Source of the DNA: an uncultured Candidatus Saccharibacteria bacterium
GTDB lineage: Bacteria; Patescibacteriota; Minisyncoccia; Phycocordibacterales; G965230995
Direction: 5' to 3'
Assembly (NCBI GenBank): GCA_965230995.1
Contig: OZ246398.1
Coordinates: 211,768-275,767, forward strand
Length of the DNA: 64,000 nt
Shown here: one piece after another, positions 1 to 64,000 of the stretch
Layout of the letters: every line of letters starts with the position of its first letter
Position numbering within the stretch: position 1 is the first letter of the stretch
Notes under the pieces: model-generated
What the model was told of the DNA's origin: nothing
Database searches by the model: none
Seen by the model: only the letters and a program-made list of their open reading frames with translations
Made by a program: the position numbers and the translations under genes

Positions 1-113
1 AAAGCTTTGCTTCTTTTTTTCTTTGTATGTTTGTTCTTCATATAATATAGAGTATATACAATTGAAAGAACGAAGACAAAGCAAAAACGGGCGACGCCCG
101 TTTTTGCTTTTAA

Positions 114-287
114 TTACATATCATCCATATCATCAAAAGGATCTGCATCCAAGTCTTCTTCTTCCCCAAGCTCGTCTAGGGAAACAGTCTCGTCGTCACC
201 TTCCTCGAGAAGTTCTGCATCTACTGCACCCTCCTCGGTTTCTTCTTCATCATCGTGGCCAAATGCCTTTAATTCATCGTCACTCAT
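114..287 (-). CDS. Small, very acidic 58-aa ORF not in the supplied track (MSDDELKAFGHDDEEETEEGAVDAELLEEGDDETVSLDELGEEEDLDADPFDDMDDM). Function unknown.
   Basis: Hand-translated from the minus strand. ATG at 287-285, TAA at 116-114. Sits directly downstream of ruvC on the same strand. The opposite-strand track ORF 23..349 has a biased, implausible composition. Confidence 0.25.
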   Translation of the reverse strand: MSDDELKAFGHDDEEETEEGAVDAELLEEGDDETVSLDELGEEEDLDADPFDDMDDM

Positions 288-404
288 TGTTCTTTTTAAT
301 TTTTACAATGCTAATTGCGAGCTTGAAAATGTCGCTTTCATATTTGTAGCAAATTAATATTTTTTTGCAACCCCTAAAACAGGAGATACAGTTGGGGAAA
401 ACTT

Positions 405-881
405 TTAACCTCGATAATGAGCAAAAAAAGTGAGACCAACAGCAATCGCGTCATATTCGTCATCGTGTTTTATTATTTTGTCTATTTTAATTATCATTGG
501 CAACATTTTAATGATGTGCTCTTTGTCGCTTTTTCCATAACCCGTCGTTGCGACTTTTATCTGTGGCGGTGTGTATTCAAAAATAGGTAATCCGTTTTCT
601 GTTGCTCTAGCAAAAATAACACCTCTTGATTCGGCAACAAGCAGGGCTGTTTTTTGATTTGTATTAAAAAACAGAGATTCTATTGATAAACATTCGGGAG
701 AATATTTTTTTATAATCTCAGATATTCTTTTATCTATTTGGAGAAGTCTCTCTCCGTGCGTGTCTTTTGGTGATGTTTTAAAGCATTCCGAAAAAACGAG
801 ATTTTCTCTTTGACCTTTTTCTTTTTCAATTATTGCAATACCAAGTCTTTCATAACCAGGGTCTATTGAAATTATCCTCAT
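405..881 (-). CDS. ruvC: Crossover junction endodeoxyribonuclease RuvC (Holliday junction resolvase)
   Basis: N-terminus MRIISIDPGYERLGIAIIE is the classic RuvC start, with catalytic acidic residues. Length of 158 aa fits the family. Confidence 0.8.
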   Translation of the reverse strand: MRIISIDPGYERLGIAIIEKEKGQRENLVFSECFKTSPKDTHGERLLQIDKRISEIIKKYSPECLSIESLFFNTNQKTALLVAESRGVIFARATENGLPIFEYTPPQIKVATTGYGKSDKEHIIKMLPMIIKIDKIIKHDDEYDAIAVGLTFFAHYRG

Positions 882-939
882 TTATCTATTATATGTCATT
901 TCAATAAAAAATGTTTTATCTGATATAATAGATAAAAAT

Positions 940-3165
940 ATGAGTAATTTGCTAAAACAAATTAATTTTTGGAAATTTTGTCTGCTAGCGTTTAGTTTTT
1001 TTGTATTTTGTTTTGGTTTTTTTCTTGTGCCGACCATTACAAAAGCAGGACAAATTACCTTACCTCCAAACAACCTAGGTCTAGTAGGGTATTGGTCATT
1101 TGAAGATGCTACGGGCACTGTTGCAACTGATTTTTCTGGTAATGGTAATGTTGGAGCACTAACAAATGGACCGTTATGGTCAGCTGGTAAAGCTGGCAAG
1201 GCAATAGATCTAGATGGTACCGATGATTACGTGTCCTTAGGCAGTAATCTCTTAAATGGAGAAGCTGCTATAACAGTAGCAGCTTGGGTTAATATGAATG
1301 CCTTACCTGGACATGAGGGCACGTATTATATCCTGGCAGCAGATGATGGCAGTAGTAGTGGAAGTGAGTCGGTATTTTCAATGGGGGTGGCAACTTATAC
1401 ATCTATAAATTACATTTCTCAAAACTTTCTCGGGGTGAATGCCTTTTTTGGTGTCAGAACAACATCGGGACCAAACGGTGAAAGACCGATTGCTATATCA
1501 GACGCATCTTATGGCGGGGAGTATCTAAATGGTATGGCAATAGTTAATGATCCAGCTGGATTAGAGGCAAATAAATGGGTCCATATAATTGGGACATATG
1601 ATGGTTCAGAGACTAAAATTTATTTTAACGGTGTTCTTGCAGGTTCAAGCACAAATCAACCAGACGGGCAGAATAGGTCTATTACTGGTAATCTAAAATC
1701 TACTAATCAGGAAAGAAGAATCGGTGCGGGAAGTGGAGGTGGATATTATACAGACGGTACTGCAGACGAAGTCCGCATTTACAACCGAGCTCTTTCTGCA
1801 ACTGAAGTCTCTACTCTCTACAATCGCTCAAGCAAAATCCGCACAATACAATCATCACAAAGGAACCTAGTTCCTAATGGTCTAGTAGGCTACTGGTCTT
1901 TTGATGGTTCTGATATATCAGGAACATCAGCATATGACAGATCAGGTAACAACAACACTGGTACATTAACTAATGGCCCAACAGTTGCGATTGGAAAGAT
2001 GGGGCAAGCGATGAATTTTGATGGAAGTGATGATTATGTAGATTGCGGTTCTGGTGCTTCCTTAAATTTAAACACCTCTTTTACATACACAGCCTGGATT
2101 AAACCACAGAACGTTACGGGAGATAAAATGATCATTTCTAAAGGAACAACCGGACAATGGTATGTATATTTTTCTTTAAATGGTAATAAATTATACGTAG
2201 CAACTTATGATGATTCCACTGTTGCAACCCTTGATGGGTTAACAGTTCTTTCAGCGAGTGGATGGTCTCATGTGGTCGTTTCTTATGATGGTTCAAGTTT
2301 AAAACTTTATGTTAATGGTGTGCTGGACAACTCAACATCTTCGTTAATTAACCCATCGACTGGCGGAACTCAATTTACATATATTGGACGTCCAACATAT
2401 ACCAGTGGTTCATATTTTAATGGTTTGATTGACGACACCCGTATCTACAACCGCGCCCTCACCACATCAGAAATCAATCAGCTTTACAAAGCAGGTGAAG
2501 CCAAACTACAAGCCACACAAAACTCCAAATTAACAAACGGTCTTGTAGGTCTCTGGTCATTTGATGGTCCAGACATTTCTGGTACTACAGCGTATGACAG
2601 AAGCGGAAATGCCAACAATGGAACACTTACCAACGGCCCAACAGTTGCAATTGGAAAGATGGGTCAGGCAGTCAACCTCGACGGAAGCAATGACTATATA
2701 AACACATCAGCAACAGGACTAGATTTTAGCACCGGTGATTTCTCTATCAGCTTTTGGAATAAAACTAACGGATCAATAACAAGTATTGCTGAAGCATTAA
2801 GTACCCCAGACGAATCAATTCGTGTGTCATACAACAATGCATGCGTTTCAGATCAGCCTAAGGGGTTGGCAGTTGTGGCTGGTGGACAAATTGGATGTAC
2901 CTCAAACGCTATTGGAACATACACAGATGGAAATTGGCACCTTGGTACAATAGTCAGAACCTCTGGAACAGTTACCTTTTATCACGACGGGGTAAGCATT
3001 CTCTCATTTGCTTCATCTGGTAATGTAAATGCAAACAGCTTTCAACTGGGTAAATATGCTGGGGCAGCACTCAATCATTTTAATGGTTCTCTTGATGATA
3101 CTCGTATTTACAACCGCGCGCTTTCCACAGGTGAAATTCAGATGCTGTATAATATGGGGAGATAA
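940..3165 (+). CDS. Large secreted or membrane-anchored protein with about three LamG-like (concanavalin-like lectin) jellyroll repeats
   Basis: N-terminal hydrophobic segment. Repeated LVGYWSFDG..SGT.AYD.SGN.N.GTLTNGP blocks, each ending in a D(D/E)(T/V)RIYNRAL motif typical of LamG repeats. Paralog of 52843..55014 and 55017..57575. Confidence 0.75.
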   Translation: MSNLLKQINFWKFCLLAFSFFVFCFGFFLVPTITKAGQITLPPNNLGLVGYWSFEDATGTVATDFSGNGNVGALTNGPLWSAGKAGKAIDLDGTDDYVSLGSNLLNGEAAITVAAWVNMNALPGHEGTYYILAADDGSSSGSESVFSMGVATYTSINYISQNFLGVNAFFGVRTTSGPNGERPIAISDASYGGEYLNGMAIVNDPAGLEANKWVHIIGTYDGSETKIYFNGVLAGSSTNQPDGQNRSITGNLKSTNQERRIGAGSGGGYYTDGTADEVRIYNRALSATEVSTLYNRSSKIRTIQSSQRNLVPNGLVGYWSFDGSDISGTSAYDRSGNNNTGTLTNGPTVAIGKMGQAMNFDGSDDYVDCGSGASLNLNTSFTYTAWIKPQNVTGDKMIISKGTTGQWYVYFSLNGNKLYVATYDDSTVATLDGLTVLSASGWSHVVVSYDGSSLKLYVNGVLDNSTSSLINPSTGGTQFTYIGRPTYTSGSYFNGLIDDTRIYNRALTTSEINQLYKAGEAKLQATQNSKLTNGLVGLWSFDGPDISGTTAYDRSGNANNGTLTNGPTVAIGKMGQAVNLDGSNDYINTSATGLDFSTGDFSISFWNKTNGSITSIAEALSTPDESIRVSYNNACVSDQPKGLAVVAGGQIGCTSNAIGTYTDGNWHLGTIVRTSGTVTFYHDGVSILSFASSGNVNANSFQLGKYAGAALNHFNGSLDDTRIYNRALSTGEIQMLYNMGR

Positions 3166-3169
3166 ACAA

Positions 3170-3197
3170 AAGCCCCTTGCGGGGCTTTTGTTTTATT
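3170..3197. terminator. Bidirectional rho-independent terminator between the LamG gene (+) and yebC (-)
   Basis: aaaagcccc-ttgc-ggggctttt hairpin flanked by A and T runs. Approximate coordinates. Confidence 0.5.
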
Positions 3198-3726
3198 CAG
3201 CATTTGTGTAAACACCTTGGACATCATCATTTTCTTCGAGTTCGTCTATTAACGCGCCAAGTTTTTCACCGTCTTCTTCGGATATTTTGTTTGGTGTCTG
3301 AGCCGTCCACTCTCTGTTTTCATTTTTAGAAAAAGCCCAAGACGCCGCCCCTGCAGTTGCGAGACTACATCCATTTTTTGATAAAATATGTCGAACCTCT
3401 GCTGCTGTTTTGTTTCTGTTGTCTGTTAGAGCTTCTATTATGATTGCTGTTCCTCCCGGTCCGTAAGCTTCGTAGGTGACTTCTTCCATCTGTGCTCCGC
3501 CTGCTTCGGTAGCTTTTTTGATTGCTCTCTCGATGTTGTCGTTTGGCATATTTACTTCTTTTGCCTTTGCGATAGCCATTCGAAGACCAGGAGAATCAAC
3601 ATTTCCTTTTGCTTTCTTTGCTTCAACAGTAATCAAACGCACTGCTTTTCCAAAGAGTTTACTTTTTTGACCATCAGTTGCTTCTTTCTGTCTCTTTATC
3701 TTTGACCATTTGTTATGACCGGACAT
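3193..3726 (-). CDS. yebC: YebC/PmpR family probable transcriptional regulator (short form)
   Basis: MSGHNKWSKIKRQKEATDGQKSKLFGK matches the conserved YebC N-terminus. Classic position between ruvC and ruvB. Confidence 0.8.
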   Translation of the reverse strand: MSGHNKWSKIKRQKEATDGQKSKLFGKAVRLITVEAKKAKGNVDSPGLRMAIAKAKEVNMPNDNIERAIKKATEAGGAQMEEVTYEAYGPGGTAIIIEALTDNRNKTAAEVRHILSKNGCSLATAGAASWAFSKNENREWTAQTPNKISEEDGEKLGALIDELEENDDVQGVYTNAE

Positions 3727-4024
3727 ATATGCGAGTTTAATAGTAATTAAGAAAATACTACTTCAAACGTTGATGTTTTTCAATACGGTGTTTCTGTATA
3801 AAAATTCTAACGCAAAAAATGTTTGGCAGACAATGTTGACTGACGTTTTATTTATGCGTTCATAAGTAAAAAATACTTTCTAAACAACTTTGTCATTTTT
3901 AATTTTCTTTAGTCATCGTTGTTTAGAAAGGGTTTTTACGTTGCAACAAGATAATGTATAGATAAAAAGAATGGCAAGGTTGTTTAAAAAACCCTTTTGT
4001 TTCACTTTGTTGTTAACAATTGAG

Positions 4025-5029
4025 TTATTTCACCGGGTAATCAATTCCAATATGTGCGTATCCTTTTTCGGTGACGATTCTCCCTCGAGAAGTTCTCTCG
4101 ATTAGACCGAGTTGCAAAAGAAACGGCTCGTGGAATTCTTCTATCGTTGCTTGTTCTTCGGAGAGGGCAGCAGATAGTGTGTTTAGACCAACGGGGCCAC
4201 CTTTGTATTTGTTTACAATAGTTTCAAGCAGAGTCCTGTCGGCAGGAAAAAGACCGATTTCATCTACGCCAAGAAGGTTTAATGCCTCGGCCACTGTTTT
4301 TTTATCAAGAGGTTTTTTGTGAATTTGTGCAAAATCTCGAGCTCTCTTTAAAAAGTTGTTTGCGATTCTCGGTGTGCTTCGACTTCTTCGGGCTATTTCT
4401 TCAACGCCTCCATTGTCTATTGAAACGCCTAATATGCCAGCAGAACGCATTGTGATTCTTCCGATTTCTTCGGGTGTATAAAATTCAAGCTTATAAACAC
4501 CGCCACCAAAACGTGATCGGAGTGGAGAAGATATCATTGAAACTCTGGTAGTTGCGGCAATCAATGTAAATCTAGGCAAATCTAATTGTATTGTTCTCGC
4601 TGATGGGCCTTTACCGATAATAATATCGAGCACTCCCGATTCCATAGCAGGGTAGAGGACTTCTTCGATTGATTTGTTTAATCTGTGTATTTCGTCTATA
4701 AAAAGGATATCACCGGGAGAAAGGTTGGTTAAAATCGAAGCAAGATCACCGACTTTTTCTATTGCTGGGCCAGAAGTAATTTTAATTTGGCTTCCTGTTT
4801 CTTTGGCTATGAGGTGGGCGAGGGTAGTCTTTCCTAAACCTGGTGGACCATAAAATAATATATGTTCTGGGATATGACCGCGCTCTTTGGCTGCATCCAA
4901 AAGAATTTTTAAGTTCTTTTTTATGTTTTCTTGACCGACATAATCGGAAAAACACTCGGGGCGGAGAGCCTGATCGAGGGTTTTGCTATCCTCGTGATTG
5001 TGAAGTGGAGTACTTGACATAAAAATCAT
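4025..5029 (-). CDS. ruvB: Holliday junction branch migration helicase RuvB
   Basis: AAA+ Walker A GPPGLGKTTLA and the RuvB-specific N-terminal LRP..F..YVGQE motif. 334 aa. Confidence 0.9.
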   Translation of the reverse strand: MIFMSSTPLHNHEDSKTLDQALRPECFSDYVGQENIKKNLKILLDAAKERGHIPEHILFYGPPGLGKTTLAHLIAKETGSQIKITSGPAIEKVGDLASILTNLSPGDILFIDEIHRLNKSIEEVLYPAMESGVLDIIIGKGPSARTIQLDLPRFTLIAATTRVSMISSPLRSRFGGGVYKLEFYTPEEIGRITMRSAGILGVSIDNGGVEEIARRSRSTPRIANNFLKRARDFAQIHKKPLDKKTVAEALNLLGVDEIGLFPADRTLLETIVNKYKGGPVGLNTLSAALSEEQATIEEFHEPFLLQLGLIERTSRGRIVTEKGYAHIGIDYPVK

Positions 5030-5378
5030 TTTGTGCTAACGTGTTAAGCACAGATAAACGAAGCCGTATTGCGGTTTCGCGGACATTAAATCCAAAATAC
5101 AAATCTCTAAGCTACTGGGCCTCCCGGTCTAACAAGTTTTTTCGCAAGGACGTTCTGGCTTCAAGATTCGTCTTGATTGCGAGAGCTATCCTCAGGGAAA
5201 AACATGACTTTAAAGTACTTTTTAAAGTGTGGCTTAGAGATTTGTGCGTTGGATTTTTTTAATCTCTACAATTTCTATTATCCACAGAGGCTATTATATT
5301 GCAACAAAAAAACGGGGGATAAAGGAGTTTTAAATTCTTTTTATATAGTGTCAAATAGATGTTCTAATATGCTTTAGT

Positions 5379-7097
5379 CTAGTAGTCTGTTTCTAGATCT
5401 ACAACACGTCCAACTTCGTCGAAAGAAGTTTCTCCTCTTAATATTTTTAGGATAGCATCTTGTTTCATATTGAGAATATTTTGTGGTTTTGCTGCGTTCC
5501 AAATTTCTCTTTCACTTGGATAATTCATAACAGTATCTTCGATTGCTTTGTCGCTTAGGATTGCCTCATAGACACCAGTTCTGCCTTTGTAACCTGTGTT
5601 ATTACATTTATCGCAACCGGATGCGATAAAATGTTTTTCTGTTTGAATTCCTTCGAGATAACTTTTGTCGCCGATTGTTCCCAGTATTCTGTCTATAATG
5701 GTTCTTTCGTTTCCTGTAACGGGAACTTCTTTTTTACATTCGCTACATAATTTTCTAACGAGTCTTTGTGCCATACTCACGGTGAGGGCCGATGTGAGGA
5801 CTTTTGGACTGATTCCAAGATCAATTAATCTAGGGTATGTTCCAGCTGCATTGTTTGTGTGCAATGTAGAAAATACTATGTGTCCTGTGAGTGCCGAGTT
5901 TATAGCAATAGAAGCAGTTTCATTGTCTCGAATTTCACCGACCATAATTACGTCGGGGTCTTGTCTCAATGCTGCTTTAAGTCCAGAGGCAAAAGTGTAA
6001 TTCTTGTTTTCGTCAGTCTGTGTCTGGACGATACCTTTCATATGATATTCGATCGGGTTTTCAATCGTAATGATTTTTATTTCCGGATCATATTTTTTCT
6101 TTAGAAAGGCGTATAGGGAAGTGGTTTTTCCAGAACCTGTCGGACCAGTGGTGAGAATCATTCCGTTTGGTTTGTTCATTTCACGGATCAAAATATCAAG
6201 CAATTTTTTGTGTATGCCAAGTTTTTCGAGATCAACAGAAATAGAAGCTGGGTCGAGTACTCTCATTACAACAGAGTCATCATATGTGCTGGGTACGATA
6301 GATGTTCTGATTTCAATTTCTACTTCTCCGATTTTTATAGAAAAACGACCGTCTTGCGCACCTTGGATATTTACTTTCATCCCAGATATGAGCTTTATTC
6401 TTGAAAGTACCAGAGAATATGTTCGCAGATCAAACATCGACATATCTGTGAGTACTCCATCTAGTCTATATCTAAGTCGGACTTGTGTTTCGGTAGGTTC
6501 CAAATGTATATCTGAAGCTTTGAGAGAAAGAGCACCTGCGAGGATGACTTCCATTATCTTTGTGAGGCGATTGCTTTCGGTCGAAGAAACTAATTTTGCT
6601 ATTAGGTTAGTTACATTTACTATTGATTTTATTTCTTCACGGAGCCTGTTTATATTTTCTTCTGAAATAATGATAGAACCAGCAGTCGATGTGGTTGCGT
6701 GTGACAATTCTTCGTATCTGTCCCAGACTCTCTTTAGGCTCTGTTCAGAAACCATATACATTTCGACAACAAAACCTTTTCTTGTCATTTCTTCTTCGAG
6801 CATTTTTACTTCGTCGTTTTGTGGGGCGAGTGCGCCGACAGAAACTCTCTTTCCAACAATATTAAAAGGAGCAACTCTTATTTTTCTCGCTGTTTCTTCG
6901 TCTATTGCCCTCAGAGCGTCTATATTAATAGGAAAGAAAGATAGGTTTACATATGGAATACCAGATTTCTCTGATAAAGCTTTTGCGAGATCCTCGCCCT
7001 CGCGAGATCTTATTTTTGCAAGATCATCATCACGCTTTTTTTCATCGTCAAAATTTGTCATATTACATACATAATATACTTTATTTTTTCTACTCAC
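5379..7097 (-). CDS. pilB: Type IV pilus assembly / type II secretion ATPase (PilB/GspE family)
   Basis: GspE N-terminal domain, Walker A GPTGSGKTT, a VGEIRD box, and a C-terminal tetracysteine CSEC...CDKC zinc motif. Confidence 0.8.
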   Translation of the reverse strand: MSRKNKVYYVCNMTNFDDEKKRDDDLAKIRSREGEDLAKALSEKSGIPYVNLSFFPINIDALRAIDEETARKIRVAPFNIVGKRVSVGALAPQNDEVKMLEEEMTRKGFVVEMYMVSEQSLKRVWDRYEELSHATTSTAGSIIISEENINRLREEIKSIVNVTNLIAKLVSSTESNRLTKIMEVILAGALSLKASDIHLEPTETQVRLRYRLDGVLTDMSMFDLRTYSLVLSRIKLISGMKVNIQGAQDGRFSIKIGEVEIEIRTSIVPSTYDDSVVMRVLDPASISVDLEKLGIHKKLLDILIREMNKPNGMILTTGPTGSGKTTSLYAFLKKKYDPEIKIITIENPIEYHMKGIVQTQTDENKNYTFASGLKAALRQDPDVIMVGEIRDNETASIAINSALTGHIVFSTLHTNNAAGTYPRLIDLGISPKVLTSALTVSMAQRLVRKLCSECKKEVPVTGNERTIIDRILGTIGDKSYLEGIQTEKHFIASGCDKCNNTGYKGRTGVYEAILSDKAIEDTVMNYPSEREIWNAAKPQNILNMKQDAILKILRGETSFDEVGRVVDLETDY

Positions 7098-7136
7098 AAA
7101 CTGTCTTTTACCTGTTTTTTTGCTAGTATAGTCTAT

Positions 7137-7589
7137 ATGGAGAAAAGTATGACTTATGAATTAAAAGCGTCAGAAGATATGGCTGTACCCGCCAGAGACT
7201 TGTTTAATTTGATAGAAAAAAGAAAAGGCGAAGCGGTCGTCGTTGCTTTGAAAGGGGATTTGGGAGCTGGAAAAACAACTTTTTCAAAGGAATTTGCAAA
7301 ACTAATTGGTGTAAAAGAAGAAATAGTTAGTCCTACTTTTGTACTGATGAAAATATATGATATGGAAAGCAAAGGTTTCAAAAAATATATTCATATCGAT
7401 GCATATCGTTTTGCAAACGAAAAAGAGCTTTCTTCGCTCGGCTGGGACGATTTGATTTCAGATGAAAGTCATTTGATTTTTATAGAATGGCCGGAGATGG
7501 TTTCTGGTCTAATACCAGATAATGCAATTAGACTTTCGTTTGAACATGGTGAAAGGGAAAACGAGAGAAAACTTTCAATAGAAATATAA
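7137..7589 (+). CDS. tsaE: tRNA threonylcarbamoyladenosine biosynthesis protein TsaE (YjeE)
   Basis: P-loop GDLGAGKTTF followed by an SPTF motif. Length about 150 aa. Confidence 0.75.
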   Translation: MEKSMTYELKASEDMAVPARDLFNLIEKRKGEAVVVALKGDLGAGKTTFSKEFAKLIGVKEEIVSPTFVLMKIYDMESKGFKKYIHIDAYRFANEKELSSLGWDDLISDESHLIFIEWPEMVSGLIPDNAIRLSFEHGERENERKLSIEI

Positions 7590-9967
7590 TGAAAAAACAA
7601 GATAAAAAAACACTAGTATTGCTCGACTCACATGCCATATTGCATCGGGCATATCACGCACTGCCAGATTTTTCATCGAGCAAAGGTGAACCAACAGGAG
7701 CGCTCTATGGTGTTTCAACAATGCTTATCAAAATAATCTCTGATCTAAAACCAGATTATATTGTTGCTTGTTTTGACTTGGCTGACAAAACATACAGACA
7801 CGAAGCATACGAAAATTACAAAGCCGGCAGATCAAAAGCGGATGACGAATTGATTACTCAGATAAAAAGGTCGTACGATCTATTTAATGCTTTTGGCATA
7901 CCAATGTATTCGTATTCTGGATTTGAGGCAGACGATATGCTCGGAACGATTGTCGAACAAACCAAAGACAAAGATGATTTGAATATAATTATTGCTTCGG
8001 GTGATATGGATACTCTCCAGTTGGTATCAGGAGACAAGGTAAAAGTTTTTACTTTGAAAAAAGGAATTAAAGACACGATTATCTATAACGAAAAAAACGT
8101 AATAGAGAGATTTGGATTTGGGCCAAAACTAATCCCAGATTACAAAGGTTTGCGAGGTGATCCTTCGGATAATATTATCGGCATAAAAGGAATTGGTGAA
8201 AAAACCGCAACTGATTTGATTGTTAATTTTGGAACGATAGAAAATATTTATAAAACTCTCAAAAAAGACGAGGATGCTTTGCTCAAAAAAGGAATAAAAC
8301 CAAGGATCATTGATCTATTAAAACAAGGGGAAGAAGAGGCTCTGTTTTCAAAAATGCTCGCAACAATCAGGATAGATGCACCTATTGAATTCAAATTACC
8401 AGAAGAAAAATGGGTTGATAATGTGCCTTTTGAAAAAATAAAAGATTTCTTTTTGGAATTAGAATTCAGGACTCTTGCGGATAGACTGAGAATGGCTTTG
8501 GGTGTTGGCGAGACAAAGAGTCTTTTAGGTGAAGAAGTTTTATCCGAAGAAAACATTGATAGTGAAAAATTAATTAGAGCAAAAATCGGACTTTGGGTTT
8601 TGGATTCAAATATTACCGAACCAACCCTAGAAAATATTTTTTCTTTTGCAAAAACAAAGAATTTTGAAAACGCTCTCGTTATCATAGAAAATGAAATAGA
8701 AAAAAGAGGACTGGCTTTTGTTTTTAATAAAATAGAAATTCCGCTTGTGCCTATTGTTGCAAAAATGAAAGATAGAGGAGTCAAGATTGATACTGATGTG
8801 TTAAAAAATCTTTCGAAAGAATATACAAAAGAATTAGAATCACTTGAAAAAAACATTTTTGATTTGTCAGGAAAAGAATTCAATATAAAATCTCCAAAAC
8901 AGCTCGGGGGTATTTTGTATGATGATTTGGGTATAAAACCAAAAAGACAAAAGAAAACTGGTACCGGTCAAAGATCGACTGCAGAAAATGAATTGCAAAA
9001 GATGGCGGACTTACATCCGATCATTAAACCAATACTTGAATACAGGGAACTGCAAAAATTGCTTTCTACATATATAGACAATATTCCAACACAGGTTTCA
9101 GAAGATGGTAGGCTTCGTGCAACATTCCTCCAGACAGGAACAACGACAGGTAGAATGTCTTCGAAGGATCCTAATCTGCAAAATATTCCAATCAAAACAG
9201 AACTTGGAAGACATATAAGAAAAGCTTTTGTTGCTGAAAATGGTTTTTCTCTGGTTGCTTTGGACTATTCCCAAGTTGAGCTTAGAATTGCGGCATTTCT
9301 TTCAGAAGACAAGAGGCTTATCTCTGCTTTTGTGAACGGAGAAGATATTCACAGTGCTGTTGCAAGCGAGGTCTTTGGTGTCCCAATAGAAAAAGTAGAC
9401 AAAGAAATGAGAAGGCGAGCAAAGGTTATAAATTTTGGAATACTTTATGGTATGGGAGTAAATGCCCTTAGGCAGAATCTCGGTGAAAACATAGAAAGAA
9501 GCGAGGCACAACAATTTTATGATACCTATTTTGAAAAATTTTCTGGTCTAGCAAACTACATACAAAAGATAAAAGCAGAGGCCGAGAGGAAAGGGTACAC
9601 AGAAACTGTATTTGGAAGAAGAAGATATTTTGAAGGTTTCAAATCCAAATTACCCTTTATCAGAGCCCAGGCCGAGAGGATGGCGATAAATGCTCCAATA
9701 CAAGGAACGCAGGCTGATTTGATAAAATTATCTATGCTTGGAATTGATGAATATATCTCTTCGAAAATGAAAGACGAAGCTTTTCTAATATTACAAATAC
9801 ACGACGAAGTAATATATGAAGTTTCAAACGAAAAAGTTTCTGATTTTGCAAAACAAGCAAAGAAAATTATGGAAGGGATACTCGTTCCAGAAATGACAAA
9901 GGGAGTGCCAATAATTGCAAATGCGTCTTTCGGTAAAGATTGGGGAGATATGAAAGAAATAAAATAA
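7589..9967 (+). CDS. polA: DNA polymerase I (5'-3' exonuclease plus polymerase domains; short form)
   Basis: FEN-like N-terminus (LLDSHAILHRAYHA), polymerase motif B RRRAKVINFGILYGMG, and motif C LQIHDE. Confidence 0.9.
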   Translation: MKKQDKKTLVLLDSHAILHRAYHALPDFSSSKGEPTGALYGVSTMLIKIISDLKPDYIVACFDLADKTYRHEAYENYKAGRSKADDELITQIKRSYDLFNAFGIPMYSYSGFEADDMLGTIVEQTKDKDDLNIIIASGDMDTLQLVSGDKVKVFTLKKGIKDTIIYNEKNVIERFGFGPKLIPDYKGLRGDPSDNIIGIKGIGEKTATDLIVNFGTIENIYKTLKKDEDALLKKGIKPRIIDLLKQGEEEALFSKMLATIRIDAPIEFKLPEEKWVDNVPFEKIKDFFLELEFRTLADRLRMALGVGETKSLLGEEVLSEENIDSEKLIRAKIGLWVLDSNITEPTLENIFSFAKTKNFENALVIIENEIEKRGLAFVFNKIEIPLVPIVAKMKDRGVKIDTDVLKNLSKEYTKELESLEKNIFDLSGKEFNIKSPKQLGGILYDDLGIKPKRQKKTGTGQRSTAENELQKMADLHPIIKPILEYRELQKLLSTYIDNIPTQVSEDGRLRATFLQTGTTTGRMSSKDPNLQNIPIKTELGRHIRKAFVAENGFSLVALDYSQVELRIAAFLSEDKRLISAFVNGEDIHSAVASEVFGVPIEKVDKEMRRRAKVINFGILYGMGVNALRQNLGENIERSEAQQFYDTYFEKFSGLANYIQKIKAEAERKGYTETVFGRRRYFEGFKSKLPFIRAQAERMAINAPIQGTQADLIKLSMLGIDEYISSKMKDEAFLILQIHDEVIYEVSNEKVSDFAKQAKKIMEGILVPEMTKGVPIIANASFGKDWGDMKEIK

Positions 9968-9969
9968 AT

Positions 9970-10674
9970 ATGCTGTACGTATTTTATGGAAGTGACCAAA
10001 AGACATCAGGAAAAAAGGTGTCTGCCACAATAGAAAAGCTAAAGGAAAAAAGACCTAATGCTAATTTTTTTCGTATTGAATCAAAAGAAATACAACCGGG
10101 GAGATTAACCGAACTTTCAAAGAGTGTTGGTCTTTTTGAAAACAAACACATCGTCTTTCTTTCTTTTCCACTTGAAATAGAAGAAAAAAAAGAAATATTT
10201 TTGGCTTCAGTAGAAGAAATGCAGGATTCAGAAAGTGTTTTCATTGTTCTCGAGGGGGAGATCGATAAAAAAATCGTGACTTTGCTTGAAAAAAGTTCTG
10301 AAAAAATATTAGAAAGCCAAGCCGGCAAGGAAAAAGGAGATAAAAATTTTGCTTTTGGAGATGCTTTGGTCGGAAAGGATAAAAAAAATAGCTGGCTATT
10401 ATTTAGAGATATGGTTGATCACGGAGCTTCTGCCGAAGAATTACAAGCAATGATTTGGTGGAATTATAAAACCCTAAAAATAGCTAAAGATACAGAAAAC
10501 GCCAAAGAATCTGGCCTACATCCATTTGTTTTTCAAAAGATGAAAAGGGCAAGTAGTAAATTTACAGAAAAAGAAATATCAGAAAAACTGCAAACTTTAG
10601 TTGATATTTATTACAAAGGACATTCTGGCGATAAAGATATGATACTTTTGCTCGAGAAAATGATTTTGTCGTAA
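9970..10674 (+). CDS. Probable DNA polymerase III delta subunit (HolA-like), short
   Basis: Starts MLYVFYGSD like HolA, immediately after the polA stop. Call is from overall pattern only. Track start 9940 overlaps polA; the internal Met at 9970 is preferred. Confidence 0.4.
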   Translation: MLYVFYGSDQKTSGKKVSATIEKLKEKRPNANFFRIESKEIQPGRLTELSKSVGLFENKHIVFLSFPLEIEEKKEIFLASVEEMQDSESVFIVLEGEIDKKIVTLLEKSSEKILESQAGKEKGDKNFAFGDALVGKDKKNSWLLFRDMVDHGASAEELQAMIWWNYKTLKIAKDTENAKESGLHPFVFQKMKRASSKFTEKEISEKLQTLVDIYYKGHSGDKDMILLLEKMILS

Positions 10675-10767
10675 GTCTTTCTTTTTGTTTTTCAATATGG
10701 TATAAAGTTTAACTGTAATATGTTTATAACCAAGCAGGGTAGAGGATAACAATAAACATAAAAATAT

Positions 10768-10840
10768 GCGCCCATAGCTCAGTCGGTAGAGCAGTTGCCT
10801 TTTAAGCAAACGGTCGTAGGTTCGATTCCTACTGGGCGCA
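10768..10840 (+). tRNA. tRNA-Lys (anticodon UUU)
   Basis: Folded by hand: acceptor GCGCCCA/TGGGCGC, D-arm GCTC-AGTCGGTA-GAGC, anticodon loop CTTTTAA, T-arm GTAGG-TTCGATT-CCTAC, discriminator A. No encoded CCA. Confidence 0.85.
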
Positions 10841-10841
10841 C

Positions 10842-10872
10842 AAAATTAAAAGCCGAAAGGCTTTTTAATTTT
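10842..10872 (+). terminator. Long hairpin (about 13-bp stem, GAAA loop) plus T-run directly 3' of tRNA-Lys
   Basis: aaaattaaaagcc-gaaa-ggctttttaatttt. Confidence 0.4.
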
Positions 10873-11009
10873 GTGCGCCCAAGCAAGTCCGGGGGACTTG
10901 CGTGTAGGAATCGAAGCCCGATTGAGTATAATTACGAGTCCGTTTAGGACGAAGTAATTATCCAATCGGGGTACTGACCCTGTAAGGGTCGATTCCTCCT
11001 CTGCGCACA
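10873..11009 (+). repeat. A-type tRNA-linked structured element. Its 5' arm is the complement of the tRNA-Lys 3' end, followed by a conserved nested-stem core, then a near-copy of the tRNA-Lys 3' end.
   Basis: 5' part GTGCGCCCA-(hairpin)-GTGTAGGAATCGAA is the reverse complement of the tRNA 3' end. Core GAAGCCCGATTGAG..ATAATTACGAGTCCGTTTAGGACGAAGTAATTATCCAATCGGGGTACTGA is shared with 26868..27042 and partly with 30112..30271. 3' end GGGTCGATTCCTCCTCTGCGCACA resembles the tRNA-Lys 3' end. Confidence 0.5.
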
Positions 11010-11066
11010 TCGCAACAATAGAAAAACACCTCTGATTTTCAAGGTGTTTTTCTTTTGCGATGTGCG

Positions 11067-11231
11067 AGCCGGACTGAAGCGGAGCGGAGGGAGGCGGGGT
11101 CGCGACTTCGTCTTGAGTTCACGAAAGACGAAAGTTGTGACCACAAAATTAATAACAAAAGGTACACTGTCCATGTAATGGAAGATTCCTACTGCTGAAC
11201 TTTTTTAAGTGACCCCGTAAGGCTCGATTCC
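11067..11231 (+). repeat. B-type G-rich module plus two further degenerate tRNA-Lys T-arm/3' copies
   Basis: GCCGGACTGAAGCGGAGCGGAGGGAGGCGGGGTCGCGA motif shared with 27090..27316 and 25391..25514. Partial tRNA 3' copies GATTCCTACTG (about 11184) and GGCTCGATTCC (about 11221). Confidence 0.4.
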
Positions 11232-11235
11232 TTTT

Positions 11236-11670
11236 TTGACTTTTAATAAAAAATATTGCAACATTATACCGTCATCGGTTTTTAAAGCTGTTGACCTCGG
11301 TGGTATTGTGCCACTGAGAACTGTACCTTTGAGGTGTTTTATGGCTTTGCTTTGTGATGAAACTGGGAAAGACATTCGTTTTGGAGGTGTTCTCATGGCA
11401 GCTAAGCGCCGTGAGGAAACCACCTACTACGCACTGAGTGGCGAGGCGATCAATCGAATTCCGGTGTCCGAACGGCGCAATACCCCATGCCGTAAGGGGG
11501 AGTTGGGCGTGGACATCTATGAAGCAAGTTCCTCCTGCGGCTACAACGGAAGCTATACCCTGAGCGACTTTACTATGGGGGAGTTCAGCTTCTCCATCTC
11601 GAGACAGGTCGCCCAGAAGTACTTGCCGAATCACTACTCGCACTACCCGCCGGCTCAACGCAGGTCGTGA
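11236..11670 (+). CDS. Hypothetical protein in a GC-rich, apparently foreign segment. The likely true start is the internal ATG near 11395 (MAAKRREETTYYALSGE...).
   Basis: Clear switch to GC-rich, GC3-rich codons from about 11290. Long ORFs on both strands, as expected for GC-rich DNA. Function unknown. Confidence 0.3.
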   Translation: MTFNKKYCNIIPSSVFKAVDLGGIVPLRTVPLRCFMALLCDETGKDIRFGGVLMAAKRREETTYYALSGEAINRIPVSERRNTPCRKGELGVDIYEASSSCGYNGSYTLSDFTMGEFSFSISRQVAQKYLPNHYSHYPPAQRRS

Positions 11671-11777
11671 ACAGAGCTCGTGTGATCATCATCGAACCCC
11701 TCGCAGACTCACAATCTGTTAGGGGCTCTTTCTTTACCATCCTTGCTACTTTCTTCTCATTTTTATAGGATAACTTA

Positions 11778-12158
11778 ATGGAAAAAACTAAAGGGGAAAA
11801 TGGACGTGTTATTGCTTTTGATTTTGACGGCGTAATTGCAAGATATGAAGGCTTTGTTTCTGGTGAGCATACAAACGAACCAATAGAAGAAGTTAGAGAG
11901 GCGATAAGACTATTAAAAGAAAATAATTATCGCATACTGATACATTCAACTAGGGGAGATGAGGTTGTTAGAAAGTATTGTGTTGAACACTCGATACCTT
12001 TTGATTTTATAAACAGAAGGGATGATAAATTTGGCGATAATCCAGGAAAACCAATAGCTTTTGTTTATGTTGATGATCGAGCGATTTGTTATCGAGGTCA
12101 AAAAGCCAGCGAATTAGTAAAAGAGATAGAAAACTTTAAGGCACATTGGGAGAAATAA
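11778..12158 (+). CDS. Small HAD-superfamily-like phosphatase or hydrolase
   Basis: N-terminal FDFDGVI resembles HAD motif I (DxDG). Only 126 aa. Confidence 0.45.
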   Translation: MEKTKGENGRVIAFDFDGVIARYEGFVSGEHTNEPIEEVREAIRLLKENNYRILIHSTRGDEVVRKYCVEHSIPFDFINRRDDKFGDNPGKPIAFVYVDDRAICYRGQKASELVKEIENFKAHWEK

Positions 12159-12159
12159 A

Positions 12160-12636
12160 ATGTCTAAAAAAGAAATAATTCTGGTTCTGCACGATATTCG
12201 TAGCGCCCAAAATGTTGGGGCGATATTTCGTACTGCTGACGGGGTGGGGGTCTCTAGGATTATTATTTCAGGATATACTCCAGCACCGGTTGACCGCTTT
12301 GGACGGGAGAGAAAAGATATTTCAAAAACTGCACTTGGAGCCGAGAAAACTATTCCTTTTAAAGTTGTAAAAAATATTACAAACGAAATTAAAAAATTCA
12401 AAAACGAAGGTTTTGAAATAGTTTGTCTAGAACAATCAGAGGAAAGTATAGATTACAAAAAATATAAGCCAAAAAACAAAGTGGTTTTTATTGTCGGTAA
12501 TGAAGTCCTCGGTGTTTCAAAAAATATTTTAGAGAAAAGTGACAAGATAATCGAAATACCAATGCGAGGACAAAAAGAATCTCTAAATGTTTCCGTCGCA
12601 ACGGGAGTTGCTCTGTTTAGGATATTTGATTTTTAA
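12160..12636 (+). CDS. SpoU/TrmH family RNA 2'-O-methyltransferase (SPOUT)
   Basis: IILVLHDIRSAQNVGAIFRTADGVGV and a C-terminal IPM.G...SLNVSVATGVALF are SpoU motifs. Confidence 0.75.
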   Translation: MSKKEIILVLHDIRSAQNVGAIFRTADGVGVSRIIISGYTPAPVDRFGRERKDISKTALGAEKTIPFKVVKNITNEIKKFKNEGFEIVCLEQSEESIDYKKYKPKNKVVFIVGNEVLGVSKNILEKSDKIIEIPMRGQKESLNVSVATGVALFRIFDF

Positions 12637-13538
12637 TATCCGTAAGAATAGGTATCGACCACTTTTCCATTTTTGTCGAACATATCTAATGTGTCTTTGC
12701 TGATTCTCCAGAGCGGTTGTGAACTTCTGAGGAAAATCCTCCATTCATTTTTGTAAAAATCGTCGTCATTTTTGTGTTTAGAAACACAAGTAGGGTAGTT
12801 TACTTTTTGATTTATATATTCAGTACATTGACTGCTAAAATTTGGAATTGATTCAATTTGTACTTCGCATCTATTCATATCGTCGATAAAATCAAAACAC
12901 TTTTCATTATCGAGAGAATATGGAATACCCTCGACATCGTCGATAGGGTAAGGGCAGTATTCTGTAATGTAGGGTTTAAAATCATAGAATTGATTGTGAT
13001 AACCGCTGCAAATGTTTGCTCGGAAAGATTCCCCAATCGGAGATGTTCCTGTGTTTATATAAATATATTGGCTTTTTGAAACTTCTATATTAGATATGTA
13101 TGAATTATTGTTAGGTAAATATAGGTTTGAGCCTTTTGGTATCGTAATAGTATTTCCCGTCAAACGGCTTTTGATAGTCCAGCCCGTAATGTCTATTGGA
13201 GTGTCTATGTCGTAGGATGATCTGAGGGTTAAATATTCGTTATCTATATTTCTGTTTGATGGCGTGTAAACACCAGCGATTGTAACCATTTCAAAATATG
13301 GTGATCTCGTTTCTTTTTCTTTTGTTTCTCTGATTTCTTCTTCGAGCTCGGTGACTCTTTCTTTTGTTTCTTTTATCTTTTGTTCAATTTCTGTCTTTGT
13401 AAGAGGTTCGGTTTTTTCCGTTGTTTGTTTTGATTTGTTTGAATTTTGCTCGCCAGTTAGGGGAAAGTCAGTTCCAAAGAAAACTCCTATCATAAGGACA
13501 ATCATAAGAACTATAAAAAACCCTGTGTTGTCTTTCAT
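12633..13538 (-). CDS. Hypothetical membrane-anchored protein (N-terminal TM, coiled coil, Cys-rich beta-rich domain, possibly lamin-tail-like)
   Basis: TM segment FFIVLMIVLMIGVFF, a charged coiled-coil stretch, and an ITGWTIKS-type motif. Confidence 0.45.
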   Translation of the reverse strand: MKDNTGFFIVLMIVLMIGVFFGTDFPLTGEQNSNKSKQTTEKTEPLTKTEIEQKIKETKERVTELEEEIRETKEKETRSPYFEMVTIAGVYTPSNRNIDNEYLTLRSSYDIDTPIDITGWTIKSRLTGNTITIPKGSNLYLPNNNSYISNIEVSKSQYIYINTGTSPIGESFRANICSGYHNQFYDFKPYITEYCPYPIDDVEGIPYSLDNEKCFDFIDDMNRCEVQIESIPNFSSQCTEYINQKVNYPTCVSKHKNDDDFYKNEWRIFLRSSQPLWRISKDTLDMFDKNGKVVDTYSYGY

Positions 13539-14443
13539 TATCTTTGATGTTTATCACAATAATGAGCACTGCGTCCGCCCAAAACCGTTCTTTGTATTAT
13601 ACCCCCACATCCATTTTTTGGACACTTTTCTCCGCGTCTACCATACGCTTTGTGAAAGTTTTGGAAACCACCTTTTTCTCCAAAGGCATTTCTATAATCA
13701 GAAAGAGAATCACCTCCCATACCAATAGAACGAACTAATATTTTTCTTGTATGTTTAAAAATATTTTTCCATTCAGTATCTGTAACGTCTATTGTTTTTC
13801 GAAAAGGGGATACGCCGGCTTCAAAAAGTATTTCATCTGAATATATGTTTCCGATGCCCGACACAAGTGTCTGGTCGAGTAATGCTTGTTTCATCGGGAG
13901 ATTGGCTCTCTTTTGTATAAAGTCTCGCATTTCTTTCCATGTGTTTATGTCTGAAAGAGGGTCGGGACCGAGCTTGGCCAAATCTTTGTGGTCTTTGTGA
14001 TTGCCGATAAATAAAGTCACTGTTGCAAATTTTCTAGCATCAGAAAGCACGAGAGTCTTTCCTGATTTTAATATAAAAGCAGTGTGAACAAATCTATTAT
14101 ATGGATCGGCAAGGGGGCTGTTCTTGTCTTTTGGTGTCCAGCGATTTTCTTTTTTATGAAATATATAATCACCAACCATAAGATGGCCGGTCATTTTCAT
14201 GTGAACAATAATGTGAGTTTTCTTTTCCAGATGAATGACAATATATTTTGCCATTCTAGAAACACTGGTGATTTTTTTACCTCTGATTTCTTTTTTGAAG
14301 TGTGCAAAAAATTCCGGATCCTTTATATGTTCCTTGTTTTTGTAAAATGGGGAATTGAGGTCAGTCCAAACGTCAGTAATGGTTTCACCTATGAGAGTCC
14401 TCAAACCCCTTACGGTTGTTTCTACTTCTGGTAATTCTGGCAT
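13538..14443 (-). CDS. fpg: Formamidopyrimidine-DNA glycosylase (Fpg/MutM/Nei family)
   Basis: N-terminal MPELPEVET with catalytic Pro2 and Glu3. C-terminal zinc finger C..C....C..C. Confidence 0.85.
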   Translation of the reverse strand: MPELPEVETTVRGLRTLIGETITDVWTDLNSPFYKNKEHIKDPEFFAHFKKEIRGKKITSVSRMAKYIVIHLEKKTHIIVHMKMTGHLMVGDYIFHKKENRWTPKDKNSPLADPYNRFVHTAFILKSGKTLVLSDARKFATVTLFIGNHKDHKDLAKLGPDPLSDINTWKEMRDFIQKRANLPMKQALLDQTLVSGIGNIYSDEILFEAGVSPFRKTIDVTDTEWKNIFKHTRKILVRSIGMGGDSLSDYRNAFGEKGGFQNFHKAYGRRGEKCPKNGCGGIIQRTVLGGRSAHYCDKHQR

Positions 14444-14595
14444 ATTTTGATGCTAGCAAAAAAGGCCAGATAAAGCCATTGTGATTTTGTTTAGTATAAA
14501 TAGTTGACATAGCCTAGATAAAGGCGTATAATATATAGAGATAGTCAAAAGCACCTTTAAATAAGGATTTGCGAAAAATCTCAAACACAGATCAA

Positions 14596-14653
14596 GTAGC
14601 CACAGCTTTTTGTGTCTAATGTCCAAAATATGGACACAAAAAGCTGTGGCTAC
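14596..14653. promoter_or_regulatory. Perfect 21-bp inverted repeat with a 16-nt spacer, in the divergent region between fpg and a GC-rich ORF
   Basis: GTAGCCACAGCTTTTTGTGTC ... GACACAAAAAGCTGTGGCTAC. The spacer holds a second small palindrome, TGTCCA..TGGACA. Confidence 0.4.
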
Positions 14654-14715
14654 CATGTCGGTAGGCCAAGCGTAACATGCTATCCACAAGATAGCGCAAC
14701 ATAGGGGTAACCCTT

Positions 14716-15339
14716 ATGAGCACCGCAACGTTGGCGCAGGGAAAGCATCTGCTGGAACTCGCAGCACAGAATGGCTTGTCTTTCGAGGGGCACAACAGTC
14801 TCACTCAGAAAGGTCTTTTGGCCGATTTGTTCGAGGCTGCAGGTAATGGGAATCTCAACACTGTCAACCGGGATGAGTTTCGGAAGATCCTTGGTCTCGC
14901 GCCCCTCGCTATGGAAATGGTTTTGGACTACAGCCAGACGCTCGAGCAGATGATCGCCACCTGGCATTTTGACGGGTGGAATCGCGCCGTCACAATCGAG
15001 CGGTTTCCGATGCTCGGGACGGGCAAGGTTACACTTAAGCCCGAGCTCATACACTTCGACCACTGTATGTCCATCGAAGATGCGGGGGATACTATGGTAA
15101 AGCGCAAGCTCCGTCCTCCAACCCTCGCGGAACTTCTTGCTTTCGGGGCGAAGTATCCCGAACTGCAACGTAAGTTTCCGATCGTCGCGCTCGGTCAGTG
15201 TGCCAGGATCGGTGACTCTCTGTGCTTTCCGTTCCTCGACGGTACCGACGGTAGGCGCTGGCTCGATCTGGGTTGTTGCGAGGAAGGCTGTCAAAAATAC
15301 TGCCGTTTCCTCGGCGTTCGCAGTCTGAGTTCATTCTGA
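14716..15339 (+). CDS. Hypothetical protein encoded in a GC-rich (apparently foreign) island
   Basis: 207-aa ORF with balanced composition. The overlapping minus-strand ORF 14680..15294 is Arg-rich and is judged the spurious partner. GGGG-type ribosome-binding site upstream. Confidence 0.35.
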   Translation: MSTATLAQGKHLLELAAQNGLSFEGHNSLTQKGLLADLFEAAGNGNLNTVNRDEFRKILGLAPLAMEMVLDYSQTLEQMIATWHFDGWNRAVTIERFPMLGTGKVTLKPELIHFDHCMSIEDAGDTMVKRKLRPPTLAELLAFGAKYPELQRKFPIVALGQCARIGDSLCFPFLDGTDGRRWLDLGCCEEGCQKYCRFLGVRSLSSF

Positions 15340-15544
15340 TCTGGAAGCGAGAATCAGTCCTTCGCATACAACTAACCAAACGCTTGGGAGAATAGCGTTA
15401 AACTCCACCTCGTGCAATTTGTCCCTCGGACACTTTGACCCTTCAGTACACCTTGCTCGGCAAGCTCTGTACCGAAGGGTCGATTTTTTATATAAAAAGA
15501 CTGAGTATAATTTTGTAATTAGTAATGCAATTAGTGTTCTTGGG

Positions 15545-16831
15545 TTATTTCAAAACCTTCTCCAATTCTTCTCTCACCACGGTTGCATCATCCCAAGGTT
15601 CTTTGCTTCCGTTTGGACCCATAATATATGGGTCGGTGCCTTTTCCAGTAATAATCACAACATCGTTTTCTTTTGCATATTTTAGAGCTGTATTTATTGC
15701 TTCTCTTCGGTCCAAGATTATTTCATAAGGAGTTATCTCTATTCCTTTTGCCATTTGTTCCAATATTTCTTTTGGATCCTCGTCGTAAGGGTCTTCGTTG
15801 GTTAGAATTATTTTTGAACAAAAAGTGTCGGCAATTTTTCCCATTTCTGGTCTTTTCCAAACATCTCGCCCTCCACCCGTGTTACCTAAAATACATATTT
15901 TATTATCGTGTTCGTATGCACCGTAAATTGCTTCGAGAGAGCTCGGAGTGTGGGCATAGTCTACAATCACGGTAAACTTTTGTTTTTTTTCGAGAGGATT
16001 ATTTGATTCCAGTGTTATTTTCTCTCCTCGTCCTCTGATTAGATTTAAACCCGATACTCCTTTTCTAATATTTTCGAGAGACACACCGAAAGCCTGCGCC
16101 ATTTTTGCACAAGCTAAAATATTTAGGATATTAAATTTTCCAGGAAGTTTTGTTTGAATCAATGTCTTTTCTAAAAAGAAAGCAGAGCCGTCATTTTGTA
16201 ATTTTATGTCTGTGGCGTCAGAAATAGAGAAGGGGATTTTTGTTTTGATATTCAAAGCCAAAAAGTCTTTCCCGTGTTTGTCGTCTTCGTTTGCAACGAG
16301 AACCTTTTTTTGTTTGCTTGATCTGGCTAGGCTTTTTGCGATTGATAATTTTGCATTTAAATAATTTTCAAAACCTCCGTGAGATTCTATGTGTTCAGGT
16401 GATATATTGAGAAAAATCAAACCATTTAGGAAAGTAAAAAAATGTCGGAATTGTCTTGCTCCTTCGGATGTTATTTCTAATATTGCAATATCACATTTTG
16501 CATTAACAGAATCACGCAAAAACTTTTGTACAAAAAATCTTCCTGGTAGTGTCATTTTGTACATATTGCGAACACTTTTTTCTCCGATTTTTATACGAAG
16601 AGTTCCGGCGAGGGAAGTCTTTAAACCTTGCGCCTCGAACATTGCGTTTAATATTTCAGCAGAGCTGGTTTTTCCTTTTGTGCCTGTTATACCGATTACG
16701 GTGATATGTTTTCCGGGAAATCTGTAAACTATTGCCCCGATTAAAGCAAGTAGAAAATGATAGATCGGTCTTATGGAATCAACTATATTTTTTGGAACAA
16801 GTTTTTTTATGTTTCGAAGTATTCCTTCCAT
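15545..16831 (-). CDS. Mur ligase family protein (MurE/MurF-like, or MurT-like lacking the N-terminal domain)
   Basis: P-loop GITGTKGKTS, DYAHTP motif, C-terminal Mur ligase domain. Confidence 0.6.
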   Translation of the reverse strand: MEGILRNIKKLVPKNIVDSIRPIYHFLLALIGAIVYRFPGKHITVIGITGTKGKTSSAEILNAMFEAQGLKTSLAGTLRIKIGEKSVRNMYKMTLPGRFFVQKFLRDSVNAKCDIAILEITSEGARQFRHFFTFLNGLIFLNISPEHIESHGGFENYLNAKLSIAKSLARSSKQKKVLVANEDDKHGKDFLALNIKTKIPFSISDATDIKLQNDGSAFFLEKTLIQTKLPGKFNILNILACAKMAQAFGVSLENIRKGVSGLNLIRGRGEKITLESNNPLEKKQKFTVIVDYAHTPSSLEAIYGAYEHDNKICILGNTGGGRDVWKRPEMGKIADTFCSKIILTNEDPYDEDPKEILEQMAKGIEITPYEIILDRREAINTALKYAKENDVVIITGKGTDPYIMGPNGSKEPWDDATVVREELEKVLK

Positions 16832-16832
16832 G

Positions 16833-17408
16833 TTATTTTCCTAAAAATTTTAAAGCGTATTTTATCTTTTCTTCTGTTCTTTCAATATCTTTTGGCATAT
16901 TTTTTAGTGCGTCCCTTGCGTCTTTTTGTGTATATCCGAGAGAAATAAGCGCATCAATTGCATCGAGTCCCTTTGATTCTTTCCTTGCTTGTGCAATTTC
17001 TGATTCTATCGCCGATATTTTTCCAGACAGACCAGATACAATTTTTTCTGCGTTCTTTCTTCCGATCCCGGATATTTTTGTGAGGTGTTCAGGGTCTTCT
17101 GAAATTATTGCTGTTTTTATAATCTCAGGAGATGCGACTTCGAGTATTCCAAGCGCAGACTTTGGCCCTATACCTGGAAGGGTAATCAAAAGTTCAAAAT
17201 ATTCCAATTCATTTAATGTCGGGAAACCATAAAGGTCGAGAGCATCGTCTTTTACGGCAAGGTGGGTAAATAGGGAAATGGGGGCGTCTTTCGGGTGTTT
17301 TAATTTGGTCGCAGTAGTGACAAAAACCTTGTAACCAATGTTATTCGTTAAAACAACTATGTATTTGGGAGCAATGTGTATAACCGAGCCTTCTATATAT
17401 GAAATCAT
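16833..17408 (-). CDS. ruvA: Holliday junction DNA helicase subunit RuvA
   Basis: MISYIEGSVIHIAPKYIVVLTNNIGYKVFV aligns with the RuvA N-terminus. Contains a PGIG.K.A helix-hairpin-helix and a C-terminal domain. Track start 17504 adds 32 aa and overlaps rpsT, so the internal Met is preferred. Confidence 0.75.
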   Translation of the reverse strand: MISYIEGSVIHIAPKYIVVLTNNIGYKVFVTTATKLKHPKDAPISLFTHLAVKDDALDLYGFPTLNELEYFELLITLPGIGPKSALGILEVASPEIIKTAIISEDPEHLTKISGIGRKNAEKIVSGLSGKISAIESEIAQARKESKGLDAIDALISLGYTQKDARDALKNMPKDIERTEEKIKYALKFLGK

Positions 17409-17497
17409 AAGGTTATCATATCTCAATTTTGCTTTGTGATAAAGAAAGGCCAGACTCTTTACTTTTTCTTCGTTATTGTGTACTATTTCCCGCACAT

Positions 17498-17767
17498 ATG
17501 GCAATCATAAAATCAGCTAAAAAGAACATCCGAAAGTCGGCAAAAAACCGAGTTTTCAATTTGCGAAGATCAAGAGAAATCGAGAAAGTTGAGAAAGAAA
17601 TTTCAAAACTAGTTTCTGCAGGAAAAACAAAAGAGGCAAGAGAACTTTTGCCAAAGGCACAAAAAGCCCTCGACAAAGCAGCAAAGAAGGGGACAATAAA
17701 AGCCAATACTGCTTCAAGAAAAATCTCTCGACTATCTGCATTCGTTAAAAAAGCTTCAGTAAAATAA
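17498..17767 (+). CDS. rpsT: 30S ribosomal protein S20
   Basis: MAIIKSAKKNIRKSAKNR is the S20 N-terminus. Track ORF trimmed to this internal Met. Confidence 0.85.
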   Translation: MAIIKSAKKNIRKSAKNRVFNLRRSREIEKVEKEISKLVSAGKTKEARELLPKAQKALDKAAKKGTIKANTASRKISRLSAFVKKASVK

Positions 17768-17810
17768 ATTTTAAACAAAAACTCCGCGCAAGCGGAGTTT
17801 TTGTTAAAAA

Positions 17811-18593
17811 TCAATTTTTATCAAGCGCAGATATTATTCTTTTATTTGGTATCCAGCCAGCTTTTATCCATGCTTGGACAAATTTTCTAAATATTTCGGG
17901 ATGACCTCTGTGTCTATTTGCTAGATTTTCGAGTAATACTTGAGCTTTTCTACCGTTTACAAAATCAGTTATGTCCACTCCCGCTTTCTTCCAGTTTCTT
18001 ACAAGGTCTAAAAACATATCTGGATTTTCTCTGCCATATACATCGATATATATTTCTGTCACCAAAAATTCTAGAAAACTCCTAATTTTTAGTGTGTTAA
18101 TAGTATTCTCTACGTTCAAACCAAACATTTTCCATTCTTTTACGAATGCCATGAACATTTCTGGTCCGTTATGTGGGGGTGCTGTTATGACTACAATTGA
18201 AATGGCCTCTTTTTCAAAAAGAGCCTGGACTTCTTTTGAATATACTAGCACATCTATTTCCTTTTCTCCTACGCCTTTAGCTTTAGCTTCGCTTAAATAT
18301 TTTTTTAAGTCGTTTAGACTACGCGGTACTTCTTTTTTCGATTCACGTTTTTGTGTGTCGGTCTCCTTATCTAAAATTTTTTTCCAAGCAATGTTTATTC
18401 TTTTAGAAATTTCTAAGGCATGGGGATTCCTATTGGTATCGGGATGAAATACTTTTTGCAGTTCTCTCCATGCAAGTTTAACTTCTTCAATATTTGCAGT
18501 ATTTGATATTCCTAAAACCTCGTACGGGTCGTCGCTGTAAAAGTGCCTTAGTTCAGGTGTAATTTCATTTGGTTGTAAATTTTCCACGCTCAT
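17811..18593 (-). CDS. J-domain (DnaJ-like) protein with a long uncharacterised C-terminal region
   Basis: DPYEVLGIS...EEVKLAWRELQKVFHPD contains the HPD motif. Confidence 0.65.
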   Translation of the reverse strand: MSVENLQPNEITPELRHFYSDDPYEVLGISNTANIEEVKLAWRELQKVFHPDTNRNPHALEISKRINIAWKKILDKETDTQKRESKKEVPRSLNDLKKYLSEAKAKGVGEKEIDVLVYSKEVQALFEKEAISIVVITAPPHNGPEMFMAFVKEWKMFGLNVENTINTLKIRSFLEFLVTEIYIDVYGRENPDMFLDLVRNWKKAGVDITDFVNGRKAQVLLENLANRHRGHPEIFRKFVQAWIKAGWIPNKRIISALDKN

Positions 18594-18750
18594 ATTTTAT
18601 CACTAAATCTTAAAGTCTAAAAATAAGCGAATCTATTTTGTGTCCTCGCCAGGAATCGGACCTGGATCGCAAGTTCCGCAAACTCGCATTCTATCCATTG
18701 AACTACGAGGACAATGAAAACTTTAACAATAGAAAGCTATCACAAAAACT

Positions 18751-19236
18751 TTAAAAACCCAAGTATTCCAAAACTATTTGAATTAGAGATTCTTCGATTT
18801 TTTCTTGATCTAAATAGTAGCCGAGAAAGAATTGCACAATGTCAGGGTCAATGTCGTCTGCAAGAGGGATGACAATAAGATGCATAAAAAGTTTTTTTGA
18901 TTTTATGAGGACTCTCGGCACGCCGTATGTTGTCTCTATCCAAAAAGAATCGAGCGTGTCATAAGGATAGTGTTCGTTGTTTACATAAATACCTTTGTTG
19001 TCCATTGCGACTTTGAGTAATTCAGGATCGCGGTGTGAAGTAAAAAAAGTGATTATTGTTGCAAGCAAGATAACCACAGCAAAAGTGATATTTCCGAATA
19101 GGACAGAAGATACGATTATTGCAAGAGAAATTATCAAAACAACCCAATACCAGTCGCTACCTTTTTTGGTATGGTTATGTTCTAGTGCTTCGAAATAGAT
19201 AAAATCTTTACTTGTGATTTCTCTCAAAGGATCCAT
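18751..19236 (-). CDS. Hypothetical membrane protein
   Basis: Two predicted TM helices. Confidence 0.4.
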   Translation of the reverse strand: MDPLREITSKDFIYFEALEHNHTKKGSDWYWVVLIISLAIIVSSVLFGNITFAVVILLATIITFFTSHRDPELLKVAMDNKGIYVNNEHYPYDTLDSFWIETTYGVPRVLIKSKKLFMHLIVIPLADDIDPDIVQFFLGYYLDQEKIEESLIQIVLEYLGF

Positions 19237-19295
19237 TCAAAAATTATATCACACTAATTATTTTGTGTATGTGAATATAAAACCTAAACTGTTTT

Positions 19296-19772
19296 TTAAC
19301 CAAGAATAATTCTCCTTACAGAAACAGGTCGGTAGTTTTCGAGAAATTTTTCTTTTGTCCAAAAACAGCTTTTTCCTTCCTTTGCAGTTGCGTGCCAAAT
19401 TTCCTTTCCCGCTATCTTTGTAAACAGAGCAGTGTGGAGAGAAACAATATAATCATCTTCTGTTAAAAAGGTCTCTCGACCTTTATTTATTTTTTCTCCT
19501 TTTTTATTACGAATTGTTTCAGCAAAAATTATGTCACCATCATTTAAATTTTCAAAAGAAAATTCTTTTGAATCATCCCATATTAAATAGCCGGTTTCTC
19601 TATAAGAAGTGGGGCAGAGGACTTTTTGTGGTTCAAGAAAAATACCAAATTTTTCAAATATATAATATTGAACAGCTCGCCTGCAATTTCCGACCGTCCA
19701 ATTTTCAAGTAATTTTTCTTTACTTTCCAACGGACCTTCGTCAAATTTATATACAAACTCCTTTAATATCAT
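19296..19772 (-). CDS. Hypothetical protein, possibly an NlpC/P60-like cysteine peptidase
   Basis: Order GNC..., DGDIIFA, SLHTALF, WHA matches the Cys-His-His layout. Weak call. Confidence 0.3.
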   Translation of the reverse strand: MILKEFVYKFDEGPLESKEKLLENWTVGNCRRAVQYYIFEKFGIFLEPQKVLCPTSYRETGYLIWDDSKEFSFENLNDGDIIFAETIRNKKGEKINKGRETFLTEDDYIVSLHTALFTKIAGKEIWHATAKEGKSCFWTKEKFLENYRPVSVRRIILG

Positions 19773-20635
19773 ACAGATATAATACTATCTTTAATTAGGT
19801 TGTCTTCGTACATAACCTTTGCGACATTTTTCCACAAAAATTCTTCTTTAATTTTTTCTTTTGTGTTCTTTTTGTAAAAAACTCTGAACAATTCATTGCA
19901 TCGGTATATTAAATTAGACTTTTTTGATCTTACAAAATTATGATTCCTTTCTTCTATTTTTATGAAATAGTCCTGGCCTTCTTTGGAAGAAATAGATCCT
20001 CGCAATTGCGTATCTGTTACTCGCAGATTTATTTTTATAGAAAAAGAATATGTGTTTTTAACTTTTAAATCTATTAGGTTATAAAAAACGGTAGCTCCCG
20101 AAGCAAATGGGACTGTTCTACCAGAATCAGGAAAAACGTCTCTTGAATGGTGTTTTCTTTCAACAAAAGCGCATTCTGTTCTTGCGAACATATAAGCCAA
20201 GAGATTTGATAGTTGGCAAAGACCGCCACCAGTGTCTTCTTTTAATTTTCCATCACTTAAAACCAAACCATTTTTGAATCCTCTTTCTTTCGAAGGCTTT
20301 CCAACATATTTCCAAAATGAGAATATTTTTCCGGGTTCGATTGTAACTCCATCCAAATTTTTAATTGCGATTTTAATGTTTTCAATTTTTCCTTCGTCTA
20401 ATTCTCGTTTGTTGTATTTTCTGTAGAGTGGGGAAGAGTGTTCTGATAAATTGAACCATTTATTCAAGCTGGCTTTTTTGTGCAGAGAGAATTTTGGATG
20501 AGTAAAATATACAAGAGCATTAAAAAATCTCTTTGAATTTAATATCAAAGGCAAAACCAGGGGGTATTTTTTTGATAACGAAATACGAGTACTTTTCTCT
20601 TGCGCCTTAATTTCTTCTTTATAATATTCGAGCAT
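19769..20635 (-). CDS. VanW-like protein
   Basis: GGGLCQLSNLLAYM matches the VanW GGG.CQ.S motif. Confidence 0.65.
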   Translation of the reverse strand: MLEYYKEEIKAQEKSTRISLSKKYPLVLPLILNSKRFFNALVYFTHPKFSLHKKASLNKWFNLSEHSSPLYRKYNKRELDEGKIENIKIAIKNLDGVTIEPGKIFSFWKYVGKPSKERGFKNGLVLSDGKLKEDTGGGLCQLSNLLAYMFARTECAFVERKHHSRDVFPDSGRTVPFASGATVFYNLIDLKVKNTYSFSIKINLRVTDTQLRGSISSKEGQDYFIKIEERNHNFVRSKKSNLIYRCNELFRVFYKKNTKEKIKEEFLWKNVAKVMYEDNLIKDSIISV

Positions 20636-20756
20636 TTTATTGGAAAAAGTCTTCTTCGATCATATTTTAATTTTCTGGTTCTGTATAGTTCAGGCTGCTC
20701 TGGATTTAAACTTTTAGTATCAAGTCACTAATGGGTTTCTGAAAAGTTTTACGGGT

Positions 20757-21440
20757 TCAATTTAAGATATGAGGATGGCCCTTATATTTTAGAAGTGCTT
20801 CCTTGCTATTAGTTATAAATGCAGCGAGCTTTTTCTCTGAAAGGGAATACCTGTCTCGAGTTTCTCCATCTTGCACGCCACTTAGAATATCAAGTCCGTA
20901 AGGACTCGTCATTTTGATTAACTCGGAAACATTTTGTGGGTTGAGTCCACCAGCAAGTAGTATGGGGATTTTGAGTTTCTCGATGATTTTTTTACTTATA
21001 TTTGGATCACTTACGACACCAGTTCCTCCAAGCTTTCCTTCAAATCTGGTATCAATTAAGAACAAGTCGGAAAATTTTCTGCACTGCTCGTAATAATCGC
21101 TATTAGCAAAATATTTACTCGTGTCCACAGTTTTGATAATCTTCTTTCCTGTTTTTGTCCGTACTTGCTCTATTTGTTGTATGGTAATATCCTCAACGAT
21201 CTGTATCATACTACAGCCGATTTGTTCAGAGACATGGATGATTTCTTCAGTATTTTCAAAATGGGTTACTAGCACCGTCTCAATTCGTCCACTGACGACT
21301 GAGATTATTTTTTTTGCTGTTTCGATTGGGACAGGTTTTGTTAGGTTAGTTCCCCCAATAACGAAACCTAAAGCACTTGCCCCTTTACGCGTGGCCATTT
21401 CTGCTTCCTCTAGTGAAATTATTCCACAGATCTTTATCAT
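20757..21440 (-). CDS. trpF: Phosphoribosylanthranilate isomerase-like (TrpF family) TIM barrel
   Basis: MIKICGI start and LLAGGL / LDILSGVQ motifs. No other trp genes in the window. Confidence 0.55.
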   Translation of the reverse strand: MIKICGIISLEEAEMATRKGASALGFVIGGTNLTKPVPIETAKKIISVVSGRIETVLVTHFENTEEIIHVSEQIGCSMIQIVEDITIQQIEQVRTKTGKKIIKTVDTSKYFANSDYYEQCRKFSDLFLIDTRFEGKLGGTGVVSDPNISKKIIEKLKIPILLAGGLNPQNVSELIKMTSPYGLDILSGVQDGETRDRYSLSEKKLAAFITNSKEALLKYKGHPHILN

Positions 21441-21562
21441 TTTTTCTGAGTATTTTTTCTGAATACCTATGTTGCTATGCCTGAATATGTTGGTATCAAG
21501 TTCTTGTTGGGGTACGCGAGATTTGAATCCACAGGGACGTCCTTTTTAGGTTCTGTATAGTG

Positions 21563-21649
21563 CGGAGGAGGTGAGATTCGAACTCACGGGACCGTTTCCA
21601 GCCCTCCTGTTTTCAAGACAGGTGCAATCGACCTCTCTGCCACTCCTCC
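21563..21649 (-). tRNA. tRNA-Ser (anticodon UGA), long variable arm
   Basis: Reverse-complement folds to GGAGGAG-UG-GCAG..., anticodon stem CCUGU/ACAGG, loop CUUGAAA, long variable arm, T-arm GUGAG-UUCGAAU-CUCAC, discriminator G. Confidence 0.8.
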
Positions 21650-21722
21650 GCACTACAAACAACCTTATTAATATTTTATGGTGCAAATGCCGTCCGTATA
21701 TTTTGCTTTCGCAAAATAGGTC

Positions 21723-22058
21723 TTATTCTTTTGTTTCAGGATCTTTTTCTTCGGCTTCTGCTTCGTTTGATATTTCTTCTGTCTCTACTCTATATTTACT
21801 TGCAATAAAATAGATATAGATTATGTCCAATATTCCAACGGTGTTTAGAACAAGAAGGATAATAAACCATCTCTTATGTGAAATTCTCGCTGCTTTCCAC
21901 AATGCGATACCTTTCCATGCAATACTCCATGCCATAGCTATAGTAAGCACAACAAGAAAACTTGTTGGTAAATTCAAAGGATTTATACCTGCAGAAGGAA
22001 TGTTATCCATAGGCGACATAATATCAAAAAAATGATATTTGGCAATATGGCTATACAT
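21723..22058 (-). CDS. Small hypothetical membrane protein
   Basis: Two hydrophobic helices and an acidic tail. Confidence 0.35.
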   Translation of the reverse strand: MYSHIAKYHFFDIMSPMDNIPSAGINPLNLPTSFLVVLTIAMAWSIAWKGIALWKAARISHKRWFIILLVLNTVGILDIIYIYFIASKYRVETEEISNEAEAEEKDPETKE

Positions 22059-22086
22059 AACAGCTCACTTGATATAATCTATTTAT

Positions 22087-22818
22087 ATGAGATATATCGG
22101 AATAGATTTTGGTTCAAAGAGAATTGGTATCGCTGTTGGGGATAGTGAAAACAACGTAGCATTTCCAAAATGTGTTGTTCTAAATGACAAAGAAACTATT
22201 CTTGCTATCAAAAAAATAATCACAGAAGAAAAAATTGGGGAGATAGTAATTGGCGAATCAAAAAATCTCGACGGAAGTGACAATCCGATAATGAAAAAGA
22301 TTAAAGTCTTTGTGGAGGAAATTAAAAAAGAAACAAATTTGCCAATCCATTTTGAGCCAGAATTTTTTTCTTCAAAACAAGCTTCGCAGATTCAAGGGGA
22401 AAATGAAATGCTCGATGCATCATCGGCATCGATAATTTTAGGAAGTTATTTAAACAAATTAAAACATAAAGAATCAAAAAAAGAGATGGAAAAAATTACA
22501 ATTGATGATTTTGCAAAAGTAGAGATCAGGGCAGGAAGAATAATTTCTGCAGAAAAAATAGAGGGAAGCGACAAACTTTTGAAATTGTCTGTTGATTTTG
22601 GTGAAGAAAAACCTCGTCAGGTTTTGTCGGGGATAGCAAAATATTTTCCAGAAGGCGAAGGACTTGCAAATAAACTTTGTGCCTTTGTTACCAATTTGCC
22701 ACCAAGAGAAATGATGGGCCTTCTGAGCGAAGCGATGATTCTCGGTTTCAATACTGAAGATAATTTTTCTCTAATGAACGTTAGCGAAACGATACCAGCT
22801 GGTACAAAAGCAAAATAG
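22087..22818 (+). CDS. RuvX/YqgF-like putative pre-16S rRNA nuclease fused to a C-terminal tRNA-binding (Myf/CsaA-like) domain
   Basis: N-terminus MRYIGIDFGSKRIGIAVGD is YqgF-like. The C-terminal 100 aa resemble the tRNA-binding domain found at the MetG C-terminus and in CsaA. Confidence 0.7.
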   Translation: MRYIGIDFGSKRIGIAVGDSENNVAFPKCVVLNDKETILAIKKIITEEKIGEIVIGESKNLDGSDNPIMKKIKVFVEEIKKETNLPIHFEPEFFSSKQASQIQGENEMLDASSASIILGSYLNKLKHKESKKEMEKITIDDFAKVEIRAGRIISAEKIEGSDKLLKLSVDFGEEKPRQVLSGIAKYFPEGEGLANKLCAFVTNLPPREMMGLLSEAMILGFNTEDNFSLMNVSETIPAGTKAK

Positions 22819-22857
22819 CCCTAGAACTTTTTCGTTTGCACAGATATAATAGGGGAG

Positions 22858-23856
22858 ATGACAGTATCTGCAAAACAGCATAAAAAAAATTTCTTTGATT
22901 TTTTTCCTGCGCCAAGATTTTTAAAAATGTCCACTGTGGGACTCGCTTTTTCTGATGACGCAATTCGGATAATAGAATTCAAAGGCTCTGGTAATTCGGT
23001 TTCTCTCGGTAGATTTGGCGAAGTCGCTTTGCCGATTGGGACAATAAAAAACGGATATATAAACGACAAGGCTACTCTTTCTAGATTTTTAAAGGAAATA
23101 AAATCACGAAAAAATCTCTCTTTCGTGAATGCTTCTTTGCCAGAAGAAAAAGGTTATGTTTTTACATTAAAAGTTCCAGAGCTTTCATATAAAGAAATAA
23201 GAAGCAGTATAGAATTTAAAATTGAAGACAATGTTCCGGTTAATTTGTCCGAAGTTATTTTTGATTTTAATGTCGTCCCTAATTCGAGAGATGAAAACGG
23301 AATGATCGAGGTCGCCGTATCTGTATTGCCAGAGAAAGTCGTCAATTCATACGTGGATGCCTTGCATAGTGCTGAAATAGAGCCTGTTGCTTTTGAAATA
23401 GAATCACAAGCTATCGCTCGTTCTGTAATTTCAAGTGATGACAATAATGTTTATGCAATAGTAAACCTATCAAAATTTAAGATGGGTCTATACATAGTAA
23501 GTGGGGGTGTGGTTGTTTTTACTTCTACTGTATCAATGTTAGATAGGGAAAAAGAACAAACAGTAGAGGCTTTTATGATTGAAGAAATCGAAAAACTTTT
23601 TATCTTTTGGACCACAAGAAAAGGGGATGATATTAAACAAAGCGAGCATATTTCTGCGGTGAAATTAGTAGGGGATCATACAGATATAGAAAGGGTTAAA
23701 GCATTTTTGTCTGCCGGGCTTGTTGTGCCTGTTGAGATTGGTAACGTGTGGACTAATGCTTTTTCTCTGGAAACACACATTCCAGAAATTAAAAAGAAAG
23801 ATTCTCTCAGATTTTCTGCTTCGGTTGGGCTTGCTCTACCGCCATATAATAATTAA
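22858..23856 (+). CDS. pilM: Type IV pilus assembly protein PilM (actin-like ATPase fold)
   Basis: Length and the GLAFSDDAIRIIEF start pattern. Followed by pilN and pilO. Confidence 0.65.
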   Translation: MTVSAKQHKKNFFDFFPAPRFLKMSTVGLAFSDDAIRIIEFKGSGNSVSLGRFGEVALPIGTIKNGYINDKATLSRFLKEIKSRKNLSFVNASLPEEKGYVFTLKVPELSYKEIRSSIEFKIEDNVPVNLSEVIFDFNVVPNSRDENGMIEVAVSVLPEKVVNSYVDALHSAEIEPVAFEIESQAIARSVISSDDNNVYAIVNLSKFKMGLYIVSGGVVVFTSTVSMLDREKEQTVEAFMIEEIEKLFIFWTTRKGDDIKQSEHISAVKLVGDHTDIERVKAFLSAGLVVPVEIGNVWTNAFSLETHIPEIKKKDSLRFSASVGLALPPYNN

Positions 23857-23858
23857 AA

Positions 23859-24407
23859 ATGTTTAATTTATTACCAAAACAAGAAAAGGAAAAGATAATG
23901 AAGCAATACAAATTGCGTCGTTTGATAATAATTCTTTTCTTTTCTCTGTTTATTTTTATCTCCGGAGCAATATTCCTTTTACCTTCTTTTATACTCACTC
24001 TATATAGAGAAAAAGATATGCTGTCTCAGGCAAAAACTATCGAGGATGCAAACAAAGGCAACAACAAAGCCGAGCTTGTTTCAAATATAAGGGGAGTGAA
24101 CGATAAAATTAGAAACATAAAGACAAATGAAAACAGGCAAGAATATTACGATATCATTCAGAAAATTATCGAAGAAAAAGACGACAATCTAAAAATAAAT
24201 AGTTTTTTGGTTTTTGATAAACCTGAAGGTGATAAAACACAATACGAAATCCAAATAACAGGAATTGCTAAAACCAGAGACTCGCTTGTTAAATTTAAAA
24301 GCGAAATTGAAAAATCTTCTCTTGGTGCAAAAGTCGACCTACCTGTTGCAAGCCTTGCAAGCGATGTTGATGCCGAATTCGTAATGCGTATCACAATAAA
24401 ACAATGA
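23859..24407 (+). CDS. pilN: PilN-like inner-membrane pilus assembly protein
   Basis: MFNLLP start (INLLP motif) and a single TM. Confidence 0.6.
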   Translation: MFNLLPKQEKEKIMKQYKLRRLIIILFFSLFIFISGAIFLLPSFILTLYREKDMLSQAKTIEDANKGNNKAELVSNIRGVNDKIRNIKTNENRQEYYDIIQKIIEEKDDNLKINSFLVFDKPEGDKTQYEIQITGIAKTRDSLVKFKSEIEKSSLGAKVDLPVASLASDVDAEFVMRITIKQ

Positions 24408-24940
24408 AAGAATCAGGGATATTAAAAAAGGGACTTGCAGTTGTAATTGTTCTCAATTTGGGAGCTTTGATTGCATTTGGATATTTGCTTTATGAAATCA
24501 GAAGCAAAATAAAGGCGACAGATGAATTGTCATATAAAATATCAATAGAGAGAAATCAAAACGATATTATAAGTGAAGCAAAAAAATCCCTAAAAGAAGT
24601 CGAGGAAAAGGTCGTGGTGCTTGATGGATATATTTTAAACGAATCAGATTTTCCAGCATTTTTAACAAGTCTTGAAAAAATAGCGAAGGATTTGAACATT
24701 GTTTATAAAAACGAAATAAAAAAAGTAAATAATTCTGATACAAAAACAGAAAAGTTAGAAATAACTTTCGGAATCGAAGGCGAGTGGAAAAACATAATGA
24801 CGCTCGTTGCTTTGGTTGAAAATCTGCCTTTTGAAATCGATATTTCAAATTTCAACATTCGCGCGTCTGATGGATCAGAAAAGAAAATAGCTCCAGTATG
24901 GAAGGGAAGTCTGACCTTTAGCATCGTAACGGTAAAATAA
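24404..24940 (+). CDS. pilO: PilO-like pilus assembly protein
   Basis: Single N-terminal TM plus coiled coil. Overlaps pilN by 4 nt. Call rests on synteny. Confidence 0.5.
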   Translation: MKESGILKKGLAVVIVLNLGALIAFGYLLYEIRSKIKATDELSYKISIERNQNDIISEAKKSLKEVEEKVVVLDGYILNESDFPAFLTSLEKIAKDLNIVYKNEIKKVNNSDTKTEKLEITFGIEGEWKNIMTLVALVENLPFEIDISNFNIRASDGSEKKIAPVWKGSLTFSIVTVK

Positions 24941-24941
24941 T

Positions 24942-25265
24942 ATGGATATTGGAAACATATACAGAAAAATAAAAGACGTTGGCAAAATAAAAAAGCTTGG
25001 CCCTTCTTTTAATCCAGAGAGAGATTGGAAAATTATTTTTGTCATAGCAGTTTTGTTTTTTGTTGCCCAGGTTGCATTCAACGGATATATTTTCTGGAGT
25101 GTAAAAGAGGGAAACATATTCAACAGTCAAACAAAAATAGAAGATCATATACCAGAAATACTCGTTAAACAGCTTGAAAAAAACATCTCTTTCTTTGAAA
25201 GTAAAAAAATACGTTTTGACCAAATTAAACAAGATGGTTTAAAAACAGTTGACCCAGCGAGATAA
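24942..25265 (+). CDS. Small membrane protein, possibly a PilP-like component
   Basis: Single TM. Position after pilMNO. Confidence 0.3.
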   Translation: MDIGNIYRKIKDVGKIKKLGPSFNPERDWKIIFVIAVLFFVAQVAFNGYIFWSVKEGNIFNSQTKIEDHIPEILVKQLEKNISFFESKKIRFDQIKQDGLKTVDPAR

Positions 25266-25300
25266 TCTGTATATTCTATTTGCATACCATAGTGGTATAT

Positions 25301-25372
25301 CCTCTCGTAGTTCAATGGATAGAACTGCGGACTTCTAAGCCGTCAATGTTGGTTCGATTCCAACCGAGAGGA
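25301..25372 (+). tRNA. tRNA-Arg (anticodon UCU)
   Basis: Acceptor CCUCUCG/CGAGAGG, anticodon loop CUUCUAA, T-arm GUUGG-UUCGAUU-CCAAC, discriminator A. Confidence 0.8.
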
Positions 25373-25390
25373 CAATTGCGAAGCAATTTT

Positions 25391-25514
25391 ACGAACAGGT
25401 TGGAATCGAACCGTAGGAGGGGGTCGGGGAACCTGGGGTTTCCCGTGGAGGAAGGATTGGGAAAACCGTGGGTTTCCCAGGAGTTCGAAGCGAAGCGTCC
25501 AACCGAGAGGACAA
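25391..25514 (+). repeat. tRNA-Arg-linked element. 5' arm GGTTGGAATCGAACC is the complement of the tRNA-Arg T-arm. G-rich core related to the B-type module. 3' end copies the last 17 nt of tRNA-Arg.
   Basis: GTAGGAGGGGGTCGGGGAACC matches the GAGG.GGGGTCG.G motif. GAAGCGAAGCG repeat. TCCAACCGAGAGGACAA is identical to the tRNA 3' end. Preceded by hairpin CAATTGCGAAGCAATTTT. Confidence 0.4.
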
Positions 25515-25553
25515 AATTTTTGCCTATAAAACACAAAAGTATATAATCTCTGT

Positions 25554-26687
25554 ATGAACAGGATTTTTAAGAGGCTTTTGTGGGGAAGGAGAAAAGCAGA
25601 CTCTCTCGTGACTGTTTCCATATCTAAAAAAAATATTCTTCACAATCTTTCAGAATTTCAGAAACTGAGTGGTTCTGTTGCTCCGGTTCTAAAGAGCAAT
25701 GCCTATGGACATGGAATTTTGCAGGTGGCACAAATACTAGAAAACTCGAGTGTTCCTTTTTTTGTTGTTGATTCATATTACGAAGCTCATACTCTGAGAT
25801 ATAACGACATACAAAAACCGCTTTTGGTAATTGGTTACACATCAAAAAAAGTAATGGTAGAAAATCGTTTCAAAGAGATTTCTTTTATGGTTACTAGCCT
25901 AGAATCATTGAAAGAACTTTCTGATTTGAAAAAAAATATTTCCATACATTTGAAAATAGATACTGGTATGAATAGACAGGGAATATTGCCTTCGGAATTA
26001 AACGAAGCACTTTCGTTTATTTCATCAAACAGCCAGATATCTCTATTGGGAGTAGCTACACATTTTGCAGATGCCGACAATGAAGATAAAAAATATTCTT
26101 TGGAACAAATATCAATCTGGAATAAATGCGTAGAAATTGTAAAAGGAAAATTTCCTGAAATAAAATATATACACATATCAAATACGGCTGGCCACGCGTA
26201 TATAAACAAAGCCATATCAAATGTATCGAGGCTTGGTATTGGATTATATGGAATAAAAACAGGTGGACCGATTGACGATATGGTTTCTTTGAAGCCTGCG
26301 ATGAAAGTAAAGACAATAATTACAGGAATAAAAAATATTTCAAAAGGTTCTCGTGTTGGATATTCTGGAACTTTTGTTGCTCAGAAAGAAATGAAAATTG
26401 CTACTATACCTTTTGGATATTTCGAAGGTATGGATAGGAGGCTTTCTAATAAAGGCTATGTAAAAATAGGGGATAGTTTTTCAAAAATTGTCGGTAGAGT
26501 GAGTATGAACATTGCAACAATCGACGTTACGTCAAAAAAAGACATAAAGATCGGAGATGAAGTTTTGCTCATAAGCGATAATTCAAATGATAAAAACAGC
26601 ATAGAAAATATTGCCAGGCTGTGTTCGACGATTCCGTATGAGATTTCAGTCCACATTGAGAGAAGTCTAAAAAGAGAAGTTGTTTAA
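25554..26687 (+). CDS. alr: Alanine racemase
   Basis: PLP-lysine motif VAPVLKSNAYGHG. 377 aa. Confidence 0.85.
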   Translation: MNRIFKRLLWGRRKADSLVTVSISKKNILHNLSEFQKLSGSVAPVLKSNAYGHGILQVAQILENSSVPFFVVDSYYEAHTLRYNDIQKPLLVIGYTSKKVMVENRFKEISFMVTSLESLKELSDLKKNISIHLKIDTGMNRQGILPSELNEALSFISSNSQISLLGVATHFADADNEDKKYSLEQISIWNKCVEIVKGKFPEIKYIHISNTAGHAYINKAISNVSRLGIGLYGIKTGGPIDDMVSLKPAMKVKTIITGIKNISKGSRVGYSGTFVAQKEMKIATIPFGYFEGMDRRLSNKGYVKIGDSFSKIVGRVSMNIATIDVTSKKDIKIGDEVLLISDNSNDKNSIENIARLCSTIPYEISVHIERSLKREVV

Positions 26688-26736
26688 TCTATGTTGAAAA
26701 AAAATAATATTCATATATACTAGCCATATCGTTTAA

Positions 26737-26809
26737 GGGCGATTAGCTCAGTTGGTAGAGCAACCCGTTTACACCGGGAAGGTCATAGGTTCGAGTCCTG
26801 TATCGCCCA
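26737..26809 (+). tRNA. tRNA-Val (anticodon UAC)
   Basis: Acceptor GGGCGAT/ATCGCCC, anticodon loop TTTACAC, T-arm ATAGG-TTCGAGT-CCTGT, discriminator A. Confidence 0.85.
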
Positions 26810-26867
26810 CAGAAAGTAGTATAGAAAGATTATGTTCTACAATTTAGATAGAAATCTATTTTGAAAT

Positions 26868-27042
26868 CCTAGAAAGCTCCTGGGGAGCTTTCGTCCAGGA
26901 CTCGAAGCCCGATTGAGCGACATTGTTTGATTTATCAGACAAGAAGTACTCTTGTGGTGCATAATTACGAGTCCGTTTAGGACGAAGTAATTATCTAATC
27001 GGGGTACTGAACATGTAATGTTCGAGTCCTGTATCGCCCACA
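26868..27042 (+). repeat. A-type tRNA-linked element (tRNA-Val copy)
   Basis: Hairpin GAAAGCTCC-TGG-GGAGCTTTC. CAGGACTCGAA is the complement of the tRNA-Val T-loop and T-stem. The conserved core is identical to the tRNA-Lys copy over ATAATTACGAGTCCGTTTAGGACGAAGTAATTATC. The last 22 nt, TTCGAGTCCTGTATCGCCCACA, are identical to the tRNA-Val 3' end. Confidence 0.5.
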
Positions 27043-27089
27043 ATTACAAAATCCACCCACAAGGGTGTGATTTTGTTTGTGGGCGATAC

Positions 27090-27316
27090 ATGGCGAGAAG
27101 GCCGGAACCGCACGGAGCGAAGCGGAGTCTGAATTCTTTTTTGCTAAAAAGAATTCAGAAGTGAGGCGGGGTCGCGAACACTTAGTCCGCGCAATATTAC
27201 GAAGTAATATGAGCAGACTTAGTGATTCGTGACCGAGTCCTGGAACATATCGAGCGAACGAGCTTTTTATGAGCCCTTAGACGAAGTAAAAAACCACGAG
27301 AGTGACCGAGTCCCTT
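27090..27316 (+). repeat. B-type G-rich module with an inserted 14-bp-stem hairpin and two degenerate T-arm copies (GTGACCGAGTCC twice)
   Basis: GCCGGAACCGCACGGAGCGAAGCGGAG ... GAGGCGGGGTCGCGA is shared with 11067..11231. Confidence 0.4.
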
Positions 27317-27359
27317 TCTTTGAAGTGCTTGTTTATTTTTGTTATGTTATCATCTTATT

Positions 27360-28307
27360 ATGGATAAATTACCTGTATCGTTAGTCGGTCTTAAACATTC
27401 CTTTGGTGAAAGAACTGTTCAGAATCATGAAATTGAAGAAAAATATGGTTTACCACCCGGTTGGATTTTAGGTAAAACTGGTAAAGAACAAGGTCATGCT
27501 TGGGACAATGGACCAGAGGCACCAGTGGAAGCTTCTGTTAATTGTCTTAATTTATTATTGGAACAGACAGGGATTAAAAAAAAGGATATAAAGGCAATTT
27601 TTGGAACAACTAATCCAATTACTATTGATGGGGTAACAGATGAAATTTCCTTAACAAAGAAATTTGCTATTAAAGCTGGGTTTCCGGAAGATGTACATAT
27701 TTCAGATGAAGGCTTTGGTTGTGGCGGAGCGGCCGTCGGAGTTGACTCTATGTGTTCATGGTTACGTGATCAACCCGTTGGAACCTATGCTGTTTACGTA
27801 ACACAGGATTGGTCAACAAAAATGGTAAAAGATCGTAATGTTGAAGCTCTTTTTTCTGATGCGATAAGTGTTTCAATCTGGACAAACGGAGAAAGTGGCA
27901 CAATGGAAGTTGTAGATGTCTTTTCTGCTACATCAACAATAGCCGACAGCGCTTTAGGTATAGTCGGAGGATTCTGGGAAATGGATGGAAAAGAGGTTAG
28001 TAAGGCAGCTTCAGAAGTGCCAGCATTGGTGGCAGAAAAATTAGGCATAGAACTAAAAAATTATAATATTGTACCCCATCAACCAAATGCTAAACTTCTC
28101 GAGACAATTGAAAGATTGTATGGAATAGAAGTATATAAAGAAGTGGCAAGGGAACACGGTAATCCGACCTGTTCCGGTGCGTTTATTGCTTTAGAGAGAG
28201 CTTTAGAAAAAGACAGCAAGTTTATTGATACAGAGAAAGATATACTTGTTATGCCTTTTGGTGCGGGGGGTGTTGGTGGTTTTATTCTAAGAAGAAAAAA
28301 TAAATAG
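27360..28307 (+). CDS. Thiolase-fold condensing enzyme, 3-oxoacyl-ACP synthase III (FabH)-like
   Basis: Overall FabH-like pattern and a GFGCGGAAVG segment. Start chosen at MDKLPVSL. Confidence 0.45.
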   Translation: MDKLPVSLVGLKHSFGERTVQNHEIEEKYGLPPGWILGKTGKEQGHAWDNGPEAPVEASVNCLNLLLEQTGIKKKDIKAIFGTTNPITIDGVTDEISLTKKFAIKAGFPEDVHISDEGFGCGGAAVGVDSMCSWLRDQPVGTYAVYVTQDWSTKMVKDRNVEALFSDAISVSIWTNGESGTMEVVDVFSATSTIADSALGIVGGFWEMDGKEVSKAASEVPALVAEKLGIELKNYNIVPHQPNAKLLETIERLYGIEVYKEVAREHGNPTCSGAFIALERALEKDSKFIDTEKDILVMPFGAGGVGGFILRRKNK

Positions 28308-28313
28308 TATTTT

Positions 28314-28724
28314 TTGAACTATAATTTGAAGATTAATAATAAGTTTAAAGTAAAAAAAATGGAACAAACAAATCAAGAAAATTCATCTCCAGTATCACCT
28401 CAAAACAATATTAATGAACCAAAATTAAATATAATACTACCAGCTGTTCTGGCTTACATTTTATTTTTCCTACCTTTGTTTTTTAGAAGTGAAGTAAAGA
28501 ATCATCCTTTTGTTAAATTTCATACAAAGCAAGGTTTTATCCTTTTTGTTTTTAGTCTAATTGTTTCTATACTCGGCTATGTACCTACTGTAAGTGGCTT
28601 TGTTTGGATATTGTCGCTTGCAAACTTTGTGCTATTTATCATCGGAGTACTGAATGTATTTGGAAAAAAAGAAAAAGAATTACCTGTTATCGGTCAGTTT
28701 GCAAAAGAGATAAATTTTCTCTAG
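28314..28724 (+). CDS. Small integral membrane protein (DUF4870-like)
   Basis: Two or three TM helices. Start may be the internal Met at about 28359. Confidence 0.4.
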   Translation: MNYNLKINNKFKVKKMEQTNQENSSPVSPQNNINEPKLNIILPAVLAYILFFLPLFFRSEVKNHPFVKFHTKQGFILFVFSLIVSILGYVPTVSGFVWILSLANFVLFIIGVLNVFGKKEKELPVIGQFAKEINFL

Positions 28725-28771
28725 TTGCGTCTTGGCTATAAATCCCCAGAGTCTTGTGCTAGAGTACCAAT

Positions 28772-29506
28772 ATGGAAAGGATTCCAGAGATTGAAATTTT
28801 GTATGAAGATAAAGATTTTATCGCGATAAACAAACCAGCCGGTTTGATTGTTCACGCTGATGGAAAAACAAAAGAACCAGCTGTTACTGATTGGATAATT
28901 GCTAATTATCCGGAAATAGTTTCTGTAGGTGAGCCGATAAAAACAGAAAAAGGCCAAATAGAAAGACCGGGAATAGTGCACAGGATAGACAGAGAAACAT
29001 CTGGTGTGCTTGTGATTGCAAAAAACAAAGAAGCCTTTAATTTCTTGAAAGACAAATTTAAAAATAGAGAAGTTTCAAAAGTATACAGAGCTTTTGTTTT
29101 TGGTGTACCAAAAAACTCACGCGGAGTAATAGAAAGAGATATTCAAAGAAGCAAAAGTGACTTTAGAAAATGGACTGCGTATTCTGGAAGGGGAACACAA
29201 AGACCAGCCATAACACATTATCGTGTTCTTTCCAGCATACCGGGTATGTCATATATAGAAGCAAGACCAAAAACGGGCAGGACACATCAAATAAGAGTCC
29301 ATCTTTCCTCGATAGGACACCCAATAATCGGCGATGTTTTGTATGGTAGCAGGGTTAAAGATAACTTAGGCTTTGAGAGAACGGCTCTGCACGCAATGTC
29401 TGTAAGTTTTACTGACAGAAACGGTAGAGAAATAGAGATAAAAGCCCCTTTGCCAGACGATTTTATCAAAGCAGAACAAGTCTTTAAAAATATTGCCAAA
29501 AACTAG
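28772..29506 (+). CDS. RluA-family pseudouridine synthase
   Basis: ILYEDKDFIAINKPAGLIVH and the catalytic HRIDRETSGVLVIAK motif. Confidence 0.8.
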   Translation: MERIPEIEILYEDKDFIAINKPAGLIVHADGKTKEPAVTDWIIANYPEIVSVGEPIKTEKGQIERPGIVHRIDRETSGVLVIAKNKEAFNFLKDKFKNREVSKVYRAFVFGVPKNSRGVIERDIQRSKSDFRKWTAYSGRGTQRPAITHYRVLSSIPGMSYIEARPKTGRTHQIRVHLSSIGHPIIGDVLYGSRVKDNLGFERTALHAMSVSFTDRNGREIEIKAPLPDDFIKAEQVFKNIAKN

Positions 29507-29531
29507 GACGTGTGCTAGATTACTACCTGTT

Positions 29532-29951
29532 ATGAAAACCGCTGTAAAAATATCCCCAGTTGATATAGAAGCACGAAAAAAGCTCAACATCAGAGCGGGG
29601 GACACTGTAAAGGTGTATCAAAAAATTCAAGAAAAAGACAAAACTCGAATTCAGATATTTGAAGGTCTTGTTCTTGCTGTAAAGCACGGAAAAGAAGCCG
29701 GTGGAACATTCACTGTTCGAAAGATTGCAAGCGGAGTGGGTGTAGAAAAAATATATCCAATCTATTCTCCAAATATTGATAAGATAGAAATCACAAAGAG
29801 ATCAAAAGTTAGACAATCAAAACTCTATCACATCAGAGAAAAGGCAGCTAAAGCCATAAAGAGAGAGATGAGAAATGTTAGAGAAATAAAAGAAGAGGTT
29901 AATCCAGAAGTCAAAACAGAAACAGAAGCTAAAAAAGAAGAAACAAAATAA
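29532..29951 (+). CDS. rplS: 50S ribosomal protein L19 with a Lys/Glu-rich C-terminal extension
   Basis: GDTVKVYQKIQEKDKTRIQIFEGLVLA...FTVRKIASGVGVEKIYP is L19. Track start trimmed to the internal Met. Confidence 0.85.
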   Translation: MKTAVKISPVDIEARKKLNIRAGDTVKVYQKIQEKDKTRIQIFEGLVLAVKHGKEAGGTFTVRKIASGVGVEKIYPIYSPNIDKIEITKRSKVRQSKLYHIREKAAKAIKREMRNVREIKEEVNPEVKTETEAKKEETK

Positions 29952-30029
29952 TCCAAAACGCCCGGCTTACGCCGGGCGTTTTGCTTGAAAAACATTTTTT
30001 ATTTCTGTATAGTCAAAGACGTAGAAAAT

Positions 30030-30111
30030 GCCCAGGTGGTGAAATTGGTATACACGTATCCTTGAGGTGGATATGCCGTAAGGTGTGGAGGTTCAAGTCC
30101 TCTCCTGGGCA
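30030..30111 (+). tRNA. tRNA-Leu (anticodon GAG), long variable arm
   Basis: Acceptor GCCCAGG/CCTGGGC, anticodon loop TTGAGGT, variable arm, T-arm GGAGG-TTCAAGT-CCTCT, discriminator A. Confidence 0.8.
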
Positions 30112-30271
30112 CAAACGAATGAAATGAGTATGGGCACAGGAGGTCCAGCTCTTTTGTCTTAAAAGAGCGTTGGACGGATTTGAAGCTGTTGTGAGATAGA
30201 TTGCGAGGAACGAAGCAATATATCCACAACGGGTACTGAACATGTAATGTTCAAGTCCTCTCCTGGGCACA
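30112..30271 (+). repeat. A-type tRNA-linked element (tRNA-Leu copy) with covarying stems
   Basis: GGGTACTGAACATGTAATGT is identical to the tRNA-Val copy. 3' end TTCAAGTCCTCTCCTGGGCACA is identical to the tRNA-Leu 3' end over 22 nt. Core stem A is CTGTTGTG/CACAACGG where the others have CCCGATTG/CAATCGGG. Core stem B is TAGATTGC/GCAATATA where the others have ATAATTAC/GTAATTAT. Confidence 0.5.
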
Positions 30272-30359
30272 GACGAAAGATATACTTAATAATAAGTGTC
30301 ATTTGCTATTTATGGTTTTTTTGTGTTATAAATAGCTAGTTCTGCAAATGCAGACGTAT

Positions 30360-30432
30360 GGTGCCTATAGTGTAATGGTTAGCACAAGAGTTTGTGGAAC
30401 TCTTAGTTCGGGTTCAAATCCCGATAGGCACC
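30360..30432 (+). tRNA. tRNA-His (anticodon GUG) with a genomically encoded G-1
   Basis: G-1 followed by acceptor GUGCCUA/UAGGCAC, D-arm GUGU-AAUGGUUA-GCAC, anticodon loop UUGUGGA, discriminator C. Confidence 0.85.
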
Positions 30433-31763
30433 CAAGATGAAATGGAACTGTATAAAACATATATAGTTAAAAGAAAGAATTACCCTTTGTATTCCTTATA
30501 ATATTTTAATGTGCTGGATTAAATGATATTATTTGTTATATGGAAAATCTAAATCAAACACAAAGTCATGTTGGTACTACTAGATTAATAAGTAGGACAC
30601 AACTGATAAGTACTATTACTTTTTTTTCAATTTCTGTTTTGTTAGGAATAATAGTTTATATAAAAGAACCTCGTGCTCTCGATTTGCTCGGATTTTATGC
30701 TTTCGGTCTTTTTATCCACGCTGTTGCCTTTTTTCTTTCGGTTTATCTAAGGCCAAAAATCAATTCAACAAGATATTTATTGGGCCATGTTTTTGCATAT
30801 TTATCGCTGTTGTTTGCGATTCTGAATGCGTTGATTATTTTAAGTGATGATGAGTATGCCGGTTTTGCATTCATTTTGACATTGCCCGCACTTGGCATTG
30901 CTGTATTCATATCAATCATGTTTTTATTAATTGGTATGATTGGTAGAAAAACAAATAGTGACCAATTCGTTTCGACCAGCGGTGATCTAGATAATCCTAA
31001 TCAGACAGGAATTAAGACAAAAATAGGCATTATAATTAAAAAAATTTTTATCTCAATTGGTGCTATTGTAATTGCAATATTAATTTCTATCCCTTCAGCC
31101 GTTTTTGTCGGCATGCTTTTGGATGGCAGATCAGTGCGTGAGGCTTTAAATATTAGCTTAGGCGTCTATGGTTTTAACGTAAAATTTCCATTTATATGGA
31201 CAGATCGTATGATTGAGCATGATAACGTTAAAATTGAATTTAAAACTCCCGGTGGTAGTAGGGACTATTATTCTCCGAGCGGTGGTAATTATGATAAGTA
31301 CGGTTGGTATAAGATATACATATATAGCGATGGATTTGGCGGAGATGATTTTAATTTTGATCTAAATATTGGCGATGATGATAGGTACATAAAAACTTGC
31401 AAAATATGTTATGAGGGTTATGTATCAGGGGATAAGGTAATATACACCAAAACAAAAGATAGTTATTCTGATGATGATTACTCTTATTATAATAAATACA
31501 ATTTTCTTTTAAGTTTTAGATATAACGAAAAAAACTATCATCTTTCTTTTAGATATTCTGATATTAATTCTAGATACAAAGAAACTTTTTACTCAGAAGA
31601 AGAAATGACAGATATATTTGAAAGAGTTATGGATTCTATAAAAATTAGTTCATAGGCCAGATTATATTTTGTCGGCTAAAAATGTATTTGTTTGAGGTTT
31701 AATTTCGGACACCGAGTTTGTGGAACTCTTAGTTCGGGTTCAAATCCCGATAGGCACCCAAAA
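30389..31763 (+). mobile_element. Integrated island of about 1.3 kb in the tRNA-His 3' end, bounded by 48-bp direct repeats of the tRNA-His 3' two-thirds. Single cargo ORF, no integrase.
   Basis: GAGTTTGTGGAACTCTTAGTTCGGGTTCAAATCCCGATAGGCACCCAA occurs at about 30389..30436 (within the tRNA) and again at about 31715..31763. Confidence 0.45.
30540..31655 (+). CDS. Hypothetical multi-pass membrane protein with a Tyr/Asn/Asp-rich C-terminal region
   Basis: Four to six TM helices, then YSDDDYSYYNKYNFLLSFRYNEKNYHLSFRYSD-type low-complexity repeats. It is the cargo of the tRNA-His island. Confidence 0.5.
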   Translation: MENLNQTQSHVGTTRLISRTQLISTITFFSISVLLGIIVYIKEPRALDLLGFYAFGLFIHAVAFFLSVYLRPKINSTRYLLGHVFAYLSLLFAILNALIILSDDEYAGFAFILTLPALGIAVFISIMFLLIGMIGRKTNSDQFVSTSGDLDNPNQTGIKTKIGIIIKKIFISIGAIVIAILISIPSAVFVGMLLDGRSVREALNISLGVYGFNVKFPFIWTDRMIEHDNVKIEFKTPGGSRDYYSPSGGNYDKYGWYKIYIYSDGFGGDDFNFDLNIGDDDRYIKTCKICYEGYVSGDKVIYTKTKDSYSDDDYSYYNKYNFLLSFRYNEKNYHLSFRYSDINSRYKETFYSEEEMTDIFERVMDSIKISS

Positions 31764-31782
31764 ACAATGAGGACAAAACAAG

Positions 31783-32046
31783 ATGATGGCCAAGGACAAT
31801 AGACCCTTCAAAGAAAAAGTTTTTGAAATTGTTTCAAAAATAAAAAGAGGGGAGACGATGACTTACAAACAAGTTGCAATTTTGGCTGGCAGACCAAAAG
31901 CCTTTAGAGCTGTTGGAAATATTCTAAATAAAAATTACGATCCAAAAATTCCTTGTCATCGGGTAATCCGAAGCGACGGAAAGACAGGGGGATATAACAG
32001 GGGAGCTAGTCAAAAAGCTAAAATACTTGTATCTGAAAAACTTTGA
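31783..32046 (+). CDS. MGMT-family DNA-binding domain protein (O6-alkylguanine-DNA alkyltransferase C-terminal domain-like)
   Basis: PCHRVI active-site-type motif inside a helix-turn-helix. Confidence 0.65.
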   Translation: MMAKDNRPFKEKVFEIVSKIKRGETMTYKQVAILAGRPKAFRAVGNILNKNYDPKIPCHRVIRSDGKTGGYNRGASQKAKILVSEKL

Positions 32047-32118
32047 CAAAGTGCTAATTTTATGTGAATATAAAGACGGAAATGAACGTTCAATTTCGTA
32101 ACTTCTCTGGAGGTTTGT

Positions 32119-34248
32119 ATGGGTCTTCCACGCGAACGGCATGTGGATGGGCTGAGAGCGGTCGCCGTAATAGACGTCATTCTCGCTCATCTGAAGCTCC
32201 TTCTCGGAGCTTTCATCGGTGTCGATGTGTTTTTTGTCATCTCAGGGTATGTCATCACCAAAATTGGGAGACATACCATTGGGAAGAAAGACGAGCACGG
32301 CAGGGATATGTTTACAATTCCTGGTTTCTACAACCGGCGTGTAAAGAGAATCCTTCCTGCTGCGTTGGTGTGTCTAGCTGTAACCGTAATCGCTGGGTAC
32401 TTCTTCATCGGGCCAAGCGATTACAAAGAGACAGGAGAAGGAGCACTTGCGGCTACCTTGATGGCTGGAAACATCCATGAGGGACAGCTACCGATTGGGT
32501 ACTTTGACCACGACTTTCAGGCGAGACCAGTCAACCACTTTTGGAGTCTGGGTGGGGAAGAACAGTTTTACCTGATCTTTCCAATGGCCCTTATGCTCCT
32601 CTTGAGGTTTTGTCCAAAGAAAGCACCTGTGGTCCTTGTACTGATTGGACTGGGTCTTCTGTGCTGGAGCGGGTACTCGGTACTTGCATTCAAGGTGTGG
32701 AGGTTCTATTGCCCTGCAAACAGGGCATGGGAACTGATTGCTGGTGCGTTGCTAGCTTTCCCGCCGATTGGTGTCAAAACCAAGATGGGGGGAAAGATAG
32801 TGATTGTTTTGGTGGGGGTGTCTCTCGTTCTGACTGTCGGCGGAGTCCTGCAGGGTATGTTCCTGTTCGTAATTTCCGCCGTGCTTATGCTCGGGACTGG
32901 TGCTTTAGTCTTGTATCGTCCGGAGAATCCGACACGGTGGCAAGGCGAGGTACTTAGCCTGATTGGTATGGCACTCATCGTGACCGGTTGTGTCGTCTTC
33001 GATCGAGAAACTCTGTTTCCAGGCTTTCTGGCTCTCGTGCCAGTACTGGGAGCAATGCTCGTAATTGTGGGCGCTTCAAACAAGGAGGTACTCCTGAATC
33101 GCCTGCTATTGGCTAAACCAGTATTGTACATCGGGGCAATATCGTTCTCGGTCTACCTCTGGCACTGGCCGATAATCGTCTACACCGACTTCTACTCGCC
33201 GATACCTCTCGGTCTGTGGCACAAGTTGGTGTTGATAGCGGTCACTCTTGCGGTCGCTAGTGTGAGCTACCACTTCATAGAGAAACCGTTCCAGGAAAGC
33301 AAGGCAAAGAAAGAGTCTGTGTTCTTCGCAGGCCTTATTGCTGTGCTAACTGTGTACGCCGTAGCTCTTTTGGTGGTAGACAAGAACGGTTGGCCGGAAA
33401 GATTCGGGAAGCTGGCAACGCCAGTTGTGCTGAATACTTCCGGTATCGAAATCAACGACAGCCTCGGCAAAGACGGGACATGGCTGAAACAAAAAGGCCT
33501 GCCTGTCATCGGGGACGTCAAAACAACCCCAACATTCCTTCTTGCTGGAGATTCACACGTCAACGCGTTTGTGGAGATCTTCGACAAGTTGGGAAAGGAG
33601 AAAGAAGTTTCCGGATTTGTGTCGTTTAGGTCGGGCAGTTTACCGGTTCCCGGTATATGGACCACCCGAGAGAACGACACGCCGGAAAGCTTTATGGGCT
33701 ACAACCGAGCACTCGAGCAATTCGTGCACGAGAGAAATCTCAAGCATGTATTTCTCGTTGGCAGGTGGAGCAATGCCGTAGTTGGCGATATGCTCGTATC
33801 CGAAGACCCAACGAGGAAAGAGGTAGAAAAAGAGCTGTCTGCAAGGACGCTCGAAAAAAACCTCTTTGCTCTGGTTGCGAGGCTCAAGGCTTCGGGTGTG
33901 GATGTTGTGATCGTACAACAGCTACCAGAACACCCGTTCCACGCCTACAAGAAACTGGTAGCGAGAAGGGGTCGCTTGAAAGGTGTGAGCCGAGAAGCCT
34001 ACCTTTCAAAGCAGGGGACAACGATTGATATGATCCTTCGCTCCGGCGCAAGGACTGTCGATCTATCCTCGCTCCTCTTTGAGGGGGACTGTGTGAGACT
34101 CATTGATCCCAAAGGCTATCCGATATGGTGGGACTATGACCACATCGGTGGTAGAGAGATCACGAGAATTGCTGGTCCTACGTTCGAGACGTTCTTTAAA
34201 GAAATCGCAAACCAAAAAGGAGACTTTGCGATGAACAAAAGGGAGTGA
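32119..34248 (+). CDS. Acyltransferase family 3 membrane protein fused to a C-terminal SGNH hydrolase domain (OatA/OafA-like O-acetyltransferase). GC-rich, apparently horizontally acquired.
   Basis: N-terminal DGLRAVAV...GVDVFFVISGYVIT acyltransferase-3 signature and about 10 TM helices. C-terminal domain of about 250 aa. Many overlapping alternative-frame ORFs are typical of GC-rich DNA. Confidence 0.7.
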   Translation: MGLPRERHVDGLRAVAVIDVILAHLKLLLGAFIGVDVFFVISGYVITKIGRHTIGKKDEHGRDMFTIPGFYNRRVKRILPAALVCLAVTVIAGYFFIGPSDYKETGEGALAATLMAGNIHEGQLPIGYFDHDFQARPVNHFWSLGGEEQFYLIFPMALMLLLRFCPKKAPVVLVLIGLGLLCWSGYSVLAFKVWRFYCPANRAWELIAGALLAFPPIGVKTKMGGKIVIVLVGVSLVLTVGGVLQGMFLFVISAVLMLGTGALVLYRPENPTRWQGEVLSLIGMALIVTGCVVFDRETLFPGFLALVPVLGAMLVIVGASNKEVLLNRLLLAKPVLYIGAISFSVYLWHWPIIVYTDFYSPIPLGLWHKLVLIAVTLAVASVSYHFIEKPFQESKAKKESVFFAGLIAVLTVYAVALLVVDKNGWPERFGKLATPVVLNTSGIEINDSLGKDGTWLKQKGLPVIGDVKTTPTFLLAGDSHVNAFVEIFDKLGKEKEVSGFVSFRSGSLPVPGIWTTRENDTPESFMGYNRALEQFVHERNLKHVFLVGRWSNAVVGDMLVSEDPTRKEVEKELSARTLEKNLFALVARLKASGVDVVIVQQLPEHPFHAYKKLVARRGRLKGVSREAYLSKQGTTIDMILRSGARTVDLSSLLFEGDCVRLIDPKGYPIWWDYDHIGGREITRIAGPTFETFFKEIANQKGDFAMNKRE

Positions 34249-34270
34249 GAGACTCCTTAAGTCTCTCGAG

Positions 34271-34300
34271 GCGCGGTGGCCCAACGGTACCGCGCTTTTT
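34271..34300 (+). terminator. GC-rich rho-independent terminator after the acyltransferase gene
   Basis: GCGCGGT-ggcccaacg-GTACCGCGC followed by TTTTTC. Confidence 0.5.
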
Positions 34301-34312
34301 CTTTGTCAAAAT

Positions 34313-34341
34313 ATTGACATACCCCCGTAGGGTATATATAA
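34313..34341 (+). promoter_or_regulatory. Sigma70-type promoter (TTGACA-17-TATAAT) with a CsoR-type operator palindrome ATACCCCCGTAGGGTAT in the spacer
   Basis: Read directly from the sequence. Same layout repeated before copA and the following gene. Confidence 0.55.
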
Positions 34342-34348
34342 TTAGGGG

Positions 34349-34621
34349 ATGAAAAAACAAGCTGATGAAAAAGCAAAGATTGTTCGCAGACTTTCTATAA
34401 TAGAAGGGCAGGTGAGAGGTCTCAAAGAAATGATTGAAAACGGCACATATTGTATTGATGTTATTACTCAAACATCAGCAGTAAAGCAAGCACTGTCAAA
34501 TGTTGAAGATATGCTTCTGGAACAACATCTCGGTTCTTGTGTCTTGGGACAGGTAAAAGACGGCAAAGTAGGCAAGGCGACAGAAGAAATCCTCAAGGTC
34601 TATAAATTAAAGAGAAAGTAG
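34349..34621 (+). CDS. csoR: CsoR/RcnR-family copper-sensing transcriptional repressor
   Basis: 90-aa all-helical protein. C..H..C metal-ligand spacing (YCIDV...H...C) of the DUF156 family. Confidence 0.75.
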   Translation: MKKQADEKAKIVRRLSIIEGQVRGLKEMIENGTYCIDVITQTSAVKQALSNVEDMLLEQHLGSCVLGQVKDGKVGKATEEILKVYKLKRK

Positions 34622-34632
34622 TTTTTTGTTTC

Positions 34633-34665
34633 TTGACCTATACCCCCTAGGGGGTATAGAATGGG
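34633..34665 (+). promoter_or_regulatory. Promoter TTGACC-17-TAGAAT with a perfect CsoR-type palindrome TATACCCCCTAGGGGGTATA in the spacer
   Basis: Read directly from the sequence. Confidence 0.5.
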
Positions 34666-34668
34666 GAT

Positions 34669-36987
34669 ATGGAAAAAACAAAAGCAAAAAACATTTATCC
34701 AATTGTCGGTATGCATTGCGCCTCTTGCGCCGGCATTATCGAAGAAACTTTAAAAGAGGAAAAAGGGGTGAGCGGTGTTTCGGTAAACTTTGGCACTGAA
34801 AAAGCTGTTATTGTTTTTGATGAAAAACAAACAAATATAAAAACTCTTTCAAAGAGTATAGAAAAATTAGGCTATACAATTACTGACACAAAAGAAAATC
34901 TTTCTGCATCGGAAATGGGAATGAGTGAAGAACTCCATAGGGAACACAGCGGTATCGGACAATCAAAAGAACAAAAACTCGAAGAACTTTCTTCTATGAA
35001 AAAGATGCTTTTTTCTGCTATACCAATTGCAATATTTAGTGTCATTGTAATGGTTTGGGAAATATCATCAGAGTATGGTTTCTTACCAAAAATGAATGAA
35101 GTAACAGATGAATTTGTTCATCACCTTTTGCCTATGTTTGCTACATACATGCTTCTTGTGGTTGGTAAACCTTATCTTTTGGGGTTGTTTAGATTCATAA
35201 AATACGGCAAGGCAAATATGGATACTTTGATTGGGCTCGGCACTAGCGTTGCTTTTATTTACAGCTTTGCGATTTCGGCCTTTGGTACTTTGCTTGCGCC
35301 ATATATCAATGTTGAATATCAATACTACGACGTCACCGTCGTTGTTATTGCTTTTATTACTCTTGGAAAATATTTGGAAGCAAGATCAAAAATCAAAACA
35401 GGTGACGCAATAGAAAAATTATTAGGTCTACAAGTAAAAACTGCAATTGTCATTCGCGATGGAAAAGAAACAGAATTACCAGTCAGTGAAGTCGTGCATG
35501 GTGACAGTGTAATCATCAAACCAGGAGGAAAGATTCCCGTTGACGGAATCGTGCTTTCCGGGAATTCTTTTGTGGATGAATCAATGATTACGGGCGAACC
35601 AATGCCAGTCTCAAAAAAGCAAGGCGACAATGTGACTGCCGGAACTCTAAACACAAACGGCACTTTCACTTTTAAAGCAACGAAAATAGGGGAAGAAACA
35701 TTGCTTGCGGAAATAATCAGAATGGTAGAGGAAGCACAAGGAAGCAAAGCTCCAATTCAAGCCTTGGCCGACAAAATATCAAGTATTTTTGTGCCAATAG
35801 TTTTGGCAATCGCTGTTGTTGCTCTGGGTTCGTGGCTAATTATCGGTTCACAATATCTGGGTTTTTCACAAGCGCTTTCTTTTGGGCTAGTTTCTTTTGT
35901 CGGTGTTTTGGTTATTGCTTGTCCTTGTGCACTAGGACTTGCAACACCCACAGCAATTATTGTCGGTGTAGGCAAGGGCGCTCGCGAAGGAATTTTAATC
36001 AAGGACGCTGGGACTTTGGAGACTTTGCACAAAGTTAATACTGTAGTGGTTGATAAAACAGGGACAATAACTGAAGGTAAACCAACATTGTCTGATGTTA
36101 AAAATTATTCCGAAAAAAGCGATGAGGAATTTATCTCTCTGCTTGCATCTCTTGAAAATAATTCAGAACACCCCATTGCTCGCGCGATAACCTCTACTGT
36201 AAACGAGAGGAAGGGAATTGCTTTGAGTGAGGTCGCAGATTTCAAAGCAATTGAAGGTAAGGGAATACAGGGTTTTATAAAAAATGAAATGTATTATGCC
36301 GGTAGTCCAAAATTTATTTTAGAGCTCGGGTTATCTATTAATGAACAAGAAATAAACATATTTACAAAGCAAGGCAAAACGCCAGCGTTGCTTGCAACAA
36401 AAAACAAAGTATTAGGACTTGTGACGGTTTCCGATAAAATAAAAGACGCTTCAAAGCAAGCTGTCTCTGATTTGCACAAACTCGGTATAAAAGTCGTGAT
36501 GCTCACCGGTGACAATGAAAAAACCGCGCGATACATAGCAGAGCAAGTCGGTATAGATAATGTAATTGCAAATGTTATGCCGACAGAAAAACTTTTTCAT
36601 ATAGAAAAATTACAATCAGATGGCAGTGTTGTGGCTATGGCAGGGGATGGAGTAAACGACGCACCAGCACTAGCAAAAGCAGATGTCGGTATCGCAATGG
36701 GAACGGGGACAGATGTTGCAATAGAATCAGCAGGTATTACTTTACTTGCTGGTGATATTTCAAAATTAGTTAAAGCCGTGAGACTCTCAAAGATGACAAT
36801 GCGAGGAATAAAACAAAATTTATTCTGGGCTTTTGCGTATAACGTAATAGGAATACCTCTTGCAACAGGAATCTTTTATCCGATATTTGGCTGGGTGCTC
36901 AGCCCTGTATTCGCAGGTTTTGCAATGGCACTTTCAAGTGTGTCAGTAGTCGGCAATTCGTTAAGAATAAAAGGGAAGAGATTATAA
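34669..36987 (+). CDS. copA: Copper-translocating P-type ATPase
   Basis: N-terminal [15 protein letters not shown] ion-channel motif, DKTGTIT phosphorylation site, GDGVNDAP. Confidence 0.9.
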
Positions 36988-36989
36988 TT

Positions 36990-37018
36990 TTGACTTGATA
37001 CCCCACGGGGGTATAGAA
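36990..37018 (+). promoter_or_regulatory. Promoter TTGACT-17-TAGAAT with CsoR-type palindrome ATACCCCACGGGGGTAT in the spacer
   Basis: Read directly from the sequence. Confidence 0.5.
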
Positions 37019-37019
37019 T

Positions 37020-38075
37020 ATGAATATGACACAAAAAGTAGAGAATAGTGGTAACCAAACAAAAAAATATCTTTTTCACGTAGAAGGAATGCATTGTAAA
37101 TCTTGCGTCCTTCTCACAGAATCAAAAGTTGGTAGTCAAAGTGGTGTAAGGGAAGTGCGCGCCAATCTCCACAAGCAAACAATAGAAATAATGGGTGATT
37201 TTGGAGAAAAGACAGATTTAGAAATTGCTAATTATCTTTCACAAAGCATAGAGCCAAACGGCTACAAAATTGTTCTAGAAAAAACAGAGGGACAAAAAAA
37301 GAACAATGAATTTATTATTGCAGTACCAATTGCGGTTGCTTTTATTGGACTATTTATCGCTCTTCAGAAAATGGGGATTGTTAATCTTGTGGATGCAAGT
37401 TCAGTTTCTTTTGGTACTGCTTTTGTAATAGGAATTGTTGCTTCACTTTCTACTTGCATGGCTGTCGTTGGCGGTCTTGTTTTGTCTATGTCGGCAGTGT
37501 TTGCAAAGGAGGGAAGTAAGGCCCGCCCACATATTTATTTTCATCTATCTAGGCTGGTCACTTTCTTTTTGCTTGGTGGCGTGATCGGTCTTGTTGGTAA
37601 ATCATTTGCCCTTAATACGGTTTCTACTTTTGTCCTTGGTTTGGCTGTGGGATTGGTTATACTTGTTATGGGTCTCAACTTGCTCGACCTTAAATTTGCA
37701 AAAAGATTTTCCGTCAGTATGCCAAAGAGATTAGGAAAGATTACACACGGTATGACAACCATAAACCATTCTGCTGTGCTAATGATTGCTGGACTTGCGA
37801 CTTTCTTTTTGCCTTGCGGGTTTACACAGTCAATGCAAATCTATACTCTTTCTGTTGGTGGTTTTATCCCCGGCGCTTTGACTATGTTTGCTTTTGCTCT
37901 TGGTACATTGCCAGTTTTGGCTCTGATAAGTTTTGGATCATTTGAGGTGAGAAAATTATCTTGGCGAGGAATATTTTTCAAGACTGCTGGCATAATAGTT
38001 ATCGCTTTCGCATTGTTCAATATTATAAACAGTGCTGTTGTAATCGGCATCATCCCGCCAATATTTAATTTTTAA
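37020..38075 (+). CDS. HMA-domain membrane protein, putative metal transporter or thiol-disulfide transporter-like (DsbD/CcdA-like TM core)
   Basis: N-terminal HMA GMHCKSC. About six TM helices with conserved Cys (STCMAV, FLPCGF). Confidence 0.4.
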   Translation: MNMTQKVENSGNQTKKYLFHVEGMHCKSCVLLTESKVGSQSGVREVRANLHKQTIEIMGDFGEKTDLEIANYLSQSIEPNGYKIVLEKTEGQKKNNEFIIAVPIAVAFIGLFIALQKMGIVNLVDASSVSFGTAFVIGIVASLSTCMAVVGGLVLSMSAVFAKEGSKARPHIYFHLSRLVTFFLLGGVIGLVGKSFALNTVSTFVLGLAVGLVILVMGLNLLDLKFAKRFSVSMPKRLGKITHGMTTINHSAVLMIAGLATFFLPCGFTQSMQIYTLSVGGFIPGALTMFAFALGTLPVLALISFGSFEVRKLSWRGIFFKTAGIIVIAFALFNIINSAVVIGIIPPIFNF

Positions 38076-38078
38076 AAT

Positions 38079-38462
38079 ATGAAATTAACAATCATAGCAA
38101 TTGTGTCTTCTGTTGTTCTTGTTGTTTTTTCGATTTTAGTTTCTTCTCCTTCTGTAAGAGAAAATGAACAGAGCATAAACAATGTTTCTGTTGTAGATGG
38201 GGTGCAGGTTGTTTTAATAAAAGCAAAAGGTGGATATTTTCCTAAAAGAAGCATAGCGAAAGCAGGTACTCCGACGATTATTAAATTCGATACAAAGGGA
38301 ACGTTCGATTGTTCCAGTTCTGTCCGTATTCCAAGTATGGATATAAGCAGGGTCTTACCATCTACTGGCAAAACAGAAATTAACATTGGAAGCCAAGAAA
38401 AAGGAATTTTGCGTGGTTCTTGTGGTATGGGTATGTATCCATTTGAAATTGTTTTTGAATAG
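38079..38462 (+). CDS. Small secreted or anchored Met- and Cys-containing putative copper-binding (cupredoxin-like) protein
   Basis: Signal/TM at the N-terminus. C...SCGMGMYP motif. Fourth gene of the copper regulon. Confidence 0.3.
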   Translation: MKLTIIAIVSSVVLVVFSILVSSPSVRENEQSINNVSVVDGVQVVLIKAKGGYFPKRSIAKAGTPTIIKFDTKGTFDCSSSVRIPSMDISRVLPSTGKTEINIGSQEKGILRGSCGMGMYPFEIVFE

Positions 38463-38474
38463 GGGATAGCTGTA

Positions 38475-38504
38475 TTGACTGGTGAACGTTCGTTCACTTA
38501 TAAT
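38475..38504 (+). promoter_or_regulatory. lexA promoter TTGACT-17/18-TATAAT with a Gram-positive-type SOS (Cheo) box GAAC-N4-GTTC in the spacer
   Basis: tgtaTTGACTggtGAACgttcGTTCacTTATAATaaa. Palindrome GTGAACGTTCGTTCAC. Confidence 0.6.
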
Positions 38505-38525
38505 AAAGGCATAAGAAATGTCTTT

Positions 38526-39101
38526 ATGGAAAAGAATTTTCAAAAAATAGAAAAAAAGATAAGAGATTTTTATGAGTCTTTTCAGAGGATGCCTTCTTTT
38601 TCAGAATTGGGACAAATTACAGGTTTGCGTTCCAAAAATTCTGTATCTAGATTGGTCAGCAGATTAACCAAAGACGGTTTTATTAAAAAAGATAAAAAAG
38701 GAAAAATAATTCCAAATGAAAATTGGAACGGTATTAGAATGTTCGGTTTGGTAGAAGCGGGTTTTCCTTCGCCTGCTGACGAAGATCAAAGCGATGTAAT
38801 ATCTCTGGATGACTTTCTAATCGAAGATAAAGATTCTAGTTTTATTTTAAAAGTGAAAGGCGATTCTATGATAGAAGCCGGAATTCACGACGGCGATCTT
38901 GTTATCGCTCAAAGGGGTAGAGAAGCAAAAATCGGCGATATCGTCGTAGCAGATGTCGATGGCGGATGGACGATGAAATACCTACGCAAAAAATCTGGCA
39001 AATTATATTTAGAACCAGCAAATAAAAATTACAGAGATATTTATCCAGAAGGGGAACTGTGTATTGGTGCTGTGGTCAAAGCCGTCGTAAGAAAATATTA
39101 A
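38526..39101 (+). CDS. lexA: LexA repressor (S24 peptidase family)
   Basis: HTH N-domain. A cleavage-site-like region (VEAGFPS). Catalytic VKGDSM Ser and a Lys in RKKSGKLYLEP. Start moved to the Met downstream of the promoter. Confidence 0.8.
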   Translation: MEKNFQKIEKKIRDFYESFQRMPSFSELGQITGLRSKNSVSRLVSRLTKDGFIKKDKKGKIIPNENWNGIRMFGLVEAGFPSPADEDQSDVISLDDFLIEDKDSSFILKVKGDSMIEAGIHDGDLVIAQRGREAKIGDIVVADVDGGWTMKYLRKKSGKLYLEPANKNYRDIYPEGELCIGAVVKAVVRKY

Positions 39102-39102
39102 T

Positions 39103-40338
39103 ATGAAAGCAATTATACATATGGATGCGGATAGTTTTTTTGCTTCTTGCGAAATATCTCGTAATCCAAAATACAAAAATAAACCAGTCGTTGTCGGTGG
39201 TTCTGATCGTGGCATTGCTGTTGCCATCAGTATCGAAGCAAAAAAGAGAGGTCTGTTTCGTGGTATGACAATGAGAGATATGCGTTCTGTTTGCCCGGAT
39301 GTAATTGCTCTACCTGTTGATTTACGGCTGTATGGTCTGTATTCGGATTCTATGATGAATATTGTTCAAAAATATGTTGGAAAAATAGAAAGATACAGTA
39401 TCGATGAATGTTTTGCTGAAATTAAAGTGACTTGTTTGGAAGAAGCCGAAAACATTGCAAAGGTTATAAAAGAAGAAATAAAACAAAAATTAGCAATCAC
39501 TGTTTCGATAGGAATTTCAACTACAAAAGTTTTAGCAAAGATCGCATCAAAGAGAAATAAACCAGACGGCATTTTTGTGTTACCTCCAAAAGGTTCTGTC
39601 GCAGAAACGGTTTTTAGTGACACTTCTGTAGGCAAAGTCTGGGGGATCGGAGGAAAGACAGCTTTGTTCCTTTCATCAAAAGGAATTACGACAATAAAAC
39701 AATTTGTTTCTTTGGATCCATTATTTGTTTCTTCTAATTTTTCTAAACCTCTAAGAGAAATATGGTCTGAATTATCAGGTATATCGGTAATGTGCGTTGA
39801 CGAAGAAAATGTAAAACAAAAAAGCATACAGAAGACCAGAACTTTTAAGCCATCCTCGTCAGATTTGTCTGTAATAAAAACAGAACTTTCACAAAACATA
39901 GAGAGAGCCTTTGCAAAGGCAAGAGGTGTCGGTGTTTCTCCGCGGGTAATGCATATAATGTTAAAGACATCAGAATTCAAATATTTTCGAGAGACAATTA
40001 ATTTTAGTAAAGATTTGATTAACGAAGCTGTTGCTCACAAAGAAGGGGCAGAGGCTTGCGAACGTCTTTGGCAAAAAGGTTTGCTCTATCGAGCAACAGG
40101 GGTGACTTTGTCAGATTTACATCCAATAGGGCTCCAGGTAGATTTGTTTAGCGATAATGCACAAAATAGCAGATTGATTTCAATGATGAATGTGATTGAT
40201 CATGTTTCTGCAAAGTACGGAAAAAAATTAGTTAAATTCGGAACAAGTGTCATAAAAAACCGTCAGTATTTTTATGCCAACCAAAGAGAGGTAGACATAA
40301 AAAGATTAGGGCTCCCTTTTTTAGGCGAAGTCGTTTGA
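39103..40338 (+). CDS. dinB: DNA polymerase IV (Y-family, DinB)
   Basis: MKAIIHMDADSFFASCEI start. Y-family palm, fingers and little-finger layout. Directly downstream of lexA. Confidence 0.85.
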   Translation: MKAIIHMDADSFFASCEISRNPKYKNKPVVVGGSDRGIAVAISIEAKKRGLFRGMTMRDMRSVCPDVIALPVDLRLYGLYSDSMMNIVQKYVGKIERYSIDECFAEIKVTCLEEAENIAKVIKEEIKQKLAITVSIGISTTKVLAKIASKRNKPDGIFVLPPKGSVAETVFSDTSVGKVWGIGGKTALFLSSKGITTIKQFVSLDPLFVSSNFSKPLREIWSELSGISVMCVDEENVKQKSIQKTRTFKPSSSDLSVIKTELSQNIERAFAKARGVGVSPRVMHIMLKTSEFKYFRETINFSKDLINEAVAHKEGAEACERLWQKGLLYRATGVTLSDLHPIGLQVDLFSDNAQNSRLISMMNVIDHVSAKYGKKLVKFGTSVIKNRQYFYANQREVDIKRLGLPFLGEVV

Positions 40339-40409
40339 TGTTTGGTCTTTTGTAATTCACATATTATTTTAAAAAAACATTTTGCATATTTTCTTCGTGG
40401 TATAATAAA

Positions 40410-41729
40410 TTGCAAATGGACGACAAAAGCATTCCAATTCCGCCAGCGGGAAATACAAATACAAATATGGCGGACGATCAAAATAACAGTGCACCCAAAA
40501 AGGTATCTGATGAATTTGATTTGTCCTTGATAAAAACCCCTTTTTCACAAAAAGGTGAAATTTCTGGTGAATTTGTCACAAAAGGCAAAGATTTGATATC
40601 GAGAATAGACTCAGGAATTTATGGTGTAGCAAAACCAGAGGCGGCTCCACAGGAAAAAAACGACATAGCAGAACTAGAGGAACCTACCGATAGTTTGCCA
40701 CCCGCCCCAATTTCTAACAAAACACAATCTACTGCAGAAGACGAAGAAGATGCTATTGATTTAGACAAAAACGATCCTTTATTTGTTCTTCCAAAAGTAA
40801 AAAGTGTTCAACCAGAAGAAACTCCAGTTTCAGATCCGTTACCGAAAATAGAAAAACAATTCATACCAGTTGTAAAAGAAGCTGATGATATTAAAGCCGG
40901 TGTAGAATTTGTCCGTGATACAGAAGCCGTCAGAAGGGAATTGGACGATTTGCGAGCAGAAACAGAAAGACTATCCATAAAAAAGAGAAGTCTTCAATCA
41001 GAATTGTATTCTTTACGTGAGAGAAAACAAGAAGTAGAGAGAAACAGAATAGATCTAGAAAAACGTGAAGTAGAAATCGAACAGAGAGAAAAAGAAATTG
41101 AAACAAAGATAAGAGAAACCCTCACAGATGAAGAAAGAAAAAATCTAGAACAAAAGAGATGGGGGCTTGAAGAAGAAAGACAAAGAATAGAAAACGAAAG
41201 ATGGCAGTATGATCAGGTTGTTGGTCAAATCGAATCAGACATTGCCGGAGTGGATGCCGAATTTGCTTCTCAGGGTGAATTGTTGCAAAAAATAACATCC
41301 AACCAGAGAAAGCTCGAGCTTGAAATGAAAAAGATCGATATGGCAAGGAGAAAGAGAGAGATAGAAGAACAGGTTGCCCAGATCGAGGTATTACGTGAAA
41401 AAGTCACAGACAAACAGAAAGAGCTTCGCGACGAGGAAAGAAAACTTCACGATTCTCTGGATATGAACGAAGCAAGAGAAAGAGCTTTGGTTTTGCAAAT
41501 AAAAACCGCCGAAGAAAACGAGCACAGGGCAGAAGATTCCGCAAAAAGACATGAATTTGAAAAACAAAGATGGCAGATGGAAAAAGACAGAAGAGTAGCC
41601 CAAGATTTAGTTTGGAAAATTCAGTCAGATATAAAAATGGTTGAACAAAAAAGAATAGATTGGTCGAGACGAGACGAAAAATTTCAAGAAGCAATTAAAA
41701 AACTTAAGAGCGAGATAATCTCGCTATAA
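40410..41729 (+). CDS. Hypothetical protein with a long E/R/K-rich coiled coil
   Basis: About 250 aa of heptad-like charged repeats. Confidence 0.4.
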   Translation: MQMDDKSIPIPPAGNTNTNMADDQNNSAPKKVSDEFDLSLIKTPFSQKGEISGEFVTKGKDLISRIDSGIYGVAKPEAAPQEKNDIAELEEPTDSLPPAPISNKTQSTAEDEEDAIDLDKNDPLFVLPKVKSVQPEETPVSDPLPKIEKQFIPVVKEADDIKAGVEFVRDTEAVRRELDDLRAETERLSIKKRSLQSELYSLRERKQEVERNRIDLEKREVEIEQREKEIETKIRETLTDEERKNLEQKRWGLEEERQRIENERWQYDQVVGQIESDIAGVDAEFASQGELLQKITSNQRKLELEMKKIDMARRKREIEEQVAQIEVLREKVTDKQKELRDEERKLHDSLDMNEARERALVLQIKTAEENEHRAEDSAKRHEFEKQRWQMEKDRRVAQDLVWKIQSDIKMVEQKRIDWSRRDEKFQEAIKKLKSEIISL

Positions 41730-41730
41730 A

Positions 41731-41961
41731 ATGGGTTTAGTAGATAGACTAAAAAAAATTAGAGAAGACGAAAAATATAATCCAATACTAGCGGTATTGT
41801 TCTTTGTTTCTGTCTTAACATTTATAGGAATAAACCTAGAACATTTTCCAGAGAAGGATTTTAATTTACGTCCGTTTGTGGATGCTACAGCCACAACTTT
41901 TTTGACAGTTCGAGATTTAGCAGGGGAGTCTTTTGGCTTAAACCAAACTCGAAACTTTTAA
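41731..41961 (+). CDS. Small hypothetical membrane protein
   Basis: One TM helix. Start adjacent to the preceding ORF. Confidence 0.25.
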   Translation: MGLVDRLKKIREDEKYNPILAVLFFVSVLTFIGINLEHFPEKDFNLRPFVDATATTFLTVRDLAGESFGLNQTRNF

Positions 41962-42223
41962 AATCTTTACACTTGCTTTTTTTGGTGTCAGAGCGGGTTC
42001 TAAAAAGTTTTTTTGAAAGCCCCGTTTGGCGTTCTTTTGCCATGCAATATTTTTTAAAAAAGAAAAGGGTGTTTTTTTGAGTTATCCACAGAGTATTTAT
42101 CGGACATAAGGGGTACAATAATTACAACAGTAGGGGTTCAAAGAACATTAGAAAGGTTCGAGATAATCTTCAAAAAACGAAGATTTTTTTGTCCCCCAAA
42201 TTACAAGAAAAAAGAATACAAAT

Positions 42224-44956
42224 ATGGATATAACAATAACAAAGAGAGATGGGACGAAAGAATCTTTCAATGCTGACAGAATCAATCGTTCTATCGAGAG
42301 AGCTTGCGCTGGTCTTCCAGATAGCGTAAGCAAAGTTACCCAGGTTGCAACAGAGACAAGGCTAACCTTGTATAACGGAATTACAACAGAAGAATTAGAT
42401 CAGGCCACAATCAGTGCTGCTTTGCAAAATGTTAAAGATGATCCAGATTACGATATTGTCGCCACAAGACTTCTCCTCAAAACAATTTACAAAGCTGTTC
42501 TCGGTGATTACGACGAAGACAATCGCGAAGAATTACGAAGACTACATCGTGATATGTTCGTGTCTTATGTCCGAAAGGGAATCGAAGAAGGGCTTTTGGA
42601 CAAAAGAATGATGGATCTATTTAATGTTGGTGAACTTTCTATGGCCCTAGAAATTGATAGAGATGAAATATTTACATACGCCGGGCTATCTACTTTAGTC
42701 GACAGATACACAATAAAAGGAAAAAACGGAAAGGCAATCGAAACACCACAGTTTTCTTTTATGAGAATTGCAATGGGGCTTGCATACAACGAAGACAATC
42801 CAACATTGTGGGCAAAAAAGTTTTACGAAAAAATGTCGAAATTGGAATATGTGGCCGGAGGTTCGACAAATATTGGCGCAGGAACATCTAGACCCGCTCT
42901 TTCAAACTGTTTTCTTCTTGAAATTCACGATGATATAGAGCACATTGCAAAATCTGTTTCTGATGTAATTAAAATATCAAAAGCTACAGGGGGAATTGGT
43001 GCTTCGATTACAAAGCTAAGAGCGACAGGTTCTCCGCTTTCGTCAAACAATACGACTTCTTCTGGACCGACACCTTTTGCAAAAATAATCGACACAGCTA
43101 TTAGGGCAATTGCAAGAGCCGGAAAGAAAAAAGGTGCACTCGCTTTCTATATGGAAAACTGGCATATAGATTTTCCAGAATTTTTGGAATGGAAGCATAA
43201 TGCCGGTGATGACTATGTCAGAATGAGAACTGCAAACACCGCAGCCTATCTTTCTGATGAATTTATGAAGAGGGTAGAGAGTGATGATTCTTGGTATATG
43301 TTTGATCCAAAAGAGACCCCAGATCTAAATGAATTGTACGGAAAACAATTTAGCGAAAGATACGCTTTTTATATTGCCAAAGCAGAAAGGGGAGAAATGA
43401 GAATATTTAAAAAAGTCCCAGCAAGAGAGCAATGGCGACAAATAATAACCCAGCTTATGGGTACAGCTCATCCTTGGATTACATGGAAAGACGCAATAAA
43501 CTTGCGAGCGCTAAATAACAATACTGGAACCATCCATATGTCTAATCTCTGTACAGAAATTTGTTTGCCACAGGATAAAGATAATATTGCTGTCTGTAAC
43601 CTTGCGTCTCTAAACTTAGTGACTCATCTTGAGGGAAGGGAAATAAACTGGAGAAGACTTGAAGAAAGCATCAGGCTTGCCATCAGGCAGTTGGATAACT
43701 TGATTGATATAAACGAATTGCCAATTCCGGAAGCTATAAAATCTGACAGAGAAAACCGAGCCGTCGGTCTCGGTGTTATGGGTTTTGCGGATACAGTAGA
43801 GAGACTCGGCTTTGCTTACGACAGCGAAGACGCATACAATTTCTGCGATAAAGTTTTTGAATTTTTCAGTTTTGTTGCAATAGACGAGAGTGCAAACCTG
43901 GCACAGACGAGAGGTTCATACAAACACTTTGTAGGTTCTGGTTGGTCAAAAGGAATGGTGCCGGTTGATTCTATAAAAACACTAGAAGATGGCAGGGGAA
44001 GAACAGTACTCGTCTCGAGAACTGGCCAAAACAACAATTTGGATTGGAATGGTTTGCGAGAAAAAGTCAAGAAAGGAATGAGAAATGCAACACTTATGGC
44101 CGTTGCTCCGAATGCCAACATCGGACTTGTTGCAGGTACAACACCAGGGTTTGATCCTCGATTTGCACAAATATTTTCTCGAAACAAAATTTCCGGAAAA
44201 TATCTCGAGGTAAACAGAAATCTTGTAAAAGATTTAAAGACAATTGGTATTTGGGATGATGTAAAAGAAGGTGTTCTAGAATCGCACGGAGATATTATGG
44301 ATATCGAAGGCATACCTTTTGATATAAAGAAAATTTACAAAACTTCTTTCTCGACATCACCATATGCGTATATCGAGGTTGCAGCCAGGGCCCAGAAATG
44401 GATTGATCAATCATTGTCTAGAAATATGTATCTCCGCTCAAGAGACGTTGAAGAAATTATGAATATTTATAAAGCAGCTTGGGACAAAGGCGTGAAGACT
44501 ACATATTATCTACATATGGAACCTAGACACACTGCTGAACAGAGCACGACTTCTGTAAACAAAGCAAAGAAAATTGGAAAGAAGGGTTTTGGTAGTCTTT
44601 CTTTGATGACTCCAGGAGCAGACGATAGGGTAAAATCAGAGCAGCAAGAAATTTCTCGAGGGCCAGCCGTGGCTTCTCCGTGGACGACTCCAAAGACAGA
44701 CGTTGAACCCGTAATTGCAAAAACAAATCAAGTCGTAACACCAGAAGCAAAAGGATTCGGAGCATTTTCATCAGTAAAACAAACTGAGAATCAAATAAAT
44801 CAAAATACCGTTTTGCAGACTGCACCAAAAGTTGGTTTTGGAATCGTTGCAAACCAGACACAAAATGCAGTTAACCCTTCGCCAATATCTCAAAAGAAAG
44901 ATGTCGATGGACCAGTTGATCCAATGGAATTTCTCGTTTGCGATAGTTGTCAATAA
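42224..44956 (+). CDS. nrdA: Ribonucleoside-diphosphate reductase alpha subunit (class I) with an N-terminal ATP-cone
   Basis: ATP-cone start. NLCTEI active site. C-terminal CDSCQ redox pair. An unusual Gly/Phe/Gln-rich low-complexity segment of about 150 aa precedes the C-terminus. Confidence 0.85.
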   Translation: MDITITKRDGTKESFNADRINRSIERACAGLPDSVSKVTQVATETRLTLYNGITTEELDQATISAALQNVKDDPDYDIVATRLLLKTIYKAVLGDYDEDNREELRRLHRDMFVSYVRKGIEEGLLDKRMMDLFNVGELSMALEIDRDEIFTYAGLSTLVDRYTIKGKNGKAIETPQFSFMRIAMGLAYNEDNPTLWAKKFYEKMSKLEYVAGGSTNIGAGTSRPALSNCFLLEIHDDIEHIAKSVSDVIKISKATGGIGASITKLRATGSPLSSNNTTSSGPTPFAKIIDTAIRAIARAGKKKGALAFYMENWHIDFPEFLEWKHNAGDDYVRMRTANTAAYLSDEFMKRVESDDSWYMFDPKETPDLNELYGKQFSERYAFYIAKAERGEMRIFKKVPAREQWRQIITQLMGTAHPWITWKDAINLRALNNNTGTIHMSNLCTEICLPQDKDNIAVCNLASLNLVTHLEGREINWRRLEESIRLAIRQLDNLIDINELPIPEAIKSDRENRAVGLGVMGFADTVERLGFAYDSEDAYNFCDKVFEFFSFVAIDESANLAQTRGSYKHFVGSGWSKGMVPVDSIKTLEDGRGRTVLVSRTGQNNNLDWNGLREKVKKGMRNATLMAVAPNANIGLVAGTTPGFDPRFAQIFSRNKISGKYLEVNRNLVKDLKTIGIWDDVKEGVLESHGDIMDIEGIPFDIKKIYKTSFSTSPYAYIEVAARAQKWIDQSLSRNMYLRSRDVEEIMNIYKAAWDKGVKTTYYLHMEPRHTAEQSTTSVNKAKKIGKKGFGSLSLMTPGADDRVKSEQQEISRGPAVASPWTTPKTDVEPVIAKTNQVVTPEAKGFGAFSSVKQTENQINQNTVLQTAPKVGFGIVANQTQNAVNPSPISQKKDVDGPVDPMEFLVCDSCQ

Positions 44957-44989
44957 TTTTAAAAGTTATTAATTTAATTAAACAAAAAT

Positions 44990-45985
44990 ATGTTACTCGG
45001 AAAAGCGTCACCAGACGATATGAATTTGCACCCCATTAGATATCAGTGGGCTTATGATCTATACAATCAAGCTGTGAGAAATACTTGGTTTCCACACGAG
45101 ATTGCATTAAAGGAAGATTTGGATGATTGGCAGAAAATGACAGAAGACGAAAAACATGCGGTGTCTTTCTTGATGGCATTTTTTAATCCAGCTGAACTAA
45201 TAGTCAACCGTTCAATTGCTCTGGGGCAGTACCCTTATCTAAAATCACCAGAGGCTCATCTGTACCTCGCTAAACAAATGTGGGAAGAAGCAAATCACTG
45301 TGTTTCTTTTGAATATGTTTTGGAAACATTTCCTTTCGACAAAGAAAAAATATACAACGTACATCTAAACACTCCTTCTATGCTCGCAAAGGAAGCATAT
45401 ATAACAAAATATATGAAGAGAATGACTGAGGATGTTTTGGATATAGAATCCAGAGAAGGGAAGAAAGATTTTATCAGAAATCTTGTTGCTACAAATATAG
45501 TGATGGAAGGAATCTGGTTCTATTCTGGTTTTATGGTTGCTCTGTCTTTCAGACAAAGAAATCAGCTTAGAAATTTCGGTTCAATGATTAACTGGGTACT
45601 TAGGGACGAATCATTGCACCTACAATTCGGAATGAATCTCATTCACAATGTTCTAGAAGAAAATGCAGAATTGGTAACAGAGGATTTTGCAAATGAAATA
45701 AGAAATATAATTATCGAAGGAGTAAATCTTGAAAGTGATTACAATAAAGACCTGTTTCCACGGGGAATTCTCGGCCTAAATGCTGACTATGTGAATCAAT
45801 ATGTTCAGTATGTTGCAGACAGAAGACTCGAAGAATTGGGACTTGCAAAACACTACAATGCGACAAACCCAGCAAAATGGATGAGTACAGCAACGGATGT
45901 GTATGAGCTCGTGAATTTCTTTGAAGCACAAAATACAAGCTACGAAGTAGATGGAGGAGGTCACCAAAAGAAAAAAGAAGAATAG
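44990..45985 (+). CDS. nrdB: Ribonucleoside-diphosphate reductase beta subunit
   Basis: Di-iron ligand motifs EEANHC and the radical Tyr region. 331 aa. Confidence 0.85.
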   Translation: MLLGKASPDDMNLHPIRYQWAYDLYNQAVRNTWFPHEIALKEDLDDWQKMTEDEKHAVSFLMAFFNPAELIVNRSIALGQYPYLKSPEAHLYLAKQMWEEANHCVSFEYVLETFPFDKEKIYNVHLNTPSMLAKEAYITKYMKRMTEDVLDIESREGKKDFIRNLVATNIVMEGIWFYSGFMVALSFRQRNQLRNFGSMINWVLRDESLHLQFGMNLIHNVLEENAELVTEDFANEIRNIIIEGVNLESDYNKDLFPRGILGLNADYVNQYVQYVADRRLEELGLAKHYNATNPAKWMSTATDVYELVNFFEAQNTSYEVDGGGHQKKKEE

Positions 45986-46074
45986 TTAAAAATGATGTTA
46001 TCAACATCAAAGCTATTTTTTTATTTCAAATCAAATATAATATAAACTATATTATAAATTTATATTCTTTCTAA

Positions 46075-48228
46075 ATGAAAAAAACCATCTCGATTATCTC
46101 CCTTTTTTTGTTGTCTCTTGTTTTTGCAACACCTCTATCTGCATACACATGTACAGAACTAACTCAAAATCTAAAATTTGGTTCAAATGATGAAAAAATA
46201 GGTGGAACTGAGGTTTTGCAATTAAAGCAATTTCTAAAAGATGGTGGATATCTAAAAACTAAATTAAATGGTTCGTTTGGAGGTGAGACAACAGTAGCTC
46301 TGCGTAAATTCCAAAAAGAACAAGGTATTATCGCTTCAGGTACTGTTGCAACTGGTTATGGAGCGACGGGTCCGCTTACAAGAGAGAGAATAAAAGCAAT
46401 ATCCTGTTCTACGAACCCGCCAACAGAAGATGATAACGTTCCGACACAACCAACTATAGTTCCAACTATCAATATAACTGCACCAACCTCTGGTTCATTT
46501 GAAGCGGGAAAGAACGTAACTGTAAAATGGACATATACAAATCTTAAGGCGTCAGATACTGTTGATATAGTTCTCAAAAAGGGTAACGAAGAAGTTTTTA
46601 AATTAGAAAAGACGAAAAACGACAAAAATCAGTCAGTTACATTACCGTCAAATTTAACCACGGGATCGGATTACAAGTTTTTTGTTGCTTATACAAATAC
46701 TAAGGGCATAAAATACGAAGGATTCACTAGTAATCTTTATATTAATGGGTTAGTGTTAGATTCAATGTTTGTCTTACCTAAACCAGGAAGCAGTTTTCAA
46801 AGTGGCGGAAAGATAAAGATTGAATTAAAAGAAGCTGTCTCACAGGATGTTAAACTTTCTTTGTTCAAAAAAGAAAACGGGTACGAAGATGTTTTTTATT
46901 ATGCAATGTATAGTACAGATCTAACTGAAAAGAAAACTACTATAAATTTGCCAAAAAATATTTCTTCAGGAAACTATTATTTTAAACTAAATAATAGCAC
47001 GGAAGAGTCCCTTGATGGTATAGGTATTGCCAGTGGCGTATTTACAATAGAAAATAAAAAAGAATTACCAAACATTTCTTTTTATGGAAACGGACCTCAA
47101 AAACCATTAATTATCGGTACTGAAAATAATATAAAATGGACTGCTGAAAATATTGGAAGTAAGGAGTTAAGAGTTGATATGGATTTTTGTGCCCGTTTTT
47201 CTCAAGAAATAAGTGATGTGGAATGTGTAGGAGTAGGAAAAATCTTAGTGTCTGGTAATGGTAGTGGTGAGAAAAATATCTTACCTGTTTTGCCTAATAC
47301 TAAAGTTCCTACCAAATACATTGCCGGATTAGATAAAACAATGATTCCACATTACTTTTCGCTTCTTCCTGGTGAAAAATATGTCGCTTTTTATACTTAC
47401 GAAGATAATAGCGATTATTTAACAAGGGGAAAAATTAAAACTGTATATCCGTTTAATATTGACATGCCAATTACGACAGAAACTGTATCTGCTGGATCTG
47501 AGGTTAAAGTAAATGCCACATCACCGCTTCCAGAAGGCTCCGAAGTTACTGTTTCTGTTGATTTAAAAACTAGCGGTACATCTGAACAAAAGGATTATTT
47601 TGTTGAAAATCTAAAAGTCATAGACGGTAAGATAAGTACTAGTTTTAAAATTCCTGAAATTACAAATTTAGGGGTGGCTATAGTAAAAGTCACCTACAAA
47701 ACCGTAACGATGTTTGCAAAAGTAAATTATAAGGCAAACACAAATAGAAAAGTTTACTTTGGGGAAGGATTACCCAAGAAAGCTAATTATTCAAACATGT
47801 TTTTTTGCGATGTACCGATGAAACTTAGATTAGAAGGATTTCCTTCTTATGATACATTAACTTTCGCAATACCAGTTGGATATGCCTATGATAAATTAGG
47901 TAGGACCGGATATTCTTACAAGAGTGTATCATCCACGATTGATGCTGATGGCTATGCAAATATAACCTTTCCAAAAGCACTGAACGATCTCAAGGGACAT
48001 GAGTTCACTTATATTGATATTATGGGTGCAGATGGAACAAACTATGGAAGTAATTTAGATCGGTTTCGTTTCGAACAAGAAGTAGTAAATGTCAGCCGGC
48101 TTCGATGTATGATGTGGGTAAGAGAAAAAACCACAGCTGTAGAAAATCAAAAAATCAATAGTGTTGCAACAATTATTGAGTCATCAAGAGATATTCTTGA
48201 ATTGATTTTCCACATATTTAAAAGATAA
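46075..48228 (+). CDS. Secreted protein with an N-terminal peptidoglycan-binding (PGB1-like) domain followed by Ig-like repeats
   Basis: Signal peptide. GGTEVLQLKQFLKDGGYL...ALRKFQKEQGI resembles PG_binding_1. Confidence 0.5.
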   Translation: MKKTISIISLFLLSLVFATPLSAYTCTELTQNLKFGSNDEKIGGTEVLQLKQFLKDGGYLKTKLNGSFGGETTVALRKFQKEQGIIASGTVATGYGATGPLTRERIKAISCSTNPPTEDDNVPTQPTIVPTINITAPTSGSFEAGKNVTVKWTYTNLKASDTVDIVLKKGNEEVFKLEKTKNDKNQSVTLPSNLTTGSDYKFFVAYTNTKGIKYEGFTSNLYINGLVLDSMFVLPKPGSSFQSGGKIKIELKEAVSQDVKLSLFKKENGYEDVFYYAMYSTDLTEKKTTINLPKNISSGNYYFKLNNSTEESLDGIGIASGVFTIENKKELPNISFYGNGPQKPLIIGTENNIKWTAENIGSKELRVDMDFCARFSQEISDVECVGVGKILVSGNGSGEKNILPVLPNTKVPTKYIAGLDKTMIPHYFSLLPGEKYVAFYTYEDNSDYLTRGKIKTVYPFNIDMPITTETVSAGSEVKVNATSPLPEGSEVTVSVDLKTSGTSEQKDYFVENLKVIDGKISTSFKIPEITNLGVAIVKVTYKTVTMFAKVNYKANTNRKVYFGEGLPKKANYSNMFFCDVPMKLRLEGFPSYDTLTFAIPVGYAYDKLGRTGYSYKSVSSTIDADGYANITFPKALNDLKGHEFTYIDIMGADGTNYGSNLDRFRFEQEVVNVSRLRCMMWVREKTTAVENQKINSVATIIESSRDILELIFHIFKR

Positions 48229-48242
48229 GTTTAAATAAAAAA

Positions 48243-48277
48243 GGCACGGACGTCGTAGGCGTCCGTGCCTTTTTTTA
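48243..48277 (+). terminator. Rho-independent terminator
   Basis: aaggcacggacgc-cgtag-gcgtccgtgcc followed by TTTTTTT. Confidence 0.6.
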
Positions 48278-48312
48278 TTGTGATACCACAAAATATAATG
48301 TAGTATAGCGTT

Positions 48313-49182
48313 ATGTCAAAAAAGGCTGATTTTATCGCAAAAGCAGATTCTGGGTATGAACTCATTGATTCAGGAGAAGGCGAAAAGCTCGAACGCTTTG
48401 GAGAATATATTTTGAGGAGACCTGATCCGCAAGCTTTGTGGCAAAAGAAACTCGGCGAAGATATCTGGAATGAAAACCACGGACATTTTTTGTCTTCTAA
48501 AACAGGAGGAAGTTGGAAAAATAAAAAAGTTCCAGAAAAATGGACAGCAAAAATTGCAGACATCACATTTGAACTTTCTCTGTCTACTTTTAAACACGTC
48601 GGAGTTTTTCCAGAACAAATGCCGAATTGGTTATGGATGAGAGATGTGATAAAAAATGCAGGAAGACCAATCAAAGTCTTGAATCTCTTTGGTTATACAG
48701 GAGGGGCTACAATCAGCGCTCTTCTCGCTGGTGCTTCTGTAACTCACATTGACGCTTCGAAAGTTGCACTGACATCTGCAAATAGAAATGCAGAATTATC
48801 AGGCGTGTCGGGTATGCCTGTTCGTTGGATTCCAGAAGATGCAAGAAAGTTTGTCGAACGGGAAATTAGACGTGGTTCAAAATATGATGCCATCATTATG
48901 GATCCACCGTCTTTTGGACACGGAGCAAAAAATGAATTATGGAAAATAGAGGATGATTTGCTACCTTTAATTCAATTAACTTCAAAAATTTTATCTAATG
49001 AACCACTATTTTATATCCTAAACGGATACGCTTCTGGTTTTTCACCTGCTGTTTACAAACAAAATATTGATTGGCTAGAAAAAGAATACGGAGGAAATAT
49101 TGAATACGGAGAATTGTTAATCGAAGAGCGAGGAGGGGATAGACATCTGCCCGCTGGAATTTGCGCTCGCTATTCAAAATAA
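48313..49182 (+). CDS. Class I SAM-dependent methyltransferase, RlmI/RlmK-like rRNA methyltransferase fold
   Basis: VLNLFGYTGGATI SAM motif I and IIMDPPSF motif IV. Confidence 0.55.
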   Translation: MSKKADFIAKADSGYELIDSGEGEKLERFGEYILRRPDPQALWQKKLGEDIWNENHGHFLSSKTGGSWKNKKVPEKWTAKIADITFELSLSTFKHVGVFPEQMPNWLWMRDVIKNAGRPIKVLNLFGYTGGATISALLAGASVTHIDASKVALTSANRNAELSGVSGMPVRWIPEDARKFVEREIRRGSKYDAIIMDPPSFGHGAKNELWKIEDDLLPLIQLTSKILSNEPLFYILNGYASGFSPAVYKQNIDWLEKEYGGNIEYGELLIEERGGDRHLPAGICARYSK

Positions 49183-49209
49183 TCTATATCTTTGTGATAT
49201 AATTTTCGT

Positions 49210-49692
49210 ATGAAAAAGAGTTTTTCTTTTGCTAAAGATATTACTGGAGAATTCAAAAAATTTGCTTTACGCGGAAGTGTTATTGATTTGGCAGTCGGTG
49301 TCATAGTCGGAGCGGCTTTTAACAAAATAGTTAATTCGCTTGTGAGCGATATTATTATGCCTCCGCTTGGGTTTATCCTTGGTAGAGTAGACTTTTCGGA
49401 ACTGTATCTCACTTTATCTAGTTCAAAATTTGAATCACTAGCAAAGGCAAGAGAAGCTGGGGTTCCGGTAATTGCTTATGGGCTATTTATAAACGCGTTA
49501 ATTGCTTTTGTAATCACCGCATTTGCAATATTTATTGTAGTAAAATTCATAAATAAACTTAAAGACAAAAACGAAAAAGAACCAGAAGCAACACCCACAA
49601 CCAGAGCCTGTCCGTTTTGCTTTACTTCGGTATCGGTAAAGGCATCTAGATGCTCGGCTTGCACAGAAAAAATAGAGCCACTTTCGATGTAA
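49210..49692 (+). CDS. mscL: Large-conductance mechanosensitive channel MscL with a C-terminal four-Cys zinc-ribbon extension
   Basis: [23 protein letters not shown] is the MscL TM1 signature. C-terminal CPFC...CSAC. Confidence 0.8.
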
Positions 49693-49720
49693 TAAAGCCA
49701 AAATACAAACGTCTATATAT

Positions 49721-50212
49721 ATGGGAGATATTGGAAAAAAAGATTTTTTTGAAAAAGTATATGATGAAATGGCGGATCCAATATACCGGCACTGTTTTTT
49801 CAGAGTAAACAATAAAGAAACAGCCGAAGACCTCGTTTCAGAAATTTTTCTCAGATTTTGGAGAGAAATTGAAAAGGGGACTGTTATAAACGATCCAAAA
49901 AGCTGGCTTTATCATATAGCACGTAATGCAATAATCGACTATTACCGAAAGAAAAAATCCGATTCTCTCGATTCTAAAATGGAGGATGGCTTCGAAGCAT
50001 CAAATCCCGAAGATAGTGAAAATATAGAAATAAATGCCGAAATCAGTCTCGTGATGAAAAGGATAGAAAACCTTTCTTCTGATGAAAAAGAAATAATCAT
50101 AATGCGTTTTATGGACGGACTAGAAGTAAAAGAGATTGCAAAAATAATCGGCAAATCACCAAATGCAACCAGTGTAGTAATTCATAGGGCAATAGAAAAG
50201 ATCAAAAAATAA
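49721..50212 (+). CDS. ECF-family RNA polymerase sigma factor
   Basis: Region 2 (LVSEIFLRFWR) and a region 4 helix-turn-helix (EVKEIAKIIGKSPNATSV). Confidence 0.8.
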   Translation: MGDIGKKDFFEKVYDEMADPIYRHCFFRVNNKETAEDLVSEIFLRFWREIEKGTVINDPKSWLYHIARNAIIDYYRKKKSDSLDSKMEDGFEASNPEDSENIEINAEISLVMKRIENLSSDEKEIIIMRFMDGLEVKEIAKIIGKSPNATSVVIHRAIEKIKK

Positions 50213-50213
50213 T

Positions 50214-51005
50214 ATGGAAAATGAAAAAGACATTGCGAATATGTTTCAGGTAGGGGATAGAATAAAGCTTGACCCGAAGAAAAAACAGGATATTAAAATG
50301 TCTATTTTAAATTCGCGTTTGGTTTTTGAGAAAAACAACTTTTTCTCGATGTCATTTGTCTTTAAATATGCGTATATTCCTCTTGCTTTGGTTTTGATTT
50401 TTGTTGGAAGTTTTGGAATAAAAATTGGAAAGGATAGCAGAGATTTGAAAACTGCTATGGAAAAGGTTGTTATGGAAAGCGATGGAAATTCTCCTGTGTC
50501 TATGAATATATCTACAGGCCAAGAAGGTGGTAGAGGAAGTGCGTCTGGTATGGGTGCGGGGGGAGAAGACGTATTCAGAAGCGCTCCAAAAATGCAGAGC
50601 GCAACTGCTCCTGTACCAGAATCTTTTGCGCCTGCTACTGCTATGGTATTGCCAGAACCCACTCCAGAAATAATTTTTGATTACAAAACAGAAGGTCTTT
50701 TGGGAGGATATGACAGATTAAAACCTATTGTTCTAAAAGTTATTGCTACAAACATAACATCAGAAAAACAAACAATCATATCAAACAAAGGTTGTGTTTC
50801 GTATTATGTTGTTGACTCATTCGATTCTAGGGAAGGAAGATCTTGTTCTGATGCGTATGGTGAAGCTGTAGTTGCACCGGGCGAAAATTTTGAATGGACT
50901 ATTGAAATTCCAATTCAAAATATGAATTTGTCTTTTGGAACACACACCCTAACTTTTGGTATTGAGAAATATTTCGAAAAGACTGCCGAGTTTGTGGTAG
51001 AATAG
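50214..51005 (+). CDS. Putative membrane-spanning anti-sigma factor
   Basis: Starts 2 nt after the sigma factor gene. Single TM then an extracytoplasmic domain. Confidence 0.45.
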   Translation: MENEKDIANMFQVGDRIKLDPKKKQDIKMSILNSRLVFEKNNFFSMSFVFKYAYIPLALVLIFVGSFGIKIGKDSRDLKTAMEKVVMESDGNSPVSMNISTGQEGGRGSASGMGAGGEDVFRSAPKMQSATAPVPESFAPATAMVLPEPTPEIIFDYKTEGLLGGYDRLKPIVLKVIATNITSEKQTIISNKGCVSYYVVDSFDSREGRSCSDAYGEAVVAPGENFEWTIEIPIQNMNLSFGTHTLTFGIEKYFEKTAEFVVE

Positions 51006-51006
51006 A

Positions 51007-51873
51007 ATGATGAAATCTCTTTCTGGAAAAATAATTAAAAAAGAAATAGGCGAAGCTCTAAAGGAGAGGATTCAGGGTTTTGATGAAAAATTATCTCTGT
51101 CAATAATCCAAATCGGTAATAGAGAAGATTCTACTGCATATATAGAACAAAAAAATAAATTCGGCGAGGAAATCGGTGTGGATGTATCCATACACAAATT
51201 TTCAGAGAGAACTTCCGAGGACGAAGTAATATCTTTGATAGAAAAATTAAATTCTGATAATTCTGTAACGGGAATTATTGTTCAGTTGCCAATTCCAGAA
51301 TATTTGGATGAAAAGAGAATAATCAATTCTATTGATGTAGGTAAAGATGTTGATGGTTTGACTTTCAAAAATTTGGCTCTTTTGTATCAAAATAAAAGGG
51401 GGATATTACCTGCAACTGCAAGAGCCGTGATGACTTTGGTAGATTATTACGATATCGAAGCCTCTGGGAAAAACGTGGTTGTTGTCGGCAGATCAATGTT
51501 AGCAGGAAAACCTATTGCAATGTCTTTTTTGAATAGAAACGCAACAGTGACAATTTGCCACAGCCAAACAAAAGATTTGCCTTCGATAACAAAAACAGCA
51601 GATATAATTGTCGTCGCAACAGGGGTAAAACATTTGATTAAAAAAGAACACGTGAAGGACGGACAGATTGTAATTGATGTCGGAATACACAGTGTGATGT
51701 CTGAAAAGGGGGAATTAGAAATTGCCAACAAAAAATACACTGGAGATGTTGATTCGAAAGAAGTTTCAGAAATAGTAGAAGCCCTAAGCCCTGTTCCTGG
51801 TGGGGTAGGCCAGCTCACAGTGGCTTGTTTGTTTGAAAACTTGCTAGATGTGTACAGAGAAGCAAATAATTAA
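51007..51873 (+). CDS. folD: Bifunctional methylenetetrahydrofolate dehydrogenase / methenyl-THF cyclohydrolase
   Basis: VVVVGRSMLAGKP and PVPGGVG motifs. 288 aa. Confidence 0.85.
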   Translation: MMKSLSGKIIKKEIGEALKERIQGFDEKLSLSIIQIGNREDSTAYIEQKNKFGEEIGVDVSIHKFSERTSEDEVISLIEKLNSDNSVTGIIVQLPIPEYLDEKRIINSIDVGKDVDGLTFKNLALLYQNKRGILPATARAVMTLVDYYDIEASGKNVVVVGRSMLAGKPIAMSFLNRNATVTICHSQTKDLPSITKTADIIVVATGVKHLIKKEHVKDGQIVIDVGIHSVMSEKGELEIANKKYTGDVDSKEVSEIVEALSPVPGGVGQLTVACLFENLLDVYREANN

Positions 51874-51935
51874 TTGTAATATTTTTCCTTTTCTCGCGTC
51901 TTAATAAATGTATCAATAAAATTAATATAAAAAAT

Positions 51936-52733
51936 ATGAATACACCATTTGAAGAAATGCAGGGAAGAAGTTCATTAAAAACAACAGCAATCGTCGTGCT
52001 TGCTGTATTAGGAATATTCCTTGTTGCACAAACCGTTGGAACTATACTTACATATAAGAATATAGACAACGGACAGTATCCATCAAAAACTATGACCTTT
52101 TCAGGAAAATCTGAAGTCATGGCAGTTCCAGATGTCGCCACATTTACTTTTTCAGTAACAAAAGAAGCTAAGACTGTAGATGAAGCACAAAAAATGGTTC
52201 AGGATATTATTTCAAAAGCAAAAGAAGCACTTGATAAATCAGGAATAGAGAATAAAGACATAAAAACAGTCAGCTATAATGTAAATCCAAGATATGAATA
52301 TACTGGTGGCACAGCCTATGTTGCACCAAAGAGAAATTTTGTTGGATATGAGGTGACCCAAACAACACAGGTTAAAGTTCGAGACGCAAGCAAGAGTGGA
52401 GAGGTTCTAGGAAAAATGGGTTCAGTTGGAGCCACAGACATAAGTAGCATAATGTTTGATATAGATGATAAAGAAGCATTGCAAAAGCAAGCAAGAGAAG
52501 AAGCGATAGCAGAAGCAAAAGCAAAAGCCGAATCTCTTTCAAAGGAATTAGGTATAAAATTGGTTGGAATTATAAGTTTCTATGAAGACAACAATAATTA
52601 CCCACAACCATACTACGCTTACGATTCAGCTATGGTAAAGGGAATGGGAAGTGCAGAGGCGGTAGCGCCAACACTTTCTCCAGGAGAAAACAAAATAATA
52701 TCTAATGTAAATATCACTTACGAGATAAAATAA
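51936..52733 (+). CDS. SIMPL-domain (DUF541, BP26/YggE-like) protein
   Basis: N-terminal TM. Pattern typical of the SIMPL family. Moderate certainty. Confidence 0.5.
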   Translation: MNTPFEEMQGRSSLKTTAIVVLAVLGIFLVAQTVGTILTYKNIDNGQYPSKTMTFSGKSEVMAVPDVATFTFSVTKEAKTVDEAQKMVQDIISKAKEALDKSGIENKDIKTVSYNVNPRYEYTGGTAYVAPKRNFVGYEVTQTTQVKVRDASKSGEVLGKMGSVGATDISSIMFDIDDKEALQKQAREEAIAEAKAKAESLSKELGIKLVGIISFYEDNNNYPQPYYAYDSAMVKGMGSAEAVAPTLSPGENKIISNVNITYEIK

Positions 52734-52749
52734 AAAAACAAACAAGAAA

Positions 52750-52781
52750 AGCGGGTTGCCTAACGGCAACCCGCTTTTCTA
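52750..52781 (+). terminator. Rho-independent terminator
   Basis: aaaagcgggttgcc-taac-ggcaacccgctttt. Confidence 0.55.
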
Positions 52782-52842
52782 ATCCACAATCTAATAAAAA
52801 TATCTCCAAATAAATGTTATTATTAATACAATAGCTATATTT

Positions 52843-55014
52843 ATGCACGAAGAAAGAATTTTAAAAAACAAAATAAAATCCTTCGTTTTTCCGATGGAAT
52901 TTTTTGCTGTTTTTATTTTATTTTTTCTTACATTTCCGTATTTTGCTTCTGCTGGTCAAGTTACACTACCTCCAAACAATCTCGGTCTAGTGGGGTATTG
53001 GTCCTTTGAGGACGCTACGGGTACTGTCGCAACAGATTTTTCTGGTAATGGCAATGCAGGAACACTCACAAACGGCCCTACATGGACAACAGGTAAAATC
53101 GGCAAGGCAGTGAGTTTTGACGGATCAAATGATTTTGTTGAAATAGCAAATGCCTCTAGTCTTAATAATTCAAATGGAACTATTAGTACATGGGTCTATG
53201 TCACTGAAACAGTCCTAGTCAACGCAGGACAAATAGTTTCTATATCAAATGGGGCATCGACACAAAACTATATTCAATTTTACTATTATAATAACAAGGT
53301 ATACTTTTCCCTTGCTGATAATTCTACAACCTTGTTTGGGTTTAATACCCCAATCAGTTACAGTCAATGGTTTAATGTTACAGTTGTTGGCGGGTCAAGT
53401 GGAAATGCAGTCTACATAAATGGTGTGGCAGTATCTCCAACTTATTACGTTGGTGATAATACTGTTACTGCGTGGCTGGATGACTTAACTAGTATTACTA
53501 ATGCAAGGATCGGTGCTACTAGGTACAACAATACAGACGATAATTTTTTTAAAGGATATATCGATGACGTCCGCATCTACTCCCGCGCACTCTCTGCCAC
53601 CGAAATCTCAAACCTCTACAATCGTTCAAGCAAAAACCGCACAATACAATCATCACAAAAGAATCTAGTTCCAAATGGTCTAGTAGGCTACTGGTCTTTT
53701 GATGGTTCTGATATATCAGGAACATCAGCATATGACAGATCAGGTAACAACAATACTGGTACACTAACTAATGGCCCAACAGTTGCGATTGGAAAGGTAG
53801 GTCAGGCATTGGTTTTAAGCGGTAATGTTGCTGTAGTAGATTTTTCTTTTAAAAATAGTCACAATATACCAATCGCGTATTCTTTTTGGGTAAAAAACAC
53901 ACTTGCTGAAACAAAATATTTATTTGCAGACATATCACAAACTGAGGGCATACAGTCCTATATTGATGCTAGTGGTAAATTTAATTTTCAGATTTGTTCT
54001 TCCGGATCTTGCTATACATTAACCTCAAATACAGCAGTTAATAATGGCAACTGGAGACATGTTGTGGTTGCCTGGGACGGAACAACAAATGTTAATACTG
54101 TTCAAATATACGTAGATGGTATTCTTGATGCACAAGGGACATCAACTAAAACAACAACCACGCCAGATTGTGGTTTTGTAATAGGTGGGTATAGGCCAAG
54201 TAATGCATGTGGTGCCGTAGAAACATTAAATACTTATGTTGGTTCAATTGATGAATTTAGAATCTACAACCGCGCACTCACCACATCAGAAATCAATCAG
54301 CTCTACAAAGCAGGTGAAGCCAAACTTCAAGCAACACAAAACTCTAAACTAACAAACGGTCTGGTAGGTCTCTGGTCCTTTGATGGTCCAGATATTTCTG
54401 GAACTACAGCGTATGACAGAAGCGGTAACGGTAACAACGGAACGCTCACCAACGGCCCAACAGTTGCAATTGGAAAAGTAGGGCAAGCACTGCAGTTTGA
54501 TGGAACGAATGATATCGTCGCCATTTCAGATAGCGCCTCTCTGGAACCTGGTGCAAGTGATTGGACAATTTCACTTTGGTCATATGTTAATGATATTAGT
54601 AGATACAACCAAGTAATGGGCAAATGGACAGCAACAGGAGAAGACCAGAGAACTTACGCTTTTGTATATGACACAGGAAGTAACGGCAAAATGTATCTCG
54701 TAACATCAAATAATGGCACTAGTGCCAAGGTGACATACAGTGATGGTGGGGCAATAGTACAACAAACTTGGCAACACGTTGTTGTGGTTAAATCTGGTAC
54801 AGAAGTCACATTTTACGTTAATGGAGTAGCTGTTGGAGACGATGGAACTGCAGTTGATTCAACAATGTACAGTTCAACATCAGGAACGTACCTTGGAAAT
54901 TATGAAGTCACCTCAAATGCATATAACTTTGGTGGGAAGCTCGACGACGTCCGTATTTACAACCGCGCGCTTTCCACAAGTGAAATACAAATGCTGTATA
55001 ATATGGGGAGATAA
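52843..55014 (+). CDS. LamG-like repeat surface protein, paralog 2
   Basis: Same N-terminal module (AGQVTLPPNNLGLVGYWSFEDATGTVATDFSGNGN) and C-terminal module (DDVRIYNRALSTSEIQMLYNMGR) as 940..3165, with different middle domains. Confidence 0.75.
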   Translation: MHEERILKNKIKSFVFPMEFFAVFILFFLTFPYFASAGQVTLPPNNLGLVGYWSFEDATGTVATDFSGNGNAGTLTNGPTWTTGKIGKAVSFDGSNDFVEIANASSLNNSNGTISTWVYVTETVLVNAGQIVSISNGASTQNYIQFYYYNNKVYFSLADNSTTLFGFNTPISYSQWFNVTVVGGSSGNAVYINGVAVSPTYYVGDNTVTAWLDDLTSITNARIGATRYNNTDDNFFKGYIDDVRIYSRALSATEISNLYNRSSKNRTIQSSQKNLVPNGLVGYWSFDGSDISGTSAYDRSGNNNTGTLTNGPTVAIGKVGQALVLSGNVAVVDFSFKNSHNIPIAYSFWVKNTLAETKYLFADISQTEGIQSYIDASGKFNFQICSSGSCYTLTSNTAVNNGNWRHVVVAWDGTTNVNTVQIYVDGILDAQGTSTKTTTTPDCGFVIGGYRPSNACGAVETLNTYVGSIDEFRIYNRALTTSEINQLYKAGEAKLQATQNSKLTNGLVGLWSFDGPDISGTTAYDRSGNGNNGTLTNGPTVAIGKVGQALQFDGTNDIVAISDSASLEPGASDWTISLWSYVNDISRYNQVMGKWTATGEDQRTYAFVYDTGSNGKMYLVTSNNGTSAKVTYSDGGAIVQQTWQHVVVVKSGTEVTFYVNGVAVGDDGTAVDSTMYSSTSGTYLGNYEVTSNAYNFGGKLDDVRIYNRALSTSEIQMLYNMGR

Positions 55015-55016
55015 AA

Positions 55017-57575
55017 ATGTTGAATCATAACAATAAACAAAATATTAAAATAAAGAATCTCGCACAATTCGCGAAGCGAATTGTGCCGGTTATATATTTC
55101 TGTTTAATTTTTCTATTTGCCATTACACTTCTACCTTCAATTACAAAAGCTGGACAAATTACTTTACCTCCAAACAATCTCGGTCTAGTGGGGTACTGGT
55201 CTTTTGAAGACGCCACAGGCACCAAGGCAACCGATTTTTCTGGTAATGGTAATACAGGCACACTTACAAATGGTCCAGCATGGATTGCTGGTAAAGTCGG
55301 CAAGGCGGTGAGTTTTGATGGAAGCAATGATTATGTAACTGTGCCAAACAGTTCTTCACTTGCTTTGGGAACAGGTGATTTTAATGTTTCTATGTGGTTA
55401 AAGACAACAACATCTGCAAGTTCATTTTTGTTGAATAAATATATTAACGGTGAGGGTCAATTTGCTATTCTAATAAACTTTGCCGGTTATGGAGGGTCTG
55501 GTGGAAAAGTTACTTTTTATACATATAAATCTGGATCAGAAGTTTATAGGCCATCATCGATAGCGGTTAACGACGGGTTGTGGCATCACTTGTCTTTTGT
55601 AAGAACCGGCACAACATTAAATATATATATTGATGGTGTTTTAAGTAATGGCACACAAACCGGAAGTACTGCTTTGGATGTTACGTCCACTGGCGCCTTA
55701 GGTATTGGTTATAATGGATATGATTCCCCTGACGATAGTGGGTATACAAATGGAACTCTAGATGACATTCGTATCTACTCACGCGCTCTCTCTACCACCG
55801 AAATCTCAAATCTCTACAATCGTTCAAACAAAATCACAAAAGTAAAATCCGGTGTACCAAACAGTCGTCTTGTTGGATATTGGTCTTTTGAAGATGGATC
55901 GGGCTCACAAGCAAGAGACTATTCTGGTAATGGTAATACAGGAACTCTGACTAATATGGACACTAGTGCAGACTGGGTAAGCGGAGCGGTGGGTACAGCA
56001 CTTGATTTTGACGGAACAAACGATTATGTAACGGTGCCAGATAGTAATAGTTTAGATTTTGGTACTTCTGATTTTTCTATTGCCTTTTGGCACAAATCAA
56101 GTGGAACAGGGGAAAGACCCATCTTTGTTAAAGTTGGCGATTGGGACACTGATCAGTCACCAGATAATGATAAAGGATTTATCATTGAACAGAATGGTAC
56201 CAATAAGCTTTTTGCCGGCCTCATTTCTAATAACTGGGGAAAGTACTTATATTCAGTTACAAGTTCCACAATCAACGATAATACATGGAGACATTTTGTC
56301 GTTAAATTTAATAGGTCAGCAAACACCATTGATATATTTATAAATGGTGTTGAGTCTGGATATACTACAGACAGTAGTGCTGTCGGTGGTTATAGCTCGG
56401 CAGATACAGTTACAAATACATATCCAATGCAAATAGGTGTCTTTATTCTGGCAGACTTTGATTATCACCAGGGCCAGCTTGATGATATACGAATCTATGA
56501 TCGTGCATTGACTACTTCAGAAATTACCAGTCTATATACAAACCCAACCTATTCAAACAAGGTAACCAAAGTAAATTCTTCGCAAAACAATAAACTCACA
56601 AATGGCCTTGTAGGTCTATGGTCTTTTGATGGCAAGGATATGTCAATCACAGCGGGAGGCGGGGTAGACTATGTTGTGTCTGGTGCAGACAATACTAATT
56701 ACAATGGCGATTACACAAACAATGGACAAACACAAGGCGGTCAACCTGTTTATGAAAAAAGCGGCGGTGGATATTATCTATTATTTGATAGTCAGATGAT
56801 GTTCTGGGCGTTGCAGGATTCAATTACTGAGAATCATCCATGTTCGGCATATATTCAATGGCAAGATGTGAATGATCCGATTGGTGCCGCTTGGGAAGGA
56901 TTTTGCGAAATGGGTACACCGACTGTAACTGCTGGTGGTGGAGGTGGCGCCGCCTCAACCATTGTATATGACCGTTCTGGTAACAATAATACTGGAACAC
57001 TTACAAATGGTCCGCAACCCGTTGCAGGTAAAATAGGTCAAGGGCTTTCTTTTGATGGAACAGACGACTATGTCACAGTTCCGAATAGCAACACTTTTGA
57101 TTTTGGCACAGGCCCATTTACTTTCTCTGCTTGGGCAAAAACTACAAGTACGGCATATAGCATGTTATTTCTAAGATATAATTCAAGTGGGGGTGGTGGT
57201 CAGATATTCATGTCATTTTCAAGAGGGGGTGGTGCCGATACTGGAAAGGTTGAATTATATACATGGAATTCTACACAGGAAGAAGTATATAGAAAATCTT
57301 CAGGTACCATAAATGATGGACAGTGGCATCATGTGGTGGGTGTAAGGGACGGTGGAACAATCACAATTTATGTTGATGGAGCAGTAAACCAGGGTACTCA
57401 AACTGGTAGTGCCACCATCAATGCAAGCTCTGATGGAACATTTGGTATTGGGTATAACAGTAACGAAGGGGGCGCACCAGGAGGCTATTTTGATGGCTCT
57501 CTTGATGATGTCCGTGTTTACAACCGCGCTCTTTCTATTTCAGAAATCAAACAGCTATATAACATGGGAAGGTGA
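55017..57575 (+). CDS. LamG-like repeat surface protein, paralog 3
   Basis: Starts 2 nt after paralog 2. Same N- and C-terminal modules. Glycine-rich middle. Confidence 0.75.
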   Translation: MLNHNNKQNIKIKNLAQFAKRIVPVIYFCLIFLFAITLLPSITKAGQITLPPNNLGLVGYWSFEDATGTKATDFSGNGNTGTLTNGPAWIAGKVGKAVSFDGSNDYVTVPNSSSLALGTGDFNVSMWLKTTTSASSFLLNKYINGEGQFAILINFAGYGGSGGKVTFYTYKSGSEVYRPSSIAVNDGLWHHLSFVRTGTTLNIYIDGVLSNGTQTGSTALDVTSTGALGIGYNGYDSPDDSGYTNGTLDDIRIYSRALSTTEISNLYNRSNKITKVKSGVPNSRLVGYWSFEDGSGSQARDYSGNGNTGTLTNMDTSADWVSGAVGTALDFDGTNDYVTVPDSNSLDFGTSDFSIAFWHKSSGTGERPIFVKVGDWDTDQSPDNDKGFIIEQNGTNKLFAGLISNNWGKYLYSVTSSTINDNTWRHFVVKFNRSANTIDIFINGVESGYTTDSSAVGGYSSADTVTNTYPMQIGVFILADFDYHQGQLDDIRIYDRALTTSEITSLYTNPTYSNKVTKVNSSQNNKLTNGLVGLWSFDGKDMSITAGGGVDYVVSGADNTNYNGDYTNNGQTQGGQPVYEKSGGGYYLLFDSQMMFWALQDSITENHPCSAYIQWQDVNDPIGAAWEGFCEMGTPTVTAGGGGGAASTIVYDRSGNNNTGTLTNGPQPVAGKIGQGLSFDGTDDYVTVPNSNTFDFGTGPFTFSAWAKTTSTAYSMLFLRYNSSGGGGQIFMSFSRGGGADTGKVELYTWNSTQEEVYRKSSGTINDGQWHHVVGVRDGGTITIYVDGAVNQGTQTGSATINASSDGTFGIGYNSNEGGAPGGYFDGSLDDVRVYNRALSISEIKQLYNMGR

Positions 57576-57649
57576 ACCGGATAATTTTGCAACATTTTAT
57601 ACCCCTTGACGTCTGGTTTTGTCGGGTGTATTATATATGTAATAGATTA

Positions 57650-57672
57650 ACGCCAGCGGGGCGTTTTTTAAT
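57650..57672 (+). terminator. Hairpin plus T-run between the LamG gene and secE. A TTGACG-17-TATTAT promoter-like element lies just upstream at about 57606..57634.
   Basis: aacgcc-agcgg-ggcgtttttt. The promoter-then-hairpin order suggests either an attenuator in the secE leader or a LamG terminator with a coincidental promoter match. Confidence 0.35.
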
Positions 57673-57680
57673 ACAAAAAT

Positions 57681-57857
57681 ATGAAAATAATTGATTATAT
57701 AAAGGACACAAAAGCAGAGCTTAGACACGTAAGCTGGCCATCAAGAAAGCAGGCTATGGGTTTTACTGTTGTAACGGTAATCATATCAATAGCAGTTGCA
57801 GTCTATCTTGGAATCTTTGATTATATCTTTACACAGATACTTAGAATTACTCTTTAA
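57681..57857 (+). CDS. secE: Preprotein translocase subunit SecE, 58 aa (not in the supplied ORF track)
   Basis: Hand-translated: MKIIDYIKDTKAELRHVSWPSRKQAMGFTVVTVIISIAVAVYLGIFDYIFTQILRITL. Single TM. Canonical position before nusG. Confidence 0.7.
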   Translation: MKIIDYIKDTKAELRHVSWPSRKQAMGFTVVTVIISIAVAVYLGIFDYIFTQILRITL

Positions 57858-57882
57858 TTAGTTCTTTAATCTTCTTTAATTT

Positions 57883-58428
57883 ATGTCAAAACAAAAAATA
57901 CAAGAAGGGAGAAATTGGTATGTGATCCACACATACGCAGGATACGAAAACGCTGTGATGAACAATCTAAAGCAACGTATCGAATCTCTCGGTATGCAGG
58001 ACAAAATTTTTAATGTACTTGTTCCTACTGAAAAGAAAATCAAAGTAAAAGCAGGAAAGAGGGTAGAAGAATTAGAAAAAATATACCCAGGATATATTCT
58101 TGTTGATATGGTGGTTACTGACGATTCTTGGTATGTCGTGAGAAACACACCGAGAGTCACAGGTTTCGTCGGTTCTGGTGTTACCCCGGTTCCCCTAGGT
58201 AAAAAAGAAGCAGACGAACTATTTGCTCGAATGAATGCAGAGACTCCAACCCATAATATTGACCTTGCAATCGAAGACATAGTAAAGATCGCAGACGGTC
58301 CTTTCAAAGATCTAGAGGGTAGGGTAAGCGAAATTGACCAAAGCAGAGGAAAGGTTAAAGTCTTGGTTTCTATGTTTGGTAGAGAAACACCGGTTGAACT
58401 AGATTTCTTGCAAATAAAGAAGATTTAG
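57883..58428 (+). CDS. nusG: Transcription termination/antitermination factor NusG
   Basis: NGN domain start (WYVIHTYAGYENAV) and a C-terminal KOW. Confidence 0.85.
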   Translation: MSKQKIQEGRNWYVIHTYAGYENAVMNNLKQRIESLGMQDKIFNVLVPTEKKIKVKAGKRVEELEKIYPGYILVDMVVTDDSWYVVRNTPRVTGFVGSGVTPVPLGKKEADELFARMNAETPTHNIDLAIEDIVKIADGPFKDLEGRVSEIDQSRGKVKVLVSMFGRETPVELDFLQIKKI

Positions 58429-58494
58429 GAATTAAAGGGGCAGAGCTAGACTTTTTTCGGAAAATACATATTATAAGCACTACAAAATAAATTT

Positions 58495-58917
58495 ATGGCA
58501 AAGAAAATATTAAAAAAGCTAAAATTACAGATTCCAGCAGGAAAAGCCAATCCAGCTCCACCAGTTGGACCTGCTTTGGGACAAGCCGGTATTAACATCG
58601 GAGATTTCGTTCAAAAATTCAATGCAGCTACTGCAAAAATGATGGGCGATATCGTTCCTGTTGAAATATCAGTTTACGAAGACAGAACATATACTTTTGT
58701 TCTTAAGACACCACCAGCAGCAAATCTTATTATGAAAGCAGCTGGTATTGAAAAAGGATCTAGCAAGAATGCACTATCTAGAGCAGGAAAGATAACAAAA
58801 GCTCAGGTAAGAGAAATTGCAGAGAAAAAACTTCCAGACCTAAACGCTCACGACATCGAAGCTGCTTCAAAAATAATCGAAGGAACAGCAAGATCAATGG
58901 GGGTAGAAGTTAAATAA
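58495..58917 (+). CDS. rplK: 50S ribosomal protein L11
   Basis: [35 protein letters not shown]. Confidence 0.9.
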
Positions 58918-58928
58918 TACAAAAACAC

Positions 58929-58953
58929 AAAAACCGCCTAGGCGGTTTTTGTG
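58929..58953 (+). terminator. Rho-independent terminator after rplK. No rplA follows.
   Basis: aaaaccgcc-tag-gcggttttt. Confidence 0.55.
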
Positions 58954-58967
58954 TTATCATAATAAAT

Positions 58968-59315
58968 ATGAATACAGAAACTATTCCAAATAAAGCAAAT
59001 GTAGAGAAGATATTAACTAAACAAGAAATCATTTCTTTATTAAAAGGCATTGCAGGTGAACCTACATATTATGTTGACAAACGTGAAGATGAAAGAGGTG
59101 TAGGATTGTGTTTCGTTGAAAGTAGTCCAGATAAAAATGGTGACTATCGAGTATATCAATATGCAAGAGCTGGCTTTACGTTGCCGATCACAGAGAAAAA
59201 ACAAGATGATGGTTCATTACCAGAGAGAACAATAATACAAGAAAGTAGTGTATTGGTTATTTATTATAATAAAGAAAAGGAAGTTATAGACACTAAGTAT
59301 TTTCCTTGTAATTAA
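58968..59315 (+). CDS. Hypothetical protein
   Basis: 115-aa ORF with no recognisable motif. Confidence 0.3.
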   Translation: MNTETIPNKANVEKILTKQEIISLLKGIAGEPTYYVDKREDERGVGLCFVESSPDKNGDYRVYQYARAGFTLPITEKKQDDGSLPERTIIQESSVLVIYYNKEKEVIDTKYFPCN

Positions 59316-59800
59316 TTCTTTGTGAGGTCTATAAAAGTATAAGCAGGAGAATTTTCTAGATGTTCTTCTTTAAATTTTTCTATTTTGAAATCTTTGTAGT
59401 CTGGAAAGAAAGTATCTCCTTCAAAATTTCCGTGGACTATTGTTAGATGCAAAATGTCAGCAAGGTTCATAAACTGCTCATAGACCTTTGCTCCACCAAT
59501 AATAAACACATCCTCACCACCAGGTGATTTTTTTGCAATCTCCAAAGCATTTTCTATGTTTGGGCAGGTGACACAACCAGCAATTTCTTCTGCTTCCCTT
59601 GATAAAACAATATTTGTTCTGTCTGACAGAGGTTTGCCGATGGATTCAAAAGTCCTTTTACCCATAATGATAGGGTGTCCAGATGTAATCTCTTTGAATC
59701 GTTTAAAATCAGCAGGTATATGCCAAGGTATTTTCCCTTTGTTTCCGATTACACGGTTGCCTTTGCCAACCGCAACAATAATGTGGATTTTTTGGTTCAT
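59312..59800 (-). CDS. folA: Dihydrofolate reductase
   Basis: IIVAVGKGNRVIGNKGKIPWHIPADFKRFKEIT. Confidence 0.85.
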   Translation of the reverse strand: MNQKIHIIVAVGKGNRVIGNKGKIPWHIPADFKRFKEITSGHPIIMGKRTFESIGKPLSDRTNIVLSREAEEIAGCVTCPNIENALEIAKKSPGGEDVFIIGGAKVYEQFMNLADILHLTIVHGNFEGDTFFPDYKDFKIEKFKEEHLENSPAYTFIDLTKN

Positions 59801-59825
59801 TTATAAATATTAACATAAAAAAGAA

Positions 59826-59860
59826 CGTGCCCACCGCCACGGGGCGGTAGGCACGTATTG
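59826..59860 (-). terminator. GC-rich hairpin and U-run on the minus strand just downstream of the GC-rich HIT gene
   Basis: acgtgcc-caccgccacggggcggt-aggcacgt. Confidence 0.4.
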
Positions 59861-59879
59861 CAATCAGACCGCCTGGGCA

Positions 59880-60497
59880 TCACTCATTCATGTGATACGC
59901 CCGGACGAGTTCCTCTTCGGTATTTGCATTGAAAAGGAGGTGATCCCTTTCGGTCTGAAGCCCCCGTTCTGCGTAGACGCGCGCGTAAACCTCCATCCGG
60001 GCAATCTGCGCCTCGCGTACCTCTTCGGGCTTCCCGAAGACCTGCAGGACACTTCCTTTGCCTGTCGGCCGGATGAGGTGTGCGTGCGGATGCTTCAGGG
60101 TTGCCCCCGAGAGATCCGGCCTGTCACCGAACCGGAGAGCCAGACCTCCCCCTCGGATGTTGTACATCCCGCAGAGAGTGTTGAAGAAGGAAAAGAGCTC
60201 CGCGCCTTCTTCGGGCTTGAAAACAAAACCAGCGACATCCTTCGGGTGCCTCTTGAGGACTAGCACGAAGGGTTGATGTTGGGAGGGGTTTTCCTTGTAG
60301 ATTGCGTTCTCAATCACAGTCCAGAACATCCCCACGAGGACTGCTCTGTTCGGTTCCTTGATTTTGCAAAACGGGCAAACATCTTGTTCGATAGCCCGCC
60401 TCATGATTTCGTAGTAGTGGTAGCCCCAGCAGTTTTCGAGCCAACAAATCCAGTTTTTCACCGCATTTTCTCCGTTGAGGGTTTCGCCAAAGATCAC
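59880..60497 (-). CDS. HIT-superfamily protein (GalT-like / Ap4A-phosphorylase-like) on a GC-rich, apparently foreign segment
   Basis: CPFC zinc knuckle and histidine-triad LKHPHAHLI. Homologous to the AT-rich native paralog 62036..62476 (CPFC ... LSGAT.SHLHLHII). Confidence 0.5.
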   Translation of the reverse strand: MIFGETLNGENAVKNWICWLENCWGYHYYEIMRRAIEQDVCPFCKIKEPNRAVLVGMFWTVIENAIYKENPSQHQPFVLVLKRHPKDVAGFVFKPEEGAELFSFFNTLCGMYNIRGGGLALRFGDRPDLSGATLKHPHAHLIRPTGKGSVLQVFGKPEEVREAQIARMEVYARVYAERGLQTERDHLLFNANTEEELVRAYHMNE

Positions 60498-60600
60498 ATC
60501 TCAAATAATATTATATTATAAGTATAAGCTTTTGTAAAGAATGATGAAAGCTTAAGAAAAAAGATATATAATAGGGTTATACAAATAATATAAAAATAAA

Positions 60601-61197
60601 ATGCCAGATGTAGAACTACTTGAAGAAGATTTTTTTCATCGGGAATCAAATTTGGAGAAAAGAAAGATAGACACCTATGATGATCTGGCTGTTGTGTTAA
60701 AGAAATTAAGAGAAAAGGGGAAAAGGATTGTTTTGACTCAAGGTGTGTGGGATCTCATACACGAGGGTCATGCAATGTATCTTGAAGCAGCAAAGAGACA
60801 TGGCGATGTTCTGATTGTTGGCGTTGATTCTGACAGGTTAACAAAAATTAGAAAAGGGGAGAATAGGCCCATTGTCCCAGAATCAGAGCGATTGCGAATG
60901 TTATCGCATCTTAGATCGGTCGATCTTCTTTTCGTTAGAGATAATGAAAACGATATGGAAGATTTAGTTAGATTTGTTCATCCTGACGTATTTGTGATGT
61001 CAAAAAGCACAAAAGATATTCCTTTGGAAAAAGGTCACTTTGATAATTTTGCAGATAAAATAGTGTGTCTTGAACCTCAGGCAACATCTTCTACAACAGC
61101 AAGAATTAGAAATTTGACAATAGAAGGAGCAGAAAAACTTGCAAAGGAAATAAACAAATTAACGTTGGACTTTTTAGATAAGATAAAAAATAGTTGA
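60601..61197 (+). CDS. Cytidylyltransferase-like (HIGH-motif) nucleotidyltransferase, RfaE domain II / glycerol-3-phosphate cytidylyltransferase-like
   Basis: TQGVWDLIHEGH is a (T/H)xGH motif. Confidence 0.55.
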   Translation: MPDVELLEEDFFHRESNLEKRKIDTYDDLAVVLKKLREKGKRIVLTQGVWDLIHEGHAMYLEAAKRHGDVLIVGVDSDRLTKIRKGENRPIVPESERLRMLSHLRSVDLLFVRDNENDMEDLVRFVHPDVFVMSKSTKDIPLEKGHFDNFADKIVCLEPQATSSTTARIRNLTIEGAEKLAKEINKLTLDFLDKIKNS

Positions 61198-61198
61198 T

Positions 61199-62035
61199 AT
61201 GAAAAAAGCGATTGTTGCTCTAGTGCCTGTAATACATTCGAACTATCTAAAGTTTTTTGAAAAAGACGTGGATGTTTTGTATATAATTGGTGAATCGATT
61301 CTAGAAAAATGGGATCACAATATCCATTTGCACAGGGATCTAAGAAGAATTGATCAACAAAAAATTGCACAACTAATAGAAAAATCCAACCTGGTTAAAA
61401 AAGTTTTTGTTTTGGAAGAAAAAAATATTTCAGAACTGCTTGAATATGAGAATATTATTATGCCAGATGAAGATGTTTCTCGTTGGTTTGCAGATAAATT
61501 CTTACCAGAAAAAAGGGTTTCTTTTGAAAATATTTTTTTGAGATGGAATAAACCAGTAAGCACTACCGAAATGCAGATTGTTCCAGATAGAGTAATCACA
61601 GAAGAAGCCATTCATAAAGATTTTATCGGAAAAGCAGAAATTTTATCGGAAAAGAGCGCAAATTGGTGGAGACAGATTGGGGCACTAGCGGTTTTAGATG
61701 GTAGGGTTATTGCAAGTTCATACAATAGACATGTGCCAACTCAATATAATATTGAGGTTTATGGAGATTTAAGAGCTGACTTTAATGCAGGAGAGCATCA
61801 TGAGCTTTCTAATTCTATTCATGCCGAAGCCTCCTTAATAGCAAAATGTGCAAAAGATGGGATAAAGATTTCAGGGGCTGATTTATATGTTACGACCTTT
61901 CCATGCCCAACATGTGCAAAACTAGTTGCTGATGCTGGAATCAAACGAGTTTTTTACAAAGACGGTTATTCTCTTGCTGATGCTGAAGATGTGCTAAAGA
62001 ATGTAGGTGTAGAGATAATTTTGGTTAAAAAATAA
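61199..62035 (+). CDS. CMP/dCMP deaminase family zinc enzyme with an N-terminal extension of about 150 aa
   Basis: HAE...PCPTC zinc-binding signature. Confidence 0.6.
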   Translation: MKKAIVALVPVIHSNYLKFFEKDVDVLYIIGESILEKWDHNIHLHRDLRRIDQQKIAQLIEKSNLVKKVFVLEEKNISELLEYENIIMPDEDVSRWFADKFLPEKRVSFENIFLRWNKPVSTTEMQIVPDRVITEEAIHKDFIGKAEILSEKSANWWRQIGALAVLDGRVIASSYNRHVPTQYNIEVYGDLRADFNAGEHHELSNSIHAEASLIAKCAKDGIKISGADLYVTTFPCPTCAKLVADAGIKRVFYKDGYSLADAEDVLKNVGVEIILVKK

Positions 62036-62476
62036 TTATCCAACTCTCGCCATTACTTTATCTGCAGAATTCTTTGCAGATATAATATGTAAATGAAGAT
62101 GGGAGACCGTAGCCCCTGATAGAGTAGGGTCGCCTAATCTTCCTAGTATTGACGCACTTTTTAGATTAAAATTTTGTTTAATATTTTTTTGAATTTCTTT
62201 TACATCAAGCCATTCTTCATCCGTAAGTTCGTCGACGGTTTTTATATGTCTTTGTGATATGAGCAGAATATGTTTTTGGGTATTTTCATATGGCCATGCG
62301 TTTTCAGTCACAATCCAAGATTTTGTTTCAAACAATATTGGCTTGCTGTGATATTTTTCTATATTTTCTCTACAAAAAGGACACACTCCATCGTTAATGA
62401 TTTTTTGCATTACCTGTATTTGTTCGTCTTTTCTTGCGTTTGCAATAGAGAGTCCGCTTTTTTGATCTGTCGTCAT
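62036..62476 (-). CDS. HIT-family protein (native AT-rich paralog of 59880..60497)
   Basis: CPFC and SHLHLHII histidine triad. Confidence 0.55.
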   Translation of the reverse strand: MTTDQKSGLSIANARKDEQIQVMQKIINDGVCPFCRENIEKYHSKPILFETKSWIVTENAWPYENTQKHILLISQRHIKTVDELTDEEWLDVKEIQKNIKQNFNLKSASILGRLGDPTLSGATVSHLHLHIISAKNSADKVMARVG

Positions 62477-62480
62477 ATTT

Positions 62481-63425
62481 TTAAATTGGTGTTGGTATAG
62501 TAACCCAAGGATGTGGATTGTAATCTTCTAATACAAAATCCTCAGGTCTAAAATCTGATAATTTTTCTATTTTTCTATTCGTTTCGATTCGAACAGTGGG
62601 GAAGGGTCTTGGTTCGCGTGATAGTAATGTGTCGATAGCTTCATTTTGAACATCATAATAGTGTGGGTTTGATAGAAAATGAGTGTATCTTGTAAAAGTG
62701 TATCCAAGTATATGTGAAGCCATAAGCCCTAGTGATGCCCATTCAATCAAATTGAATTGTAAACCAACTGGAACATCCGCTGATCTTTGAGTGTGGGTGA
62801 GCTCTAATTCTTTTGTATGGTCAAACAAAGTAAAATGTAAAAAGTTTCCGTGACATGGTGCCACTACGACTTTTCGTTTGAATCCTTGTGATTCATCTCC
62901 CATAGAAAGTGCTGGGTGCCATGTTGTCATTACATGTGTGCGTAAAAATGGCATTTTTTTCATTTGATTCATTACCGCTTCTACTTGATTGAAGAAACCG
63001 GTTGCTGTTTGGAATTTTCCAAGTGAGGCTCCATAAGAACCGTCTCCTAGATGATGCTCCTCTAGACCGAATTTTTCGCATTTTTCTTTTGTAACCCAGT
63101 TCTCCCACCAAATTTTCGGCATACCAAAAGTCTCTAACTCTTCTAGTGTTTCTGCTCCGTTTAAAAAACCAATCACTTCTCCAAGCGCGCCTTTGAAAGG
63201 ATTTTTTAGATTTCTCTCTGTTAGGACAGGGAAACCATTGCTCATATCAAAAGAGAGCATTCTGCCTGTTACTTCTCTTGAATTTTGATGACCAGTTTTT
63301 TTGTTTTCGTCCAACCTTGCATGTATTGGGACTTTGTCTTTGCCGTTTTCCCTGATGTCTTTTAGGAGGTTTTTATATTGAAAATCAGGTGTTCTTTCGC
63401 TGTATGGTTTGTAGTTTATCATCAC
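62481..63425 (-). CDS. thyA: Thymidylate synthase (ThyA family), divergent, with an N-terminal extension
   Basis: VAPCHGNFLHF active-site Cys region. QRSADVPVGLQFN. LSREPRPFPTV and EDYNPHP match ThyA C-terminal motifs. Confidence 0.7.
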   Translation of the reverse strand: MMINYKPYSERTPDFQYKNLLKDIRENGKDKVPIHARLDENKKTGHQNSREVTGRMLSFDMSNGFPVLTERNLKNPFKGALGEVIGFLNGAETLEELETFGMPKIWWENWVTKEKCEKFGLEEHHLGDGSYGASLGKFQTATGFFNQVEAVMNQMKKMPFLRTHVMTTWHPALSMGDESQGFKRKVVVAPCHGNFLHFTLFDHTKELELTHTQRSADVPVGLQFNLIEWASLGLMASHILGYTFTRYTHFLSNPHYYDVQNEAIDTLLSREPRPFPTVRIETNRKIEKLSDFRPEDFVLEDYNPHPWVTIPTPI

Positions 63426-63602
63426 TACATTTTACTCTGAAGTTACCTCAATTCAAAGAAAAAAGAGAGGGGGAATTAAAATAGTCTACACGTCAATATG
63501 TTGCATATTGAGGCTTGGCGTATAATAAAGTGATAACAAAAATTCCATGTTGTAATCAAATTAAAAGTGGGAATATCATTACAATTTAATCGCTGTTTTA
63601 CT

Positions 63603-64000
63603 ATGAAAGACAAAGAAATAGAGAAATTAATCAAGGCAGAAGAAAAAAGACAAAAGAGCGTTGTGAATCTGATTGCTTCAGAGAATTTTGTATCAAAAGA
63701 TGTACTATCTGCATTGGGTTCTGTTCTAACAAATAAATATTCCGAAGGATATCCTGGAAAGAGGTATTATGGCGGTCAGACTTTTACAGACAAAGTAGAA
63801 GTCTTGGCACAAAAAAGAGCCTTAAAGGCTTTTGGACTTTCTTCTAAAAATTGGCATGTTAATCTCCAGCCTCTGTCAGGTTCGCCAGCCAACGTTGCTG
63901 TCTATTTAGGACTAGTTCCAAAGGGAGAAAAAATTATGGGTATGAGCCTAACCAATGGCGGACATCTTACCCACGGACACAAGGTCTCTATTACGGGAAT
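63603..64000 (+). CDS. glyA: Serine hydroxymethyltransferase, N-terminal part only (continues past the window end)
   Basis: [11 protein letters not shown]...[13 protein letters not shown]...GGHLTHG. Confidence 0.85.

Follow-up and report, generated by a model that had tools for sequence, protein, structure and literature searches.

The DNA segment that begins with the tRNA-Lys(UUU) gene of the window (the whole 64-kb stretch of DNA analysed, to which all coordinates refer) consists of this tRNA followed by stacked small non-coding elements, with the most decayed elements outermost. These elements are part of a large and apparently undescribed family associated with the 3' flanks of tRNA genes in a group of ultra-small bacteria, the Patescibacteria (Paceibacteria-type CPR). 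The explanation that we favour, and to which we give about an even chance, is that they represent a new family of non-coding elements that are templated on tRNA 3' ends, are co-transcribed with the tRNA and behave like selfish accreting elements. All features listed in an earlier note on this DNA (tRNA-Lys, hairpin, arms, core, tail, B module and remnants) were found at the positions assigned to them, and they are collected in Table 1 together with the related elements of the window.

The tRNA-Lys(UUU) gene does not encode CCA, and its discriminator A is followed by CA. The 13-bp hairpin that had been noted directly 3' of the tRNA is borne out, with one bulge, and it forms a long palindrome together with the tRNA-Lys 3' end and arm 1. 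The first element had been read as beginning with a split reverse complement of the tRNA 3' end, and this holds exactly: taken together, arms 1 and 2 are the reverse complement of the last 21 nt of tRNA-Lys, TTCGATTCCTACTGGGCGCAC. The two arms are separated by hairpin P2; many copies have a GGG-loop hairpin in the corresponding place. The A-type core comprises the junction GAAG, the long stem A with a bulged A and an apical GAG-hairpin-CGAA motif, the junction GGGUACUGA and hairpin B (loop UGUAA). Folding predicted the proposed nested-stem core and GUA-loop hairpin, and the Lys element (-66.7 kcal/mol, z = -7.6) was equalled in stability by 0 of 200 shuffles. The element ends, as had been described, on a close copy of tRNA-Lys (tail 1). 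The end of this tail and TTGCGATGTGCG had been proposed as the arms of a hairpin; GCGCACATCGCAA does base-pair with TTGCGATGTGCG (11055-11066) and a further hairpin is enclosed. TTGCGATGTGCG is also the arm of the B element and is complementary to the end of tail 1 plus the trailer. The second G-rich module, GAGGCGGGGTCGCGA (11091-11105), which is found again at 27163, and the two T-arm remnants (11183-11194 and 11209-11231) are likewise present, and the first remnant, tail 2, has an 11-nt match to the tRNA-Lys T-loop/T-stem. A GC-rich, foreign-looking ORF lies downstream of the Lys array.

Table 1. Positions of the tRNA-linked elements and their parts in the window.
Feature	Position	Strand	Basis or remark
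tRNA-Lys(UUU) gene	10768..10841	+	ARAGORN; Rfam RF00005 74.7 bits
Terminator-like hairpin AAAATTAAAAGCC-GAAA-GGCTTTTTAATTTT	10842..10872	+	13-bp stem, one bulge, GAAA loop
Arm 1 GTGCGCCCA	10873..10881	+	reverse complement of acceptor 3' strand, discriminator and +1 base; read from the sequence
P2 hairpin GCAAGTCC-GGG-GGACTTGC	10883..10901	+	between arm 1 and arm 2
Arm 2 GTAGGAATCGAA (5' strand of helix P3)	10904..10915	+	reverse complement of T-loop and T-stem 3' strand, positions 54-65
A-type core, Lys	10916..10990	+	folding; covariation; covariance model R1 82.4 bits (match 10907-10996)
Tail 1, copy of tRNA-Lys from T-loop through 3' end	10988..11009	+	18/22 identical; pairs with the arms
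Second hairpin (GAAAAACACC...GGTGTTTTTC and T-run)	11010..11066	+	sequence
B-type core AGCCGGA...GAGGCGGGGUCGCGA-hairpin-UUGUGACC	11067..11142	+	sequence comparison
Decayed A-type 3' junction GGTACACTG, TGTAA-loop hairpin, tail 2 AGATTCCTACTG	11161..11194	+	weak R1 match 11096-11189
Third remnant: GTGACC, CCGTAAGG, T-loop copy CTCGATTCC	11209..11231	+	sequence
C-type element behind tRNA-Arg(UCU)	25374..25513	+	sequence; homologous core behind tRNA-His in locus L099
Arg C-type arm GGTTGGAATCGAACC	25398-25412	+	reverse complement of whole T-arm
Arg C-type G-rich core	25413-25498	+	
Arg C-type tail CCAACCGAGAGGACA	25499-25513	+	
A-type element behind tRNA-Val(UAC)	26872..27042	+	folding; R1 31.3 bits (match 26962-27029)
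Val A-type P2	26872-26892	+	
Val A-type arm	26895-26906	+	
Val A-type core	26907-27020	+	
Val A-type tail	27021-27042	+	
B-type element of Val array	27078..27243	+	sequence comparison
Val B-type arm TGTGGGCGATAC		+	
Val B-type core	27090-27234	+	
Val B-type tail GAGTCCTGG		+	from T-loop position 57
Further remnant in Val array	27298-27314	+	
A-type element in tRNA-Leu(GAG)/tRNA-His interval	30131..30271	+	folding; R1 85.7 bits, E = 2e-23 (match 30176-30258)
Leu A-type arm 1	30131-30143	+	
Leu A-type P2	30144-30174	+	
Leu A-type arm 2	30175-30184	+	
Leu A-type core	30185-30249	+	
Leu A-type tail	30250-30271	+	

The same architecture had been reported at three other tRNAs of the window. An A-type core is located behind tRNA-Val and tRNA-Leu, and the element behind tRNA-Arg(UCU) has a core unlike A, a third type, with the same arm/tail logic. 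The 31.3-bit R1 match at tRNA-Val contains a 42-nt insertion, which is held in stem A. The tails of the Val and Leu A-type elements are exact copies of their tRNAs over 23 nt, with the G at 27020 and at 30249, respectively, included. As 0 matches to core motifs of 20-21 nt are expected in shuffles, their recurrence in the window is far beyond chance. The modules of the proposed 'two-module array' are present, and the description is refined to at least three interchangeable core families (A/A', B and C) on one arm/P2/tail scaffold.

Further copies were searched for using one DNA pattern scan and the covariance model R1. More than 170 were obtained in Patescibacteria MAGs, and the genome scan yielded at least 116 loci, essentially all of them in such MAGs. 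Nearly all copies are preceded, at a distance of 30-250 nt, by a tRNA on the same strand, which may be of any isotype and which their tail matches. A same-strand tRNA was found within 600 nt upstream of 104 of the 125 pattern matches, mostly at a distance of 85-150 nt. In most pattern matches 20-22 of 22 tail positions were identical to the upstream tRNA, and 15 isotypes were represented. R1 produced 131 matches in 100 loci and 43 in 46 more loci; these included variants outside the seed pattern and were again tRNA-linked. The covariance-model check suggested in the earlier note thus found matches that adjoin tRNAs and arms that track the adjacent tRNA. When loci were picked by tRNA sequence and not by element, R1 matched at 20 of 40 tRNAs. 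The element was co-oriented with the tRNA in all tRNA-linked cases. A match in Nostocoides (actinobacterial) was rejected as a non-CPR occurrence, since the contig is chimeric, changing in GC from 0.69 to 0.33, and the match is in its low-GC part.

Comparison of the copies revealed a common anatomy. The 5' arm or arms are the Watson-Crick reverse complement of the T-loop, the T-stem 3' strand and often the acceptor 3' strand of the adjacent tRNA, and they are split by the conserved hairpin P2. In the A/A' core, a long stem and a YGUAR-loop hairpin extend from a three-way junction (GAAR / GUACYGA); the B core has the consensus GCCGGAG..GGGGUCGCGA-hairpin-UUGUGACC, and the C core is a separate G-rich type. 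The 3' tail repeats the same tRNA in direct orientation as far as its 3' end, from a start in the T-loop that depends on the core: position 54/55 (A), 57 (B) or about 59-61 (C). Copy boundaries are sharp and start at T54.

The earlier reading of the elements as a structured RNA was supported by a covariation test. Paired cells amounted to 95.7% compared to 78.4% in shuffles and only 27-56% in slid controls, and double-sided changes numbered 331 compared to 83 in shuffles. In stem A, G-U pairs were common (GU in 36 of 76 copies at one pair) and A-C rare, while the B core showed invariant G-U pairs together with covariation. The covariation of the stems and the frequent G-U pairs show that selection acts on the RNA fold, and that it does so on the tRNA strand. 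Helix P3 is nearly all Watson-Crick, with 7 G-U in about 456 cells. At 50 of 61 sites of mismatch between an element's tail and the tRNA, the arm agrees with the tRNA. The arms and tails track the adjacent tRNA, and the arms are evidently templated from it. The possibility that arms are relics of tRNA 5' strands was rejected, because the arm complements the 3' strand even opposite a G-U pair (tRNA-Val T50-G64, where the arm has C) and because arms contain complements of the T-loop, discriminator and trailer. For the co-transcript of tRNA and element, two topologically equivalent folds were predicted. In the predicted minimum-free-energy structure the arm is paired to the 3' end of the tRNA itself, and the tail to the 5' acceptor strand of the tRNA.

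The elements also differ between genomes. Behind the same tRNA-Leu, different genomes have an A, an A' or a B element, the pair A+B, or a terminator alone; more generally, orthologous tRNAs of related genomes carry different cores, several or none, and in the syntenic Arg/Val/Leu/His tRNA cluster the elements differ one by one across genomes. Loci L217 and L134 share trailer, arm and P2 and differ in their cores. Empty sites, which the earlier note had proposed to look for, occur in related genomes as tRNAs without an element (L183, L221). Tandem identical copies were found at L069 and L064, decayed outer tails in the Lys array of the window and at L051, and chimeric copies at rearrangement junctions. 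In a test of whether cores cluster by genome, as concerted evolution or mobility would predict, or by tRNA type, as vertical descent would predict, mean core identities were 0.69, 0.70 and 0.68, values too similar to separate the two. An exact-protein look-up of the neighbouring SpoU gene returned as its sole match a 3-kb contig identical to the window. Across these genomes, elements are gained, lost, swapped and tandemly duplicated, and they decay outward. The tandem and nested copies, decayed outer tails and differing or absent cores thus lend support to the accreting-element reading as well, and the two readings of the earlier note, accreting element and structured RNA, are supported simultaneously. 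Promoter-like sites were found upstream of tRNA-Val and tRNA-Leu. At these two loci there is no terminator-like hairpin between tRNA and element, and one follows the Val tail. At several loci a good terminator lies between tRNA and element, so that expression of the element there needs read-through.

The elements were compared with known RNA classes. At the gathering threshold of Rfam 15 only tRNAs matched in the whole window, and at E<=10 only chance hairpin-type matches were obtained for 10700-11800. The classes covered included hammerhead, twister, hatchet, pistol, hairpin, HDV, group I/II introns, tmRNA, Y-RNA-like, HEARO and IS605-orfB. The cloverleaf model RF00005 (29-bit gathering threshold) detected only the seven genuine tRNAs, and none on 10873-11231 at E up to 10. 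A conserved three-way junction is the one ribozyme-relevant feature. A hammerhead-like junction was dropped because the strands follow one another in the opposite cyclic order and positions 8/9 are unconserved; a box C/D or H/ACA-type guide because the position of P2 relative to the tRNA varies and the target base is never unpaired; and an integron attC site because a GTTRRRY core is lacking. The arms differ from locus to locus and follow the tRNA, and G-U far outnumber A-C, neither of which fits a MITE or REPIN. The element pattern had 0 matches in viral contigs and hence gives no sign of a phage origin. In the literature, we found no paper describing the elements, the only related work being on group I introns in the anticodon loop of Patescibacteria tRNAs (PMC13011429).

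We propose that the elements are transcribed as tRNA 3' trailers or via read-through and that each would close on itself by pairing of arm and tail, which would leave the upstream tRNA intact and undisturbed. They would spread as selfish, non-autonomous elements, and each new copy would gain the local tRNA 3' segment twice, once in inverted and once in direct orientation. Copying would most plausibly proceed by template switching or recombination, with the near-palindromic T-loop (TTCGAA) and the terminator hairpin as the sites. The conserved core may then either help the element to propagate or allow it to be removed from the precursor without harm. A template-switch origin of arm and tail does not alone account for P2, which interrupts the arm. 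A more far-reaching and, in our judgement, unlikely possibility is that the elements are programmable RNA machines for tRNA 3' ends. The core would then act as a small ribozyme of a new kind or as a protein scaffold, and the arm would capture the T-loop-to-3'-end segment, with recombinase-free RNA-guided or templated propagation, or tail-based 3'-end exchange or repair, as the outcome.

Selection on the fold also fits a host benefit, which we regard as plausible though somewhat unlikely. The trailer would then be a functional non-coding RNA whose tail and antisense arm serve tRNA biology, for example as a platform for 3'-end processing or quality control, as a decoy that draws nucleases or toxins away from the T-loop or acceptor end, or as a spare segment able to take the place of the original 3' end in the tRNA precursor. 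The strong conservation of junction nucleotides, the occupation of about half of the tRNAs in very small, streamlined genomes, the tails that mostly remain identical to the tRNA, the predicted co-transcript folds (arm with its own tRNA 3' end, 5' acceptor strand with tail) and a RuvX nuclease-tRNA-binding domain fusion, encoded in the window at 22087-22818 and widespread in the same lineages, are all consistent with such a role. However, orthologous tRNAs have differing or absent cores, outer copies decay, many tRNAs have no element, all isotypes are treated alike, no consistent downstream gene suggests regulation, and thermodynamic folds of tRNA precursors are unreliable. It appears quite improbable that the elements are guide RNAs of an RNA-guided enzyme, with the core as protein scaffold and the tail or arm as a guide of roughly 20 nt directed at tRNA 3'-end sequences, either for homing or against tRNA-integrating elements. 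The layout, a scaffold followed by a flank-derived, locus-specific 3' segment of about 22 nt and in some loci by a terminator-like hairpin, fits this, as do the several scaffold families with the same logic and the almost purely Watson-Crick arm/tail helix. Yet the presumed guide would be sequestered by a perfectly complementary arm in cis, its identity to its own tRNA gene would mean self-targeting, searches of the 64-kb window revealed no TnpB, IscB, Cas or IS110-type gene, and an omega-RNA/HEARO-type match was absent in Rfam.

Direct repeats from the T-loop to the tRNA 3' end and tandem accretion are classic features of integration at tRNA sites. An att-type direct repeat, the tRNA 3' segment flanking the insert, is present here too, and together with the GC-rich foreign-looking ORF behind the Lys array it would suit attL/attR repeats of T-loop islands deleted down to their att-proximal ends. 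We give this origin very little credence: inserts of only 85-160 nt nevertheless share covarying cores over hundreds of genomes and all isotypes, integrase chemistry leaves the locus-specific inverted arms unexplained, and the element side of the junction is unlike a T-stem half-site. No integrase/recombinase, transposase, reverse transcriptase or TnpB was detected among the 60 window ORFs by a Pfam scan, and long ORF-bearing versions with distant 5' halves, searched for with approximate offsets, yielded none that was convincing. As no full-length version with an integrase was encountered, nothing was added in favour of a degraded attachment site. It is similarly far-fetched that the element is a true T-loop intron, in which the 5' part of the tRNA would be joined to the downstream tail and the element spliced out with the first 3' end. 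The predicted pairing of the 5' acceptor strand with the downstream tail points this way, as do B- and A'-type cores inside partial or pseudo tRNA-Glu copies and the richness of Patescibacteria in tRNA introns (PMC13011429). Against it, an intact, high-scoring tRNA is always located upstream, many tails are decayed or truncated, and no split tRNA without an intact copy was found. The group I intron model RF00028 had no match in the window, the core is only about 85 nt, and no bulge-helix-bulge motif was evident by eye at the junctions.

If the templated, selfish-element explanation is true, roughly every second tRNA gene in a major CPR branch has an unannotated structured RNA whose ends are rewritten to match the adjacent tRNA 3' end in both orientations. 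The A/A', B and C cores would be several new RNA families for genomes with scant non-coding RNA annotation, and the elements would account for partial tRNA copies near tRNA genes and for some rearrangements. The puzzle is how an enzyme-less element of 85-160 nt comes to contain each target in two forms, as a Watson-Crick inverted copy and as a direct copy. Candidate answers are template switching, RNA guidance, a ribozyme and a dedicated tRNA-binding nuclease; whichever applies, it is relevant to the persistence of selfish or regulatory RNAs in extremely reduced genomes and may yield a new programmable RNA scaffold.

Among known systems, tyrosine-integrase islands and prophages share with the elements a tRNA-segment repeat that flanks the insert, an intact tRNA, stacked inserts and older repeats farther out. 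In contrast, the elements have no integrase or cargo, measure 85-160 nt, have a covarying RNA fold and an inverted tRNA copy too, and use one core family for all isotypes with ends fitted to each tRNA. In the omega-RNAs of IS200/IS605 TnpB/IscB, the 3' guide is the DNA flanking the transposon end. These RNAs resemble the elements in having a conserved scaffold followed by a 3' segment of flanking target DNA, and in their scattered non-autonomous copies. The elements differ in that their 3' segment is paired to the 5' arm, they have neither sequence nor model similarity to omega-RNAs, and a nuclease or transposase gene was not found in the window. MITEs and REPINs are likewise short, non-coding, multi-copy, intergenic sequences with inverted ends and rearrangement by recombination between copies, whereas the inverted ends of the elements are locus-specific and equal to the neighbouring tRNA, their strand asymmetry is that of RNA (G-U tolerated, A-C not) and they are associated exclusively with sense-strand tRNA 3' flanks. 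The group I introns of Patescibacteria tRNAs are located in the anticodon loop (35/36), match the group I model and are self-splicing (PMC13011429, 2026). They too are structured, ORF-less, tRNA-associated RNAs of patchy occurrence in the same phylum (PMC13011429), but the elements sit next to an intact tRNA, not inside it, and they are far smaller and without a matching Rfam model. An exact complement of a tRNA 3' end, about 18-21 nt long, is also a feature of the primer-binding sites of retroviruses, LTR retroelements and retrozymes. In the elements, this complement covers the genomic CA/trailer instead of CCA and reaches the T-loop, a reverse transcriptase was not found in the window, and a matching direct copy is present in cis. 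Finally, the tRNA 3' external transcribed spacers that act as small RNAs, such as 3'ETS-leuZ of E. coli, are a precedent for functional or structured RNA in a tRNA trailer; these spacers are short, unstructured sponges of one operon, whereas the elements described here are modular, occur at many tRNAs and copy the tRNA 3' end.

The 3' flank of tRNA-Lys(UUU) carries the layout that an earlier note had read from the sequence alone, namely a hairpin, a split complementary arm, a core and a copy of the tRNA tail. The two arm segments, GTGCGCCCA and GTAGGAATCGAA, jointly make up an exact reverse complement of the 3'-terminal 21 nt of tRNA-Lys, TTCGATTCCTACTGGGCGCAC. They are followed by a nested-stem core, a small GUA-loop hairpin and a tail that copies the tRNA from T-loop to 3' end at 18 of 22 positions. 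The predicted fold of the 137-nt element has an energy of -66.7 kcal/mol (z = -7.6). The same architecture, which the note had also placed at three other window tRNAs, was found after tRNA-Val and tRNA-Leu and, with a different core, after tRNA-Arg(UCU); the element is present at 4 of the 7 tRNAs in the window. Both the tRNA-Val and tRNA-Leu elements contain an exact repeat of the tRNA's 3'-terminal 23 nt. The tRNA-Arg(UCU) element has an arm that reverse-complements the T-arm and a tail that runs from the T-stem 3' strand through the tRNA end. A covariance model of the A-type core, R1, scored the three window A-type copies at 85.7, 82.4 and 31.3 bits. None of the seven window tRNA genes encodes CCA, the discriminator being followed by CA; related loci have CA, CCA or CCG here and the tails reproduce whichever occurs.

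Features of the tRNA-Lys array, other window copies, and selected copies at loci from other genomes or metagenomes (L handles)
Feature	Position	Strand	Remark
tRNA-Lys(UUU)	10768-10841	+	ARAGORN and Rfam concordant
13-bp hairpin	10842-10872		immediately 3' of tRNA-Lys
Arm 1, GTGCGCCCA	10873-10881
GGG-loop hairpin	10883-10901		between both arm segments
Arm 2, GTAGGAATCGAA	10904-10915
Tail 1	10988-11009
Second hairpin			Lys array, downstream of tail 1
12-nt arm			Lys array, 3' of tail 1; complementary to tail 1 end
G-rich B core	11067-11142		Lys array
Decayed junction, hairpin and tail	11161-11194		Lys array
Third remnant	11209-11231		Lys array
Element with different G-rich core after tRNA-Arg(UCU)	25398-25513		same arm/tail logic
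A-type architecture after tRNA-Val	26872-27042
A-type architecture after tRNA-Leu	30131-30271
B/A' core	L011 5483-5610	-	between partial/pseudo tRNA-Glu 5' fragment and intact tRNA-Glu
B/A' core	L110 2165-2291	-	as for L011
B/A' core	L012 5595-5666	+	as for L011
Chimeric/inverted partial copies	L026 1150-1650 and 6850-7350; L217 3500-3990		with inverted repeats several kb apart

Some further observations concern the window copies and their surroundings. The 5' strand of stem A, CCCGAUUGAG (10917-10926), is complementary to the canonical tRNA-Lys D-arm, CUCAGUCGG (10777-10786), with two G-U pairs, and the predicted minimum-free-energy co-transcript fold joins the two. A loose likeness to a D-arm is also seen in the 3' strand, CCAAUYGGGGUAC; these likenesses may be coincidence or a trace of origin. 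Directly 3' of the Lys array, a small ORF (11236-11670, +; likely ATG 11396) looks compositionally foreign, with a GC content of ~0.45-0.55 compared to a background of 0.36, and a Pfam scan assigned it no family. On the minus strand 3' of tRNA-Ser(UGA) (~21505-21535), gtggattcaaatctcgcgtacccca looks like part of another tRNA, its T-arm and 3' end, and may have been left by a lost element or a rearrangement. A long palindrome at 14572-14667 (GTAGCCACAGCTTTTTGTGTC...) gave weak R1 matches on both strands (16.8 and 13.1 bits) and is probably an unrelated hairpin.

Beyond the window, a pattern of 27 positions, covering the T-loop and the 3' portion of the core, matched at least 116 loci in a species-representative genome collection, and had no match in viral contigs. 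The hosts listed are practically all Patescibacteria MAGs, with Paceibacterota/Parcubacteria, Taylor-, Kaiser-, Nomura- and Zambryskiibacteria among the named groups. Two matches carry other host names. One, in Lutispora, arose by chance in unrelated sequence; the other, a would-be non-CPR occurrence in a "Nostocoides" MAG (L046, JBAOHM010000018.1), lies on a chimeric contig whose GC content drops from 0.69 to 0.33 over 8 kb, the element being in the low-GC, CPR-like end. A same-strand tRNA lies within 600 nt upstream in 104 of the 125 pattern matches listed, usually at 85-150 nt, and most of the remainder are at locus edges. In most matches listed, the 22 nt 3' of the core are identical at 20-22 positions to the T-loop-to-3'-end of the upstream tRNA, and the isotypes among them are Ser, Leu, Arg, Val, Gly, Glu, Gln, Ile, Lys, Tyr, His, Cys, Pro, Met and Asp. 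R1 matched 131 times in the first 100 loci, and another 46 loci yielded 43 matches. Twenty-nine of the 131 lie beyond the seed pattern and represent a sister type, A', in which the junction is as in A (GAAR ... GUACYGA, loop YGUAR) and stem A is different. Nearly all of these 29 are 30-250 nt downstream of a same-strand tRNA, which extends to related genomes the association with tRNA 3' ends suggested by the earlier note. We file the elements as a new family of structured RNAs located at tRNA flanks.

The RNA fold was evaluated on A1, an alignment of 76 copies with a curated structure comprising a closing helix formed by the arm and T-loop copy (P3), a long stem A and a hairpin B. Standard pairs occupied 95.7% of cells compared to 78.4% in shuffles, and both sides were changed in 331 cells compared to 83. 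When partners were slid by 1-3 columns as a control, pairing was only 27-56%. In A1, the seed pattern partly forces the constancy of GGUACUGA and UGUAA, the true variation being given by the R1 matches. Since G-U pairs are frequent in stem A (at one pair, GU 36, GC 24, UA 10) and A-C rare, the element pairing is under selection on the tRNA sense strand. In contrast to the wobble-tolerant stem A, P3 is almost purely Watson-Crick (7 G-U in ~456 cells).

To relate arms and tails to the adjacent tRNA, 177 tRNAs were surveyed with 400-nt flanks. Downstream direct copies of the tRNA 3' part were present at 101, starting sharply at T54 and running to the gene end or past it; downstream inverted copies, mostly of positions 54-65, were present at 68. 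The copies include genomic bases 3' of the discriminator (CA, CCG, sometimes trailer and terminator), which makes the gene or precursor, not the mature tRNA, their source. At 61 sites the tail differs from the adjacent tRNA, and here the arm is complementary to the tRNA at 50 and to the tail of its element at 7, a count partly due to recombination chimeras. Even allowing for these, the comparison shows that the arm belongs with the upstream tRNA. The arm directly adjoins the terminator hairpin at many loci, and tRNA 3' end, terminator and arm form one long palindrome at the window tRNA-Lys, L077, L095, L107, L089 and L048.

The cores between these ends are interchangeable. At least 25 loci have the B core, AGCCGGAG-hairpin-CGAGGCGGGGUCGCGA-hairpin-UUGUGACC. 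Invariant G-U pairs and covarying pairs occur in its 3' domain; an arm of the usual kind precedes the core and a tail from T-loop position 57 follows it (L101, L174, L126). In L099, tRNA-His is followed by the C core of the window tRNA-Arg, with arm and tail altered to fit tRNA-His. A small GAG-hairpin-CGAA motif occupies three sites, namely the stem A apex, the B core interior and, as GAACGAAGUGA, a leader between many tRNAs and arm 1. B/A'-type cores are also found beside partial or pseudo tRNA-Glu copies, upstream of intact tRNA-Glu, in line with the upstream copies of their own 5' part at 17 of the 177 tRNAs. The layout in L011, L110 and L012 is a mirror image of the 3' arrangement, the L011 core being placed in the D-loop of the pseudo tRNA-Glu copy.

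Element content differs between genomes. A metagenome scan seeded with the tRNA-Leu 3' end, and so independent of the element, returned mostly non-CPR bacteria, with the element in none of these, and 17 low-GC CPR-like loci. In the latter, what comes after the same tRNA-Leu end is an A, A' or B element, A together with B, or a terminator only; L183 and L221 are empty sites such as the earlier note had proposed to look for. R1 matched at 20 of the 40 tRNAs of these 17 loci. L217 and L134 are near-identical in trailer, terminator, arm and P2, the hairpin interrupting the arm, and ~80% identical in their flanks, with an A core in one and A' in the other. In the syntenic Arg(UCU)/Val(UAC)/Leu(GAG)/His cluster, compared across the window, L051, L174, L185, L155, L183, L099, L126 and L202, element presence and type vary at each tRNA. 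Tandem copies are identical in L069 and L064, and the outer tails are more decayed in the arrays of the window tRNA-Lys and L051. Mean core identity was much the same whether cores were grouped by genome or by tRNA type (0.69, 0.70 and 0.68). Chimeric copies at rearrangement junctions (L026, L217) suggest that genomes may have been rearranged through recombination between dispersed elements.

Promoter-like sites lie upstream of tRNA-Val and tRNA-Leu, with no terminator between tRNA and element at either locus; terminator-like hairpins occur 3' of the tRNA-Val element tail and, in weak form, between tRNA-Lys and its element. This suggests that the elements may be co-transcribed with the tRNA or reached by read-through. 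In predicted minimum-free-energy folds of the co-transcripts, the partner of the arm is the 3' end of the tRNA itself, and that of the tRNA 5' acceptor strand is the downstream tail, so that the design would allow two topologically equivalent conformers.

The window is an AT-rich bacterial chromosome (~37% GC) with typical CPR housekeeping genes. A Pfam scan of 60 window ORFs identified DNA polymerase I, RuvABC, Mur ligase, ribonucleotide reductase, pilus genes, ribosomal proteins and similar functions, and found no integrase, transposase, reverse transcriptase or TnpB. The ORF at 22087-22818 (+) encodes a RuvX/YqgF Holliday-junction-resolvase-like nuclease (PF03652) fused to a tRNA-binding domain (PF01588). 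All of the 108 best-scoring relatives listed share this architecture, and their sources, where named, are Paceibacterota, Taylorbacteria, Minisyncoccia or unspecified Patescibacteria. The fusion protein may be a trans-acting partner for tRNA-linked structures. Separately, an acyltransferase-3/SGNH gene (32119-34248, +), with a GC content of ~0.5 in a 0.36-GC genome, was probably acquired horizontally.

The best-supported reading, to which we give about even credence, is that of a selfish, non-autonomous element, sharing a transcript with the tRNA and accreting at tRNA 3' ends. Both ends of such an element would be templated from the local tRNA, and the selected RNA fold would close on itself and leave the tRNA intact. 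Copying might proceed by template switching at the terminator hairpin and the near-palindromic T-loop, by RNA guidance or through a dedicated nuclease. That the elements are tRNA-linked RNAs of benefit to the host is a rather unlikely alternative to such a selfish element, and a guide RNA is improbable. Transposon-end guide RNAs share with the elements the layout of a scaffold with a flank-derived 3' segment, but the elements have no known partner gene.

Debris of attachment sites is a very remote prospect. Integrase-borne tRNA-site islands have the direct repeat and accretion in common with the elements, which differ in integrase, size and cargo and have, in addition, an inverted arm and a conserved RNA fold. 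We find it equally hard to credit a true intron. The Patescibacteria group I tRNA introns (PMC13011429) share only host and tRNA association with the elements. MITEs resemble the elements in their copy behaviour, but the elements lack the constant terminal repeats and DNA-level symmetry of MITEs.

Follow-up and report, generated by a model that had tools for sequence, protein, structure and literature searches.

Organisation of the island between fpg and murE

A GC-rich island lies beside fpg in the window, which is the whole 64,000-nucleotide (64 kb) stretch of DNA analysed here. GC content climbs from ~0.35 to 0.53-0.57 across about 14600-15450, as the first-pass annotation had reported, and each of the features described in it was found in its place. 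The gene inside the island has a GC content of 55%, against 36-37% in the flanking DNA. Judged from its sequence signals, the island (about 14504-15489) is a single predicted transcription unit, in which a promoter and a leader of 175 nt precede the 207-aa ORF and an intrinsic terminator follows it. Its features are as follows.

14504..14532, + strand: predicted sigma-70-type promoter, TTGACA-17 nt-TATAAT, 12/12 consensus positions; predicted start near 14539-14541
14552..14577, + strand: conserved 5' block CACCTTTAAATAAGGATTTGCGAAAA, counterpart of the family blocks GTTCTTTGA and TTGCGAA
14596..14653, + strand: P1, a perfect 21-bp stem with a loop of 16 nt, the form that a conserved leader RNA hairpin takes in the window
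14679..14695, + strand: P2, small hairpin GCTATC-CACAA-GATAGC in the predicted minimum-energy fold
14700..14718, + strand: P3, hairpin CAUAGGGG-UAA-CCCUUAUG, pairing the Shine-Dalgarno (SD) sequence with the AUG in the predicted minimum-energy fold
14716..15339, + strand: gene for the 207-aa protein, with an N-terminal helical domain (about residues 1-60) and then a C-type-lectin-fold domain
15193..15321, + strand: segment equivalent to a variable repeat (VR), residues 160-202, placed by alignments to the family's hypervariable C-terminus
15437..15489, + strand: predicted intrinsic (rho-independent) terminator, with a 14-bp outer stem, a nested inner stem and then T6

Near-consensus promoters are found at the equivalent upstream distance in most of the homologous genes. 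In three relatives with 66-67% identical MurE, the order S20-RuvA-MurE-fpg-SpoU is retained, but the fpg-MurE spacer is only 75-312 nt long and does not contain the gene. The island is therefore an accessory, compositionally foreign insertion of one gene between fpg and murE, and the comparison of presence and absence among relatives, called for in the first-pass annotation, finds it not to be conserved. At this level of MurE identity the spacer is either empty or otherwise filled, while the closest relative (MurE 72% identical) has the identical leader type ahead of a different lectin-fold gene. No direct repeats or target-site duplications were found flanking the island, the relatives being too diverged for insertion junctions to be defined. 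There is no paralogy with the other GC-rich single-gene island of the window (59880-60497).

Two other readings of the island were discarded. That the whole of it is a structured non-coding RNA is ruled out by the lack of any Rfam match and by an ORF that has 172 homologs and a confident fold. An antisense ORF of 204 aa has no match in Pfam, PHROGs or NCBIfam, and is taken as a by-product of the high GC content.

The 207-aa protein and its family

The ORF at 14716-15339 is present as first annotated, although its description as hypothetical no longer applies: it encodes a C-type-lectin-fold (CLec-fold) protein of the type diversified by diversity-generating retroelements (DGRs), in which a VR is paired with a template repeat (TR) and a reverse transcriptase (RT). 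The homology search that had been suggested for it returned 172 homologs of about 200 aa each, all from Patescibacteria/Paceibacterota metagenome-assembled genomes where the source is named. The AlphaFold2 model has a C-type-lectin fold (pLDDT 91.5). Because of the 172 homologs and the confident model, the ORF is a real gene. Scans of the protein against Pfam, PHROGs and NCBIfam gave no matches, and a sequence-profile search of the PDB gave only noise, with no solved structure matching by sequence. No relative of the protein was found in viral contigs. The same contigs hold one distant relative of a second CLec-fold family, without P1.

About half of the relatives are housed in canonical DGR cassettes (VR, adenine-mismatched TR, RT). 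Downstream sequence of 2 kb or more is available for 35 unique family genes, of which 18 are DGR-linked and 17 are not, with the window's gene counted in the latter. In loci L004 and L005, a 141-nt VR/TR pair is followed by RVT_1 and bAvd genes; in L004, the 141 nt homologous to the window segment are the VR, with the TR 470 nt downstream. All of the VR/TR mismatches fall at TR adenines in L004 (18/18, over the 110-nt stretch compared), L016 (21/21), L034 (17/17) and L056 (17/17). These four DGR-paired relatives are 33-47% identical to the 207-aa protein, and their RT lies about 900 nt downstream. The C-terminal 45 residues of the family are the part rewritten by an adjacent DGR in about half of the relatives. 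With a C-terminal CLec fold and homology to proteins that have a VR and an adenine-mismatched TR, the 207-aa protein belongs to a Patescibacteria family of DGR-type variable proteins.

A conserved structured leader

The arms of P1, GTAGCCACAGCTTTTTGTGTC (14596-14616) and GACACAAAAAGCTGTGGCTAC (14633-14653), are 21 nt long, 100% complementary and 16 nt apart, in agreement with the perfect 21-bp inverted repeat first described. In the search for further copies that was proposed alongside it, the 21-mer occurs nowhere else in the 64 kb with up to 3 mismatches (likewise in 0/100 shuffles). The hairpin recurs upstream of about 30 related genes. It is found 30-90 nt before the ATG in many loci, with the basal consensus TCGCCAYAGC...GCTRTGGCGA. 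A covariance model of it (R1) has a single match in the window, P1 itself, at 54.8 bits on the + strand and 35.8 bits on the - strand. Across the loci R1 matches once per locus, always upstream of the gene and in sense orientation, at about 28 family-1 loci and 3 family-2 loci; the latter (L211, L213 and L214) belong to the second CLec-fold family. Scores on the sense strand exceed those on the antisense strand by 10-33 bits, usually by 15-30.

Pairing is maintained in P1 by compensatory change. The family alignment (A5) has 94% paired cells and compensatory change in 17/21 pairs, and its covariation of 0.587 compares with 0.197 for shuffled alignments (reached by 0/500 shuffles) and about 0.12 for slid ones. 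An independent set of sequences (A9, n = 12) gives similar values (93.7% paired, 15/21 pairs compensatory, covariation 0.636 against 0.246). At fixed positions of A5, a G.U pair is kept in 20/27 sequences and a U.G pair in 19/27, and where non-seed sequences deviate, they form wobble pairs on the sense strand. On the opposite strand, the conserved G.U wobbles would be C.A mismatches. The strong compensatory covariation and the conserved G.U pairs thus argue that P1 acts as RNA, and that it is probably a functional element rather than a chance palindrome. The strand asymmetry by itself would also suit a role as top-strand single-stranded DNA, since G.T pairs are tolerated there.

The spacing of the P1 arms varies from 16 to 37 nt among loci. 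P1 is missing in 39 of the 67 family loci with enough upstream sequence, and its presence is correlated neither with DGR linkage nor with the type of N-terminal domain; being so often missing and uncorrelated with DGR linkage, it is dispensable for the gene. The window's P1 is atypical in that it is fully Watson-Crick, without the G.U pairs and internal loop of the consensus. In viral contigs, the P1 consensus pattern finds only 4 GC-rich chance palindromes with equal score on both strands.

Upstream of P1, the same 5' blocks sit between promoter and hairpin in L004, L013, L019, L038, L073, L211 and others; the 5' block may possibly pair with the SD region. The homology of the window's leader to that of L211 was judged by eye and with model R1. 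Downstream, equivalents of P2 in which the sequence has changed and the pairing is kept are seen in a few sequences (L001, L014, L020, L024, L033, L037, L052 and L011). The CAU...SD...AUG pairing design of P3 is found in both leader subtypes, and the folding z-score of the leader is -6.8. In the predicted fold P3 would hide both the SD and the AUG, suggesting translational occlusion. A riboswitch would couple a ligand-binding aptamer with a conserved unpaired core to an expression platform; here the SD/AUG-occluding P3 is present, and no aptamer-like multi-helix junction was identified.

P1 has the fixed position and orientation, the compensatory pairing and the signs of selection at the transcript level that are characteristic of a cis-acting RNA, and belongs to no described RNA family. 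With Rfam 15 (4227 families), the window yields only tRNAs at the gathering threshold, the hairpin gives only sub-threshold miRNA-like noise, and nothing is found in 11 related loci. As no Rfam family matches it, the leader is previously uncatalogued.

Alternative readings of the palindrome and of the 3' end

The first-pass annotation had suggested that the palindrome could be an operator, a recombination site or a hairpin-forming origin. These proposals do not fit a hairpin that lies inside a leader predicted to be transcribed, recurs in sense orientation only upstream of about 30 homologous genes, varies in arm spacing (16-37 nt), keeps its pairing through compensatory change and conserved G.U wobbles, and has no integrase, transposase or Rep gene alongside. 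A DNA operator, on both arms of which a dimeric repressor would block transcription downstream of the promoter, might account for the sequence conservation of the basal arms across loci and for a palindrome less than 100 nt from a strong predicted promoter, and symmetric change of both half-sites can mimic covariation. It is very unlikely all the same: the conserved half-sites are about 30 to 47 nt apart among loci, a misfit with fixed dimer geometry, and complementarity continues into the upper stem, at variable positions for which a protein would have no use. The G.U and U.G pairs stand at fixed columns as wobbles of the sense strand only, with the antisense strand scoring lower, and no regulator gene is conserved beside the cassette. 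Slightly less probable still is a role in recombination or mobility, in which the cassette would be moved through a hairpin of single-stranded DNA resembling those of attC, IS200/IS605 or Xer systems. The cassette is an insertion missing in several relatives, the cargo of the fpg-MurE spacer differs between lineages, GC content climbs exactly at the hairpin, the closest relative pairs the same leader with another gene, suggestive of an exchange of the coding part, and strand-specific G.T pairs would fit folded single-stranded DNA. However, neighbouring genes for an integron integrase, a tyrosine or serine recombinase, TnpA or Rep are lacking in the window and in almost all related loci; one family-2 locus, L214, has a transposase gene next to the cassette. 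Each cassette has a single hairpin, which lies towards the promoter and within the predicted transcript, and the promoter and 5' block upstream of this hairpin belong to the conserved unit. Moreover, the over half of family loci that lack P1 still occupy varied genomic sites, and the island has no flanking direct repeats. An integron cassette in particular was rejected. An attC site is an imperfect hairpin 3' of a promoterless ORF, arrayed beside an IntI integrase; here the hairpin stands between the promoter of the cassette itself and the ORF, the cassette is single, and there is no integrase in the window region or the related loci.

The 3' end of the island had been read as a nested hairpin closed by a T-loop-like remnant of the kind seen in tRNA-linked elements. 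The nested hairpin is there, while the remnant appears to be an ordinary intrinsic terminator. Its arms (15437-15450 and 15468-15481) are 14 nt long and 93% complementary and are followed by GA and by TTTTTT at 15484-15489, so that a hairpin with T6 follows 98 nt after the stop codon; a simple terminator scanner missed it because its loop is nested. The case for an integrated tRNA-linked element rests on the 11-mer AAGGGTCGATT, which is shared with the element after tRNA-Lys (10984-10994). The likeness is weak, as the match is only 11 nt long, with two exact copies in the window and, allowing one mismatch, 4 copies against 1.07 expected, a number equalled in 3/100 shuffles. The 11-mer is the descending arm of the 14-bp terminator stem, ahead of T6, and in L001 and L004 the homologous gene is followed at the same place by a terminator whose sequence is unrelated. 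Predictions for 14400-15600 include neither a tRNA nor a tRNA fragment, and no boundary tRNA or 3' fragment and no att duplication in the form of a flanking direct repeat was found. An origin of the island as such an element is thus extremely improbable.

Stand-alone copy or active DGR target

The window holds only one member of the family. For the region 15150-15500, no repeat was detected by blastn within the 64-kb window, and no TR with a degenerate pattern that allows adenine anywhere (A stays A, C becomes M, G becomes R and T becomes W); applied to L004, the same pattern led from the VR to its TR. A tblastn search with the L004 RT against the window gives only noise (E = 6.7), there is no RVT-like ORF near the island, and no Avd is found in the 64 kb. 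As neither a TR nor an RT is present in the window, the copy is most likely stand-alone and currently non-diversifying.

Alternatively, the gene may still be an active DGR target, with a TR and RT elsewhere in the 743-kb genome (742,714-bp contig) acting in trans and the leader being unrelated. This is unlikely. In its favour, half of the family's loci are DGR-linked, TTCCTCGGCGTTCGCA at the 3' end of the VR-equivalent is closely similar to the end of the L004 TR, and throughout the family the last 50 codons show a strong depletion of A at third positions. DGRs are known to act on non-adjacent or remote targets, and avd-TR-brt functions in trans (Wu et al. 2018, PMC5758913). On the other hand, CPR DGRs are reported to favour a single target next to them, remote ones having been seen only in another lineage (PMC5758913). 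The 64 kb are devoid of both TR and RT, and conserved scaffold Trp residues in the VR-equivalent have been replaced by Cys through non-adenine changes. Furthermore, the exact protein is present on 4 contigs, among them contigs from two sequencing runs, and its 90%-identity cluster is single-member; thus, no VR variants are seen.

Proposed mode of action and significance

Taken together, the island is probably an inserted, self-contained unit: a stand-alone DGR-type lectin-fold gene with P1 as the stem of a conserved RNA leader and a terminator at its 3' end. In this unit, the consensus promoter would drive an mRNA of about 950 nt, and the hairpin and T-run at the 3' end would stop transcription. 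The leader would consist of the 5' block, P1, P2 and P3, the last base-pairing the SD with the AUG, and may limit or gate translation and mRNA life. A trans-acting factor, for example an RNA-binding protein or an RNase specific for double strands, could dock at P1 or process it; alternatively, P1 could be just a stabilising 5' helix. The product combines a short N-terminal helical domain with a ligand-binding domain of C-type-lectin fold.

A wider proposal is that the leader represents an undescribed class of trans-factor- or ligand-responsive RNA that gates C-type-lectin variable proteins across Patescibacteria, and that the GC enrichment of the target genes is selected or mechanistically generated and not a trace of horizontal transfer. 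GC3 is 0.72 in the target gene and 0.45 in the adjacent RT. This proposal, spanning at least two protein families with together more than 1000 members, is a speculative one that we consider improbable.

DGR variable proteins of the ultra-small Patescibacteria are abundant and lack recognisable domains. The present family indicates that such genes also exist stand-alone, with no retroelement nearby (about half of the family loci examined), that the cassettes travel as compact promoter-leader-gene-terminator units into variable spacers between housekeeping genes, and that many of them carry a conserved structured RNA leader not listed in RNA databases. If the leader is regulatory, it would be the first handle on when these proteins are made, and as a compact motif it could be used for finding such genes in metagenomes. 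For annotation, a mysterious palindrome in a GC island becomes a defined gene with a predicted promoter, leader and terminator.

Comparison with known systems

The C-terminal CLec fold of the 207-aa protein is shared with the DGR targets Mtd of Bordetella phage, TvpA of Treponema and AvpA of Nanoarchaeota (Handa et al. 2016; Roux et al. 2021). Its last ~45 residues align to the hypervariable VR of relatives that have a TR, RT and Avd. Unlike DGR targets, the window copy is without TR, RT and Avd in 64 kb, shows no VR variants and has scaffold Trp replaced by Cys. In the CPR-restricted DGR clade 2, targets have no known domain (Roux et al. 2021, PMC8144416; Handa et al. 2016, PMC5006420). The 207-aa protein resembles these CPR targets in being small, in having no signal peptide or known domain and in its Patescibacteria host, and its family is in none of Pfam, NCBIfam and PHROGs.

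Hairpin-forming elements physically tied to DGR components, as P1 is in the linked loci, have been described before. Retrohoming of DGRs is promoted by a GC-rich inverted repeat (a cruciform) that follows the VR (Wu et al. 2018, PMC5758913), and a set of RNA motifs, RT-1 to RT-19, is associated with RTs, RT-10 being located between TR and brt (Weinberg et al. 2017, PMC5737381). However, those elements are 3' of the VR or beside the RT, whereas P1 is 5' of the target ORF, inside the leader. P1 is also found equally in DGR-linked and RT-less loci, and has no match to an Rfam RT motif.

RNase III processes hairpins in a number of mRNA leaders, among them phage T7 R1.1, lambda N and the rnc and pnp leaders. 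P1 likewise lies between promoter and start codon, and its unbroken 21-bp helix in the window, with 16-19 bp in several relatives, is about the length that RNase III needs. In the family consensus, by contrast, the helix is interrupted by an internal loop and its perfect runs are shorter.

Occlusion of the ribosome-binding site by a leader is known from translational attenuators and riboswitch expression platforms, and stabiliser hairpins of long 5'-UTRs are found in ompA and S-layer mRNAs. The window's leader is similarly long, with a strong predicted promoter, a stable 5'-proximal helix, a terminal SD/AUG hairpin and covariation across many hosts. Compared with a pure stabiliser hairpin, P1 has in addition a sequence-conserved base and fixed G.U pairs, which such a hairpin would not need.

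Anatomy of the island

The window has a GC content of about 35% and resembles a Patescibacteria (CPR) genome, whereas GC between fpg and the MurE-type ligase gene is 0.53-0.57. The first-pass annotation had described this rise in GC, a perfect 21-nt palindrome with a 16-nt spacer, a 207-aa ORF and a nested hairpin near the 3' end. All are confirmed, the palindrome exactly as claimed.

Features of the island and its neighbours
13538-14443, minus strand: fpg, left neighbour
14504-14532, plus strand: predicted sigma-70 promoter TTGACA-17 nt-TATAAT, perfect consensus (12/12 positions)
14596-14616 and 14633-14653: inverted-repeat arms of leader hairpin P1, 21 nt each, 100% complementary, 16 nt between
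14679-14695: P2, small hairpin of the window's leader subtype
14700-14718: P3, predicted hairpin, CAUAGGGG pairing with CCCUUAUG
14716-15339, plus strand: 207-aa ORF
15437-15489, plus strand: nested 3' hairpin, then GATTTTTT, intrinsic terminator
15545-16831, minus strand: MurE-type ligase gene, right neighbour

The leader is about 175 nt long, and the palindrome begins about 55 nt into it. As the promoter is upstream, the palindrome sits inside the leader and not at a gene end, and as fpg transcription runs away from it, it terminates nothing. The 3' hairpin, 98 nt past the ORF stop codon, consists of an inner stem nested in a 14-bp outer stem, with T6 after it, and is an intrinsic terminator. 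Thus, the island is one unit of promoter, leader, ORF and terminator. The proposed check for further 21-mer copies, run within the window, found none even with 3 mismatches allowed, and shuffles had none.

The 3' end had also been taken for a T-loop-like remnant of tRNA-linked elements. An 11-mer, AAGGGTCGATT, is common to it and to the element downstream of tRNA-Lys; however, it is only marginally over-represented, in the island it is the descending arm of the terminator stem, and no tRNA-like structure was detected at the island 3' end. The remnant reading is therefore rejected in favour of an ordinary terminator.

Elsewhere in the window, a 70-nt repeat with a T-arm-like end (GGGTCGATTCC) is found downstream of tRNA-Lys and tRNA-Val (10928-10997 and 26961-27030, 91% identical), and the region after tRNA-Lys (10841-11230) is crowded with hairpins and tRNA-like fragments. 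A perfect 48-nt direct repeat of the 3' half of tRNA-His (30388-30435 and 31714-31761) brackets a 371-aa ORF (30540-31655), which looks like an element integrated in a tRNA gene with att duplication.

The island in relatives

Syntenic loci (gene order S20, RuvA, MurE, fpg, 300-aa gene, SpoU) were identified via MurE homologs. Among loci whose MurE is 66-67% identical, one related metagenomic locus (L209, 6290-6366) has an empty MurE-fpg spacer of 75 nt, another (L210, 6290-6603) has a spacer of 312 nt encoding an unrelated Cys-rich ORF of 60 aa, and a JGI contig has one of about 300 nt. The closest relative (loci L211 and L212, MurE 72% identical) has a cassette of about 50% GC at the same site and in the same orientation, in which the same leader precedes a lectin-fold gene from a different family (L211 spacer 2036-3090). 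The cassette's promoter and leader show homology to those of the window, P1 included (GTAGCCATAGCCACAA...TTGTGGCTATGGCTAC, 39 bits), and its protein is unalignable with the window protein past about 34 N-terminal residues. Thus, the empty or differently filled spacers identify the island as an accessory insertion in a variable MurE-fpg slot. The earlier suggestion of a foreign island is borne out, the island gene being missing at 66-67% MurE identity. Two or more lectin-fold gene families share the leader, which shows better conservation than the coding sequence that follows it.

The second family (L211 2169-2855, minus strand; L213 3501-4190; L214 3501-4136) comprises at least 1009 Patescibacteria proteins of about 210 aa and is larger than the 207-aa family. 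Its members have no Pfam domain, a modelled CLec/FGE fold and a hypervariable C-terminus ending GFAFAVSQ, and have the P1 leader hairpin in common with the first family. Four loci were examined, and none showed a reverse transcriptase (RT).

A family associated with diversity-generating retroelements

The 207-aa protein has no match in Pfam, PHROGs or NCBIfam. The homology search called for in the first-pass annotation returned 172 homologs of about 200 aa each (E<0.01), from Paceibacterota/Patescibacteria genomes wherever the source is named, and their genomic contexts identify the family as associated with diversity-generating retroelements (DGRs). Downstream of the homolog in loci L004 and L005, 141 nt of its C-terminal coding region are repeated; next come a bAvd gene and an RVT_1 reverse transcriptase. 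Over 110 nt compared, 18/18 mismatches fall at adenines of the downstream copy, and this arrangement is a canonical DGR with variable repeat (VR), template repeat (TR) and RT. DGR linkage was counted in 80 metagenomic loci, on the 35 unique genes followed by 2 kb or more of sequence. An RT is found about 900 nt downstream in 18 of the 35, and in 16 of these a TR also lies 350-400 nt downstream of the gene; neither is present downstream of the remaining 17, the window's included. In protein alignments, the core is conserved and the C-terminus is hypervariable, ending CRFLAVRK. The 207-aa ORF is a real gene of this family, and its lectin-fold product is of the DGR variable-protein type.

Conservation of the leader hairpin

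Upstream of homologs, the layout is a near-consensus promoter, 50-130 nt, a long hairpin, 30-90 nt and the ATG. The basal-stem consensus is TCGCCAYAGC...GCTRTGGCGA (GTAGCCACAGC...GCTGTGGCTAC in the window). A covariance model trained on 18 hairpins detects a single copy in each of about 28 loci, all just upstream of a family gene in sense orientation, and has exactly one match in the window; the sense strand usually scores 15-30 bits above the antisense (range 10-33). Among 27 aligned hairpins, 94% of cells are paired, changes are seen on both sides in 17/21 pairs, and covariation is 0.587, compared with 0.197 when shuffled (0/500 reach it) and about 0.12 with partners slid. G.U is kept in 20/27 sequences and U.G in 19/27, each at a fixed position. 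As the seed hairpins had been chosen for perfect basal complementarity, the count was redone on the 12 hairpins found by the model alone: 93.7% are paired, 15/21 pairs are compensatory, covariation is 0.636 vs 0.246, and non-Watson-Crick positions are wobble pairs on the sense strand.

That the palindrome is functional, as had been supposed, is supported by this covariation and by its fixed placement upstream of homologous genes. An operator, a recombination site and a hairpin origin had been proposed. Position, covariation, sense-strand wobble pairs, strand bias and an inter-arm spacing varying from 16 to 37 nt across loci argue against a duplex operator and for a conserved hairpin that would act single-stranded on the sense strand, most simply in an mRNA leader. 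Against a recombination site or origin, the cassette has no neighbouring recombinase, transposase or Rep gene, either in the window or in nearly all related loci; a transposase gene adjoining the second-family gene in L214 is the lone exception. All three proposed mechanisms are rejected.

P1 is optional for family genes, being present in 28/67 loci independent of DGR linkage, with apparently just a remnant of one arm left in L033. The window P1 is an unusually perfect, long variant, and the same form is seen in L004, L043, L056, L028 and L083. Conserved blocks flank it (GTTCTTTGA and TTGCGAA 5'; GGTAGYCCTCTAGC 3' in one subtype). The predicted P3 pairing buries the Shine-Dalgarno sequence (SD) and start codon, and the CAU...SD...AUG design recurs, with other sequences, in other loci and the other leader subtype. 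The predicted fold of the window leader is much more stable than those of shuffled versions (z = -6.8). Searches against Rfam give no match for the window hairpin or for 11 related loci. RNA motifs have been reported near DGR RT genes (RT-10 and others, PMC5737381), and our literature search found none upstream of DGR target genes. The structured leader is conserved and uncatalogued. As to function, we infer that P1 could stabilise the transcript, be processed by a double-strand RNase or bind a regulator that would relieve the SD/AUG occlusion.

Three related promoter-like sites elsewhere in the window (34313-34358, 34633-34678 and 36990-37035) have a palindrome (e.g. CTATACCCCCTAGGGGGTATAG) between TTGAC and TAgAAT boxes, just upstream of genes starting at 34669 and 37020, and may be operator-containing promoters.

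Base composition

GC3 of the 207-aa gene is 0.64, and fpg and murE have values of 0.29-0.31. High GC is a trait of the family: nearly every homolog has 52-64%, in hosts with 33-50%. In this family's DGR cassettes (L004, L016, L019, L034, L038, L045, L056, L085 and others), the enrichment is confined to the target gene (mean GC 58%, GC3 0.72); the RT next to it has 41% (GC3 0.45), at or below host GC, and the flanks have 47%. Adenine makes up 11% of third positions overall and 3% of those in the last 50 codons (VR). Other GC-rich window genes have similar GC3 (HIT-like gene, 59880-60497; AT3-SGNH acyltransferase, 32119-34248), and horizontal acquisition is sufficient to explain the GC-rich genes of the window's genome alone, but not the family-wide target-specific pattern.

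The HIT-like gene (minus strand, flanks 59830-60580) forms a second GC-rich island of one gene (GC3 0.67), with its own AT-rich promoter region and GC-rich terminator hairpin; its 205-aa product has an HPHAH motif, no Pfam match and no paralogous relationship to the 207-aa protein. The AT3-SGNH gene (plus strand, 709 aa, a fusion of an AT3 acyltransferase with an SGNH domain, about 51% GC, GC3 0.57) likewise has a composition foreign to this genome of 35% GC. Large paralogous genes at both window ends (940-3165 and 52843-57575; 741, 723 and 852 aa) have repeated modules of about 220 aa with 60-86% DNA identity, and look like repetitive surface proteins.

Status of the window gene

No RT was found in the window with tblastn, and the window has no second family member. 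Neither ordinary similarity search nor a pattern permitting adenine at every position found a TR-like copy of the VR-equivalent segment in the window; the latter approach retrieved the TR of L004. The identical protein is found on four contigs, with two sequencing runs represented, and its 90% cluster has one member only. Scaffold tryptophans, nearly invariant across the family, are replaced by cysteines. Thus, the lack of RT, TR and paralog in the window, the single-member cluster and the Trp to Cys replacements suggest that the gene is probably a stand-alone copy, not undergoing diversification. It seems unlikely, set against this evidence, that the gene is a DGR target diversified by a TR and RT elsewhere in the 743-kb genome, an arrangement with precedent in the documented ability of DGRs to act in trans (PMC5758913). 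For the family as a whole, the closest parallel is in published DGRs: targets of a CPR-restricted DGR clade are described as lacking recognisable domains, and the 207-aa family matches this description (PMC8144416).

Follow-up and report, generated by a model that had tools for sequence, protein, structure and literature searches.

The window, that is, the whole stretch of DNA analysed (64 kb), has a GC content of 37.7% and contains seven tRNA genes according to ARAGORN. The element examined here lies behind one of them, tRNA-Arg with the anticodon TCT, and all features of the window described below are on the plus strand. The host gene occupies 25301-25373 (or 25372), was identified with ARAGORN and the Rfam tRNA model (62.9 bits), and does not encode CCA. 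The element extends over 141 nt 3' of tRNA-Arg and is framed by two repeats of the tRNA gene. The first is an inverted repeat of 15 nt with 100% complementarity, between GGTTCGATTCCAACC at 25351-25365 in the tRNA and a 5' arm, the 'anti-T arm' GGTTGGAATCGAACC, found by repeat search at 25398-25412. In the tRNA, this segment starts with the final two bases of the 5' strand of the T-stem and reaches through the T-loop and the 3' strand of the stem to the first base of the acceptor; the arm is the reverse complement of tRNA positions ~52-66. The second is a direct repeat of 17 nt, TCCAACCGAGAGGACAA, whose two copies are 100% identical. Copy 1, at 25359-25375, consists of the 3' end of tRNA-Arg and three trailer bases, and copy 2, at 25498-25514, consists of the T-stem 3' strand, the acceptor 3' strand, the discriminator and CAA; their starts are 139 nt apart. 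By our estimate, the chance expectation within 241 nt is ~3e-5 for a perfect 15-mer inverted repeat and ~2e-6 for a 17-mer direct repeat. An earlier note on this DNA had described the 5' arm as the exact reverse complement of the T-arm and the end of the element as identical to the tRNA-Arg 3' end, and both descriptions proved correct, the former for the T-loop and the T-stem 3' strand.

The linker between the gene and the arm includes a mini-hairpin, AATTGC-GAA-GCAATT followed by TTT (AATTGCGAAGCAATT, 25374-25388), recognized from the sequence and its fold. It stands where other loci show a terminator-like hairpin, and no canonical terminator was scored at this position. The core of the element, which we designate B2, spans 25413-25482 and is made up of the purine-rich linkers AGGAGG, GGAGGAAGG and AGGAG placed around two hairpins, as defined by its repeats, a consensus fold and the covariance model R1 (125 bits). 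It can be divided into two repeat units of ~34 nt (25415-25444 and 25449-25478), 73% identical and spaced by 34 nt, each of which holds one GGGRAAACC/GGUUUCCC hairpin. Hairpin H1, CGGGGAACC-UGG-GGUUUCCCG, at 25425-25445, was assigned by consensus fold and a covariation check, and hairpin H2, UGGGAAAACC-GU-GGGUUUCCCA, at 25458-25479, by its inverted repeat and the consensus fold. The two hairpins of the G-rich core and the small hairpin after tRNA-Arg, which the earlier note had also mentioned, were thus all located by repeat search or folding.

On the 3' side of the core, a copy of the T-loop, GTTCGA (25483-25488), is followed by an insert, AGCGAAGCG (25489-25497), both assigned from the sequence, locus comparison and the fold. 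GTTCGA pairs with TCGAAC of the 5' arm, and together with the 17-mer it represents a copy of the tRNA from the T-loop on, in which the loop is broken by AGCGAAGCG. The insert contains a GCGAAGC mini-hairpin. A complement of the acceptor strand is absent from the Arg element. In the MFE fold of a tRNA-Arg+B2 transcript, the arm (25398-25412) pairs with the real T-arm (25351-25365) and the tRNA 5' end pairs with the distal copy (-91.8 kcal/mol, z = -5.4). B2 alone folded no better than shuffled sequence (z = -1.5).

A promoter scan indicated a promoter-like site, TTGCCT-16-TATAAT, at 25520-25547, outside the element, for the alanine racemase gene (alr, identified by Pfam). We considered a riboswitch or leader of alr and rejected it because this near-consensus promoter is situated 3' of B2; in addition, the downstream genes differ at every locus. 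The sequence of the Arg element recurs in an independent Logan assembly (L003).

Copies of the B2 core and other core types

R1, the covariance model of the Arg-type B2 core, was used to search 430 kb. Apart from the window (125 bits), matches were obtained on three metagenome contigs, L261 (130 bits), L260 (107 bits) and L296 (87 bits), and there was no other match in the 430 kb. The hosts are tRNA-Arg(TCT) in the window, tRNA-Gly(TCC) in L260, tRNA-Gly(GCC) in L261 and tRNA-Ile(TAT) in L296, and at these four loci the B2 copy is found 24-83 nt behind the tRNA. Each of the four consists of an anti-T arm, the AGGARGGGGTCGGGRAAC hairpin, the GGAGGAAGG linker, the GGAAAACCGTSGGTTTYC hairpin and a T-loop/3' copy. 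At all four, the 5' arm complements the T-loop, the T-stem 3' strand and, where present, the acceptor strand of the local tRNA, and the 3' end copies the 3' part of that same tRNA. The cores of the window, L261 and L296 are 86-94% identical, and that of L260 carries an extra hairpin. The AGCGAAGCG insert is shared with L261 and missing in L260 and L296. In the four-copy alignment 94% of the positions in helices are paired and five pairs display compensatory change. H1 contains one covarying pair (G-U, G-C, A-U) with all other pairs invariant, and as H1 and H2 are almost invariant in only four copies, the structural support for B2 is modest. L296 also bears a 36-nt duplicate that starts in the anticodon loop, a classic integrase site.

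We also considered whether B2 encodes a protein. All six frames are open, yet indels between the copies break every one of them, and B2 consequently has no conserved coding region. A peptide search with the sense frames gave no match. The protein query with the spurious antisense ORF across the Arg element, through which L296 was found, retrieved only other B2 copies, again as spurious ORFs. Two further copies were recognized in this manner as database 'proteins' containing ELLGNPRFSQSFLHG, one of which carries APGRI, the peptide of an antisense tRNA end, on both sides of the core. The antisense ORF was rejected as a real protein; a search of representative proteins with it gave unrelated large repeat proteins.

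Four of the seven tRNAs of the window bear cassettes, namely those for Arg, Lys, Val and Leu, and cassette sequence amounts to ~1.3 kb of the 64 kb. Behind tRNA-Lys, a core of a second type, A, is present at 10904-10999 (98.2 bits with the A-core model R2; fold z = -8.4), followed at ~11060-11142 by a core that we designate B1, with degenerate P3/T-loop remnants up to ~11240. The Val locus likewise has an A core at 26895-27032 (R2, 65 bits) and then a B1 core at ~27078-27243; both B1 cores were delimited by sequence comparison. Behind tRNA-Leu(GAG), an A core at 30173-30261 (R2, 77.4 bits) comes with a perfect duplicate of the 3' part of the tRNA. The tRNA-3' direct repeats at the Val and Leu loci are 21-23 nt long. 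The architecture that the earlier note had seen repeated at Lys and Val therefore extends to Leu in the window, and also to dozens of metagenome contigs.

A metagenome scan with the A-core pattern returned 48 loci, of which 44 were genuine. With R2, 66 A cores were detected in 407 kb, behind 24 isoacceptors. A tRNA on the same strand lies upstream within 130 nt in 43 of the 66, and within 600 nt in six more, which are later units of arrays. Among those with no same-strand tRNA within 600 nt, six are at contig ends and 11 have no intact tRNA. Of these 11, inspection of three showed a degenerate tRNA 3' end at the head of two and no tRNA whatever at the third. The strict linkage to tRNA genes, on which the earlier note had staked its proposal, accordingly held for B2 (all four copies known as DNA are behind a tRNA), whereas for A it did not extend to an intact tRNA within 600 nt in 11 cores. 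The helices of the A core are 95-99% paired and include 22 pairs with double changes, values reached in none of 500 shuffles. A single U.G pair has been retained in 32 of the 41 sequences, which identifies the tRNA-sense strand as the one that folds. In this strand, the A core is a genuine and well-supported structure. Because it displays CGAG-hairpin-CGAAG and CUGA, we examined its likeness to a hammerhead, which we rejected since the junction topology differs and no model matched.

The B1 core, known from ~10 copies, consists of GAGGCGGGGTCGCG, a variable hairpin and YCGTGACC, followed by a T-loop copy. The B1 copy of L281 ends with the A-type sequence GGGTACTGA and a P3 hairpin, indicating that the cores themselves are modular. 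The earlier note had regarded the Arg element as a variant of the second ('B') modules at Lys and Val, and this relationship was not borne out in so simple a form. R1 gave no match on those modules even at E<=10, and the Arg element does not contain the GGTCGCG/CGTGACC stem of B1. The motif proposed as the link, GAGG.GGGGTCG.G, matches literally only at Lys and Val; Arg has GGAGGGGGTCGGGG, one base shorter, and what the Arg element and the Lys/Val B modules have in common is only the ~12-nt GAGG..GGGGTCG. Instead of two module families, the tRNA-flank cassettes of Patescibacteria draw on at least three types of core, A, B1 and B2. As a tRNA-Phe in L285 contains AGGAGGGGGTCG, we also considered whether the G-rich motif derives from the variable loop and T-stem of a tRNA; this was dismissed, the best score of 12 being no better than that of shuffled units (10.5 +/- 1.2).

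With Rfam 15, the whole window yielded only its seven tRNAs at gathering thresholds, and at E<=10 the regions 25250-25560 and 10700-11320 yielded only tRNA and noise far below threshold. The scope of this release includes hammerhead, twister, pistol, hatchet, HDV-like, T-box, tmRNA and group I/II intron models. The comparison with integrase arm-sites and known non-coding RNA models that the earlier note had suggested was negative on both counts, with no evidence of arm-sites and no fitting model. No protein family was common to more than five of the 44 loci, and the neighbours share no integrase or reverse transcriptase; none of the ten window ORFs tested is a recombinase or intI. Against 2.9 million viral contigs, specific patterns produced no real match and one false positive, and loose 14-nt patterns matched at random only. 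A phage or viral origin was rejected on these grounds.

Arm complementarity, arrays and turnover

The arms were compared at tRNA positions 54-65 in 34 A units with an identified tRNA. On average, 11.1 of the 12 positions agree between the reverse-complemented 5' arm and the tRNA, and 9.1 of 12 between the cassette's own 3' copy and the tRNA. Where the tRNA and the 3' copy of an A-type cassette differ, the arm agrees with the tRNA in 72 cases and with the copy in four. The arm thus tracks the tRNA rather than the copy and, in line with this, the helix between the arm and its own copy (72.6% paired) is the least conserved part of the A unit. Arms of A units end with GAAG, and that of B2 ends with GAAC; the T-loop begins with GTT. 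The complementarity of the arm continues via the acceptor strand into the trailer of the gene and up the terminator-like hairpin, and at the Lys locus it runs on into ACAAAA of the trailer. As it enters the trailer and not CCA, the partner of the arm is the adjacent gene or precursor in cis, and not the mature tRNA. Together, the 3' part of the tRNA, the linker and the arm make up a single long palindrome. A primer-binding site for mature tRNA was rejected on the same basis, there being also no neighbouring reverse transcriptase.

A terminator-like hairpin precedes 18 of 32 A-type units. The 3' copy is intact in 10 of the 14 units with no intervening terminator versus seven of the 18 with one, a trend only (p ~0.05-0.09), which may hint at selection at the RNA level.

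Comparison of related loci revealed turnover. At a syntenic tRNA-Arg(TCT) in L294, with the same RuvX, PilM and alr neighbours (alr 62% identical), an A-like core is found in place of B2, and its arms match the T-stem of their own tRNA (TAGG/CCTA versus TTGG/CCAA in the window). In L292, whose alr is 71% identical, tRNA-Val has one unit versus two in the window, and the hairpin after the L292 tRNA-Val is the one that follows the 3' copy of the first unit in the window, the arrangement that insertion of a unit beside the tRNA would produce. The tRNA-Leu units of L292 and the window differ in linker, P0 and P2, and in the Val A core of the window the P2 domain is like that of the Lys unit and the P3 like that of the Leu unit. 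L255 contains tandem duplicate units, and in the Lys array the more distal 3' copies are more decayed. An alr-based search for relatives in species genomes gave only a 47%-identical locus with no tRNA. Judged by its alr homologues, the organism is a bacterium of Patescibacteria/Parcubacteria type. In both arrays where B2 has company (L261 and L296), it is the tRNA-adjacent unit, and the B2 copies are more alike than the A cores (median identity 77%), on account of which B2 may be read as a recent arrival. Most loci were retrieved with the A-core pattern, so that the frequency at which B2 and A co-occur is biased.

Possible nature of the cassettes

The Arg element is best explained as one complete member of a family of small cassettes, specific to Patescibacteria, that carry no protein gene of their own and reside behind tRNA genes. 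We tentatively favour a reading in which the cassettes are non-autonomous, recombine in the segment of tRNA genes between the T-loop and the 3' end, and form the tRNA trailer when transcribed. The mobility of the cassettes we infer from comparison only. Each unit consists, in this order, of a linker with a terminator-like hairpin or short motif, an inverted T-loop-to-3' copy, a folded core and a direct T-loop-to-3' copy. Units would be gained, lost and exchanged through recombination within these tRNA-derived repeats. Since the near-universal T-loop box is present in inverted orientation around every core, cores could be swapped while the tRNA-specific outer arms stay local, and exchange at the T-loop boxes would explain both the presence of the same core behind different tRNAs and that of different cores at orthologous tRNAs. 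A newcomer would enter beside the tRNA, with the older 3' copy moving outward. The match of the arm to the real tRNA may be maintained because both belong to a single long palindrome in cis, either by templated correction within the palindrome or as a requirement of the recombination step; its fidelity could also reflect an RNA-level role on the precursor. Transcription of the unit would occur solely as trailer of the tRNA precursor. Against this reading, occupation of a new tRNA would demand that both arms be rewritten, and a purely selfish DNA element would have no need of the RNA-like features of the cores (conserved unpaired purines, the G.U pair and GNRA-like loops). The tendency towards intact 3' copies where no terminator intervenes (10/14 versus 7/18) also counts against it.

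An extended form of this idea, which we hold to be somewhat unlikely, is that the tRNA genes of Patescibacteria serve as integron-like platforms, at which cassettes of folded nucleic acid are captured, stacked and shuffled at the T-loop box, with an attachment hairpin formed from the 3' part of the target tRNA and its inverted copy. If this were the case, the cassettes would constitute a new class of mobile element whose arms are copied from the target, and they might act as folded single-stranded DNA that these naturally competent cells take up. The three cores, A, B1 and B2, would be functional RNAs or DNAs of a new kind.

The fidelity of the arm to the tRNA itself (11.1 of 12 positions; 72 to 4) raises the alternative of a cis-acting RNA device for the tRNA. 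On read-through, the anti-T arm would pair with the T-loop and 3' strand of the precursor and thereby block or time maturation, or tag the read-through transcripts for a cleavage specific to double strands; the 3' copy further downstream would be a built-in decoy that releases the tRNA, and the core would sense or bind a factor. The MFE fold of tRNA-Arg+B2, in which the arm joins the real T-arm (-91.8 kcal/mol, z = -5.4), the tendency of the 3' copy to be intact where there is no terminator and the RNA-like conservation of the cores are all consistent with such a device. However, just four of the seven window tRNAs have cassettes, orthologous tRNAs have different or fewer units, a terminator-like hairpin comes before 18 of 32 A-type units, and arrays exist with no intact tRNA. 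Three unrelated cores would moreover have to share one purpose. Overall, we regard a cis-acting device as unlikely.

A second RNA-based possibility, to which we give still less credence, is a stand-alone small RNA with tRNA-like ends. Its closing helix, similar to an acceptor and T-stem, would allow RNase P, RNase Z and the CCA-adding enzyme to excise the core from the transcript of the tRNA operon and stabilize it, and the core would be active in trans, its AGGAGG-like linkers possibly binding a protein or the ribosome. E. coli rtT RNA, mascRNA and tRNA-scaffolded RNAs are analogues. The acceptor-strand complement, P0 hairpin and T-stem complement present in many A units would jointly give a closure like a tRNA minihelix, the 3' copy stops at the discriminator plus 2-3 nt, and the core sequences are conserved, all of which would suit such an RNA. 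On the other hand, the helix that would close the unit by pairing with its own 3' copy is conserved least (72.6% paired; copy 9.1/12), B2 of the window is devoid of any acceptor complement, the T-loop used by processing enzymes is paired or disrupted, and processing does not call for identity with the neighbouring tRNA.

Partial copies of the tRNA 3' end beside tRNA genes are the usual footprint of integration (PMC9897764), and together with the 36-nt duplicate from the anticodon loop in L296 they could be taken for an ordinary attL/attR scar of a deleted prophage or integrative element, the core being a remnant of the element's end. This explanation is highly improbable and largely refuted. 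A unit of ~100-140 nt with constant boundaries occurs ~80 times behind at least 24 tRNAs, a recurrence that independent deletions would not produce. No integrase is nearby at the loci compared or among the ten window ORFs, the cassettes are absent from the 2.9 million viral contigs, and neither the compensatory covariation in the core nor the inverted arm matched to each tRNA is accounted for by a scar. Finally, the element might be a coincidence or an assembly artefact of G-rich intergenic DNA, with which the unexceptional folding energy of B2 alone would agree, but this is refuted by the perfect 15-nt inverted and 17-nt direct repeats, the identical sequence in the independent assembly L003 and homologues in four other data sets.

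Returning to the reading of mobile tRNA-flank cassettes, if it is confirmed, the elements would represent a widespread class of conserved nucleic-acid element absent from Rfam 15 and from the literature searched; our literature search, whose coverage is incomplete and leaves room for a prior description, found no account of such cassettes. Their carriers have the most streamlined genomes known among bacteria, and the genes to which the elements are attached are the most conserved of all. Arms that copy the local tRNA would point to a new way of targeting or retargeting recombination, or to a new RNA acting on tRNA precursors, and the three new structured cores are candidates for ligand binding, catalysis or protein binding. 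The cassettes also bear on annotation, through spurious ORFs in databases (P0121-P0123), calls of partial tRNAs and an inflated 'intergenic' space in Patescibacteria.

Comparison with known systems

Prophages, ICEs, genomic islands and other integrative elements duplicate the 3' part of a tRNA gene as attL/attR (PMC9897764). The cassettes resemble these in their direct repeat from the T-loop (in L296, the anticodon loop) to the tRNA 3' end, in the intact gene on one side with a displaced partial copy on the other, and in that several units can be stacked (PMC9897764). They differ in their size of only 100-250 nt, with no integrase, gene or kb-scale cargo, and also in the inverted copy of the same tRNA segment, the covarying folded core and their absence from viral contigs.

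Tandem repeats that each end in a copy of the tRNA 3' end are found at the tyrT locus of E. coli, where repeats of 178 bp that each close with 19 nt from the 3' end of tRNA-Tyr are associated with rtT RNA. Like the cassettes, they are tandem units 3' of a tRNA gene and are transcribed with the tRNA. rtT is not known to contain an inverted copy of the T-arm, and it is included in Rfam. The cassettes showed no match to it in sequence or with the Rfam model, and they are present at 24 or more isoacceptors, whereas rtT is at one locus.

Small intergenic repeats include MITEs, REP/BIME, the pneumococcal BOX elements, which are modular (A-B-C), and Correia elements. The cassettes share with MITE, REP, BOX and Correia sequences that they are short, GC-rich relative to the genome, palindromic and modular, have no protein gene, are multi-copy and variable between strains, and are often located behind terminators. 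In contrast to these repeats, they are tied to tRNA 3' ends and show deep covariation in the core. A MITE has terminal inverted repeats of its own and a short target duplication, and its copies are scattered over many kinds of site; the arms of the cassettes copy the local tRNA and differ at every locus, and 49 of the 66 A cores are situated within 600 nt behind a same-strand tRNA.

Patescibacteria are also known to harbour self-splicing group I introns in their tRNA genes, which match RF00028 and are inserted in the anticodon loop at positions 35/36 (PMC13011429); that study makes no mention of these cassettes. Both are structured RNA elements at tRNA genes of the same phylum, but the cassettes follow complete tRNA genes and match no intron model.

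Folded single-strand attachment sites are employed by IMEX of the CTX-phi type and by integron attC sites. In the former, inverted mimics of the host site form a hairpin that the host XerC/D integrate at dif. An attC site is an imperfect palindrome with conserved AAC...GTT boxes that is recombined by IntI, giving arrays next to intI/attI. The order found in the cassettes, host-site copy, spacer, inverted copy, cargo and host-site copy, is that of an integration product of a hairpin attachment site; arrays of different cargos between palindromes, a structure formed by one strand and the lack of a recombinase gene in the cassette are further points in common. The differences are that the cassettes mimic a tRNA gene rather than dif or attI, that the cargo is a folded core of ~70-100 nt and not a gene, and that no integrase accompanies the arrays. 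Although the defining proteins of these systems are absent, the logic of the cassettes, judged by analogy, appears closest to that of folded-attachment-site cassettes (CTX-phi-type, attC) combined with att duplications at tRNA genes (PMC9897764).

Cassettes and GC-rich ORFs in the window

Behind tRNA-Leu(GAG), we found a unit with an A-type core (30113-30272; core 30173-30261) in which the T-loop-to-3' end of the tRNA was copied exactly. Its linker was ACGAATGAAATGAG, which took the place of the terminator hairpin, and the same motif was found again in two metagenome contigs, L263 and L278. A degenerate copy of the T-arm of tRNA-Ser(TGA) was present downstream of this gene (21512-21536, minus strand; CCTGTGGATTCAAATCTCGCGTACC versus CCCGTGAGTTCGAATCTCACCTCC), with no recognisable core at this position, and may represent a decayed unit.

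The heptamer GCGAAGC (25378-25384, 25490-25496 and 27117-27123) was repeated in three settings: the linker, the T-loop insert of B2, the core type behind tRNA-Arg(TCT), and units with the third core type, B1. As DNA, GCGAAGC forms an unusually stable mini-hairpin. This property hints that folding of single-stranded DNA may matter.

Three ORFs of the window (11236-11667, 14716-15336 and 59883-60497) displayed GC peaks of 58-70%, compared with 38% for the genome, and none of them gave a Pfam match. The first directly adjoins the tRNA-Lys array on its far side, after the array. The three may be genes acquired recently.

Variation among related cassettes

Concerning the A units, a sub-variant was identified in L244, L269/L276, L271, L279 and L291, in which about 14 nt interrupt the T-loop copy on the 3' side of the core. 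This interruption, for example AAATGTACTCATGG, resembles the 3' strand of P0, a hairpin of the same unit. The insert would allow an alternative pairing with the 5' strand of P0, which could be a switch. In addition, L255, a contig of 1.03 Mb, contained an exact tandem repeat of a complete A unit downstream of tRNA-Leu(TAA) (3314-3547, minus strand), including 3' copy, terminator, arm and core.

Arrays at L250 100-900 (minus strand), L253 11880-12100 and L291 9150-9400 carried tRNA-matched arms and copies, yet an intact tRNA gene was absent at their head. In L250, the 3' end of tRNA-Lys was present in two perfect copies, whereas the gene itself was absent within 6.8 kb. As for the database entries P0121, P0122 and P0123 (100-148 aa), these are antisense translations of a tRNA and B2 cassette, and are thus spurious gene calls caused by the cassettes.

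Other kinds of tRNA duplication

Immediately upstream of an intact tRNA-Phe, L285 contained a B1 core (2065-2330) flanked by a duplicated 5' part of this tRNA (acceptor and D arm) and an anticodon-loop fragment. Cores can thus be embedded in 5' duplications too. In L296 (2580-2690, minus strand), 20 nt separated tRNA-Ile(TAT) from an exact 36-nt copy of the 3' half of this tRNA, and a B2 unit came next. The copy begins in the anticodon loop. With it, one array contains tRNA duplications of two kinds, the second corresponding to a classic anticodon-loop att site.
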